Counted from the whole stretch's first letter, positions 1 to 56,804 are shown. The stretch is DNA of 56,804 nucleotides, filler included, from Sphacelaria rigidula (GCA_964200075.2; 3 parts of 3 records of this genome joined end to end with filler, not necessarily neighbours in it), one strand, 5' to 3'. The notes: generated by a model from the sequence alone, not told the origin. A program made the numbers and translations.

Positions 1-763
1 TATCGCCACTTCCAGAGACAGCAACGGCTTATACTCTGCCTTATGGGTGTCTCACCATCGTGGGGTGGGGGGCGGGAGGGATCAGGGGGCGGGGGGGGGG
101 CGTTGCCGACCACAGCCATGGCGCACCCCAGGGAACAGAGATCTTGCTCTCCAAGAAAGGTAGGATATTATACGCATGCTTAGTTAGGCACGTGGCATGA
201 TTGCAGACACGAAGAGAAAAGTGGCGAAAACATGGAAATCCGAACATTAGTCTTCATGGCGGTATGCTTAGAGATCAGATAACCTTCTGTTACTCGGTGG
301 CTGACAACAACAAATCTAACCTTCGACAGGGTATAAGTAATGAAACTCATAGCTGTGGCTGTTGCAAGAGCCCTTGCGGAATACTTCCATTTCAAAGCCT
401 TCCCGCCACTAAACCGTGACCGAAAACTTGTAACTAATAGGCTGCATCTCCCATCGCTACTTTCTGCTACTTGTGCATAATTTTGGAGGTTAAGCTGTGC
501 AATTTAGCATAGTTTGGCGCATGGAATACAACTGCCGAGGGCAGAAACGTTGCGCAGTATCCGTTGCGTTAAGTGCTACTTTATCCCCTCTTCGTTCCTC
601 TATTTGCTGTATTTCTGACTTACGCCAAGAAATGTGGACACCTCAACAAAAATAAGCATGACCACCTCCTATTACAATTCTTCATATTACATACCGTACT
701 TTGATGTCATCTGACTCACAAGACACCAAACATTGGCCCCTGCCTGATTTAATCCTCTCGAAG

Positions 764-1396
764 CTACCCGCTGTTCAACAACCGTGAGCTCGCTAACACA
801 CCTGTGCCATCTTCAATCACCGGGGACGGAGGAGGTATGAGAGGACCGTCGAACGGGTAGCCTACACCTCTATGTGTTCGCATTCCTTTGCCCTTCTTAT
901 GGCAAATGTTGGCGTCGATCTTGGACTTAATCTTCCTAACGTGTTCGATCATAATATCTGATAATCGCTGCCCGCTGTCACCCTTACCACCCCCTCCCCC
1001 TCCTCCAATCTCATCCCCCTTCGACAGGCCGTCGGCGTTCCCTCCGCTGATCCCGACGTCGCCGTCCCCATTAGCTGTACCCATGCCATGACAAACGCCC
1101 TCTCTAACGATTTCTGGTCCATCAAGCTGGCCGACCGCATGACCCGCATCCATTACCCCCAGAGCCTGACCACTATTCCCCAAATTAGCCATTTCCCGGC
1201 CAGCGTTCCTGTTGACGTTGCCCACCATACCCACGGAGCCGTCACCTCCCAAGCTTTCTGGCGGTGGCGGCGGGACGGCAGCAACTGGCGTGTGTATGAA
1301 ACTGTCCAGCCGCGGCTCGAATAGCATCGCCATCGCTGCCGCCACTGCTGCTGGTGGTTCGTCCGCACGCTGATGCTCCTGTTGTTGTTGTTGTTG

Positions 1397-1465
<69 letters not shown>

Positions 1466-1483
1466 CTGCTGCTCCTGCTGTTG

Positions 1484-1522
<39 letters not shown>

Positions 1523-2044
1523 AGTGTCCAGCGTCAAAGAGATCGCGTGTCTGCTGCTACCAGTGTTGCGTTGCATTGGCGCCACGACGGTTTCGGCCTC
1601 GGTGAGCTGATGGTCCAGGTCGCCCCCATGATGGTGGTGATGATGGTGATGATGGCTATAGTTCATTTGAACCTCGCTGGCCATTACATGAGGGTGCATA
1701 CCTGTTGCTGCTGCTGCTGGGCTTATGTCGAGACCGGCGATGACAGGCCCACCAAAGCCGTTTCCCGCAACCATCCCTCCTTCTGCTTTACCGTCACCTT
1801 CAACTACACCCCCCTCGATTGGAGCCCCAGCCACGATCTCCCCACCAAACTCTCTGCCCGCCACGGCGTAATGAGCACTGAGCACTGCGCTTACATTATC
1901 GGAAACTCTGTTGTCATCAGCTTCCAACCGGAGGCGCTTGTGACTGTGCGGCGTGACCATAGCTGCTGCTGCTGTTGTTGCTGCTGTTGCTGCGGCTGCT
2001 CCGCTTTTAGGGTACAGCAAGCTGTACAGTGGCGTTGAAAGTTC
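764..2044 (-). CDS. Low-complexity polyQ/polyH/polyA protein, probable last exon of a minus-strand gene (function unknown)
   Basis: Open frame of about 1.28 kb ending in TAG at 764-766, with Q16-E-Q31, H9, Ala and Gly tracts, a KRLR basic motif and a basic C-terminal segment (IEHVRKIKSKIDANICHKKGKG). The 5' end is uncertain: either a CAG acceptor before 2044 (in frame) or an ATG near 1960. Confidence 0.6.
1379..1522. repeat. (CTG/TTG)n trinucleotide microsatellite = CAG/CAA polyglutamine tract on the minus strand
   Basis: 48 triplets: 31 CTG/TTG, one CTC, 16 CTG/TTG. Variation is nearly confined to the synonymous CAG/CAA position of the minus-strand frame. Confidence 0.97.
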
Positions 2045-3247
2045 CTGCAGCAGTTCTCTCGTAGTGGTTACCGGGTTAATTTGCCGGGCCAGGCAAGTGG
2101 GCCATCATATGCAGTCTCAAAAAAGAGTCCCCCTCACTGATACACTGGCTTAGTGGGGGCGCTGCCTGCTCGTGTACCTCCCAGCCCCTCCTGTTCGATC
2201 TTCCCGAGAAACGTTACGGCGCACACTTGCTTCTTGAATTTCTCCACCCACCAGGAGAATGCGGGCCAGTCGGTCATCGACGGTGGGAATCAAAACGGCA
2301 TGAAGGTGGGAAGAAAATCCACGGCTAGAGAGCGAAGCTGTTTTTTCGCTATCGTCGGGGATTTGCGCAGACGCAGAGATATCACGTGCTGAAGTCGTGC
2401 CGTGTACTCAAGCACTTGACGTCGGAAGCTAGAAAATAACCTGTATGAAAGAAAGGGCAAAGTATTGGAAAATGAGCAACTTCAACGCGAACTACAACTT
2501 GGAGCTCAAACGGCGGAGAGCATACATAACGGTTCCGCCGCACTCTGCTCGTCCACCGTTGCGCGTGCTGCGCGGTACTGCACTTTTGCGGTACTCGAAG
2601 AGATAAAGCTGTAGTTTACTATTCTATGCCGGTTAGGGCCCGGTCGAAACAAGAATTAAACTACATGCCTTCGAAGTATATGCCAGCTGCGACCAGCAAT
2701 CTGAGCATGAATTCTGTACAAGCAGAAGTTTCAGGGGCAGATGCAGGTCGTACAGTCTCCTGGCGCATGTGGACCTCCGGCATCATCAGCGCTTTACCGA
2801 GCTTCTTATTTGGGTGAGAGCGTGTGCAAATAAGTAGATTCGCTTTCACTTGTCGGCTAAGGTGAGTATTGTAAAAAGAGTAACACGGCCCATTTGCGGG
2901 ACGATAATGCTCTGCTACGGACAGATACGAACAGGAGAGCCAGCGCGGATGTTCTTGCGGTGGGCGAGAAATTAATTTAGAATTTCTGCCTGGTTAGTGT
3001 CACGTTTCACACCACCCTTCAGAACACCGCCAACGTAGGCTCGATGAGCCATGTTGAAATAATCATTTTGCCCAGACCCATCGAACAATTCCATAGATAC
3101 GATTTATGTACAAGTCCATTGCTACCTCCTTCAAGAACTCCCGCTCAATTTCTAGCCAACACGGCAAACACACATGATCCACGAACACGAAGGCTATTTT
3201 CCATTAAAACACCATCGGAAAGGCGGTCGCGCATAACTCATGCTTTA

Positions 3248-3728
3248 GGCTACTTATCATGTGTCGAAAAATTAACTTGTTGAAAAGTGCTTTTTTTACC
3301 CTTCTCCGTCATTTTTGCCCCGAAAAGAGGTCTCAGCGGATGTTGACACCTTGGAATGAATTATTTGCTCTACTCGCTGAGATGGTTTCAGAACAGAACA
3401 CCTTTGCGTTTCCCGCAGGTCACAGTTTCGTTTTTGGGCAGCGTTGTATTTTCAATAACACACGGCCAAGTTATAAAAAAACAGGGGGGAAACTGACATT
3501 TTTTTATAAACTTGACCTCTTTTTATTGAAAATGCAAATATTTGGCCAAAAACGAAACCGTGACCTACTGGAAACGCAAAAGGTGCTCTGGAACGGCCTC
3601 AGCGAGTAGAGCAAGTCATTCAAAGGTGTCAACACCCCCCTAGCCCTTTTTTCGGGAGAAAAACGATGGAGAACGGTCAAAAATGCACTTTTCAACAAGT
3701 TATATTTTTCGATACATAAGAAGTAGCC
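3248..3728. mobile_element. Fold-back MITE, PIF/Harbinger (Tourist)-like
   Basis: Begins GGCTACTT, ends AAGTAGCC. The two halves are imperfect reverse complements over about 235 bp each (e.g. aacttgttgaaaagtgc / gcacttttcaacaagtt; ttgctctactcgctgag / ctcagcgagtagagcaa). Flanked on both sides by TTA (3245-3247, 3729-3731). Confidence 0.88.
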
Positions 3729-6033
3729 TTAGGTCGTTTCTTCCGGTTCGTATTTTGTTTGGCTCGTATTTCCCACTTTTTGGACATTTGACAAGGTTTT
3801 TGACCCCCAAACAGGGAAAATCGCCACCACACGTCCTTGACACTTGGTATCACCCCACCGAGAGGAGCCTAGCCCAGTTTTCCGATTCGCTTGGGTCAGA
3901 GCTTTCGAGAGCGGCCTCTGGACAAAAATACGAGGAAAACATATATTGCACAGTCTGTAGGTGAGAACTTATTTTTGGGACTTGCAAGGTATCTGATGCA
4001 TCTCGAACGCTTGCAAGCGCCACGGCATACACACAGGAAAGCTCTCCGAAGTGCGGCGTCCCAGTCCAAATTGTCCGGACTTCTCCAAAAATAAAGCTTC
4101 GGACAAAAAACCAAGCAGCTTTGTTTCCGGACAAGTCTGAACTCAAAGTCCGAGAATCCGAAAATATCCAAGATCTTTCAAAGAACAGTGTCGAGAATAA
4201 CGGGCCTTACTGGCTGCCTCATGTGTACTGTACTGTTACACCTACACACACAAGTAGCGTGCGGAAGCAGCCGTCGTTTCAGACCATGGTTGTGGTTGTG
4301 GCCTCACACTAAAGTGATTTGGCTGCTCGTGGTTTTGTCACCTTTCGAGCAACCCTTCCATTTGCGTCAACGGTACACCAAGTTCAGGGCAAGTGTGCTG
4401 GTCGATATGCGTATTAGCTATCCAGAGCCAGTAGATCTGGCATAACATCAGCTCTCCGGGAAGTGTTTTGACCGTAGAAGATGCGGTCATGATGCTCACT
4501 GAAAACAGGATCATGAGCCCAGCGGTGTCGCTGCAAGTGGCTCTCGCTGGCGAATCCTATCTCTCTGACCATTGTCCTACGCTGACGGTATACAATTTTT
4601 GCTTCATATTGCATGCATGGCAATTATTCCGTCATTCGTGCACTTGTGTGAAAGTTGTATTATGTCGATGAGCCTTATTTTCGTGTTTCATCTGCAGCAT
4701 AAACACCGTACTGTACAGGGGTGGAGTCTAGGGTACGGGCGGTATACTCAAGACGACTTGATTATCCCGGTATCTTTAAGATTGTCGATTTCCACCGCGT
4801 CATTTCATTTGTGACACGGATAAAATTTCGCCAAATCTTTGGTAAATAAACCACCCCTAACCCGGAATGGGGATGCGTATCCAGGCTTCGAAATTGGCCT
4901 GGTATGATGCATCGATATTTACATGTATATCACAATATCACCCGATAGGTCGGAATATCAGGGCCGATTTATCAGCAGTTGAAATATCGATATGACAATT
5001 ACTAGATGATAGTATAGGCAACGCGGGTGCGCGCCACCGCAGGCCTACCAGGGATATCTATCAGGCTCCAGAATCGTCCGGTGCAGTGCATCGAGGTAGA
5101 CCAATCAGCCTATGATCCGATATATCTACAGCACCGGATATGTGACGTATCGATCTGGAATGACCAATGGTTCAGCGCTGGCTACAGCAGCCATGATGGC
5201 GCAGTAGGTGAGCGTGCTCCGTGTACAGTACCGTCAGCGTGGTGTGCAGAGGAGCAGGGCGTTCCACGTGGAAGAAGAAATAAATCACGAATTTGCCCAC
5301 ATAGCCGGTTGAAAGGAATATTCCGCCTCACGTTGTTCGATATACTACACAACCCGGTTGGAAAAAGCAGAAAAACCCTCGGCCACGTTTTCAGCGGTGT
5401 AAACTTACTTCCAACGACGTTTTCGCTTTCCCGTCGGGGGCGGATTATTCCCCGCAATGTCTTCGGGTGGCAAAAGCTGACGGGAACCGGACACGTCACC
5501 GTGAAAACGCCGATCATCTTGACCTTGGAAAGGTGACCGCGGGCTGTCTATTTTACCTTGGGTTCCGAATGTTTCGGGCAATTCAAGTAGAATCCCTTTT
5601 GAAAACGAAAATAGGAGCATTTCGTGCATTTTCAACTCTTTCGCTTCATTCCTGCCACGGAAAAGCGTTCAGGGCAGAAATGGAGGAGGACAGAACACCG
5701 TATCGATAAATCATACTCGGAGTATTATGATAATGCTGTTGACACGATAGCTTGCATTTAATTTGTCGATGTATCGAAATGGGCTGATAAAATACCTGAT
5801 ATGCATCCCTATTCATGCATCACGTGCATATCGTTGGGATTCCACTAAGCGACTCACCGCAGGAGATTTCTTCGTTCTATGTCAGTACGGCGGTAGCCAG
5901 AAAGTGGATACCTACGTCGGCACACTTCGTACAACAATCAAGTTGAACGAGATTTTTTTAGCCTTTGTCTTCACATGGAATAGGACTTCAACCGAGGTGT
6001 TTGGTTGAGGAAGTTCATGATAACGCACCAAAC

Positions 6034-6257
6034 CTTTTGCACTAGAACGCGAAGATTACCAAGATTATGGGCGTTTCCCTGAGCAATGTAGGAAGCGATG
6101 AGGCACGGGCGCACTGATCTCGCAACACCATGGAGTTGGCCCAAGCGTAGGGATGATGAATACGCAAGCAGCTCTAAACTCCACCCTCCGTCGTCCCACG
6201 TCACCTCGTGTTGCTCCAGGATGTCGATCAGACTTTGCCATCCATCTATGGAGGACA
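6034..6257 (-). CDS. Candidate upstream exon of the minus-strand gene
   Basis: ctacag acceptor, protein-like frame (SSIDGWQSLIDILEQHEVTWDDGGWSLELL...VLVQK) and a gtttgg donor. I could not link it by consistent splice phases to the 764-2044 exon. Confidence 0.3.
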
Positions 6258-6611
6258 CTGTAGCCGGTCACACTATCTGTCTTACCCACTGCGTGCTGTA
6301 CGTTTACCTGATGAAATGAGCGTCATGTGGGCACGTCAAGTCTCCAGAATCCGCGGTATTCGTCATCATCTACCAAAATACGGAGGCATTTCAAACAAGC
6401 ATGTGCTTTACGGCGCTACACGTAACCTGAGGTGACAAATTCCCGCCCTGAGTATATATAGATACATTACGCAGCCTTGAACGTCACGATCCACGGAGAC
6501 GTTATTTCCACGTCATCGCAAGCCACACGCACGCAGCACCCACACACCACACGCTCTGCACAGTACAGCAGCACAGCACACTCACAGTCCCAGCAGCAGG
6601 AGCAGACATAC

Positions 6612-6672
6612 ATGGCTGCTGGGGGCTCCTCGTCCTGGGGATTTCTCGAGGCTCAGACACCCCAGGAAAAAG
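6612..6672 (+). CDS. Candidate first exon of the sugar-porter gene (MAAGGSSSWGFLEAQTPQEK)
   Basis: ATG after an AC-rich leader with TATATATA at about 6453-6460. The donor is weak, and an additional exon (first half of TM1) would be needed to join the exon at 8400. Confidence 0.35.
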
Positions 6673-8399
6673 GTGGTCGTGAAGGTTTTTACGCGTAACT
6701 CGCATAAGTAGCACGATTTCCTGAACTCACCGTGTTCCGCGTATGTTTGATCTCTGTTTTTCCGTAATATATGTATCCTTGATTTGAAAGTGTATGAATG
6801 GACAACAAGTGCTGGGCGCAACACTGCAGGGCTTACCTCGGCAGCAGCTTTCGAAAAATGAGTGCATGGTGCGGTGATTGATCATCGCGATCTCGCTGCC
6901 GCTACACGGTGTGCGGTATCTCGAGGGTGCGGTGCGGTGTGGGTTAGAATATTGTTATCCTGATAGAATAGTGTTATCCTGATATCGCCCGGTACCACGG
7001 TATGTTCTTTTCGATAGCACGGCACGGTTCTGTATCCAAGCTGTGAGGCCACTTCTCATCATAATCCTTGAAAACGTTATCGAAAAAGTTGGGGCGTCGA
7101 CCCTTTCCCGACAACTTTTCTCGACGAAAACAATTCCCGAAACTCTTCCTTATGACTCTGAGGGGAAAGTTTGTCGCGTTTAGCACCAAGACTGGGGCGC
7201 TCGCCCACGTGATATTCGCCATCATTCATTTCGTATAGGATACGGAGAAGGAATTTCTCTTTTGAGGAAATCCCGATCTCGGAGAACTGTACTACCAGAC
7301 AACGGCCTTCAAGGGCGCTTCGTACAGGGATGTAGATGTCCGGACATATCCAATCGGGGCACGAACGATGTGCAAGAAACCTGTCACCTACAGTAGCAAC
7401 ACGACGGCCGAGGTCCACGTCACACGCTCTTGTAAGAGTTGGGATGCTGGTCCAGTAAGTGTGTTGGTGGGTGATGCAGGAGAGCTGACTTCGAATCGCC
7501 GCTATGTGGGTGGGGGTTTGTAGGCTGTGAGAATGTGGGCTATAGCACAACGGCATGAAAACACGAAGAAAAACGCCGTGTGGGGTGATCAACGGTAAAG
7601 ATCCCCATCCCTAGAGGGGTGGTCTAAGATATGGTCCTCCCTGTAGAAAAAACACGCGAATTTCTTCCAGACTTGATTTTTTCGGATCCCAATGTGGAGA
7701 GCAAGTTCTCGATGTTGCTTGGGTTCGGCAGTTCCAGTTCCCTTGGCGAAATTCACGACGATTATTCACCATGACATTCAGATTATTCGTTGTCTGGATC
7801 CTAACGAGAGACTCACTCTCTCGAAGACTATCAGCTCGTGTGTACTCCTCCTTACACCCCCCAACCCAGACTCTACGACTAGAGAACCAACACGGCGCCC
7901 GCGGTAACCACTTTTCCTTGGAGTCTTGTCGTCCCATTTATTAGGAGAGGAGTATGGTGTTATCATCTGGCGTCCGGCGTCGATAACATTTGAGTTAGGT
8001 GTCGTGTGTAGGTAGGCCATCACATAACAAGCACGGAAAGGGTTTCCACCGAAGACTAGCGAATCGACGAACCCGGAGAACGGCAACAACAGCTGTGCCC
8101 GATGACCGAATATTTGGTGCGGTCGGCGTCATGGACATGTTGTGGACGACCGCCCGGCACCCTCGCCCGACCCTTTTGTGGGTTGACTCACCGCGGGGCC
8201 ATAACAAGTGGCCTGGTATCTAATTATTGCAGTTTCCGCGGTAATCGGCAACATCGCTGCCCCACAATGGCAGATCGAGATCGCCGGCATGCTCACTATC
8301 GAATTTAGTAATACAAGCTTGCATCGCGAGGGAAAGATACGCAAATTTCCCCAGAAGCCCTGTCCATGCGCCACGCGCGTCTTGTTGTGTTGTACACAG

Positions 8400-11300
8400 G
8401 TTTTGCCTCTCGGCGCTGAACACGGCTCTCGTTACGGGAGACAAGAGCAGCGCCAGCGAGTGTTTTACCGGCGAGGACCGTAGCTGCCCTCCCGGATCCG
8501 CGCTAAGAGATTTATATCTGTCCACCCATTTGCAGGAGGTGGCGACAACGCTGCTAATTGCAGGAGCGTGGCTATCGTCAATGGTGGTCAGCAAGCCGTC
8601 GGACACGCTCGGGCGCAGGCAAGGACGTGATCACATTTCGGGTTCTGTTCTTGCGGTTAGTTTGATGAACGTTTGTCTCGCCAGCAGGCTATTTGTCACT
8701 GCGGCAAGATGCTGACACTCTACTGATTGCGGGGTTGTTGAATCGGTAACTGAGCAGTCTCTCCGGCAACTTCTGGTAACTCTGCAAGGCTTTCAAGCGA
8801 AATCCCTCGGTGGTTCCGATTCCGTGCTTGTTTTTTACTCACTCAGCATGGCTTGACGTTTCGAGCTCTGAATGAACTGCAGTAAGTATATGTTTATCGC
8901 GCTCACAAATAATACACGATTTTGAATCAGCATGAACTTGTCTCCTCTACCCCTTGTCCCCTGCCATCCCCTTCTGATCCCTGGGGTCTTCTCGCGGTGT
9001 CGCCGCACAGGCGAACGTTGCTGTTGAACAATATTCTCTTCGTCGGAGGTGGTCTTCTGTGCGCAATGGCCGGGGGCTCCTCAGGCCTGTTCGCAGGCAG
9101 ATTGATTGGAGGAATGGGCGTAGGGTAAGTGTTGGTGCAGGTTTATTTTTCAGCCTTTAGCCCCGTGTGAGGTGTCCCCTGTGGTGATTGCTTGTTCTGA
9201 AGAAAACACTGCGTGAGATTGGACAACTTACTCCAATATTGCTAAGTGACGGTGAGCATGTTGAGGCACGTGTTCGGTTAGGCACGCTTCCAGACTGGTG
9301 TTGCCCGTCCTCGCACGAGAAAAGTTGGTAATCTGCAGAAACGCGCCGCCCCGCAGAAGCAACAGGAGGTTTTGTAGCACGGCGAGCACAACGTTGCGCG
9401 ACAGTGTAGAACCGGGTACTGCAGTTGGCGTCCGTCGCCATTGCTCGATACTTGGGGGTTCTGTTCTGTAGACATTTCCCATTCCGCTTGGACGCGTTTA
9501 TATAGTCACTTTTCACCTGCTCTTTCGCCGGCTCATTTTTTTTACTTCTGTGGCACAGGGGTGGATCAGGTGTGGTGCCCGTGCTCCTCTCCGAAGTCTC
9601 CTCCCCTAGAAACCGTGGAGCCGTGTGTTCCATTCACCAGCTGATGATCAACCTCGGCATCTTGTCTTCGGGTGTACTTGGGTACATCCTCGTACAAAAC
9701 GTGAACCACGGCTGGCGTTACGTGCAGGCCTTCATTGCAGTCCCTGCCCTGGCGCAGGTGTGATTTCGTGCTGTGCTGTACTGCAGGACATGGTCTGTAG
9801 TGAGCCATGGAGCCACGCACCCTGTGAAACGGGACAGTGTCACGGGCATGGTCGGACGGGAATAGAACCTCTCCCGATCGGTTGATGTACAACTGTTTGC
9901 GGATACGTGCACATCGTTGGTGTTCCATGCCATCTTTGTTACGTCGATCCTTACGTTTGCCACAGAACCTACGTGAAATACGTACATTTCCCGTGACAGT
10001 TCTGGCGTCGCCCCGTCAACGTGACTTTCCGCGTTGCCTGTTCTTTTCACACGCAAATTCCTCAAGTATATATATATATATATATTGTGTGGCGCAATAT
10101 TTGCTCGTTTTTTCGGCAACCACCAAAGCTGGCGCTGGCTTCGTTCGTCCCGGAGTCTCCGCGATGGCTAGTAAAGCGCGGACGATTAGCCGACGCGAAG
10201 GCGCTGATGAGGAAACTCCATGGAGGTAGCCGCGGACCGGCGCTAGAGGCGGCAATCGACAGCGAGATTGCCGGTATGGAAGGGGGAAAGGATGACGGCA
10301 AGGGTAGCGCCTCTTGGGGAGAAGTGAGTGGAGGTGGGCGATGGTCGATCTTTTCAAGGCCTAGGCTGCAGTTTGGTAAGAATGTGGCAATTGAGTTGGT
10401 CGTTCAGAAGCTTCTTCGACAGCAATTGCGAGCTAGGCTCGCCCAGGAGCAGATCCGTAGGTTGCAGAGCAGTTATCACCTTAATTTTGAGAGTTGGACT
10501 TTCAAAATTTGGTCTGTGGAATCACCAGGGTATAATAAAGAAAGTAATTTGGGATGATTGAGATTTTTTTCGTTAGTGAAAGGCGAAATAATATGCAGTA
10601 TTGCTGAAACATCCCCAAGCCACAAAAGAAAAATATCAATGACCCAAATTACTTTTTCCAATTTTACAAAGTGAATTTAGTTTCTGCTGCGGGTGAAATT
10701 CGACTCACTGTTTTTTTGCAACAGGATTTTTGCGACTTGATTTCTGCGACTCGATTTTTGCGACATTTGTTCTGCTAGGTTTTTCCACTCTAGAACCCCT
10801 GTTGATTTCGTTTTTTGGGGGGTACTTTGTCAAATAGAAACCAAAAGCATCTTGCTCCAAGGGACACCTGGACACACAGCAGCTGCCTACCTAGTATCAT
10901 CCTCCAAATCGAAGTCTTGGGTGAGAACGCCCAGCGTTTGGTGCCCATGTACAAGGATGATCTACATCTTGTATCATGCTCCAAAACGTACCCAACAAGG
11001 GGGCAGCATCCCCGTCCAGACAGTAGCAATGCTGGCGGATCCTACGTCCTGACAGTCTGGCAGCCGGCAGGGTGATTATGGTAGTGTTCTTCTAGCAACA
11101 TCAACTTACAGTGCACTGGAGCAGAGTTTGCAGGTGAATATTTCTACGATTGGCTCACCTGCAGTTCGCCCAGATGTTGCGGAGTTTTTTCACGCCATCA
11201 CTGAGTAACATCACATACATTTACATGTGGAAATGTACCAGACCCTTCCTCACATTATCAGTGGAGATGTACCAGACCCTGCATTATATATGGAAATGTA

Positions 11301-14300
11301 CCCAACCGTGGACAAAAGGCTTCTACAGTCAGTACCAACACGATGTTGAGAGTGTACTGCGCACAGTCAGTGTATTTTGTGTGTTGTCGTCCCATCTATT
11401 CTGGACGCCGGTCTCCACCTTTCCGTATATGTGGGCGCACCAGCCGCGGCTGTGATACCATACAGCTTTGCCCAAGATACAGACAGCCATAACAGCGGCG
11501 GAGGCGGCCTTTCACTCCTGCGTGTGCCACCTGGGGCAAACGCGCGCCGTAGCTGCAACACGGACAGCTTTACAAGATGTGACGTGGCGATATTACGCGT
11601 AGCGAGGGATGATATCCTGCGTACACGTTGACCGCGATACAAGCGGCTGCATTCATGATGTGACGAACTGCATAGGACAACGCGAAATCAATGCAGGACA
11701 GGGATAGGCTAAGAATGTGACGTCCTGCGGTGTGCTTTGTCACCCTGCACCCTGCCGCTGTGGAGTGAGCGGGTAGTACCGCCGAAAGCGTCACGCTGCG
11801 GTTGGTACGCAGCGTCCAACATAGCAGCTATCAGTATATTTTATGTACCGTACTTGCGCATTGATCTGTGCTCTGAAGATTGATACGCGCAAACACAGCA
11901 ACTTATACCGCAATTATCCATCGATCAGGGGGGTACCCCCTCCTCCTCAATAGGGTACCCAGGGGTCCCCCCCCCCCCTACGACCCCAGAATAAGCTTTG
12001 GGCGACCTGGGGGGCGGTGGTGCCGTGATTTCCCGATATGGGGCCCCTCGGCCCAGCGTGCAGCTACTCGACGCTTGATACTGTCTCCTGTCTGCCCGAG
12101 AAACAGCAGTTTGCAACTTATAGGCTATGGCATACCGGGAAGCAAGTCGTGTACGTGTACTTCAAAACAGGAATGGTAGTGGCTGGGACTGGTGCGGGAC
12201 GATCTAGCGGGAATTTGCCGGGAAACGGCTCGCGTCTCAGCGCCGGGTTGCTGCGGGCCCTTGCGGATGTAGGGCGACGACGATAGCACAAAGACGATTT
12301 ATGCTTCAATACAACTTTACGCTTCCGTGCAGCGACACATCACCATGCCCCGGGTGCGTGCGGCAGACCTTCACTTTAGAGTAGAAGGGCCCAGCCGAGA
12401 CCACTCCGGTTTAATTGGATGCACGTAAATCCAGGTACTCCGGGAGGACCTCCACGATGGCGCAGAGGGGGTCAATTGGGTAGAAGCCCGTAGGCAGAAT
12501 CCTTCATGTATACATATTGACGAAATCGGTCTGACGGACTGAATGATAGACGACTTGATCTGGATGCTGCTGATGTAGAGTAGCGAACTGGGACGGACTG
12601 GGATGAACACTGAATACTGTGAGGAAACCCAACTGCACAAATCGGGAAAACCCATCTCCCTTCCCAGCCATCAATCACACGGGCGCAACACAACCACACA
12701 TCCTATAACTGCGTCACACATCATAACCTTACATGGACACATATAGTACCATGAACCTGGTTGTTGCTACACACCATAAGCGACCGTGCCTATACCAGGC
12801 ATTATCATGTGTCGCATCAGAGATATTATCATTTTCCGCCGAATTAACCGTCGCAAACAGTACCCGCACTTGACCGTTTATACCCGATCCTCAACCGAGG
12901 TACAAACCTACTCCAGGCAAATCCAATCAACCATGTATATCATACTTGAGTGTGAGTATATTCGATTACGGTTCACCGCCGAAATCCGAGACCGCAACGT
13001 CACAACACTGAAATAAATTGAAATCGGAAGCGCCCTGGACACAGGTCAATCTATTCTTTTTATACCCTAGTGTTTCTATCTACCAAATTTGAAAGTCTAA
13101 CTCTCTAAAAGTGAGGCGAGAATGAGCGATTCCAAGCCCGGGTCGGTCGAAATTCGGAACAGTATTTTCAGGTCATTTACTAGCTCAGTTTCGGTACTTG
13201 TGCTTTGAAATTTTGTGTGGAGAATCGCTGGGGCAAACTGAAGAAACCATTGGAACGTGGTGATTTTTTTCTTCATGAGTTAAGGACGTTCTAGTGTAGG
13301 AAGGACCTTTTTTCACGAGGTCGCCCTCACTCATGAAAATAAAAATGAAAGCCATTTTTTTTTTGTTTTCAATATGCCGTTGCGATTCTCCATACTCAAT
13401 TCCAAATCACAATTCTGAAACCTGAGCTGGGGAACTGAATCAAGAGCCAAAAAAAACGTTCATTTTTCACAGAAGCGTTACTAACCAATGGAAAAACACT
13501 CAAGTTCCGAACGTCTTGTTTTTATTTTGCCCTCGCGATGCTACATGTCAAATTTTAATGCGGTACTCGATACCAAATTTGAAGCATCAATCTCAGAACT
13601 GAAACGCGAAATCCAGATTCAATGCGTTTAGTGCCTCTGTTCGTAATACATCGATCTTGGAATGGAATATTACGCGCACCACATCTCTAGATAGATAATG
13701 AATCACGTGATGGTGAGGGTATCGATAGATTCTCCCGTGTTCCAGGGAACGACAACACTAAACATCGCCCGTCATCCACTGTACATTTGTTCGAGGTTTC
13801 ATACAGACTCTAGTGTGGATATTCTCTCTATATGGCATAGGAATTACTCGACATGACGTTTGATAAACGAGGAAAAATTGGCGCAGGCTTTTGAGCAGAT
13901 GGGCATGTTCCCTTCGATCAGACGATCAATAAGATATGTGGATCACTGCCCAGTTCGTCCGTGTCAATGAGATATGGCTGTGAGAGCTTGATTCTGTTTT
14001 TGAGCTGACCCAGCTCGTAGATGTTGAGATGGAGGGCTGTCGTGCTGCCTCACCCCTTGTTCTTCAATGTGCTCGATACCAGTCGGGCTACAGTAAACTC
14101 GTTGAATGACTACTGGGGGTAGCGCCCCGTAGCCCTACTGCAGTTGGGCAATCCCTGTTGTTGAATTTGCTTCCGCAACCATTGTTCGGGGTAACGTGCT
14201 TCATTCACATCCCGATTGTTCTCATCCCGTGATAGCTTGTTCCTTTCCGTATGTTGTGTCCAAGTTGTGGGCGCACCGCAGGCTGGTCTTGCTAGGCGCG

Positions 14301-16181
14301 ACTCTGATGCTGTTCACGGCGATCACCGGCATTAATACAGTCATCTTCTACTCCACCACTATCTTCGAACTCGCCGGTGTGGAGCAAGAGGCAAGAACGT
14401 TGCGTACGATTCCACACACCGTACGGATGACTTGGTGCTAATCTTGTCATACGGTATTCAGATTAGCGACCAAATGAAGAGAACATACAGAAATGCGCGT
14501 GGCCCCAAACGGTTATATGGTGCTACGTTGACTGCAGTCAGCTTGCTCTGTGCTCCTATTGCTCGCTGAGTGTCGACGACAACGACGCCAATAGTGATAC
14601 TGTGTGTAAGAATATGTGACGTGTGAATCGAAAGTAATCCAAAGCAACGAAGTCGAGGAAGCCTGCTCTAGGCGTATCTATCCAATTGTTCTGATCGTAC
14701 GCCCTAGACCTCATGGCCCTCCAACACATGTCTCCTCGTCCTGATCCCCTCAATCCTGTCGTTTGTGAAAGGAAACTTTGATGGCATTCATTTGCTTGTT
14801 TTGTACATCGTGGAACATGCGGATGCTCGCAGGTCCTCGCCACAGTCGCCGTCGGGTTGACGTTGATGGTGTTCACGTCAGTTTCTGGTTTTCTCATAGA
14901 CAAGGCCGGACGGAGAACGTTACTGCTGGGAGGAACCACGTTGATGACGGTGGCCCTGGGCACGCTTAGCCTCTCGCTATTCAAGCTCAACGCCGCGCCC
15001 CGAGTGCAGGGATACGTGGTGAGAGGCAGTGTATCGTCGTGGGGGGGAATGAGAGGAGTGAGGACCGGGGGACTAAGCGGGGGGGCGATATGTCTGTCTC
15101 GTGACATGCATGTGTGGGTTGCTGATCCTTCATGCATCAGTACGATTGGCGCTGATGTGACCATGATGGTCGGTGTTTGCGGTAGAGTATTTCAAGGTTG
15201 TGTTCTGTAGGGTATACCCGGAAGTAGGGGATGTTTGGTTGGCATGCTAAACCATGCCGAAATGTAGATTGTACCGAAACGCTCCGGTATGGTCCGTCAG
15301 GGTGTCGACCCTCGTTCCGAAAAATCCGACATGGTACGGAAGGCCATTTACCGATAAATTTCCTCTTCTATACTTCTGTAAATACCCGAATTTCAGCCGA
15401 CATACCACACAGAACACCCATCTCGAAGTATTCATGCAGGCGTTTGTTTGCCACCACTATCGTCGGGTACGCTTTTGTGATGTGTCCATTGACGTCGGGT
15501 TGTGAAGAAGGCGTTGCGGACCAACTATCCATTTAGACCTACGTTCCTTGAACACGGTGAACAGGCCCTTGGCTTTACGCCTTTTTTTTACAGTGTCAGA
15601 AACCCTCTGTTCCTTTCCCGATTCCCCACTCCATGCCTCGTCGTGTAACACCCTGTCCGTGGAACCAACCGAAGGCTGTCGTATCTACACTCGTTTTCAT
15701 CGCGGGGTTCTCCTTGGGCATGGGTCCGGTGGGTTGGATCTATCTCGCCGAGATCGTCCCGTCCCGCATACGTGCGAAGGCTTTCTCGGTATTTACTGCC
15801 ATAAACTGGGGCTCCAATCTGTTCATAGGCCTCTTCACGTTAACGGCGATCGACTCTGTAGGGGCGTGGCTGCTTCCTGATGCCAAGTCGGACAGAGAGC
15901 AGCGGAAGGCTGGGGTGGCGGGGCTGTACGCTGTGTTCGCTTCCGTTTGCATCGTGAGCGTCGGATTCATCACTGTGTTCGTCAAGGAAACCATGGGAAA
16001 ATCGCTCGAAGAACTAAACAGTAGCAATGTTGAGGAGAGGGGGGGTAGTGGCGCATACGGTGAAGGAGAGGAAACCAAGCGTGCTTTGCTGGGTGGCGAG
16101 GGAGTAGGGGTGCTAGGAGAGAAAGAGGACTTGGAAGTGGGGGACGAGGAGGACCACAACATTGGCCGTGTTGCGTTGTAG
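8400..16181 (+). CDS. MFS sugar porter (SP/GLUT-like) family transporter, spliced; 5' end incomplete
   Basis: Phase-consistent exons 8400-8618, 9011-9124, 9559-9757, 10129-10323, 14265-14390, 14833-15018, 15675-16181. Family motifs SDTLGRR, GRLIGG, EVSSPRNRG, GWR, PESPRWL, TGINTVIFYS, IDKAGRR, GMGPVGWIYLAEI, VKETMGKSLEE. Confidence 0.93.
10067..10084. repeat. (TA)9 microsatellite in an intron
   Basis: Direct reading of the sequence. Confidence 0.85.
13170..13440. repeat. Long imperfect inverted repeat (fold-back) in the large sugar-porter intron
   Basis: agctcagtttcggtacttgtgctttgaaattttgtgtggagaatcgc pairs with gcgattctccatactcaattccaaatcacaattctgaaacctgagct. The inner arms ttcatgagt / actcatgaa also pair. 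Confidence 0.75.
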
Positions 16182-17176
16182 GGTTACTTTACGGTAAAGG
16201 GTATGTTATCATTTTTAGGTGTAGGATCACCCAAGTAAATGTCGTCAGTTTCAGCGGAATGGAAACACCAGCCGTGTGAAGTTTAGTGCATCTAGTACTG
16301 TACGAGTAATAACTGTCGATAGTGCCATTTTCTCTCCATTTGCTTTCTTGTTTTTATATCATTTTTATTTTCATTTATTGTGATGGACTTCGGTACACGT
16401 TCTTTTCCCCGCGTGACATTTGGGCACTTCTGTCTCTTTTCTTTAGACGTCGTGGTTCTCATGTCTGGTTATGCGGTTTCCGGGTAGCTGAGTTGCAACA
16501 TGCTTACATGGCTGAGGTTTTTTCCCGAGGGCTCTCCACCAAGCAGCCAAAACCTATGTTCGAAATCATGATCTTTTTCGCGTGTTTAGCCAGTCAGGTG
16601 CACGCATGGGTACAGCACCACGTTACCACCGACAAGCTCCATCTTGATCCCAGACTCTCTAGGTGAGACTAACTGCCTGTGTACCGAGAATCATGCCGTG
16701 AGGGAGCGTTGATAGAGTGTACAGCAGGGCTGTGTCTGCATGGTGTGTTGTATAAACCTTGCGTACGTTGGTCGAGTCTCGATTTGTTCCGATGACCAGC
16801 GTTGGTTGGGCGTACGTATGGGTTGCTTCGTTGGTAGGGTGTGCGTTTGGGTTTGATGGCATATTATTGTTGACATCGGACTGTGTAAGGGTCGTTGGAC
16901 ACGATAAACGGCGATGATGCCGGGGGGGGGGGTCTCATGATCTCGCATGCCGTAGTCATGAGAGCAACGACCTTGCATCCCTTCAAAGCCCGGACGGAGC
17001 ACGCCGGGTTTTCGCCCGACTAGGCTCGCTATCAATTACCAAGAGCGAAGCGCCGTAATGTGTTCGGCGAGCTGCATGAAGGGTGAGCTGCATCCTGTTG
17101 AGATTGCTCGGCCCGAGGCGTCCTGGTTATCTTGTATTTGGATGGCAGACTCCAAAGTGTTGAATCATTTTCGGGC

Positions 17177-17432
17177 ATCGCCAACTCCAGAGACAGCCAC
17201 GGCTTATCCACTGCCTCATGGGTATCTCACTATATCAACACTACGTAGTACGACCATCCCCTTTGCATGGAGTTGAGGTTTTGCCATCCCGCACAATATG
17301 ATCTAGTTCGACCACCATCATGATCACCGCACAAAAAAGGTAAGCGTGCAAAACAAATCGGTAACCTGGTTGCCTAGCTTACACAGTGAGTGGCGTGTTT
17401 GACAGTGTTATTGCCAACCGACGCCAAACTCC
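17177..17432 (+). repeat. Interspersed repeat family copy (other copies at 1-58 on + and about 56590-56804 on -)
   Basis: Shared blocks atcgcca..tccagagacagc.acggcttat, catgggt.tctc, cgaccaccatcatgat, aaacaaatcggtaacctggttgcct, cagtgagtggcgt. Confidence 0.8.
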
Positions 17433-18880
17433 CGGCGATGATGGGAGGTATTCATCATTCCGAACAAAACGTGGGGGATGAGAGCATCGTGAGTGTATCT
17501 TACCGACTGAGGTAATTAGGTGCACGCAAATGTTTTTTTCCAGTCATTGAGTCCATCCAGAACGAATACTTTATTGGGTTCCTCCCCACCACCTACTATG
17601 TTTATCTTCCACCCCTTTCTGTTTCCGCCCGCTTTGGTCCAAAGAGCGAACACCTTTCACCACCATCGGCCTTCCATAGCTACCGTCGAACCCACCGCAC
17701 GGCAAAAAGTCGAAAGGCCGAAGAACGTTTCCAACGCTTCTTTATACCTCTTCCCACGGCCTGGAGACTGGAGACCCCCCCGCCGATCTTTTCTACACCA
17801 CGGAATGAGACCCTGAGGGGTGATTGACATACAGTGTACCACCGTTCGTGGCGCGTGCCCAAACGGCACAAGTTCCCGAAGGGCGGAGCACAATTCAAGT
17901 GGCACAATCTGCCAAGTTATACAACACAAGGGCTAAACCGCAGTGGAATTTTTTCGCGATCCTTGTTTTTCCTGAAATTCGTTTGGAGCTTTTCGGGCTA
18001 TTCGCCAAGAAATGTTTTGGCTGTGTGCCATCGAGGGGGCCATGAACCAGCGGCACAGTGCCCCTTCCTGTGGTGCATACGCCATGCAGCCCGGACCTGA
18101 GACTCGAGCACACATCAACTAATAATGACCCCACTGTCTTAGGACACCTCACGATATTGATGAGAGGAAGCGTTTGCCACACTCTATTTTGAAATCTATA
18201 GGTTATGGAATTGAAAAAAAGCAAGATGACCTCATCAATACACTTTTGCCCCAACGACTTCGTCGGTTTCTGCTCTTCAAAACTCCAAGAAGGAAAACCG
18301 GCATACTCGAACAGCTGTCGAAACCCGGTGTTTGAATTGTCTTAAAAAGAGTGCAAGTCCCAAGAAAAAGGATATCAAATTATTCACTTTTTTATAGCAT
18401 TGAGAGAAAGAGGAACGAGACAAGGAAAATGTTGGTGAGATCAGGAACTAGGTTTTGTTTTCGGAGCGGTTCCAAAGTCGAGTTGGGGGATATGGACGCT
18501 GATCAACTTCAGGCACGTAACATGACGTGTTTTTTTCATTGAAAGCTTACGAACAGAAGATGGAGCGATGATGTTGTTCCAAGGGCGAATGCGGCGGTGC
18601 CAAACCAATAGAGTGAGACAGTGACTTTGTCCCTCCTTGTATCCTACACTACCAGAGGCATCTTCGTGCTGTCATCGGTCATCATTGGGGCGTGGGGGAC
18701 AAGAGGCAGGCTGCCAGCACAACATGTCCTGTACGACCGTAGGGGGGTGTGCCCTGTATCATCCGTACCCCCCTCCGACGTGCACAATGACCTGCAGAGG
18801 TCGGGATCTTCATATTATAGCCTCTGCCAGACGATCTGGACAGGAGGGCTATTCAGTGAGGGACTTCTCCAGAATCCACT

Positions 18881-18980
18881 NNNNNNNNNNNNNNNNNNNN
18901 NNNNNNNNNNNNNNNNNNNNNNNNTTAATTAATTAANNNNNNNNNNNNNNNNNNNNNNNNNNNNNNNNNNNNNNNNNNNN
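18881..18980. other. Assembly gap with artificial linker
   Basis: N44-TTAATTAATTAA-N44, a six-frame stop linker identical to the one at 37843. Confidence 0.97.
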
Positions 18981-19838
18981 AGGAGCCCCTGAACCAGACA
19001 AAATTTCGCGAAAAAAGTGCACCCCTACCGTAGCATTGCTCCAAAACACTTGGTTCCAGTTAATTTATAATCACTTGGTTTTAGTGTGATCAATAACCAC
19101 GTGCTTACAGTATATATAGTCAACTATTATACTTGGTTCAATTGTGATAACTCTAATAACCACTTGGCTTGACTCCTACTTCGTTTAGTTCTCCTTCTTT
19201 CGTCAAAATGTTAACCCCTCCCTCTATGATAGCTTCCCCTTCCTCGGGACTAGCCCGCGGTCTCAAGGGATCAACCTGACGGGATCAACCCACCATCTCT
19301 CCCCGGGTAAGCTACTCGTACATGCCTTGCATTTTGGTTCCGCCATTTGCATCAGTCCTTCCCGCATCGTGTCGATTGTCGTCACATTAGCTTAGCCGAA
19401 CAAAATCATTTTGTACTGGCATCGCCCCACGCTTTCAACGACGGAAATCGGATAATTCGAGGAAAACACCCGAACGCATGTGGCAGGAATCGAACTATTA
19501 ATAACTGCATGTCTTGTATATACAACAGTACAGCAGGATAATCATACTTTTATTTCCGATCGACCAGAGTTGTGAAACTTAATTCTTACCCCTGGAGGCT
19601 ACAGCAACAGCATTAGCAGCATCGGCGACATGAATCGGAACAACACCGCAGCAAATACTGCGCAACACGGACAAACATAATGTGCACAATGTGTGTAGTG
19701 AACCCAGAGCCCTGCTGTCCTGTGCCGTCTGAGCCGGTCTGTCTGTTGATACGTGAATCTAGTAGTCAAACGAAAAAACAAAAAATACAATCGCGACAGC
19801 GCGCACCCCTCTACCACATCACAACAAAGCGTATCACA

Positions 19839-22800
19839 ATGGGCAAGAGAACAAAGGGTCAAGATCGGGACAAGTATTACCACCTCGCCAAGGACCAAGG
19901 CTACCGCGCCCGATCCGCTTTCAAGCTAATCGAGGTCAGTCCCTTAGTTTTCTTGGCCCTCTGTATACTCTCCTTGCTCTCATGCAGCTCTTGTCTCCGG
20001 GTGTCGCGTCGTGTCGTGACCGACTGTGCGATGTACGTCGCAGTGAAGCACATGATGGTTTGCAAGTTACAACTGTATGCCGGTGACTATTATCTCACCA
20101 ATGGAGTCAGCAAATGGACATGACTTCCCAGCTACCTCAACAGTTGATGCAGTTTCGTAGTGTGCTTGGTTTTGTGCTGGTTGTACCTGAGGTCGGGATT
20201 GCCTCGATCACAGCCACACACCCTGGGGGGGTGCCGACAGACGGAGTATAACACCCCCCCCTGAGAAATTTCTATGAGTTCCTTGCTCTCGATTCATCGG
20301 GCAATGAATTCCTGTTGTGTCGAGAAGCCATATTTCCTCAGCAGGTCCAGGTGGCATCTCTCAAGAACACAGCGATAGGCGTCGTGGCGTAGACAAGCTC
20401 TAGAAAATGAAGTTGCCCAGGGCTACTTGCGTTTCACCTCACGGCACCATATCCCAACTTGCATCGTCCCTCTTCATATACTATACCACGCCTAAGGAGT
20501 TGGTTTTACGGTCACATACGGCACAGACGGACAGCCCAACACTGCACAACACGGCAGTTTGTCGTAACCGAACACCACGCAGGTCCCGTTTTTGAGGGTG
20601 AAAAAGCTCAGGAATGTGCTGATGGATCCAGTGGCTGATTGAGGTAATACAATATCCGGTAAGGGGTTGCCGAGGCTTCAGTCAAGACGGCCTGCGCTCT
20701 CCACAACAGTAGCGGCGGAGGGTGCTGTTTACACATCACAGGTACCGTGCATGGAACTGACCGCACTATCGCGAACGAGTCATATCCGGCGCTCAGCGGT
20801 GTACCGCAGAAACGTAACTGAAGGTACTCAAGTTCTACATTTTGGTTCCCTCCCCGCTCATCACAAACAACAGATAAACAAGAAGTACGACTTCCTCAGC
20901 AGCGCCAAAGTATGTATCGACCTCTGCGCGGCCCCGGGAGGTTGGTGCCAAGTGGCGGCCAAGTATATGCCTCGCGGGAGCATCATTTTGGGCGTGGATC
21001 TCCTGCCGATCCGACCCATTCCAAACGTGAAGACTCTTGTCCATGACATCACCACTGATGAGTGCAGGACGGCCTTGAAGCGGGAAATGCAAACGTGGAA
21101 GGTACGTCACCGCATGGCTGCGACACGGGGAAAACTACAGAGGTCGAGTACCGGCTGTCGTGATGCACTTGGCTTCGTAGAACGCCAGTATCGGGTGCCC
21201 ATGACAGAAACTGAAAACATTCACCAAAACATGGCTCTTTTGTATAATAACATATTCTACGGCGGGCCTAGCGTCGAAGGTTTGTCGATGGACGATACAC
21301 GCACAGGGGCTAGATGGAGCATGCGCGAGACGGAGGAGGGGTGTTCACAGCTCTCTTTTTTTGCAGACGAGGCTGCTCACTATCAAGTCGTATCGGATCA
21401 ATGACACACCCCAGCAGAGTCAGCTCAGCTCCACGGGTGTTGTTGAGCGAAGTCCAACGCAGGTTGCGCCCCTTCATCACGAGACGAAGTCTCGTTTTTC
21501 AATGTCCATAGTAAGTCTTGTCGACTATATAATCATTCTTGTTGTCAACTAGCAGCAGCTTTCATGACTGCGCGGCAACGATGAACGTCACATTTTTTCA
21601 ATGAACGCCGAGCCAAAAGCAACCGTCTGAGAACGAGTGTGGGTCAGGCTGTGAATCAGTATCAGGTTGACTCGAAAATATCACTGCATTACTTGATGAC
21701 CTATCCTCGCGGTCCCGAGGTTGAACAGGTGCATGAGGAAACGTGTCTGAAAAAAAGACGACTTCTCCTTCAATTACCTGTATTTCTTGGACTCTTTTGA
21801 GGAGTGGTCTGAATATGGGGCCTGCACTACTCATCCCGACGCACGTGAACACTCTCCTCGGAGACGGCCTAGCGCACTCCAGGGAATTTTTAACATACGT
21901 GCAAGAGCAAAATTGGAAGGGGTCGCGTATTGCGTGGCTGACTTTTTTGTCGATGGGACATTTGGTGCTGACACACCGTTCCATCGCCCCACTGTCATGC
22001 CGCGTACGAAGCGTCTCTACACCACTGTTCTGGAATGGGAGTAGGAGATGGACCGGATGGAGCCCACCCCGTCACAGGGAGGCACTCGGAGAAGTTTTGT
22101 TTCAGACTGAGAATGATACACGCTTTGTTTTTTCCATCGAAGCTTTAATTTTGTAACAAAATGGTATGACTTTCCCCTCGTCGGTCAGATAGCGTGCTGC
22201 GGTGTGCCTGCAACGATGCACCCGATCGGAAACTCCCCGACTTTTCCACTTCTTGAAAGATGTGAGGAATTATTGATTCCATCGGCTGCACACGGGGCTG
22301 CCCCATCCGCATACCCTTCAAGTTGGAAGACTTGAAAGGTTTGTTGTGTAGGTTTTCCACTACTTCGATATTTTCGAAAATCGTACTGAAAGCACCCACA
22401 ACTTGGGTACAGAATTGAAATCGCGGTAAAGGATGCCCAATGATTTGGGGAAGTTTGGAAATCGGATTTCGCTACACGAGATTTGGGACTGGAAACTCTG
22501 GTATTTCACAGATGAGTTGCATGATGCATTGTAAACTGGAGTTCAACGCCATGATTGATTTATCCCTCGGTCCTCTGTTGGTAGGCAGACGTTGTCCTGT
22601 GTGACGGCGCGCCCAATGTGGGTACAGCATACAAGAAGGATGCCTACGAGCAGAACGAGATCGCTCTTCACGCCCTGAAGGTGGCAACTCAGCACCTCAA
22701 AAAAGGTGGAACCTTCGTGACGAAAGTGTATCGGTCTCAGGACTACAACTCGCTCATGTGGGTCATCCAGCAGTTCTTCATGGAACATCAGGTGATGCAC

Positions 22801-25800
22801 AACCCCTTGTTTTGTCCCCAAAGGCGGCTTCTCCGTATTAAGGTTGAAACGGCGCCTTTTTCTCTCGATATTCCACCCTTGTGATGAAATGATGTGTGGG
22901 TATCGAAGGAAGTTGCGCTCCTTTTCGTGACAGGGGCAATGGTCTTGAAATCAACCCGTAGTTGCTACATAATACAGTATTCGACAAGAAATTCCAGCAA
23001 TCCTCTCTGGGGTAGCTACCGTGAAGCATCGTCATTTCTCGACAAGCAAAGGAATCCTCTTCATTCCCCCTCCCCCCCCCCCCCCGCCCCGCCCCGCCGC
23101 CCCGCAACATTCACGGTGGTTGAGCGAAGATGAACAGTTTCGTTGACCTGTCTCATCTGTTGTGACTCCCTGGATTGATGAGCAGTCTGTAAAGCCGGCG
23201 TCGAGTCGAAGCCAGTCTGCCGAGATATTCGTGGTGGGACGCAACTACAAGGCGCCCGATTTCATTGACTCTAGGATGTTGGATCCTAGGCATGCGTTCA
23301 AGCAGGACTACGAGCAAGAGGGTGAGGGACCCCCCCATCCGATCAGCTGATTTTCACAGTCGCATGTCCACCTTTTTACTCAGAGTCTTGAACATGAATT
23401 CTTGACTACTGTGCGCATGATTCGTATGTGCCACGTTAGCGTGATGCTGTTGAATTCAGGCGAGGATTTCATCTCGTGACCCACCTCCGCTTGCGAAAAT
23501 TGCACGGAGGTGTCTCGATTGTGTCTGCCGGTATGGAGTTTTGCGCTAATCATCTATTTCCCGTGACACCTGTTCCTTGCTCCCGGAACTCCGATTTCCA
23601 GAGTCGTTACATGGCAACGCCAGTTCGAACATGACTAATGAAGGAACAGTGATTTAGCTACTCGATGCATTTTTCGATGAATGCGGCCGGTCGTTGTGTG
23701 TCTGTTCACCACAGGTGGACAGAAAGGATTGTCCATCTTCCACAAAAAGTACGACCAGCACAACAAAAGGCATCGACAGGGATACGCCGATGATCTGGGA
23801 ATGACGCTTAGTCGAGTGACGAAGGTGAGAGACTAGATCGTGTACGTTATTTGATTCTCTAGTCCACTCCGATGGTCGCATATTATTCACATCTTGTGCA
23901 GGAAAAAACAAGTAACCCGCCACGCCGAGAGCCTTTTGTACGGGTGTTGCCCAGTTTATTTTTGCCCATCCGCTACATGAGTCCCGATGCCGCGTAGGTT
24001 TAATTGAATTGAACTACATCAGTAAGGGTTTATGAAGATGACTTGGTGGGCGACGAGACGAGAGTACGAAGCAACAATCGCACTTGGGGTACAACTTGTC
24101 GAAAATTTGATGGAAGCGCCTCGACCCGTGGGGCAGGTGATCTCTTGCACGGTCATGATTTTACCCGTAAAATAATATCAATCCAAAAGATTCGCCTGTC
24201 TCGGCGGTCGGAGGGGTGATGATTTACCCCTCAACAAACGGATATGAAGTTCTGATGGAAACTAAATCACACCTTCTTGAAATCGTCATAGAACAGCAGG
24301 CGCGGGGATGACGTATTTCCCATAATCATTCGCAGTGACCAGCCGACGCTCACTCGCTCCGCCGAGCAGAGTTTGAGCCTGGGGCCAAAACTTCCTTGGA
24401 TGTCTGAGCGCCCTTTGTCCCCGTTTTCCTGTATACACTTCATCCATTGGGTAGTGTGCCGTAGTCGGCGACGATGACGTCCATGTGTTGCATTGGTCAG
24501 GGGTAAAATGACCGAGGCGAGAACCAGATGAAAACGCCTACCCCTGTAGCCACCGATGTGGACTATCACCGTAGCCTACGCTCCTGGAGAGCAGCTGTGC
24601 GGAATCTCGCAGCACCCCATACATATACATATTCCAGTATGTTCAATGTATCACTTTCGATGTGAACACATCATATGCCAGGCAACGAACTAAGGATCAT
24701 CGACGAAGTCGCGCCCGACACGGAGAAAAGCTTTGACGCGAAAGTGTTGACCTATTTCCGAAATCATTTGGTGACATTGGAATATAGTGCGCACCCGACA
24801 AAAATAGGTTAAACGACGCCGGCGCGGGGATGACGTATTTCCCATAATCATTCGCAGTGACCAGCCGACGCTCACCCGTCCCGCCGGACAGGGTTCGAGC
24901 CTGGGGCCATAACTTCCTTGGATGTCTGAGCGCACGTCGTCTCGTTATATATTTTCCCTCATATCCAGTTTGTCCGCTCCTTATCGCAAACAAGAATCGA
25001 GTCCTGTAAAATGCTGTTGTGGTTCCTTCATCATTCCACACCATGAAAAAGAGCCAGGCAAGGGTCGACAGCCCAAAATGACCCTTGACTCTTACAGCCG
25101 TTCCAGGACACGCTCGCGTTTTCCGCTGGTGGCACTTTTCACCCTGGCGAAATGAGGATTTTTGTCCAAAGATGGTCGGTTTCCGGCGAAACATTGTTTT
25201 TTCCTAGATTTGACCGTTCTCGGTCGAAACTTCACGCGGCCACCCGACAGCCCGAAGATGTACGAGGATTATCAACTTATGAAGCAAGTCACTCCCAGGT
25301 ATCAACTCCACCTGGCTCGCGTTTGAGTCGTGCAATGACAGGACAAAACCCGAGGAGCGCTTCTACGAGACTATGTTTTTGATGGCTATCGGGAGCGGCC
25401 CTGAAGGAGGGCATGCACTAGACTCGAATCAACACATGAATCGAATCAACGCGGGATATCAGCTGTAACTCGGAGTTACCGGCGCAGGGATGACGTACTT
25501 CCCATAATCATTCGCAGTGACCAGCCGACGCTCACCCGTCCTGCCGGACAGGGTTCGAGCCTGGGGCCATAACTTCCTTGGATGTCTGAGCGCACGGTAT
25601 CTCTATATGTTGGTTTCGCATGAACCTCACTCAGTTCAATTCAAGGCCCTTGTAAGAGCGCTGTCGGCCCATTTCGTGACTCGTGTTCGACGAGGAATGG
25701 CTATCAACCTACTCTCCTTCGCGTCTCTAGATGTCTCATTCCATTATCGGCCTCGACTGATTCAAACACTAAACATGATGTGTGAAACTGGCACCTTGTG

Positions 25801-28800
25801 CTGTTTGTGGTTTATGTACAATGATTCGCCCAACCTTCCTGACTATGATGGATGTTCACGATTTCACTTTTCCCTGAAGGCCGTGCGCAATGTCTCGTGC
25901 AACGTCTTCGTTTATACAGGTTTCCGACTTTATCGACTCGGACGATCCCGTACGTGTCTTGACAGACACGCATGTGCTGGAGTTTGGTCCTGAGTGCCTG
26001 GTGTATAAAGAACACCAATCCTCCAATGCGGAGATCCAGCACCTGTGTTCAGGTACGCTCGCACTCATCTCCGATGTATCGAGAAGCTGAAGAACTCCTC
26101 TACAACTCCCGAGTTGATCCGACGAAGGCGGAATACCGCAAAATGGGTGAAGCGGATGGTTTGAGCTGAGGGTGAAAATGTGTGTCCCTTTCCTGCCCTG
26201 GAAGAGCCCTTTTACACCCCTCCACAACGCATTCGGAATTCAGTTCACGCATGACGAAGAATCATCCAGATTCCTTGAGAAAGATGACGTGGCGAAGGTC
26301 ATCGTATGATTATGGGTTGAAGAAGACTCTAAAAACATGGCCGTTGACACCGTACCTAAAAAGGAGAGCCTTCGAAATGCTCCATATCCATGTACCCAAC
26401 GTTGATTAGGAGCCCTCCATCCTTCCCAGTACAGGAGGGACGTCGCCATTTGCGGAGCTCCGCTTTGATCGCCGGTGATTATAAATAAAGATGACGAGTA
26501 TGAAAGGGGAAGGGCAATGTGGACTGCGGTAAGACGTCCTGTCGAGGTGTAGTCTGCGCCCTCCCCCGACCTGTGATTATCATACGAGGCATTTGTATGA
26601 GGCGTGTTTTCTTGTTGGAGCTCTATTTTTTTCTCATGCTGGAGCTACTCTTTCGTTATGGATGATTGTAGTGCTGTTCGTCAGACTCGGCCCGGTGGGC
26701 GATTGTTCAACGCGTCGAGAAGCCTCTCTGCGAACTGTACATCACCGCGAAATGATTCTTTTGCGATGAAACGGTTGCTTGAAAGTCACCAATTTCGAGC
26801 TTGTCAGGGTCTTTGCCGGTGATTATAAACAAGATGACGAGTATGAAGCAGGGAAATAATGCGGAAGCTGGCGAGACGTTCTGTCGACCCAGTGTCTCGA
26901 TCTCTCTGCAACCTGTGATTCATTATACGAGGCATTTGTATGAGGCATGTTGGAGATGACACACGAGTCGCACGCAGTATCATGATGGTTACGACGGTGA
27001 AAATGACCTGTCCAAAACTTGTGACATTACCAAGTTCATCCGATCAGTATATTTTTTAGTAGAACTAAAGTCAATCCAGCAACCGAACTCATGTCACGGG
27101 TCGAGAGTCGAGAGGGAAGTGTATGCTCGAGAGTGACCGTGAAACTGCGAAAGCACCTCACAGAACTGCCGTGCCGTTTCCACCTTGCCTGTGATTACAC
27201 CAACGATGACGAGTCTGAAAGTCACGATGCAATCTTGACTGGGGTGAAGCGTTCTGTGGAACCCCATGCTCTTGGTCTCTGGCGCTCTCTGATTATCATA
27301 CGAGGCATTTGTATGAGGCGAGGATGGAAAACCGTGAGCGTGTCGAGATGCTCTCGTGTTTGGATTCATAACGGACGTTCCACAAATACGCAGTCGCGTA
27401 AACTCCACCCGAATCGCCTCGGTGACTTGCCGTGAACGTGTTATGCGGGTGCTGCCGCGGCGTGGAGACCGCGGTCCCGACAGCGATTGTGTGCTTTCTT
27501 GGATCGTACTGTATCTGTTCCCCTTGCGCGGGCCAGGTCATGAACATGATGCGCATATTGCAACTCGATTCCTTGTTCCAAGGCATATCTTACGGAGCTA
27601 CTATCGATCCAATAACCGAGAATCCGTGTCTGCTGCGATGTGTCTACTGCGCCGGTTAATTACGTCGTTTTTACCCAATTTTCAGATCTTCGAGTGTTGG
27701 GCAAGGGAGATTTTCGACAGCTCATCAAGTGGCGGCTGCGCTTGGTCAAATATAGGGACGAACTGAGAGCACTCGAGACCTCGAGCAAGGACCGTGACGA
27801 AGACATGACAGAGGATGGTGATGAGGACAAGAACGCCGCCCCAATGACGGAGGAGGAAAAGGAGGCCGAAGTCCAGGCGGAAATCAGAGCCCTCCAGTGA
27901 GATGATACCTCTACCCAAAATGTACCCTTGTTGTCATATCAATCGCAGGTTGACATGATTTTTTTCACTGCAATCCCTCCCAGATGCACTATGCCATGGC
28001 GACGGTGTAAACAGCTGGTTCATGAACAGCCGGTTTTTTCACGTGGAGGAGCATCTCTGAAGGGATTAGCCTCAGAGACGAGATACCTATGACCGGTTTG
28101 TACCTTTCAGCGTTGTGGGTGCCGGAAAGTATGCCAGGCTCCTCTCCGGCTTTGTCCCAGACTGACATTCAACGTGGAAACCGTTGGACATGGGTGACAC
28201 TCTCGACGATAGCCCTCCCTGCCAAAAAGAGCAAACTCTTTTTCGAAACAGTTCTGGCTTGGGGGAAGGCGGCTGTCGTTGACAGTACGCCTTGAATCTC
28301 ACGAGATCGTACATACCCATTTCTTCGGCATGTGTAACAGGCTACAAGCACTGGCGCAAAGGAAGAGAGTACGTAAAAAAGAACGAGAGGCTGCTGCTCG
28401 ACTTCGTTCCCGCGTGGCGATGGGGATGGAAAATACAGCTGTTGACCTACCAGAGGAGGAAGGGATATTCTCTCTGAGGAGTATCAAGGTAAATTGAACG
28501 TACTACGTTAAGGCACACTCCTCGATGGATACCACCTTGAACTCAACAGTGCAGCAGGTGGCGTCTGAGGATTCCTTTGACGTTTCGACGGAGTGGCAAT
28601 CTCACGACGGGACGGGTGCACCCGTGATGTTGGGATCGTACTCGAAGAGTGCTAGTTCAAGATCAATCCGTGACGCTCACCTACCGACATTGCTCGTTGA
28701 TTGACCGTGGTGTCTGCTTTAGACGGGTGGTGAGTTGGACGCGGTCCGCGACGTGGATCTATCGAAGCTACCGGCGTCCGACATGGACACGGCCGCTGCT

Positions 28801-31800
28801 GAAGACGATGAAAGCGACACCGGTGACGAAGCAGGCAGTGATTCCGGGAGGTGAGATGAACCAAGTACACATTTGAGTGTTTTGATGTAACAATACAGGA
28901 CGCCGTCGTCACCTTTCACACATGTTCGTTCAGTCGAGCACATTCCATGAAATTCGAAAGATGTCTTGGTGGCGATTCCGTTTAGCCGCACAGACGGAAG
29001 AGTGTGAATTGGTGTACGAGGTGATGAAACTTGCTGGGATATTTTGTGTATTTCTTGTGAAGTACACGAGTCCCTGAGTCGGCATCGGTTCCGGTTAATT
29101 TCAGTCACCCTCGGAAAAGAACTCGAGTGGGGAGCTGACAGTTGAATTGCGTGGGCGGCCGTTGTTACAGCGACGATGGATACAACGAAGCCATGGAGGC
29201 GGAGCTGAACACGGGCTACCTTCGCTTCCTTCAAGCCAAGGATGAGAGCAAACGCATGGAGGGCACACGATTGGCCAAAAGGACAAAAAAAGCGCAGGTA
29301 CCAAATTAGTCGTTTTTTTCGGTCCCAAATTAGTCAAGATCTTCCTGATGTTTGGATCGATGTTCCTCCAAGTCGCGTCCGACTATTCTGGTTTCGAAAG
29401 TTGACCTTCAATCTCCCTCTAAAGGTGTTTGAGCTTCGAATCACCCGTGTCGGGCTATTCCATTATCCATTAGACGGTCATTTTCAAACGTGAGAGTTGG
29501 AAATCCACTTTGTCGGTGCATTGAACTAGGCACAAATCCGATATTCTGACACGCTATCGACCATGCTACGAAGACGCTGGGGACAAGACCCAGGAAGCAA
29601 GCACACTCCCTTCCCCTAGGTCTTCGGGCCAACGATGGAGGAAGTTTTTTTCGTTTGCGACAGTAAAACAGAGTCCCCGTCACGTCCGATTTCCGGAAAC
29701 CATGCCGGGCGGTCCCAAGGCTGCCACTTGTCGGCTAGGAAAGCAACGGGATCCTAACATACCAAGACGCATGCTCGTGCTTCTAATCGAGCGTACGCTA
29801 ATGTAAATTCATGTTGATTTGTTCCGGTCGAATCCCACTGTCCGTTGTAACGAGTACGGTTCGATTATGAAGTTTGAGGACGTTCTATACTGAGCTCTTG
29901 TGTCGTCCACTACCTGGCTACTCGGCTGTCGGATAGGTTTGTAGTCTCGTGGAGTTGACGGTTAAATATTTTTGGGCTTATGAACACGATTCGATTATAG
30001 CGCATGTCACACAACTTCGGGAATTACAGCTCATGCATAGACGGAAGGGTGCCGCTGTTTTCACAGTTTGGCGTAAACGAATTTCGATAACGACTTGAAC
30101 TCATGACAGGCAACCAAAGCCGTCAACGAAGAAATGGAAGACACCATGATGTACGACGGAGACCAACAACGCTATCTCCAGCTCCTCGCCACCGGCGGAG
30201 AAAAAGAAGTAGCCGTGGATGCCAGTGACATCGACAGCTCTGACGTCGCCAGCAGTAATGACATAGACTCCGATAGTAATGCGGAATCGGATGGTGACGT
30301 ACGCGCGGGGTCATCTTCGGTCGCGCGGACGGAAGGTCGAGGTGAGCATGAGTGTCTAGTAAAAATAACCCTTCGGAGGATTGTGTCCACACACGTATTC
30401 GTTTACCCTGATATACGAGATGAAATCCATGTGGGTGTGCCTCGAGCTTAAATATTAGGCTCGTTGCTGGTCACGTTTTCGACTCATGACTCCGATTTTC
30501 GTTTCGTGTGGGCACAGCTGTAAAGCACACGTGCGCGACGTGAGAGAGCTTTAGGTTCGGAATTCTCACCTGTAGCCCTACGATGCTATCTCGAGGATTT
30601 CTGTTTGGCGTCGTAACGAAGACCGTGGAGGCAGGGATATGTCACGTTCGCCACTTCGACGGTAGTCATTTAGCTCTTGGGAGTTGCACACATGAAAATA
30701 CTGATGATGAAATGGTATTAGTCGCCGCTTGATGAAACTACCACTTGGTCCAAATTAAATTTGAGACTGTCGACCCGGAACTTGGTGAGCAATTTTAGAT
30801 TCACCCTCGAAACGGTGACGGAAACCTGCCACGAGGAGTTCCACCAACATTATCCGGCACCAAGTATTCGTCACATGATCGCCCGATGCACGTGATGTGG
30901 TAAGAGATCTGCGTTCTCGCGGATGAATGTATGCATGACGTCCACCAGGAAAGCGAGGTCGTGCGCAAATTGGAACTCCCGCGGTGGGCGGGTCACACGT
31001 CGACAAGGCAAGTGCAACTGAGGGGCCGCATCCACTGTTGGCGGAAATCTCGTCGAAATCGGAGCGTCGTCAGGCTGCCACCCAACGCTGGTTCAGCAAC
31101 CCACTGTTTTCCGGCGTGGAGAAAACAACAGAGGGTCCTGATGGTGAGACGATTTCAGCCGAAGCTGGTGAGGGTGAAGAAGACAATGTCGACGAAGGAC
31201 CGTCCAGTAAGCGTGCGCGAAGGGGTGCAGACAGGAGTCGGCAACGCGGTGGCCTCGAGGTAGAAAAGGGTTCGGAAGAGAAGAAGGGTGGTGCAGCGGC
31301 GGCGCTCCTTGCTTCGATGCCGAAATCCGATAAGGAAAAGCGGAGGGAAAAGCGCAAGAAGGTACGTTCCCCATATCGTGGACGTCGGCGACGGAGTTCT
31401 GTCCACCGAGCACTACTCGCAGCATAATCTCGGTTTCATGTAGGCTGCCACGTACAGGATTGTAGATCAGCATGTTGGCGAACTACTCGTTTATGTCACG
31501 GGTTTCAGGTAGGTCGAGCAGAGTATACTCAGTTGCGAGGTACATCAAAAGTTGGGCACGAAGCACCCAAATTGGGGTTGGGGTTTCAAGGATCGCTTTG
31601 CTGTTATATTTTGAGAGCAACTCCCCAACACTCTACCCCGATTTGAATACCCGAAGTACGTCTTTGAAAATACCCCGAAAATGAGTATACTCTCCTCGAC
31701 CTGCCCTTGCAAGGTGGGCGGTGATTCTTAACAACTCTGGTGTCGATCGCTATCGTATTTGTGGTCGCACTATTTTGAGGGAAAAAAGCACACTTACCCG

Positions 31801-34177
31801 CCCCAGCATGTTAGGTCTGTATTATTCACGCTGTCTGCCTCGTTATTGAGCTACGAACCAGGGCACTCATTCGACAGTAGAGTCTACAAGTCGAGTAACA
31901 CTCCCATCAAGCAAGCACACTCCCTTCCCCTAGACCTTCGGGTCGACGATGGAGGAAGTTTTTTTCGTTTGCGACAAAAAATCGGTGTCCCCGTCTCGTC
32001 CGATTTTTGGACACCTTGCTGAGCTGCGTTCAGGCCGCTGTTACTTGGTGAGGGAAGGCCTGTGAATCCGCACAATAATTGATATTGTCCCGAGTTACCG
32101 ACTCGATGCCGCACAAACAGCATTGCTTGGATAACAGGGCCGTGACGCTTTCGCGTTTAATACATCTTGAGGTTGGAAAGAGTACTTTTGTAACCCCGAA
32201 AACACTAGTTTGGTCAGCAATGCTGGTCGAAGAACAATGAGATTCACTTTTGCCAGTTGTAGCGGGTTGGCGAAAAATGTCGCACGTGTTTCTATCTTGA
32301 ATGATCTTCGACAGGCGGCTGAGAGGAAAGAGCGTCGAGAGATGAAAAACAGCAAACGTATGAGCGAGGATGGAATGGCTGACGATGATCTTCAAGTGGT
32401 GTCCGGTGAAGCAGAGCTGGAGAATTTGAATCCAAAAGAACGAGCGAAGCTCGAGAAGAAGCGGAACCTGATTCGCGCCGGGATGGGTGCGTCAACTGAC
32501 GATGCTGACGAATCCGGCTTTGAAGTGGCCAAGGCTAGCAGTGCTGCGAGGGCCATGATGGGGATGCGAAGAATGCCAGGGTTCGGCGTGGGAGGGATCG
32601 AAGTCGCTGACGACCGCGTGTATGGTTCAGATCAGGTGAAAAGATCTGTCACCATTTTCACCCTTCCCCCCAGGTTGTCTGTCGGCGAATATTTCCTTGG
32701 GGGAAGGAAGTCCTCGCCAACGTCGGGCAGCCGCGGTGGTCGTAATTCAACGTCGTACCTGTGACGGGTCGGATTCCGGAATAAGATAGCCTTCGTGTGA
32801 GGAACGGTTTTACCAAGTGACGAGGAAAGTACGGGCGTGAAAATGGTTCAGGTTGATCAACACTTATTCCGCTGTGTGGCATGGCTAGATCAGTCACCCC
32901 GCTCATCTTGCTCGGTGTTTGCGTTTTTGTTGTGGAACCTTTAGGAGGCGTATGATGACGAGGATCGAGCGAAGCAACTTGCGCTGGGCACGATGATGCT
33001 GCGCAAGCATCGTGCGAAAGATATCATGGACGCTGCATACAACCGATTTAGCTGGAACGACGACGCCGATCTGCCCGATTGGTTCGTTGACGATGAAAAA
33101 CGTCATTACCGTCCGCAGGTACGAAGCCGCTCCCAACATGGATTAGTGATGAACGTCCCGGCGGTTGATGAACCACATTCCGGAAATAAATTGAAATTGA
33201 GTGTACAGCTACAGTGACGCTTGTGAACATGTGGGACATCCGCAGTGGAGTTTGTCATGGGATCACTTGCAGCCTTGGTGAGCCGTCGTGTGCATCCCCC
33301 CCGTTGAAATGAGACTTGGGCGTGACTTTCGCGGTTGACGACAACTTCAATGCCACTACTCATGCGGTACAGGTGCCCCTACCGCCAGCACTAGTGGAGC
33401 AGATGAAACAAAAGTTCATGACGCTCGCTACGAAGCCCATCAAGAAAGTCGCTGAGGCCAGGGCAAGAAAACGGAAAAGGGCTACACAAAGACTGGCTGC
33501 TGCGAAGAAGAAAGCTACGGCCATGGCTGCTAATCCAGGTCGGTCCAAAACAAGATTGATGACGAGTTTCATTCCACATGAGATTGCAGTTGGAACTGAA
33601 GGAGAGGTCGATGAACGCTTCGGAACTTCGGGCTGCTTGGATAGTTTGGGTCACATCCAAAAATGTGTTGAGCTGATGACATATGACGAGTGCGACATCG
33701 ATGACAACTAAATACGGTCGTTTCGAACGTCGAAATTGATACGATAATGTTCACTGCAAGTTTGAAGTCGACCGGGGCGACCAGTCGACTCGACGATCTT
33801 GTGACCCGAACCATGTATGCATCGAGTTGGCATAATGTTGCTGTAGATCAAGTCATGAAGAGCACCGCTTGGCCACGTCATGATGTCTTTTTCGATAATC
33901 GCCCCTTGTGCTCCGTCTTGCAGACATGTCAGAGCGAGAGAAGCTGAAGGCGGTGCAGCAGGCCATGAAGAAGGGTGCCAAGTCGGACATTCCGTCCAAG
34001 GTTTATGTGGTTGCCGGGAAAGGCCCGGGAGGGTCGAAGAAGAAAGGCGCCAAGATCAAGATGGTCGACGCGAGAATGAAAAACGATACTCGCGCTGCGA
34101 AACGCATTGGTCAAAAGAAGAAAACGGGGAAGCCGGGCACTGTGAAAAAGGGGAAGGGTAGAAAAGGACGACACTAA
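19839..34177 (+). CDS. SPB1: AdoMet-dependent pre-rRNA 2'-O-methyltransferase SPB1/FTSJ3, 16 exons, 1027 aa
   Basis: All GT-AG and phase-consistent exons: 19839-19934, 20874-21101, 22585-22791, 23186-23321, 23715-23824, 25920-26052, 27686-27896, 28341-28488, 28723-28850, 29171-29297, 30110-30341, 30949-31361, 32315-32635, 32945-33118, 33373-33538, 33924-34177 (3084 nt). FtsJ motifs [62 protein letters not shown]; Spb1 C-terminal motifs [32 protein letters not shown]. Confidence 0.97.
24299..24412 (+). ncRNA. U14: U14 (SNORD14/snR128) box C/D snoRNA, copy 1, SPB1 intron 5
   Basis: Terminal stem GGCGC/GCGCC, box C variant GGGATGA, domain A CATTCGCAGT (antisense to 18S ACUGCGAAUG), domain B CTTCCTTGGATGT directly before box D CTGA (antisense to 18S ACAUCCAAGGAAG). 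Confidence 0.93.
24822..24933 (+). ncRNA. U14: U14 box C/D snoRNA, copy 2, SPB1 intron 5
   Basis: Same boxes and both antisense elements; GCGC/GCGC terminal stem. Confidence 0.93.
25482..25593 (+). ncRNA. U14: U14 box C/D snoRNA, copy 3, SPB1 intron 5
   Basis: Near-identical to copy 2, with similarity ending within a few nt of the terminal stem. Confidence 0.93.
26470..26604 (+). ncRNA. U15: U15-like double-guide box C/D snoRNA, copy 1, SPB1 intron 6
   Basis: CGCC/GGCG terminal stem; box C GTGATTA; guide AGATGACGAG then D' ATGA; C' GTGATTA; guide ACGAGGCATTTG then D ATGA. Both guides are antisense to the conserved LSU segment CAAAUGCCUCGUCAUCU. Confidence 0.85.
26814..26947 (+). ncRNA. U15: U15-like double-guide box C/D snoRNA, copy 2, SPB1 intron 6
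   Basis: TGCC/GGCA stem; both guides and the C, D' and D boxes are conserved while the internal spacer has diverged. Confidence 0.85.
27187..27319 (+). ncRNA. U15: U15-like double-guide box C/D snoRNA, copy 3, SPB1 intron 6
   Basis: GCC/GGC stem; GTGATTA ... GATGACGAG-T-CTGA (canonical D') ... TGATTA ... ACGAGGCATTTG-T-ATGA. Confidence 0.83.
29597..29762 (+). repeat. Duplicated structured intronic element, copy 1 (candidate H/ACA snoRNA or old repeat), SPB1 intron 10
   Basis: High similarity to 31911-32077 over about 115 nt, weaker after. Hairpin with a cUUCGg loop followed by ACAGTA (ANANNA), with ACA near the 3' end. Confidence 0.6.
31911..32077 (+). repeat. Duplicated structured intronic element, copy 2, SPB1 intron 12
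   Basis: Paralog of 29597-29762; GACC-TTCG-GGTC apical stem, ACAAAA (ANANNA), ACA at an equivalent distance. Confidence 0.6.
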
Positions 34178-35470
34178 AATGTTTCGCATCGATAGTTGTC
34201 GGTCAAGAAGATTTGTGCATCGTCCGTGACTACCCGCACTCTCGGGCCGGTGGCAGAAGAAGCTGGTGCGCCATCGCTCCCTGCACTGTCGCGTTGGCAG
34301 TCTATAGATGCATGATGTTATCTGCAATGTGTAGGTAGATCGCCGGACTCGTCATCGTGATATTCGAAGAACGAGCACAGTGCTTGCACTTTGTGCTATC
34401 GTTGCATGATGGCCCCTTACGCCATGAACCGTGATTGAGTATGGGTCTTCAGAAGACGTTTGTTTTCAACGTCAAAAAGCTGGCATGTCTGAATGTACCG
34501 TGTAGTTGATTGATTCAATGGATATTTGATCGATCGATTGATTGTCGCTGTTTCACACACCCAGGGTTCAGCCGTGGACTCTGTGATGGGACATTCCCCA
34601 GGAAACAAACCTGGAACACTCCCTGAGTGTGAATGATTTGAGCTCTCCATTGTGTTATACAACATTCCAGTGAGGTACCGAGAGGAGGAAAGTTTTCTGT
34701 GAACTGTCTTCTCTGCACCGGAACCCTCCGCTCGGAATAATACATGCTTGTTTTTGTCGCGTCGTGCAGGGACGATAATTTCTCGATTGGATATCTACCG
34801 TAATCGTGGTTTTACCTCAGTTTATTCTCGAGCGCACAGATACACGTCCTGTCCCGAAAGGAGGCTCAACGGTGTGCTTGTATCTTCATGGGATATCACG
34901 AGTTGATCCCAGTCTTGGAGCCCCTGAAAAATTCATGGCTTGCACAATTTTTCATTTGAGACGTTTCACCCACTTTTTGACCCCGAAACAAAGGAAACTG
35001 CTGACAAACATCTCGGACGGTGTACACAACCTCACAAGGAATAGGTATAGTTCACTTATTTTGGGTAATCGACTGAAACACACCTACATATATTGTATGA
35101 TTACCCTATCCCGGGGTGATGAGGGCGTATGCGGCAAGCTGCAGTGTTGGAAATAGAACATCGATATGTCAGTTCGGCGTAACATATTCACTGCCTCCAG
35201 CGGACATTTGCCGATACGTTCCACCCATTCCTTCAACTCTACATTTCACGTATACGTTGTTTCCAGTTGACGCTTGAGAAGGTCCTGTACAGTCTCGGAT
35301 GAAGAGCAGGAGACACGGTCGTTCGGATACCCCGGGAATCCCCAAACAAGTTCTCTACCTATGACCCCGACATTTCTGTGACCAGTGCCCGCTTTGAGTC
35401 CGGTCAAACGTTCGAAGATTGCCATGGTACAGCTCATAACATAAATGAACTGATCAAAGTTCTCTGACTC

Positions 35471-36031
35471 CAGGTTTGCCAGTACTGTAGCGTCTAACTG
35501 CTGTTGAGGGACCCCCCACCTCTTCTGGCCTCAAGATTCTCAGTTGTCAGCCTTTACAACACCCCATCATTATATCGGAGTGAAAACCTGCGCCCTGCAC
35601 CATCTGGCCCGGTCTACACAGCAAGGGTCATTATCTACAGGAAGCCAGTGTCCCCTGATCATCCAGGGGCCACTATATACTCGTGACGGCGTAGTTTTCC
35701 AGACTCTTCCTTCTAAAATTTTTAGCAGCGTCAATCGATAGCATCTACTAGCACGCCAGCACTAGCACCAATATCGATATCGTGACGCTAGCAGGTTTGC
35801 CATTACTGCAACGTCTACATGCTGTTGAGGGACTTCCCAGCTCTTCCGGCCTCAAGTTTCTCAGTTGTTAGCCTTGACAATATATTACCATTATCTCGGA
35901 GTGAAAACCCTACAACCCTTCACTATCTGGCCTGGGCTACACAGCAAGGGTCATCATCTACAAGATATTCTTGTCCCCTGGTCATCATCCAGGGTCCACA
36001 ATATACTCAACCGTGACGGCGTGATTTTACC
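35471..36031 (+). repeat. Diverged direct duplication of an approximately 235-bp unit (35471-35700 and 35792-36031)
   Basis: Shared blocks caggtttgcca, tgctgttgaggg, ttctcagttgt, tcggagtgaaaacc, ctacacagcaagggtcat, tcatccaggg, cgtgacggcgt. Confidence 0.88.
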
Positions 36032-36249
36032 ACAGTTCTTATTAGATTGCTCTGCTTCTCATCGCGCTTCCAATTTTCCCATCCTTTCATAGATTGGAAT
36101 GGAATGGAAAAGGGACAGAAGAGACAGACGCCTTCAATGATGAGCGATGGGACTCACCTTCTTCAGCGGCATCTGAGTCGCCGGCGAAAAGGAGAGAGCT
36201 CTAGAGCTTTTACGGCCCTTCTTAACCCTTAGACCGCGAAGCGGATAGT

Positions 36250-36840
36250 CCATCTGGATCACGCATTCTTTTTTCAATAATCCCCTTTCGACAAAGGATT
36301 GGGCCCATTACGACCAGTCCCTAGTCCTATCGACAAGTAGTTTTGTACAGATTCGAACCCAGATCTGCACGCAGGTTGAGAAATACGGCGGGTCTGGAAG
36401 TGATCGTTAGTCCAAGCAGGTCCAAGGTTTGTGCAATGCTGCAGACAAGGCACAACAAGGCAAAACAACATCTACACACCCAGCCCCGAAAAACACGCAG
36501 ACACCCACCACTCACGCGCATTACTTTCACTGCTAGCCGTTGCTAATCTACACACGGCAGTCTTTTTTGACAGAAATCCGTTCTGTATCGGACGAATGGC
36601 GGCTGCATGCGTGTCAAAACAACCGAAAACGTGTCGTTGCTGACCGTTTAGTAAGCGTGTGCTGCGCGCGTCTCACACAAATCATCGTTTCTCAACAAAT
36701 TCTGAAAAGATTTGAGCAAGGTGTCACTACTACAGGACTTGGGACTGATCGTACGGACCTGTCTTTTCGGTCGAAAAAATGGAATGGTGGAATCGATGGA
36801 ATCGATCTGAGCGAAAAGTTCTCGTTTTGATGCAGTTGGG
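36250..36840. mobile_element. Old inverted-repeat (MITE-like) relic
   Basis: acgaccagtccctagtcct (about 36310) is mirrored by aggacttgggactgatcgt (about 36734), and gttgagaaa by tttctcaac. Ends and TSD not resolved. Confidence 0.4.
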
Positions 36841-37842
36841 TTCATGTGGATGTTCAAGCTTTCGACGAAAAAAATACAATAAAATTCGTGACACGACACA
36901 TGGTCACTCGTGTACAATACACGCAGTCTGTATTGTCTGCACCCCTTGAAAGCAGGGTGTCTTAAGTGTGTGTGTACGTGTTTCGTTCAAGAGGATATGA
37001 AGGAGAAGCGGGCAACATGCAGTGCAGCAGACAGCCCAGGACTATCAGTTTTCTTTGCTTACAATGCGACGTGAAGAGGACTTCAGCAACGTGCAGCTTT
37101 GTACAGACTGCACTATCCATGAGCGTGCACGCAACTCGGTTGCCCACCGTACCACGCACTTCTGTCGCTGATGCTCACCATGAGAGAAGACATACAAGTT
37201 TTCGCCAAAAAAGAATAATAAAGCATACCCAGCAACTGCAGTGCATCTATCCCTCTGCTCAATGTTGCAGGGTTGCGGTGGTAGCTGAGAACGGGCGGGC
37301 ATCTTTGCGATGTAGGCTTTTCGCGTACAGTCCGTGTTTAGGTTCTAAAAAACACCGCAGAACTGCTGTGTTGTGTTGTGTTCAGTGTAGTACTCTGTAC
37401 TCCATATACCACTGCAGAATTGTCTTGTGTTCGGTGTAGTACCCTGTACTCCACATAACGGGATCATGTTTTGAGCAGTTTTTCGAAAACTTCTGTTTTT
37501 CTGAAAAGTTCTGCTTGTTTTTCAAAAACCATTCCGAAAAAACGATAGTGTTTTCTGTCACTGAAATCTAATGCCGAATCTGGAATAGCCTGAGACAACA
37601 ACCTATATGAAAATTGGAAATGCCACGGGCATAAAACTGTATGCAGGTAGGAGAATAGGGATTCTCATACACGAGACACTCTGTGTTCCCCCGTGGGCAT
37701 TACATGCACTCCCAAAAACTCTGTCGTTCTTTTTTCATACCTGACGGGACACTTTCTACGATAGCCCCACCCTCCAAACCAGCTAAAAGTGCCACGAAAA
37801 AACTGGCCATACAGCGTCTGATGTTCGGGTTCAGGCTGCATG

Positions 37843-37942
37843 NNNNNNNNNNNNNNNNNNNNNNNNNNNNNNNNNNNNNNNNNNNNTTAATTAATTAANN
37901 NNNNNNNNNNNNNNNNNNNNNNNNNNNNNNNNNNNNNNNNNN
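37843..37942. other. Assembly gap with artificial linker
   Basis: N44-TTAATTAATTAA-N44. Confidence 0.97.
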
Positions 37943-38510
37943 GGTATAGACAGGTTCCACCCCTTCCTAGCTATGATCAATGTGCTGCAAGCTTGGGTAG
38001 GTGCGCAAACGCGCTAGGTGTCCGAGTAAAACAAGCTGCAAATGCACACGTGCAGATTCACGTGACTGTTGGTCACAGTAGCAACAAACAAAGGGAGCTC
38101 AAAGGCTTGATATTTTTTCAACTCTCACTGGTTATTCCCTTGATCGCCCAGCACACTATTCTCACCAATGGTAAACAGTAGGAGCAGATGGTCCGGCTCG
38201 AAGGGTAGCTCAAGAGTGAGCGAGGGGTGCATGAGGCACGATAGAGCAACCTATTTTTGAACTCGGCCCGGGAAGGCGTTTCGCCTCCTCGGGACTAGGG
38301 CACACCAATCTGTACACTACTCTTCCCCAGCTAGGGTACGCCAGTCTGTACACTAATCTTCCCGAGCTAGGGTAGACCAGTCTGTACACCAATCTTCCCA
38401 GAGCTATGGGAGCATTCCCCAGTGGACAGATCGGTTGATCTGTAAGCCAACCTGCCCCAAAGTTGTCGGTGGGAACAAATAACGCCTCTCTATCTTCCTT
38501 CCTCATGGCA
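37943..38510 (-). mobile_element. LTR (solo, or 5' LTR running into the gap) of the same family as the LTR at 54778
   Basis: The reverse complement starts TGCCATGAGGAAGGAAGATAGAGAGGCGTTATTTGTTCC, matching TGTCATGAGGAAGGAAGATAGAGAAGCGTTATTTGTTCC at 54778, and stays colinear to ccaagcttgcagcacattg. No polypurine tract precedes it. Confidence 0.88.
38295..38402. repeat. 3 x 36-bp tandem repeat inside the LTR
   Basis: Units start with ctaggg at 38295, 38331 and 38367 and share tctgtacac..tcttccc. Confidence 0.9.
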
Positions 38511-38751
38511 GTGAGGGGACAAACATGGCTAGAAAGGTATATAAGCACGCGTACACGTACTACGATATAAATCGCTCCCCCTCCATAGTGAAATGTCGCT
38601 TTTGTCAGCTATGTCAATGTTGAGAGCTGCTGACCTCTCAAAAAACCCCAACTTGTGAGAGTGTAGATACTACCATAGAAAGGAGGGATAATCTCACGAG
38701 TGTCTGTCCAGGCAGTATCACCTTTTCAGATTAACAACACCATGAGGTGAC

Positions 38752-38800
38752 TCTGTGTGCTTCGTGAGCAGAAGGTCCCGGGTTCGAGTCCCTGCTCCCA
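38752..38800 (+). pseudogene. tRNA-derived fragment (3' half; tRNA pseudogene or SINE head)
   Basis: B-box/T-arm GGTTCGAGTCC preceded by the variable loop AGGTC and an anticodon-like arm tgc-TTCGTGA-gca (CGT, Thr-like). No D-arm or acceptor stem can be folded. Confidence 0.55.
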
Positions 38801-40553
38801 TCAACAACGGGACAAAAACAGGAATCTCCCGAAGTTAAGCGGGCAACAAAAATATTGAAAAGTTGGCGGGGAAAAAAAGGACTGGTGCATGACTAGCAAG
38901 CGGAGTGCAGGATCTCACGAAGAAGTCTTCCGGGGGCATTGTTCGCCTAGCCACCTAGCGCCCAAGCAAGAGACGTATCGAGAATGGTGCACAAGCATCC
39001 CCACCACTAGCCGGTGAAAATGGATGCCTGTACAAAACTCCTCATGTCAACGACGCACGAAGAGGCTCATAAAAAGGGTGGATAATGAATGGTATTGGAA
39101 TCTCATAGAGGGAAAAAAAGAACACAAGTGTCTGTCGAGGACTCATCACATTTTCATACGAGCGATCGGTTCGACATTCCCCCGGTTTTCTCGCCCCAGG
39201 CTTCGTGTCGAATGTGAATCATCCCCACGTCCGTGCTGATAATGCCGCATACATGTGTCCGCCGCATGATCCCTTCTCTGCAGGGCGAGTCTCCCAGAAA
39301 TATTGTTTCATGTCGCTGTATTTCGTTTTATGCTGCTTCTACTCATTCCCTCTTGATGACAAGCCTTGATGTAGGTGATGAACGATGGGAGTTCGTATTT
39401 TGCTCAGCGATCCCTCGCCCTGTCGGCAAGAGCCTTGCGAATAGTTCCTAGCTGACGCGAATATAACATCATTCCTGAGCACGTCACGGAGATAGTCCTT
39501 CCAGGATGTTCTAGAGAATCTCTGGAAGAGCCCCAAACGTTACTTCTCGTTCGTATGAAAATTACAAGGGTCGTCGTCACTACCCTTCTGTGCTGCTGTA
39601 CGATTATGTGCTGCTACTGCTGAATCATGCATGCAGCTCAAGAACTTCTGTAGACACACACATGAAAAAATAAAATAAAAATGCCGCAATCGTCAACGTA
39701 AGTTGTGGTGTGCACAGGTATGTACGTGATTTTGCCGGGTTAGCTTGGTTTCTCTCCGTCGTTCACGTTGGTGCGCCTAAAATATACTTGCCGTAATATG
39801 CCCAGTTTATGTTTCTTGTCTCGTGTCGACATCCCCATCCTCCCAAAACGACTAGCGGAAGCCTTCGAAGACTCATCCTGGGGGCTTCATATCTTGGACG
39901 GCGCCTACAAAATCGGAGGTACGCTGAGGCGACAATATGTATCCAAGTGCGAACCGTGCCGTATACACCAGTCCTTGGAGATGTTGCACACGGTGCTTCG
40001 AGAGAGGATGCATGTGTTGTACTGCATCACGCTAATGTTTGCAACGGTCCTCCAGAAACAGCAACAATTTTTCCCTTCCCTTTTGCCTCCTCACCCGCAC
40101 TGAACACGCAAGAGCTGGTGAACTTCAATGGAGGCAGGATGCAACCGCAAAGTCCGGATCCCAAGCACATGCTTGTTTTTCGCGTCGAGATTGGCGGACA
40201 CATGGTGGGATGCCCTTGTCGAAGCGTTGAGGCAGCTCCTCGACACCGGTGTTGATTCATAAATAGGAATAACCGCCACCATCAGATATCTAGGACGCAA
40301 TGAACCATCTCGACGAGAGGAGCCTAGCCCACTCTTTCGATTCGTTGGGCTCTAAGGTTTTGCAAACGTCCACCCGCCAAAACTCCAACGGGGCTACAGA
40401 GGTGTGAAAACGGTGTGGAGTCTTTGGAAATATCGCCACAGCCGCCACCTTGTTTCGTCGTATCCAGTCTGATTTTCGGAAACTGAACGTTTTCGAAACC
40501 TAGGAGTCGAGCGACTCGGAGAATGGGCTGGGCTTCTCTCGATGGGGGCGTAC

Positions 40554-40800
40554 TCATTTGTTGCTCGCCTTAGTCGTTTGACTATTGAGCACGCATCCCT
40601 TTCGAGACGGAGCACCGTTCCTACTCCTGAATGAAGCACCTCCAACATTCCAGCGCTCATCACGTTTCTTCCATACATTACACAAAAACCTTTTACATAT
40701 CTTATCCCCGTCCTGTTTCGCCGTCTGTGGCCACCATTTATCTCCTAGTATAACCATCGTTTTCTCCCTTCTGTCTAATAATGCATCAAACGATTTCGTG
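40554..40800 (-). mobile_element. 3' tail of a 5'-truncated non-LTR retrotransposon (LINE ORF2 C-terminus-like)
   Basis: Frame reads SFDALLDRREKTMVILGDKWWPQTAKQDGDKICKRFLCNVWKKR...KASNK*. This resembles from memory a high-copy brown-algal repeat peptide with a LINE-like ILG...W..R ending. Not database-verified. Confidence 0.5.
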
Positions 40801-43800
40801 CCGTCATCTCTCGATGGGGGTATGCACAGTGTCCGAGATATGTGATGGCGACATTTCCAGGTTTGAGGTCAAAAACTGTGTCAAATATGTCAGACCTAAA
40901 AATGTATGAATCGAAAAAGATCGCATCCTTTTGAGGAGTAGCCTGGAACGACGTCTTTGTTCCCTTGATGTGGCAGGATTGCAAATATCTATCAACGCAT
41001 GGCAAGCAGCAAGCTGACATCGGGTTAGTTAAAGGGGCCAGCAAAATGATAGAAAAGAACTCCCAGATTCGCGCAGGAAACGTGCACCCGATACATCTTG
41101 ACTGGAGCACAGAAACTGCTAGAAGTGCTCCCAAGCAAAAGACCATAGACACGAGAATGATGTCAAGATATCCCCGCGAACAATGTCTCGTGGCTACGCC
41201 ATGAGGTGTGGAGTGCTTTGTCACGTAGGAGATGTAACGGTGATTTCTACATCAGAGGGCGGCAACAACAGATGGTGACAGCCGGAAACTATCGTCGGTG
41301 ATGGAGCATGACGCTCGTCGTGGTCAGTCCCTTATCGCCTATATTGTCGAAAAAACAAACCCTGCACTGCTGCAGGACTCTGTTTGCCACAATATCTCGA
41401 TGAAAGTTCCGACGGCGCAAGTTTTGGATGGCGTGGTCACCCCAAACCGCAACTCTGAAATACGCGGTTGAAAAACTGATCGCCTGACGTGTATATCCCG
41501 TACCCACGGTGGTATGGATACTAGAACACAGCATAAAGTGGAATACAAAACAAGGAGCCTGACAAGCACATAAACATCACAGTACTCGTCTTGTGTAGCT
41601 ACAGACGTACTGTAACACGGACGCCACAACACGTGTCGTTCCGAACTTGTACACAGAGTTTCGAACCAAGCAAAAACATTAAGGATTGAATTTTGTTGAT
41701 TTCGCATAATCCCGTTCAAAAACTAAGGCTCAGCCGTTTTCTCTCGTCATGGATCGGCTTAGATAATTACTCCAGCACGGTTATACGTAGTGTATAAAAC
41801 AAAAATTAACCCGTCCCCTTAACATGGCACGCAAGGTGGCGTACGTTTCCGGAGAGACTAAGCCGGCACGTCGGACGCGTATGGTGAAGACAGACCTTGC
41901 TGCTCGTGACGGAGTGTTCGTGCACGTTGTGGACAAGATACTTTACGCGGAGATGTAAAATCACGACAGGCCAAAAGTGCATCGACTTTTACCATCATCT
42001 TCATCGAAAACGAGTGTTCGTATACTACTAAGGATCTTCTTCGATTGATGGGGGGAAATGGGTTATTTTCCCCCGTTTTCCCACGTTTGCCTTGCACTTT
42101 TCATGCGCGTTACGCAATTTGTTCTCAGAAATCACTACTTTTTTTTTCCCAAAGCAATCTTCATTTCCATGCCCACATATGGGAAATGGATTCACCCGAA
42201 CATCAGCACTGCCGCTCGTTTCATGCAGTTTGGCGGGGACGCAACCGCGACAGTGCACGCACACACCACAACTGCACCGCACTGGAGACATAACTTGCTG
42301 TTCCAAGGGGTGGTCATGATAATATTGGGCGCTTGCGCTGATGTCACAACACCATGTCGTGAAAATTGGGACACAGGACGTGGAGCTGGGTCGTTTACCA
42401 TAAACTTGTGGATTTTTCAAAACTTTTCCCACTTTTTCTGGTGGAAAATGCAAAGCCGATGGAAAGCTTTAAAAAAACACTGTTCCGCCGCAGCAGCCGC
42501 AATTGCGCCTCCACCGCTGGCGCACTCTATCTTTGTCCTTCTCTTGCTTTTGTCGCTGCTTTCGCTGAGCCGCACTCTTGACCTGTAGTGCCCTTGCTCT
42601 ATTGTCATCGTCCTTCCTGCCCCACATCGCTCGCCGAATATCCCGCCCAGCGCTGTGTCAGATTGCTTGTTGTAAACCCTTCCGGACAGTTGACATTATA
42701 GCGTATTGGACAGATCCAGAACACGCCGCTTTTATCTTACGGCGAAAGCGACTATACCTTTCTCCTTGCAGGACGTTGACACTTGTGTGCTGCTGCTGTG
42801 TCTATAGTACGGTGTCCTCTTACTCTTGACACTGACTGTTTTAATGTTTTGCTTCATCACTTACAAACCGTACGCTTCCTTCTTTCGGTGCAGCAACTGT
42901 GTAGGTATTAACTGCGGCTCCACCTGTAGCAGTACTGTAGTACACATCATCCGTTCCTCCGGGCGACAATCTGCCCTACCACGATTTCTCACTAATATCG
43001 GTGCTGTCCTTCTGTCACCGAACCCTCCATCAGGTTTCTACAACACTCCAGCGCCACTTCTAAATTTTTCGCTGGGTGTGCACTACGCGATCCACTTTTC
43101 ATCTTTGGGTTGTGTATTACGCCACGCCATCTTCTGTGTGTGTACTGGGTGATACATTTTTCATCTCTCGTGTGTGTACTACGTGACACATTTTTCTCTT
43201 TTGGTTCTGTACTGCGGATCCACCGTTTGGTTATATCCTACGTTATCCACCTTTTTCTTCTTTGGCGCTATACTACCTGGTTCGTTTTACGATTTACTGT
43301 TGTTTTTGTTTCAAAATTTCGTATTCCCCTGTAATCCTTTCAGTTTGGCGCCTGATCTGCCCCAACATTACTGTTTCAGTCGGCTGCTACGGCTGTCTCC
43401 TCTTGGACCCCTGCACATGACTTCAGTGTTTCGCACCCTCGCTCCCGCCCTTTTTGATTCTCTTTCTGTATTGAATTCCAAAACTATTTACACATCGCCT
43501 TCATTTTGGCCTCGTGATCTACACTAGTCTTCGTTTCTACACCTCCTGTGTGCAGTGTCTTCCTTGCCCCATTGAAGTACCCTTGTGCAGTGTGTGCCTG
43601 GCCACTGAAGTACCCCTGTTGTACTTGACGTGCACAGTGCGCCGTCGGACATCTGTCCGAGTGTCTGCTTCCTTTCACAGTCGTCTCACTGTTAGGTTTT
43701 GCTCTTGCACCACACCTTTCTTGCGACAACTATTAGTTTTGTCTGTAAGTTTGTTCCTTAGCGACTATTAATACCTGTGGTACACCTTCAGTGCGCCTTC

Positions 43801-44331
43801 CTGCGGTCCCCCATACACGGTTTCCTCTACAGGTGTCGTATTTCTGCCGCAGTTCCTCCCTTTTCGGCGTTTAGCTTCAGTTCTTCATATTTTCCTCTGC
43901 TGCCTGCCCTTTCGGTACTTGAAAAAATTGCTGCGATTACGCTTATTGTTATTATCACAGCAGCTTACTGTACTTCGGTATACCCACCTTAAAAAAAAAT
44001 GTAGTCTTTACTGCTCAATTGTTCGGTACTTGCATTTCGAGCTTGTGCTACCTGCTTTTGTTACACCAGCCTATTGTACTCTGGTGTTTAGCGTCCATTT
44101 CTACATTTTCAATTTAATATGACGCAGCCGAAGAAAATATTTCTCCACTCGGCCCTTCCTCCTTACAAACCTTCACGCCGTCAGCGTTTTCTTTCATCAC
44201 TTCCTCCAAAACAATTCACTCTTACTTCCCCCGTACACGAAGAAGTAAAATCCGACAGAGCTTCGGCGCTCCACTCTGGCGACTACACGTCTCAAGAGTT
44301 GGCTTCTACTGGTGACCACGACCGCCATTTG

Positions 44332-44700
44332 TCCAAGACTTCCAACATGACCGACGAGTCGCTACGCGCTCGCGCTGTTGCGAAACACACACCGTCCAAG
44401 ACTTCCGACATGACCAACGAGTCGCTACGCGCTCGCTCTGTCGCGAACCGTCCACTGTCCAAGACTTCCAACATGATCGACGAGTCGCTACGCGCTCACT
44501 CTGTTGTGAAACTCACACCGTCTCGGAGTTCCGACATGATCGACGAGTCGCTATGCGCTCGCTCTATTGTGAAACGCACACCGTCTCGGAGTTCCAACAT
44601 GTCTGACGAGTCGCCACGCGTTTCCACTGTAGTAAAACGCAAACCGCTCCAGGCTTCCGCCGCGGTTATCGACTCACTCCGTGCTCGCGGTGTTGACGAA
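44332..44700 (+). repeat. About 6 x 63-bp coding tandem repeat (SKTSNMTDESLRARAVAKHTP) in ORF 44119-44880
   Basis: Units at 44332, 44395, 44458, 44521, 44584 and a degenerate one near 44647; frame preserved. Confidence 0.9.
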
Positions 44701-46715
44701 CGGCACTCGCCCATGCCTTCCAACACTCTTGGCACGACGCACAACGGTTCTGATGCCTCACCGCAACCGCGACAACACGACATGCATCGTGAGGACACTT
44801 CTGTAGCCAGCCCTCGCGCCGAACATCCTCCTCGCGTCTTGGCCGCTCAGAAGAGCCTTCCACTGGGCACTTGCCTTTAGTCACGGCTCTAAAGCACTTG
44901 CTCCATTTATCACCGGCTGTCATTTCTGATGATCCGGCAACAACTGCCCTCTTACAAGCGCTTGCGGCCGCGTTTCACACAGCCGTTCACCATTCGGCGT
45001 CTTCAGATCATGTTCACTCTAACAGCAGTGCGAACCAACCGGCCTTTGTCCCAGCGCCTACAAACTCACATGACGCACGTTCGACCTCAGATGTTCCCTC
45101 TGATTGGGATTCGGATGGTGACGACATTCTTCACCATGGTGATAGTACTACTCATGCCCATGACGTATGTGCTCTGTTAACGGGATTATCATCAACCACG
45201 GGATCATCACGGCCTAAATATGTCGATCGGACCCATGTGCGTTCACAACTGCCCGTTGATGCTTCGTTGATTAAAAACCACGCACCTTTGCGCGACGGAC
45301 GCAGCACTAACCGTGCCCTTCCGCTCCATCCTGATGGTGCCACTGTGCGTGCGGTGGAACGATAAATTGCAGATCTTCGTCGATACCTGCGATCTGCTTC
45401 CACCATGGTTAACAACCCGGCACCTTCGACCACCGCTCCTATCGCGGCCACTTCAGCTACTGCGGCTGCGGACATCGATACGGATGCTGAGAGCATCCGT
45501 GTCACGCCCCCCGCCCCCAGCGCGGCAGCGACTGCAGCTCCCAATACGGTGGCCACGGATGACACCCCTGTCACGGCCGCCCATGCGGGATCGGCCACTT
45601 TGCCTCAGGATGCTACTGCCACGGGTTCGGCTCCGGCGCCTGCACCAGGGTCTCTCACGGACGACTGCCTCCTGTTGGGCGTCGAGCATTGCCCGCCGGG
45701 CCTCCTACCCCGGCTCTGGTTGCGTGGTTCCCGCTCAGACCAAGAGCAAATACCCGCTGAGTACCAGGCAATTCAACCAGCCACGCCCCCTGCGCCGCCC
45801 TCACCCCGCCAATCGGCGGAGGCCGCTGCTCACAATCTCCTTCTCGACGACTTCACGGCACGTCTCACGCACCAACGTCGAGCTGTCGACTCGTCGACCA
45901 GCCGCCAGCAGGCGGCCCAGGAGACTTTAAATGAGCGTCTCGCTGCGTTTGAAAAAATGCGTGACTCCCTCCGGCGCGATGAACACCGTCTACGCCAATA
46001 CACTGCGGCCACGGCCTCCACCACCTCGGCTTTACGATCTTCGGAACAGGAGCAACACCTTCCTCTTCTGAGGACAACGCTGACAGCGTCAGCGCCTGCG
46101 CCCACTTCAGCACTTACAGGCTCAGCGGAGACCCGTCAGCCCTCGCGCTCATAGGCGGCTGCTACCGCCCCTACAGCCTCACCTGCGCGCACTTCACCAG
46201 CGCAACCGCAGGTCCCTCAGGTCTCAATGCCCCCTGCCCTCACACCTTGGCTCCGCCTTCAGGGCAGCGAACGTTCTTGGCTTTCGTGGACGCTCCGCCA
46301 ACTTTCGGGCAAGTATCATCGCACCAACGGTACCGGGCACAATCGTTCCGCCTACGAGACCGCCGTCGCTGCCCTTTCACGGCTATGCGTGCCGCCCATA
46401 ACACGCTACCACCCGATGATGGTGATGCTTGGATTACACCCCACCCCTCTCATCACCGTGGTGATGACGACCACTTCGACGACGACCAACCCGGCGCCAA
46501 ACCGCGCCGCGATCAGGGCACCACCCGTATGCACAACAATGGTCGCCGTACAACCCAGGGCAGCCATAAACGCTCCGGCGACCAATCTTCACGCTCGTCT
46601 ACAACCAGACACCGTCAGTACGCCTCGACGCGATCCGCACGACCCTCAGCGGCCGTCAGTCAAGTAACGCCTCCCTTAGTAGATGCGTCTGCTCGTCTTC
46701 TAGGTCTTACCGATA

Positions 46716-48227
46716 GTGATAGTGACAAATTCGGCGCGCCCATTTTCTTCTACCTCGGCTCGGTCACTAGCTGCCGCCGCCGCAGCCAAACAACAAGCTG
46801 CCGCTGATAAAGCCGCTTCCGATACTCGTAGAGAAGCATCTCCTGTCGCTGCAATCAAGCGTGAGTACTTACAGATGGATGTTGAAAAACTCTGGCATAT
46901 CAAAACCATGCCTGCTGCAGACAATAAGGACTCTGGTCAGTTTACATCCGCTCTCATTTCCTCAATGCGTCGAACTATGCGCAACGTCCTTGAGTTGGCC
47001 GACGCAACTGGACAACAACGTTCCGAAGACTCCGACTGGATTGATGGATGGCAAACCCCGTTACACAAGGCTTTGCATCGCTCAATCAACCGTCGCTCCC
47101 CTGACGTCGCTGCTTCCTTGACGCAGATTCTCGACTCCTTCTTCCCAGCAGTGGATCAAGATTGTGCCGGCGGGCAAACAGCGCCGCTACTATTCGGCAC
47201 TTTGGAAAGGCGCATCATAAGTTATTTTGATGAGTCCGATCAGGCAGGCTCCATCAAGCGCCTCAGCTCCTTCGCCATGGAAACAGGCGTGCCATTTGCT
47301 GACTACCTATGCGAATTCAAGCTTTTGGTGTCTAGTGTAACTGGTACTGGCCGACAGAATGGCCCTAGTGATGCGATGTGTCAGACTTATGTTCGCAATA
47401 GTATCGCTCAGCAATTTTCGACGCTGATGCCGTCTCTGTTTCCGGGCGCTTTGGCGCACAAGGAGGTGCCTTACGCCTCCGTAGACGCGACGTGGACTGC
47501 GTTTGTAAATCAAGAACATAATTTAACGCCTGCCATTTGTGGCACATAGTGTTCTTCTGGGTCTTCGCAGACCTCGCGTGCCGCATCCACGAGTACCTCC
47601 GGGTCTCGTTGACGCACTCACACTTTGTCCAGTAATACTTGGACACCCAACTCTGTCGGTGGATCGATCATGTCTGTTTATAGCAAAAAAGACCCCTTCC
47701 GAGCAAGCTTCGACGCTTGGCTTTATTCGGCAGATACTTTTGATGATGTTTACGTCGTTTCCACAACTGCTTTCATCACGGATGACCCACACTTGTGGAT
47801 CCCCTTGTTTTCGCCTTTGGCTCGAAAGGATGCTTTTCGTCGCCATGCTAACACATGCATCAATTGCAATGGTGCTGGCCACAGTATGCGTGACTGCCCT
47901 GAACCTTGCATCAATACTTTTTCGCTCATGAACCCTGAACTTCAGAGCAACGGGCCGGCGTGGCGCCGATGGCAAAAACGCATGCGCGAGTATCGTACAC
48001 CATCTCGCCATCATCGCCAGTCTTACCACAATCATAACGACTCTCGCTCAAATCGCGACCGCCGCCACACCACCACCACCGTCTCAGGTACTCGTCACAG
48101 AGATAGTTATTCCCGCCCTTCTCAGTCTTTGCATGGTCATCACCAGCGAACGGGGCCGAGTCACGACAACTCAAACCCCAATGCCAGAAACCCTGGTTCT
48201 TTTAAGACGGATCGTAACGACCCATGA
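46716..48227 (+). pseudogene. gag: Gag-like region with zinc knuckle
   Basis: Two same-frame ORFs split by TAG at 47547-47549; capsid-like segment (FADYLCEFKLLV) and CINCNGAGHSMRDC (CX2CX4HX4C). Confidence 0.85.
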
Positions 48228-48242
48228 CACGCCGACGACGGC

Positions 48243-51200
48243 GTGAAGTCTTCGGCGCCGCCGATAGCAGAATCGAAGACTCATCCAACACACACCGCCA
48301 CTCGGACGACAAAACGTTCTCACCCAAACTCTTCAACACTATGTAGGAGATCTAATGACGGCCGTTCTTCTCGACCCCCGTCTCTATCTTCATACACACA
48401 GCGTAACCGTTGTGTTGACCCACCACCCAGCTCTATGCTTGGCTCCAGACTTGGTCCTCCGGAACTAAGTATAAATCTGAGGTGTGGGAAGACCGACCGC
48501 GGACCCTTGAGGCACAGACTTCCCTCAACGACCGCACGCACCGGTTGTAGCAGACTTCCTTCAACTGGTTCTGGTATTGATGGTTTGAAACTGATCACTT
48601 CAAAACCTTCGACCCCTACCCAGCCTGATCGCAGTCGTTCTTCGCGCCACCCTTCTGCCGCGAAACTACCCCGGCATACAAGGGACAACACTCGTCCCCT
48701 TTCACATTTAGCAATGCCCTTTGTACCGAGCTTGCCAGCGGACAGTCCACAAGTTTCGGCCGAGCATGCCCCGATGCTGACAACATCACCTCAGCTGCAC
48801 GCAGGTGCAGTTTCCCAAGAAGTCTTGGAAGTTCCCAGCCATTTGTCACGGCACGAGAGGAAGCCTCGTCGTCATACCCCCACGGAAGCGCGAGCATTGA
48901 CACGTCCCCCTCCCGTCAGCGGAAAATTCCGACCTCATTCTCCCCAAAAAGCGGTGACTTTGAGCTCGAGGACATTGCCAGGCATCCAAGAGGAATCCAA
49001 ACCGGACCTTTCAGACTGTACCGCTTCCTCCACTGATGACCCGCGTGGCAGTTCGCAGCAATCTATCTTCAATGATGACCCTTGTACTTCCAAGCCCGTC
49101 ATCTACGAGATTGATCAAAATCCTGATTCACGCTGCCCTTCACGATCGGATCACGCCCCCGCGCTGTCTACCGATACCTTCGAACCCCCCGCGGATCACC
49201 CCCCATCCGTCTTCACGGTCAGTCCGACTAATCCTGACCAATTCACGCTATCTGAACATGGCCCTGACCTCGTTGGTGGTAAGGTGTCCGTTGATCCTGC
49301 CACCTTCACTACCCGCGTAGCATTACACTACGGCCCTTACGCCACCACGTGCGCCAAGTGCGCCTCGTTGTTAGGCAGCGGTAGTCCACAAACATTCATC
49401 AAAGAATCCATGTGAAATCACATGAAGCAGACTAGCGCTGCTTCCGATGTTTGCGAAATCACCACCCAACCTCACGTTTGGGGCGGTTTCGGCGACTCCA
49501 AAACACCCTTGGCGACACGAAAATCTGTTCGTCTTAGTGTGCAATTTTTCCACAATGATACACGTTCGGCTAGTCTCGCAGTCTGGGCTTACATCGCCCC
49601 TGACAGCACCATGCATCATGCTCTCCTTCTTGGCAGAGATAGCTACATGCGGTTCGACCAACGTACATACCGCACCCTCCCACCATTTTCGCCGCGGTCG
49701 GCGCCTTGTGGAGAACTCCAACTAGAACACTTTGGTACCCTCAGTGGTGCCTTAGCCAACAAAAAGAATGAGCAGGCTACCGGAGCGGTCTACCATCTTC
49801 GGTACAATGGCAGTTCTGGCGTCACCCTTTCCGTCGAGCCTCAACTCTTGGAAGTTTTGCTTGTTCGCCGCAACTGTATGCCTACTCTCACCGGCCACTA
49901 CCTTGCGGAATTGCTGCCTAAAGTTGGTGCGCCCGCTGGCACTGAGCATTTTGTCTCGGACGGCGAACAACTCCTGCCTCTCACAGGCCATGCTAATTTG
50001 GAACCTGGCGATGTCTTGGGCATCGCCGCGGCTCCTCTTATGCACATTCCTCTGGACACCTGTGTAGCCGACCCTCCGGCGCCTGGTCCCACACCGCCGA
50101 CTGATGGTTTTGATCACTGCGTTAATGAGCCATACTTTGATCTATCCCCCTCACCCCCGACTCGGTTCCCTGCGGTGGAATCCGACCAACCACCTGCTGA
50201 ATCTCCTAATGAAGTGCTTCAACACTTATCGGTCAAGCCTCGGGAACACTTCCTGCAAATGTGGCACCAACTTCCACCTCATTTGCGTGATATCCATTTC
50301 GATCTACACGGTCCGGACTGGGAGCCCGCTGTCATCCAAGAGTTATAAGATGTTCTCCTGGAATATCAGGACAGATTTTTCCGATCCAAGACGGATCTCG
50401 GGCATTGTAAAACATTGTCATTCGAGATAACCCTGCAACCTGGCGTTTCGCCAATTTCATCTCGACCATATCGAACGAATCGCCTCGTCACCGAAAACGT
50501 CAAGGCTATTTTGGATGCATACTTAGGAGCTGGTCTTATTCAACACTCGTCTTTGCCATGGGCCTCACCCCTCGTTGTCGTCCCCAAAAAAGATGGCAAC
50601 ATACGCATTACCGTGAATCACAAACGGCTGAATCACGTCACTGTCGTGGGAAAACTCCCCATACCTCGCATCGATGAAGTCTTCGACTCTCACGGCGAAG
50701 GAAAAATATTCAGCACTTTCGATCTGGCATCAAGATTTTTCCAAAATGCAATTCACCCCGATACAGTTCCCTTGACAGCGTTCTGTACCTCTCCAGGGCT
50801 TTATGAATGATTTCGTATGCCACAAGGCGCTGCCACAGCACCTGGCTGCTTTCAGCGCCTCATGCAACGCGTTACTGACGGTCTCGAGCATGTTATCATG
50901 TATCTAGACGATGCTATCGCTTTTGATGCCTTCCCCAAGGCGCATGTTCGCACTCTACGGGAATTGCTCTCCCGCTTGCGTACACAAGACTTGAAATAGT
51001 CTCCATCCAAAGCTCGACTCGGAGCGACTGAATTGGATTTTTTGGGACACTATGTCTTTCCTGCTGGATTGCACCCAGACTCGAACAAGTCAAGGCCCAT
51101 GCCCATGCCCATGCCCACCAATATTTCGCGTCCCTGATATGCCCATCCTCACCAATATTTCGCAGCTGCGCTCGCTGTTGGGCGGACGTTCTTATTATCG

Positions 51201-54098
51201 CAAATGTTTGCCCAACTTGTCCACGCGAATCCGGCCCATTACCGATTTATTAAAGAGAAACGTCCCGTTTGTCTTCACTAAAGAAATGGAAGATACCGTC
51301 CGCGAATTGCTCAAAACACTGACCGAAAAACCGGTTCTTTGTTTTCCGGATTGGGATGCGGTACAAGACGGCTCACGTCTTTTCCAACTACACACCGATG
51401 CTAGCACAGACGGGTTCGGCGCAGTTTTGAATCAACCTCAACTGGATGGCTCTGTCCGACCTATTTTGTACATCAGCCGCGCAACCCTCCCAAACGAGGC
51501 AAACTGGAGTCCACTTGAACTAGAACGCGGAGTCATTACCTGGGCTATTAAACGGCTTCGACAGTACTTGTTCCACGTGCCTTTCAACATCTATACAGAT
51601 CACGGAGCTCTTGAACAACTCGCTAAGGTTGGAGAACATAACCCCCGCGTACAACGATGGCTGGAGTTCTCGACTGCTTACCAGTACACTGTTAAACACC
51701 GTCCGGGCAAAACCAACGGCAATGCTGACCTTCTTTCGCGCTTGCCTCTGCCCCCTACAATGGTAGATTTCAGTCCCGCTTGCCGCTTGACTGAACCTGA
51801 TGAACCAGGCGTCTACCCCATTCGGCGTTTTTCTCCGCCCATCTACGTGCTTGACCTGCAATGCCCTGAAACAGGTCTGCACATGGGGGGCCCCAGGCCT
51901 CTGCCCCCTAATGCATTTTTGGATGGCTTAGCGCCCACAGCTGCTGATTTTGCCGACTTCCGCGCTTTCGGCCCTCGCGCGAACATCTCGGCGCCGCCAC
52001 CACCAACTGTTCACCTCATCTTCGACAACACGCGTTCTCGGTCGGCAGCTCGTGCAAATTCTTCGCGTGCCGTGATACCAGCGCCGCGGTCGGCCGCTTC
52101 TAGCAATGCGTCGCCGCCGCCGCCTCGTGCCCCCACGAGCCGTACAACACCTACCACAACCGGTCGCGTGCCCAGTGTTGTACCGATAAAACCCGCGCCC
52201 CTTGTGCGCCCAACGCTACCCCCACGCCGCCTTCTGCGAATCCCCCTGCACCTGCGCCTCTGACTCGCGATACACATGCGTGCGATCCGCTTCCGGATCA
52301 AGATGTTGACGTCGGCACCCCTGCTTCCTCATCTGTGCCACCCCTTCCTGAGCCACCATGTTTGGTTGGCTCTCCGGCTGAAGGACATGGAAGCATCCAC
52401 GCGTTTTGGGATCCGACGATGTTTCAAATGTCAGGCTCGCAAAACCTCTCGACAGACTATACGATGGCCGGCGATTTCCATGGAACTCTCAAACGCTCCT
52501 GGTCACTCCGTATCGTTTGACTACTTCGGCCCTTTACCCATCCCTGACCATGGTAATACCTACATTCTGCTTTTCACCGATCGCTTCAGTCGTCACGCGT
52601 CTATGTACGCTGTTACTGCTAGCGATTTCACTGCCGCTGGCACAGCGGACATTCTCGTCCATGACTACATTAAGCACTATGGCTGCCCGAAACGGCTCCT
52701 CTCCGACAACGGTCAACAATTTTGCTCCGAACTCCCGGATGCTTTGTACAAGCTCCTCGGCATTCGTAAAATTGCCACGAGCGCCTGCCACCCTAACGGT
52801 ACCGGTGGAACTGAATGTGTGAACCACACTATGGCTCAAATGCTATTCATGGTCGTGAACGACCGCCAGAACAACTGGGACCTTCATCTTTTGCACGCCA
52901 TGCTGTCTTACAACAATTCAGTCAACGCGGCTACAGGCCTCTCGCTCAACGAGTTGCATCTTGGACGCTATCCTCGTCTGCTCGTCACCGCTTTCGAAAG
53001 ACATACCTTCGATGGTCACCAAGGCCTGGAACAGGATCAGATGTCCTACCAAAACCTCGCCAGGGCTCGTCAGCGCAAGGCTTTCACTTTGGTGCGCGAA
53101 CAACACGCTATCAACGCCTCACGCCTTGAAAGATCCAATACCGCCCTCTACAACTTGATGCACAAACGCCGTACTTGGAAAATCGGCGATTGGGTCTGGA
53201 TCTACAACATTTTGTCCACCATCCGTCAAGGCACTGACCGCACCGCCCATACAACAGTCTTGAAGACCGAACTGTCCCTTAATTGGACGGGTCCGTTCAA
53301 GATTATCATAGTAGGACCCTCGCCAACGTCTGCAGAAGGCAAGCCTGTTGGCGACAAACTCCTCTACCTCGATTTACCTCGTGACCTCCAGGGACATGAC
53401 GCTGAATCTCGCGTCTCTGTGCCTCGTTGCAAGCCTTGCATGAACCTGCATGACACTACTGACATGCTTCAATACCTGCCTGCAGTCCTCACTCAATACG
53501 TGCTCAACAGCTACTCAACAAATCTCCACCGTACCACGTTACCACCGATGACGTGACTGAACAAGCTCTCCGCTTGACCGTGTCCCACATTTCCGGCCAC
53601 CAAATCACTCGAGGTCCTGGCGGCAAAATTGCTGTTATGTACAAGACACATTGGCAAGGTCTTCGGCGTGCGTCTTGGGAATGCGAGTCCGACCTTCAAC
53701 TGCACCATCGTGCTATCCTTCTTTATTGGACGCAATCCCCACAGCAACTGCTCGCTGACAACAAGGGATATCGCTACATGAGACGCGTTGCTGCAGCCCG
53801 CGAACTCCACCAAAACAAAGGACTGCGTTTTGTAGCCGATGGTTACGAACTCGTACCCACCAAACAATGGGACGAAGCGGTTCTCGTAAAACATCGACCG
53901 CTCCCTAAAGATGCCTGTTTGTGGTATAAGGGCAGCGATTACCTCTGGTGGCTGGGCCAGATCCACTCCGCCGATGCCCTCGCGGCCGACAAGTACATCG
54001 TGCGTTCCCTCGACGACCCTGATCCCGTTCAGCTCAAACTTCGCCCCGATTTATACACGACTAGCCCCTCCGCACCCCGCGGTTCATGGTGCCTATAA
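48243..54098 (+). pseudogene. pol: Pol polyprotein (protease, RT, RNase H, integrase, chromodomain-like tail), disrupted
   Basis: LLGSGS (degenerate LLDSGS protease site) and LLGRD; SRPYR, WASPLVVVPKKDG, FSTFDL, MPQG, YLDD; LHTDAS, YTDH, NADLLSR; integrase DYFGP, DRFSR, LSDNG. Stops at 49415, 50348, 50810, 50999; frameshifts near 51100 and 53520. Confidence 0.93.
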
Positions 54099-54777
54099 CG
54101 CTTTAAGTCACACGGCCTACGCCGAGGCCTTCAGCACAATATCGATCGTACACACGACATCAATGCACCAGCTCGAGTCCTATCTCTTTGCATTCCCTTT
54201 ATCGCGATTTGTTTCTCCCTTCCCAGTTTGGTTTTGGTACTCCCCTTATCCCCACTCAGGTACGCTCTCCTCTTCACTACTTCACCTACTATGGCTCTCC
54301 TATCACGGCTCATCTCTGCCCTCATCGACCCCTTCGACGCCTTCCTTTGGATCCCCTTCGCCCCCTTCCATTGGCCCCTACGCTGCCACCACTTTGTCCG
54401 GCTGGCATTCAACCCTATTCGAGTCCTTGAGTTTCTGTTTCCCTGCTCAAGATTGCCACTGTGTCCTTTGCAAGGTTATCCTTCGCTTTTTATCTAGCTA
54501 GCACGTCAAGGCATTGTGTGCTTTTCCCGTCTGTTCGCTAGCTCGCAGCAGCATTGTGTGCCACTGCGCAGTCAACCGCAATCGCGTAATTGCGCTTTTT
54601 GAGGCACCTTTGGTTTTTCTCCTTTGAGGTGTGGGAGAATCGAGCGCGGGCTGGTCATTGCTCTCTTGGTTTTTTTCGCATTGTCTCCTCGTGACTTGGT
54701 GGGTGAGACAAGCCTCAATTTTAGTTGCTCTTGAGATTTCACCGCAACTCAAATAGAGGTTCGTCTGGGTGGGTGAA

Positions 54778-55269
54778 TGTCATGAGGAAGGAAGATAGAG
54801 AAGCGTTATTTGTTCCTCCAGACAGTTTTGGGGTAGCTTGACTTACAGATCATTCGATCTGTTCATGGGATTACTCCTATAGTTTTGGGGAAGGTTGGCA
54901 TGCAGACTTGCGTACCCTAGCCCCGAGGAGGAGGAACGCCTTCTCGGGTCTACGTCAGAGAGGCTGTGTTGCTTGCACCCTCGATCACTCTCTGAGCTGG
55001 GCCCTCTGCATCTACTGCTTACCTTCGGTGAGAACAGTACGCTAGGCGAGCAAGCGAATAATAAGCGAGAATAACACGACACCAAGCCGTCGAGCTCCTT
55101 TGTTTGTTTGCTACTGTTGACCAACAGTCGTGAGAACGTGTGTATGAATCACACACCTGCAGCTTGTTCTGCTCGGACACATTGCACCTTGTGCATTTTA
55201 CCAAGCTTGCAGCACATTGGCAAATACTCATCTAGGAAGGTGTGTGGAGCTTTTCATATTACAGGAACA
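54778..55269 (+). mobile_element. 3' LTR
   Basis: TGTCA start directly after the PPT and homology to the inverted copy at 37943-38510. The 3' end (..GGAACA) is approximate. Confidence 0.82.
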
Positions 55270-56589
55270 TTTCAGCTCCGTGTGTGCCTGCCGTGATTTT
55301 GAACGGAAAATGAAAAAATATTCTTTGTGATTGGTTTAAATTAATTGTCGCACTCTATCTGACCCCCCAAAGATCTAGCTGTGGTCGGATGAGAGTGGTA
55401 CCCGAGAAAAAATCAAATTGACACACTCGCTGAAGAAACAATTAAGAAACGGAAAATGTGAAACAGAACGAGTCGACTACGAAAGAAAAGAACGAAGAAG
55501 GGGGAAAAAAAAGAAGAAGAACAAATGGCCGGATCTGTCACATGGTTTCGTTGGAAAAGGTCTTGCCCAGAACACTCATACCCAGTCGTGGAAAACAAAA
55601 GGTCGTGGGAAACGATTGTGGCTCATCTACTACGACCGCACTTTTTAAAGTATGAACCCTCTTATCCACGGACAAACACGACGCAGGGAGGCCCACACTG
55701 TTCTGATATACACCAGCAGGATAAAGCATACACGAGCTGGGCCAGCAGTAAATCCCGCGTTCACTTTCCACACCACAACTTCTCAAGTTTTCCAAATCAG
55801 CGCGACTTGAGCATATCGCTGTTGACGGCAGACCAACCTGGTAACACACAGCACCGCCGCTGAATGAAGAAAACAAATGAAGAAACATATCAACGTGTTC
55901 TGCATGATATATGACCTTCAACTCTTGAAAGTCCTTTGAACTGTGTCGAAGTAGTTGAGAAAATCGAACTGTTCTGTTTTTACAACCAGACATTGTAAAT
56001 TTATGTGCATGTTGTTACGGTGACTTCTGTGCAGACGACAGTCAGTACAGTAGAGCAACGAAAGCTAGCTATGATCGAGTTGGCCTGCCGTACTGCCGAC
56101 GGCGTTGCTTGGAAGCCACAAGACCTTTGCGGTCGGTGGTTGATGGCGTGGGTGTCAAATGCAACGACGAGTGGTTGATCATAGAGCACTCTTGTCCATC
56201 GTGAATATCTCGTCCTAGCTTGTAATGCATGACCTCCTCACATCGGAATCAATTCTGGAAAGCTACTGTATCGCGGTATACACGCAACCAGTGTGTGCTC
56301 CAGACTGCAGCATGGAGGCCCTCCTACGCGCCACGCTAGCAACAGTCAGGTCACCACCATAGGTATCTTTCTTCACTCCGCATGTCAAAAAGATCTTCAC
56401 AAGTGTTTGATCTCTCATACACGCCCCCTAACTGGCGTGTGGCACGCTCTTGTTGTCGTGCACCCAGAGAGTCACATGTCGGGTAAAATCAACGATGAAT
56501 AACACCCCCTCCTCAGTTCAAATAGTTCAGCCTGGTCCGGCGAGAACCCGGCGTGCTCCGTCCCGGCTTTGTAGGGGCGGACCCCCGAT

Positions 56590-56804
56590 GGGGTTAACGT
56601 CGGTTGGCGATGACGCTTTAAAATACGCCACTCACTGCGTAAGCGAGGCAACCAGGTTACCGATTTGTTTTGCGCGTTTGCGTTTTTTTCTGGTAATCAT
56701 GATGGTGGTCGAGGTAGATCATGTTGTGCGGCGTGGGAAAACGTCAACTCCGCACAATGGGGATGATCGTACCACGTAGTGTTTACATGGCGAGACACCC
56801 ATGA
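56590..56804 (-). repeat. Interspersed repeat copy (inverted relative to about 17215-17432), runs off the window end
   Basis: The reverse complement aligns block by block with about 17215-17432. Confidence 0.8.

What the first reader, a model, noticed from the sequence alone, without database searches (positions are those of the whole stretch)
23825..27685. SPB1 rRNA methyltransferase gene hosts two intronic multi-copy snoRNA clusters (3 x U14 + 3 x U15-like)
Seen: adjacent introns 5 and 6 each carry three paralogous 112-135 nt units whose similarity is bounded by short terminal stems and concentrated on C/D boxes and rRNA-antisense blocks, with unrelated spacers. Established: Spb1/FTSJ3 is a stand-alone LSU 2'-O-methyltransferase; vertebrate U14 and U15 lie in HSPA8/RPS13 and RPS3 introns, usually one per intron, while plants also use polycistronic clusters. 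Inference: one transcript delivers the protein-only methylase and guides for fibrillarin-dependent methylation and 18S processing, and several snoRNAs per intron need endonucleolytic release. I do not know this host arrangement from elsewhere, but cannot confirm it is unreported.
Basis: partly seen in the sequence, partly recalled or inferred. Interest (0 to 1): 0.88.

Follow-up and report, generated by a model that had tools for sequence, protein, structure and literature searches.

The report
snoRNA clusters inside SPB1 gene introns
Two neighbouring introns of a gene for a ribosomal-RNA methylating enzyme each carry three copies of a small guide RNA (U14 in one, U15 in the other); the sequence evidence for this is good, but the layout is a new example of a known pattern and not a new kind of system.

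Summary
A 16-exon SPB1/FTSJ3 gene lies on the + strand, ATG 19839 to stop 34177 (Pfam FtsJ, DUF3381 and Spb1_C in order; open 1027-aa spliced frame). Spliced contigs of public runs give 15 GT..AG joints, so intron 5 is 23825-25919 and intron 6 is 26053-27685.

Intron 5 holds three U14 units (Rfam SNORD14, 51-53 bits, E 2e-9 to 7e-9). Intron 6 holds three U15-like units (SNORD15, 27-39 bits, E 8e-6 to 8e-3). All six match the full model length but score below Rfam's gathering cut-offs.

Similarity stops at the unit ends. Boxes and guide blocks are nearly invariant, and both families show compensatory pair changes.

Not shown: mature small RNAs, their release from the intron, pairing with this organism's own rRNA, and the same arrangement in relatives. 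Five U14 or U15 loci fetched from other organisms have no SPB1 nearby.

Several snoRNAs per intron, and an rRNA-methylation gene hosting guide snoRNAs, both have precedents in plants, green algae and flies. I rate it a new member of a known kind, interest about 0.3.

The parts
19839..34177 (+). SPB1/FTSJ3-type rRNA 2'-O-methyltransferase gene (start codon to stop codon); 16 exons, 15 GT..AG introns, spliced frame of 1027 codons
   Evidence: Pfam FtsJ, DUF3381 and Spb1_C on collinear exon pieces; 15 spliced joints in contigs of runs X4, X5 and X6 and none in X1; open frame after joining exons
23715..23824 (+). exon 5
   Evidence: joints; splice sites
23825..25919 (+). intron 5 (2095 nt, the longest of the gene), host of the three U14 units
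   Evidence: joint 23822>25918 'cut +2' in X4, X5 and X6, contig depths 192/192/249; GTGAGA...ATACAG
24298..24414 (+). U14 copy 1 with terminal stem (Rfam match 24300-24411)
   Evidence: SNORD14 52.9 bits, E 2e-9, model 1-111/111; alignment and consensus fold
24820..24936 (+). U14 copy 2 (Rfam match 24822-24933)
   Evidence: SNORD14 51.0 bits, E 6.6e-9
25480..25596 (+). U14 copy 3 (Rfam match 25482-25593)
   Evidence: SNORD14 51.6 bits, E 4.6e-9
25920..26052 (+). exon 6 (133 nt, start of the DUF3381 region)
   Evidence: Pfam DUF3381 E 1e-6 on the reading frame piece 25878-26090; joints
26053..27685 (+). intron 6 (1633 nt, second longest), host of the three U15-like units
   Evidence: joint 26047>27681 'cut +5' in X4, X5 and X6; GTACGC...TTTCAG
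26470..26605 (+). U15-like copy 1
   Evidence: SNORD15 26.6 bits, E 8.4e-3, model 1-146/146
26814..26948 (+). U15-like copy 2
   Evidence: SNORD15 28.1 bits, E 3.5e-3
27186..27321 (+). U15-like copy 3 (the only copy whose D' box reads CUGA)
   Evidence: SNORD15 38.6 bits, E 8.2e-6
27686..27896 (+). exon 7 (DUF3381)
   Evidence: Pfam DUF3381 E 1.6e-12; joints

Best explanation
Six functional box C/D snoRNA genes sit in the sense orientation inside two consecutive introns of an expressed SPB1/FTSJ3 gene: three U14 paralogues in intron 5 and three U15 paralogues in intron 6.

Proposed mechanism (inferred, not shown). RNA polymerase II transcribes the host gene. Core proteins assemble on each C/D kink-turn, either on the pre-mRNA or on the excised intron. 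Because each intron holds three units separated by 208-543 nt spacers, cuts within the spacers followed by exonuclease trimming back to the protein-protected terminal stems would release three mature RNAs per intron, of about 112-117 nt and 135 nt. This is the processing route reported for plant intronic and polycistronic clusters.

Expected functions.
- U14 would act through its domain A in 18S pre-rRNA processing, and through domain B plus box D as guide for the conserved 18S C methylation.
- U15 would be a double guide for two nearby LSU sites: the 5' guide with D' for a G, and the 3' guide with D for an A. The human A site is A3764.
- The mRNA encodes the stand-alone LSU methyltransferase. 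One promoter would therefore supply a protein-only and two RNA-guided ribosome-biogenesis activities.
For: Shown:
- All six units give full-length covariance-model matches, with E 2e-9 to 8e-3 in the 5.5-kb search and 2e-8 to 0.086 over the whole window.
- Blocks identical to the model consensus in all copies (alignments): CAUUCGCAGU and CUUCCUUGGAUGUCUGA in U14; GAUGACGAGU and GAGGCAUUUGU in U15.
- Similarity ends at the terminal stems, and the flanks and spacers are unrelated.
- Compensatory changes between paralogues. The U14 internal hairpin keeps 3 pairs through double changes, plus 1 terminal pair, out of 34 predicted pairs. In U15, 11 of 38 predicted pairs have double changes.
- The U15 C box reads UGAUUA and its D box AUGA. 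By the kink-turn geometry as I recall it, this replaces the usual G-C pair of stem II with U-A. The four metagenome U15 loci were selected only on the guides and the AUGA D box, and all also carry UGAUU at the C box, so 7 of 7 sequences agree.
- The host is intact and spliced, and the units lie on the host's strand.
- No poly(A) tail or target-site duplication is visible at the unit ends.
- None of the 7 longest intronic reading frames I submitted, on either strand, has a Pfam match.

From the literature: target assignments for SNORD14 and SNORD15 (table in PMC6461891); Spb1/FTSJ3 as a stand-alone methyltransferase (passage in PMC11014333).
Against: - None of the six reaches Rfam's gathering score (best 52.9 vs 64 for SNORD14; 38.6 vs 75 for SNORD15).
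- Two of the U15 copies are only marginal over the whole window (E 0.036 and 0.086).
- The U14 C box reads GGAUGA in all three copies. The G replaces the U that the Rfam consensus keeps.
- No mature small RNA, 5' or 3' end, or methylated site has been observed.
- This organism's rRNA was not available, so guide-target pairing rests on identity to family consensus.
- Independent promoters inside the introns are not excluded.
- Whether other U14 or U15 copies exist elsewhere in the genome is unknown, because no genome is held.
Confidence: 0.8

Rival explanations
1. The units are genuine snoRNA genes, but each is transcribed from its own promoter inside the intron. SPB1 would then be only a location, not a host transcript.
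For: The units lie 323-473 nt from the nearest splice site (coordinates). As I recall it, that is far from the roughly 70-80 nt upstream of the 3' splice site favoured for splicing-dependent snoRNP assembly in vertebrates. In the Neurospora U14 cluster the authors report a putative promoter upstream of the U14 homologue although the cluster is co-transcribed (passage in PMC2780460).
Against: The 28-31 alignment columns upstream of the units share almost nothing: 2 of 28 invariant for U14 and 4 of 31 for U15. No conserved upstream element is therefore visible. All six units are in the host's orientation. Plant-type clusters with similar spacing are reported as processed from a common precursor (introduction passage of PMC7671301).
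Confidence: 0.12
2. Some or all copies are decaying duplicates or retro-copies of snoRNAs whose functional genes lie elsewhere in the genome.
For: Scores fall below the Rfam gathering cut-offs. The boxes are non-canonical (GGAUGA in U14; UGAUUA/AUGA in U15). U15 copies 1 and 2 score only 26.6 and 28.1 bits. The rest of the genome could not be searched.
Against: Guides and boxes are kept in every copy while the U15 centres have drifted to 61-72% pairwise identity. Stems are maintained by double changes. The odd U15 boxes form a compensated pair and recur in four unrelated metagenome loci. There are no A-tails or target-site duplications.
Confidence: 0.06
3. The repeats are fragments of a dispersed transposon, or chance matches.
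For: None beyond the fact that they are repeated.
Against: Calibrated E-values go down to 2e-9, with full-length model matches. No further copy occurs in the other 51 kb of the window. Summed contig depth of the DNA-like run X1 over these bins is 52-91, like the flanks, whereas a true high-copy repeat at 31524-32024 reaches 10563. The tool warns that this depth is not a copy number. Only 4 matching stretches turned up in 241 million metagenome records.
Confidence: 0.02

Closest known systems
Intronic snoRNA gene clusters of rice, Drosophila and Chlamydomonas
   Same: Several snoRNA genes lie inside one spliceosomal intron of a host gene, in sense orientation and separated by unrelated spacers, so release needs more than trimming of one debranched lariat. 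Basis: a passage in PMC2780460 citing Liang et al. 2002 and Huang et al. 2005, and the Chen et al. 2008 title seen in reference lists. Those three papers themselves were not held or not tried.
   Different: Each cluster here is homogeneous, with three paralogues of one family. The two clusters occupy adjacent introns. The host is SPB1, which I found in no paper as a snoRNA host. The organism is not a plant, green alga or fly as far as the data go; its taxon was not established here.
Arabidopsis fibrillarin genes hosting U60.1 and U60.2 (Barneche et al. 2000, as cited in a passage of PMC2685112)
   Same: A gene for an rRNA 2'-O-methylation enzyme carries methylation-guide snoRNAs in an intron. 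The same passage gives a further case of snoRNAs in a gene of related function (an H/ACA snoRNP subunit-like gene).
   Different: Fibrillarin is the catalytic partner of the guides it hosts. Spb1 works without guides and on another site, so here the link is by pathway and not by complex. That case has one snoRNA per gene against six here.
Vertebrate U14 in several hsc70/HSPA8 introns (RPS13 in Xenopus) and U15 in RPS3 introns
   Same: The same two snoRNA families are present, they are intron-encoded, and one host gene carries several copies.
   Different: Vertebrates place one snoRNA per intron and use different host genes.
Plant and protist polycistronic clusters containing U14 or U15
   Same: Examples are the rice/Arabidopsis U15a-U15b-snoR7 cluster (PMC5122169 passage), Ostreococcus cluster 1 with a U14 homologue (PMC7671301 passage), and locus L005 fetched here, with U14-, SNORD38-, SNORD34- and SNORD12-like units. 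They share tandem units 100-500 nt apart, and paralogous U15 copies sit side by side.
   Different: Those clusters are mostly mixed-family and often not inside a protein-coding gene's intron. L003, L004 and L005 show other neighbours and no SPB1.

Membership tests
U14 / SNORD14 (Rfam RF00016) | Score at or above Rfam's curated gathering cut-off (64 bits) | tested here: not met
   52.9, 51.6 and 51.0 bits; 0 matches at gathering. E-values of 2e-9 to 7e-9 and full-length alignments show homology all the same.
U14 / SNORD14 (Rfam RF00016) | Box C, box D and a terminal stem that brings them together | tested here: met
   D box CUGA; terminal stem of 4-5 G-C pairs; C box GGAUGA in all three copies, a variant with G where the consensus has U.
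U14 / SNORD14 (Rfam RF00016) | Domain A, the 18S-complementary element needed for 18S processing | tested here: inconclusive
   CAUUCGCAGU is identical to the model consensus in 3 of 3 copies. The next bases differ from the consensus, and no 18S sequence of this organism was available to test pairing.
U14 / SNORD14 (Rfam RF00016) | Domain B, the methylation guide directly upstream of box D | tested here: met
   CUUCCUUGGAUGUCUGA is identical to the consensus in 3 of 3 copies. The target is assigned in PMC6461891 (table) to human SSU C462 and Arabidopsis C416. Pairing with the organism's own 18S was not tested.
U15 / SNORD15 (Rfam RF00067, clan CL00045) | Score at or above the gathering cut-off (75 bits) | tested here: not met
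   38.6, 28.1 and 26.6 bits; E 8.2e-6, 3.5e-3 and 8.4e-3 in the 5.5-kb search; 8.5e-5, 0.036 and 0.086 over the window.
U15 / SNORD15 (Rfam RF00067, clan CL00045) | 5' guide followed by D', and 3' guide followed by D (double guide for two nearby LSU sites) | tested here: met
   GAUGACGAGU followed by AUGA (copies 1 and 2) or CUGA (copy 3), and GAGGCAUUUGU followed by AUGA, in 3 of 3 copies, aligned to the same model positions. The A3764 assignment comes from the PMC6461891 table; the G site is recalled. The organism's own LSU rRNA was not available.
U15 / SNORD15 (Rfam RF00067, clan CL00045) | Terminal C/D kink-turn | tested here: met
   C box UGAUUA with D box AUGA gives a U-A pair in place of G-C. 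It is seen in 3 of 3 window copies and 4 of 4 metagenome loci (UGAUU), where the C box was not part of the search pattern. The pairing geometry is recalled, not computed.
Intronic snoRNA gene cluster | Two or more snoRNA genes within one spliceosomal intron, on the host's strand | tested here: met
   Three units lie in each of introns 5 and 6, whose borders are set by spliced contigs.
Intronic snoRNA gene cluster | Mature snoRNAs are made from the host's transcript | not testable with these tools
   No listed holder is on record as RNA, only contigs were available, and small RNAs are not recoverable from them.
SPB1 / FTSJ3 (host gene) | FtsJ methyltransferase domain, then DUF3381, then Spb1_C, in one intact expressed gene | tested here: met
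   FtsJ E 8e-17 and 4e-15; DUF3381 1e-6 and 1.6e-12; Spb1_C 9e-18, 7.5e-15 and 1.2e-11. These hits fell on 7 of the 12 reading-frame pieces submitted. There are 15 spliced joints and an open frame of 1027 codons. Catalytic activity was not tested.

The most novel reading that the evidence does not exclude
The SPB1-U14-U15 linkage is not a chance landing site but a conserved, selected module of this algal lineage. One promoter would set the dose of a guide-independent LSU methylase, an essential 18S-processing snoRNA and a double LSU guide. Triplication would boost snoRNA output per host transcript. The lineage's U15 would work with a rewired kink-turn (a U-A pair in stem II), and its U14 with a G at the normally protruding U. 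That would imply a co-adapted Snu13/Nop58 recognition surface.
Probability: 0.2. Interest if true: 0.45.

Novelty: new member of a known kind. Interest (0 to 1): 0.3.

Why it matters
It gives six well-supported snoRNA genes, with exact coordinates, for an organism group in which my searches found no snoRNA catalogue in the main text of any paper. The Ectocarpus small-RNA paper only mentions predicted loci, and its supplements were closed. It also adds SPB1 to the list of ribosome-biogenesis genes that host snoRNAs.

It shows that the 'several snoRNAs per intron' layout occurs in this lineage too. That makes the lineage a candidate system for asking how multi-snoRNA introns are cut.

The naturally compensated C/D box pair in U15, seen in 7 of 7 sequences, is a small but clean example of covariation in the kink-turn.

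None of this changes how snoRNA biogenesis is understood.

Tried and rejected
- **Whole genome:** none is held for the window, so I could not search for other U14 or U15 copies or for the organism's rRNA.
- **RNA evidence for the small RNAs:** no RNA holder is listed. In the spliced-contig runs the intron bins have low or zero summed depth (0 to 4.5, except where a bin includes an exon). From contigs this says nothing either way.
- **Relatives:**
  - The metagenome pattern scan for U15 with an AUGA D box gave 4 loci of 1.5-7.3 kb. Of these, 0 of 4 have SPB1 exons by tblastn with 163 reading-frame pieces of the gene. Three of the four contigs are under 2.2 kb, so the absence is weak evidence.
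  - The SPB1 exon 7 peptide against genome contigs matched 600 pattern stretches, and none was confirmed.
  - The U14 pattern in genome contigs gave 1 locus (L005), a mixed snoRNA cluster without SPB1.
  - No genome of a close relative could be reached with these tools.
- **tblastx** printed nothing, probably because it is not installed. I replaced it with tblastn.
- **Protein Atlas** search with exon 12, meant to place the organism, gave best scores of 0.79-0.82, which is uninformative. The taxon stays unestablished. Run labels are coded, and one partial holder is labelled 'algae metagenome'.
- **Strict C/D scan of the window** (exact RUGAUGA, CUGA, stem of at least 4 bp) found no further candidate inside SPB1. 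It also cannot see these six units, whose boxes are variant.
- **A C-box-like pair at about 24150-24260:** I looked by eye for a fourth element and found no terminal stem. Rfam found nothing there at E up to 10.
- **Intronic reading frames on both strands:** 0 of 7 have a Pfam match.
- **Papers not held:** Liang 2002 and Chen 2008.
- **Guide-rRNA pairing:** I did not test the guides against a real rRNA. No contiguous window stretch of 14 or more bases is fully complementary, and I did not type rRNA from memory.


Full report
**What is there**

The stretch 23825-27685 is exactly two consecutive introns and the small exon between them, in a large gene on the + strand. Stop-to-stop reading frames along 19.6-34.2 kb carry Pfam FtsJ (E 8e-17 and 4e-15), then DUF3381 (1e-6 and 1.6e-12), then Spb1_C (9e-18, 7.5e-15 and 1.2e-11), in that order. 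These hits fell on 7 of the 12 pieces submitted. This is the domain order of yeast Spb1 and human FTSJ3, the stand-alone LSU 2'-O-methyltransferase (passage in PMC11014333).

Contigs of three public runs (X4, X5, X6) join the exons across 15 GT..AG introns. The first joint is seen only in X5 and the other 14 in all three runs. The DNA-like run X1 covers the introns and shows no joint. X4 and X5 give identical figures and may be one data set filed twice, so the independent support is X4/X5 plus X6.

After the tool's 'cut +n' correction, all 15 introns start with GT and end with AG. The joined exons give an open frame of 1027 codons from the ATG at 19839 to the stop ending at 34177. Intron 5 is 23825-25919 (2095 nt) and intron 6 is 26053-27685 (1633 nt). 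They are the two longest introns of the gene.

**The repeats**

The repeat finder reports a three-copy family of 130 nt in intron 5, with starts at 24297, 24819 and 25479. In intron 6 it reports two three-copy families of 34-35 nt, which are the two ends of three 135-136 nt units.

Alignments with 30 nt of flank show that similarity begins and ends at short G+C-rich terminal stems.
- For U14, 103 of 117 unit columns are invariant, against 2 of 28 and 8 of 41 in the flanks. Pairwise identity is 88-97%.
- For U15, pairwise identity is only 61-72%. Conservation is concentrated in the stem plus C box (10/13), the 5' guide plus D' (14/15), C' (9/11) and the 3' guide plus D plus stem (20/21). The centre has 21/70 and the flanks 4/31 and 5/42.

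This pattern fits selection on the functional elements of old duplicates. It does not fit a recent segmental duplication or a transposon.

**Family assignment**

At Rfam's gathering thresholds the window has no match at all. With E-value reporting on 23000-28500, the three intron-5 units match SNORD14 over the whole model (52.9, 51.6 and 51.0 bits; E 2e-9 to 7e-9; cut-off 64). The three intron-6 units match SNORD15 over the whole model (38.6, 28.1 and 26.6 bits; E 8e-6, 3.5e-3 and 8.4e-3; cut-off 75). Over the full 56.8 kb these six are the only snoRNA matches among 9 with E up to 1. The other three are weak miRNA or sRNA matches far below their cut-offs.

The printed alignments show which parts carry the score.
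- In U14 these are CAUUCGCAGU (domain A) and CUUCCUUGGAUGUCUGA (domain B with box D).
- In U15 these are GAUGACGAGU before D' and GAGGCAUUUGU before D.
- Each block is identical to the consensus in all three copies.

The 5' half of U15 also gives weak, non-significant matches to plant SNOR75 (E 1.8-8.2). The whole unit gives a similar weak match to Plasmodium snoR21 (E 8.9), which shares the same two guides.

Published tables assign SNORD14 to human SSU C462 (Arabidopsis C416) and SNORD15 to LSU A3764 (PMC6461891, table and figure-legend passages). That U15's 5' guide directs a nearby G methylation is my recollection.

**Structure evidence**

RNAalifold on the three U14 units predicts 34 pairs. 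Three pairs of the internal hairpin and one terminal pair are kept through changes on both sides between copy 1 and copies 2 and 3. For U15, 11 of 38 predicted pairs have such double changes, mostly in the divergent centre. With three sequences per family these counts are indicative and not statistical.

A second line comes from the boxes. All three U15 copies have C box UGAUUA and D box AUGA. In the C/D kink-turn as I recall it (Watkins and colleagues' model), the fifth base of UGAUGA pairs with the first base of CUGA. G-C has therefore become U-A.

I scanned the metagenome collection for U15 units defined only by the two guides and an AUGA D box. Four loci came back, and all four carry UGAUU at the C box, which was not part of the pattern. 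Two of the four also match SNORD15 at E about 1e-4. The compensated pair therefore appears in 7 of 7 sequences, so it marks a widespread U15 lineage and is not a defect of these copies.

The U14 C box reads GGAUGA in all three copies, with G where the Rfam consensus has a conserved U. I have no explanation for this and list it as unexplained.

**Rivals**

- **Coding:** none of the 7 longest intronic reading frames I submitted, on either strand, has a Pfam match.
- **Transposon or high-copy repeat:** no further copies occur in the window. The summed contig depth of run X1 over these bins (52-91) is like the flanks, whereas a real high-copy element at 31524-32024 reaches 10563. The tool warns that this depth is not a copy number.
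- **Retro-copies:** no A-tails or target-site duplications are visible.
- **Independent transcription:** not excluded. However, there is no conserved upstream element, and all six units share the host's orientation.

**Mechanism (inferred)**

The units lie 473 and 417 nt from the 5' splice sites and 323 and 364 nt from the 3' ends of their introns. The spacers between units are 405, 543, 208 and 237 nt. This is unlike the vertebrate rule, as I recall it, of one snoRNA about 70-80 nt upstream of the 3' splice site. It resembles the plant type, where clustered snoRNAs, intronic or not, are processed from a polycistronic precursor (introduction passage of PMC7671301).

The likely route is co-transcription with SPB1, snoRNP assembly on each kink-turn, endonucleolytic cuts in the spacers and exonucleolytic trimming. 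None of these steps was observed. No listed run is on record as RNA, only contigs were available, and they cannot show small RNAs.

**Comparison with what is known**

[quoted passage not shown] It is extensive in Chlamydomonas; I saw only the title of Chen et al. 2008 in reference lists, and neither that paper nor the rice paper is held.
- A gene of the rRNA-methylation machinery hosting guide snoRNAs has a direct precedent. The Arabidopsis fibrillarin genes carry U60.1 and U60.2, and the same passage names an H/ACA snoRNP subunit-like gene that hosts H/ACA snoRNAs (PMC2685112).
- Side-by-side paralogues of U15 occur in plant clusters (PMC5122169).
- The one element I did not find in print is SPB1/FTSJ3 as the host. 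Five full-text searches returned no such report. The Ectocarpus small-RNA paper says only that snoRNA loci were predicted with CDseeker and ACAseeker (passages). Its supplements, which I could not open, might list them.

**Is the linkage conserved?**

I could not reach genomes of close relatives. In the five loci from other, unidentified organisms that carry a U15 or U14 of this type, no SPB1 exon is present.
- L003 has the U15 between NDUFA5-like and ferredoxin-like frames.
- L004 has it upstream of an inositol-phosphate kinase, with a second snoRNA-like unit about 700 nt away.
- L005 is a eukaryote-like contig filed under a bacterial MAG. It has U14 in a mixed cluster with SNORD38-, SNORD34- and SNORD12-like units.

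Three of the four metagenome contigs are under 2.2 kb, so absence there is weak evidence. What can be said is that the SPB1 location is not a general property of these snoRNA types.

**Verdict**

Formal Rfam membership by gathering score is not met. Homology is nevertheless clear from the E-values, the full-length alignments and the identical guide blocks.

Expression and processing are inferred.

Noticed in passing
window 31524-32024 (intron 12 of SPB1): Summed contig depth of run X1 jumps to 10563 here, against 60-100 elsewhere. Several contigs end with unrelated loose ends at 31681-31715. This looks like a high-copy dispersed repeat inside the intron.
   Followed up: no
window 24306-24311, 24828-24833, 25488-25493: The C box of all three U14 copies reads GGAUGA, with G where the Rfam consensus has a conserved U. 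By my recollection that U is the flipped-out base bound by Snu13/15.5K. I have no explanation.
   Followed up: partly
window about 26533-26545, 26876-26888, 27249-27261: A central block of the U15 units (ACGUYCUGUSGA-like) is conserved among the three copies. It aligns to a conserved CGUUCUGUG block of the Rfam SNORD15 consensus and is only partly kept in the metagenome loci. Its function is unknown; it may provide extra pairing with rRNA.
   Followed up: no
window 39367-39486 (+) and 48076-48149 (-): A strict scan (exact C box, CUGA, terminal stem of 6 bp) picks out two further C/D-snoRNA-like candidates, of 120 nt and 74 nt. They have no Rfam match at E up to 1, and their context was not examined.
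   Followed up: no
window about 18880-18980: A run of N (176 N in the window), which is an assembly gap just upstream of the SPB1 start.
   Followed up: no
window 42000-54500: Strongly negative GC skew (-0.16 to -0.23) with many long + strand stop-free frames of up to 430 codons. It may be a large repetitive gene or element; it was not examined.
   Followed up: no
L005 2697-3500: A contig filed under a Verrucomicrobiaceae MAG carries a eukaryote-type cluster of four C/D snoRNA-like units (SNORD14-, 38-, 34- and 12-like; E 3e-4 to 0.05). This is probably eukaryotic contamination of the bin.
   Followed up: partly
runs X4 and X5: The two runs, listed under different studies and years, give identical depths, joints and contig lengths over the 15-kb stretch. 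They may be one data set filed twice and should not be counted as independent.
   Followed up: no
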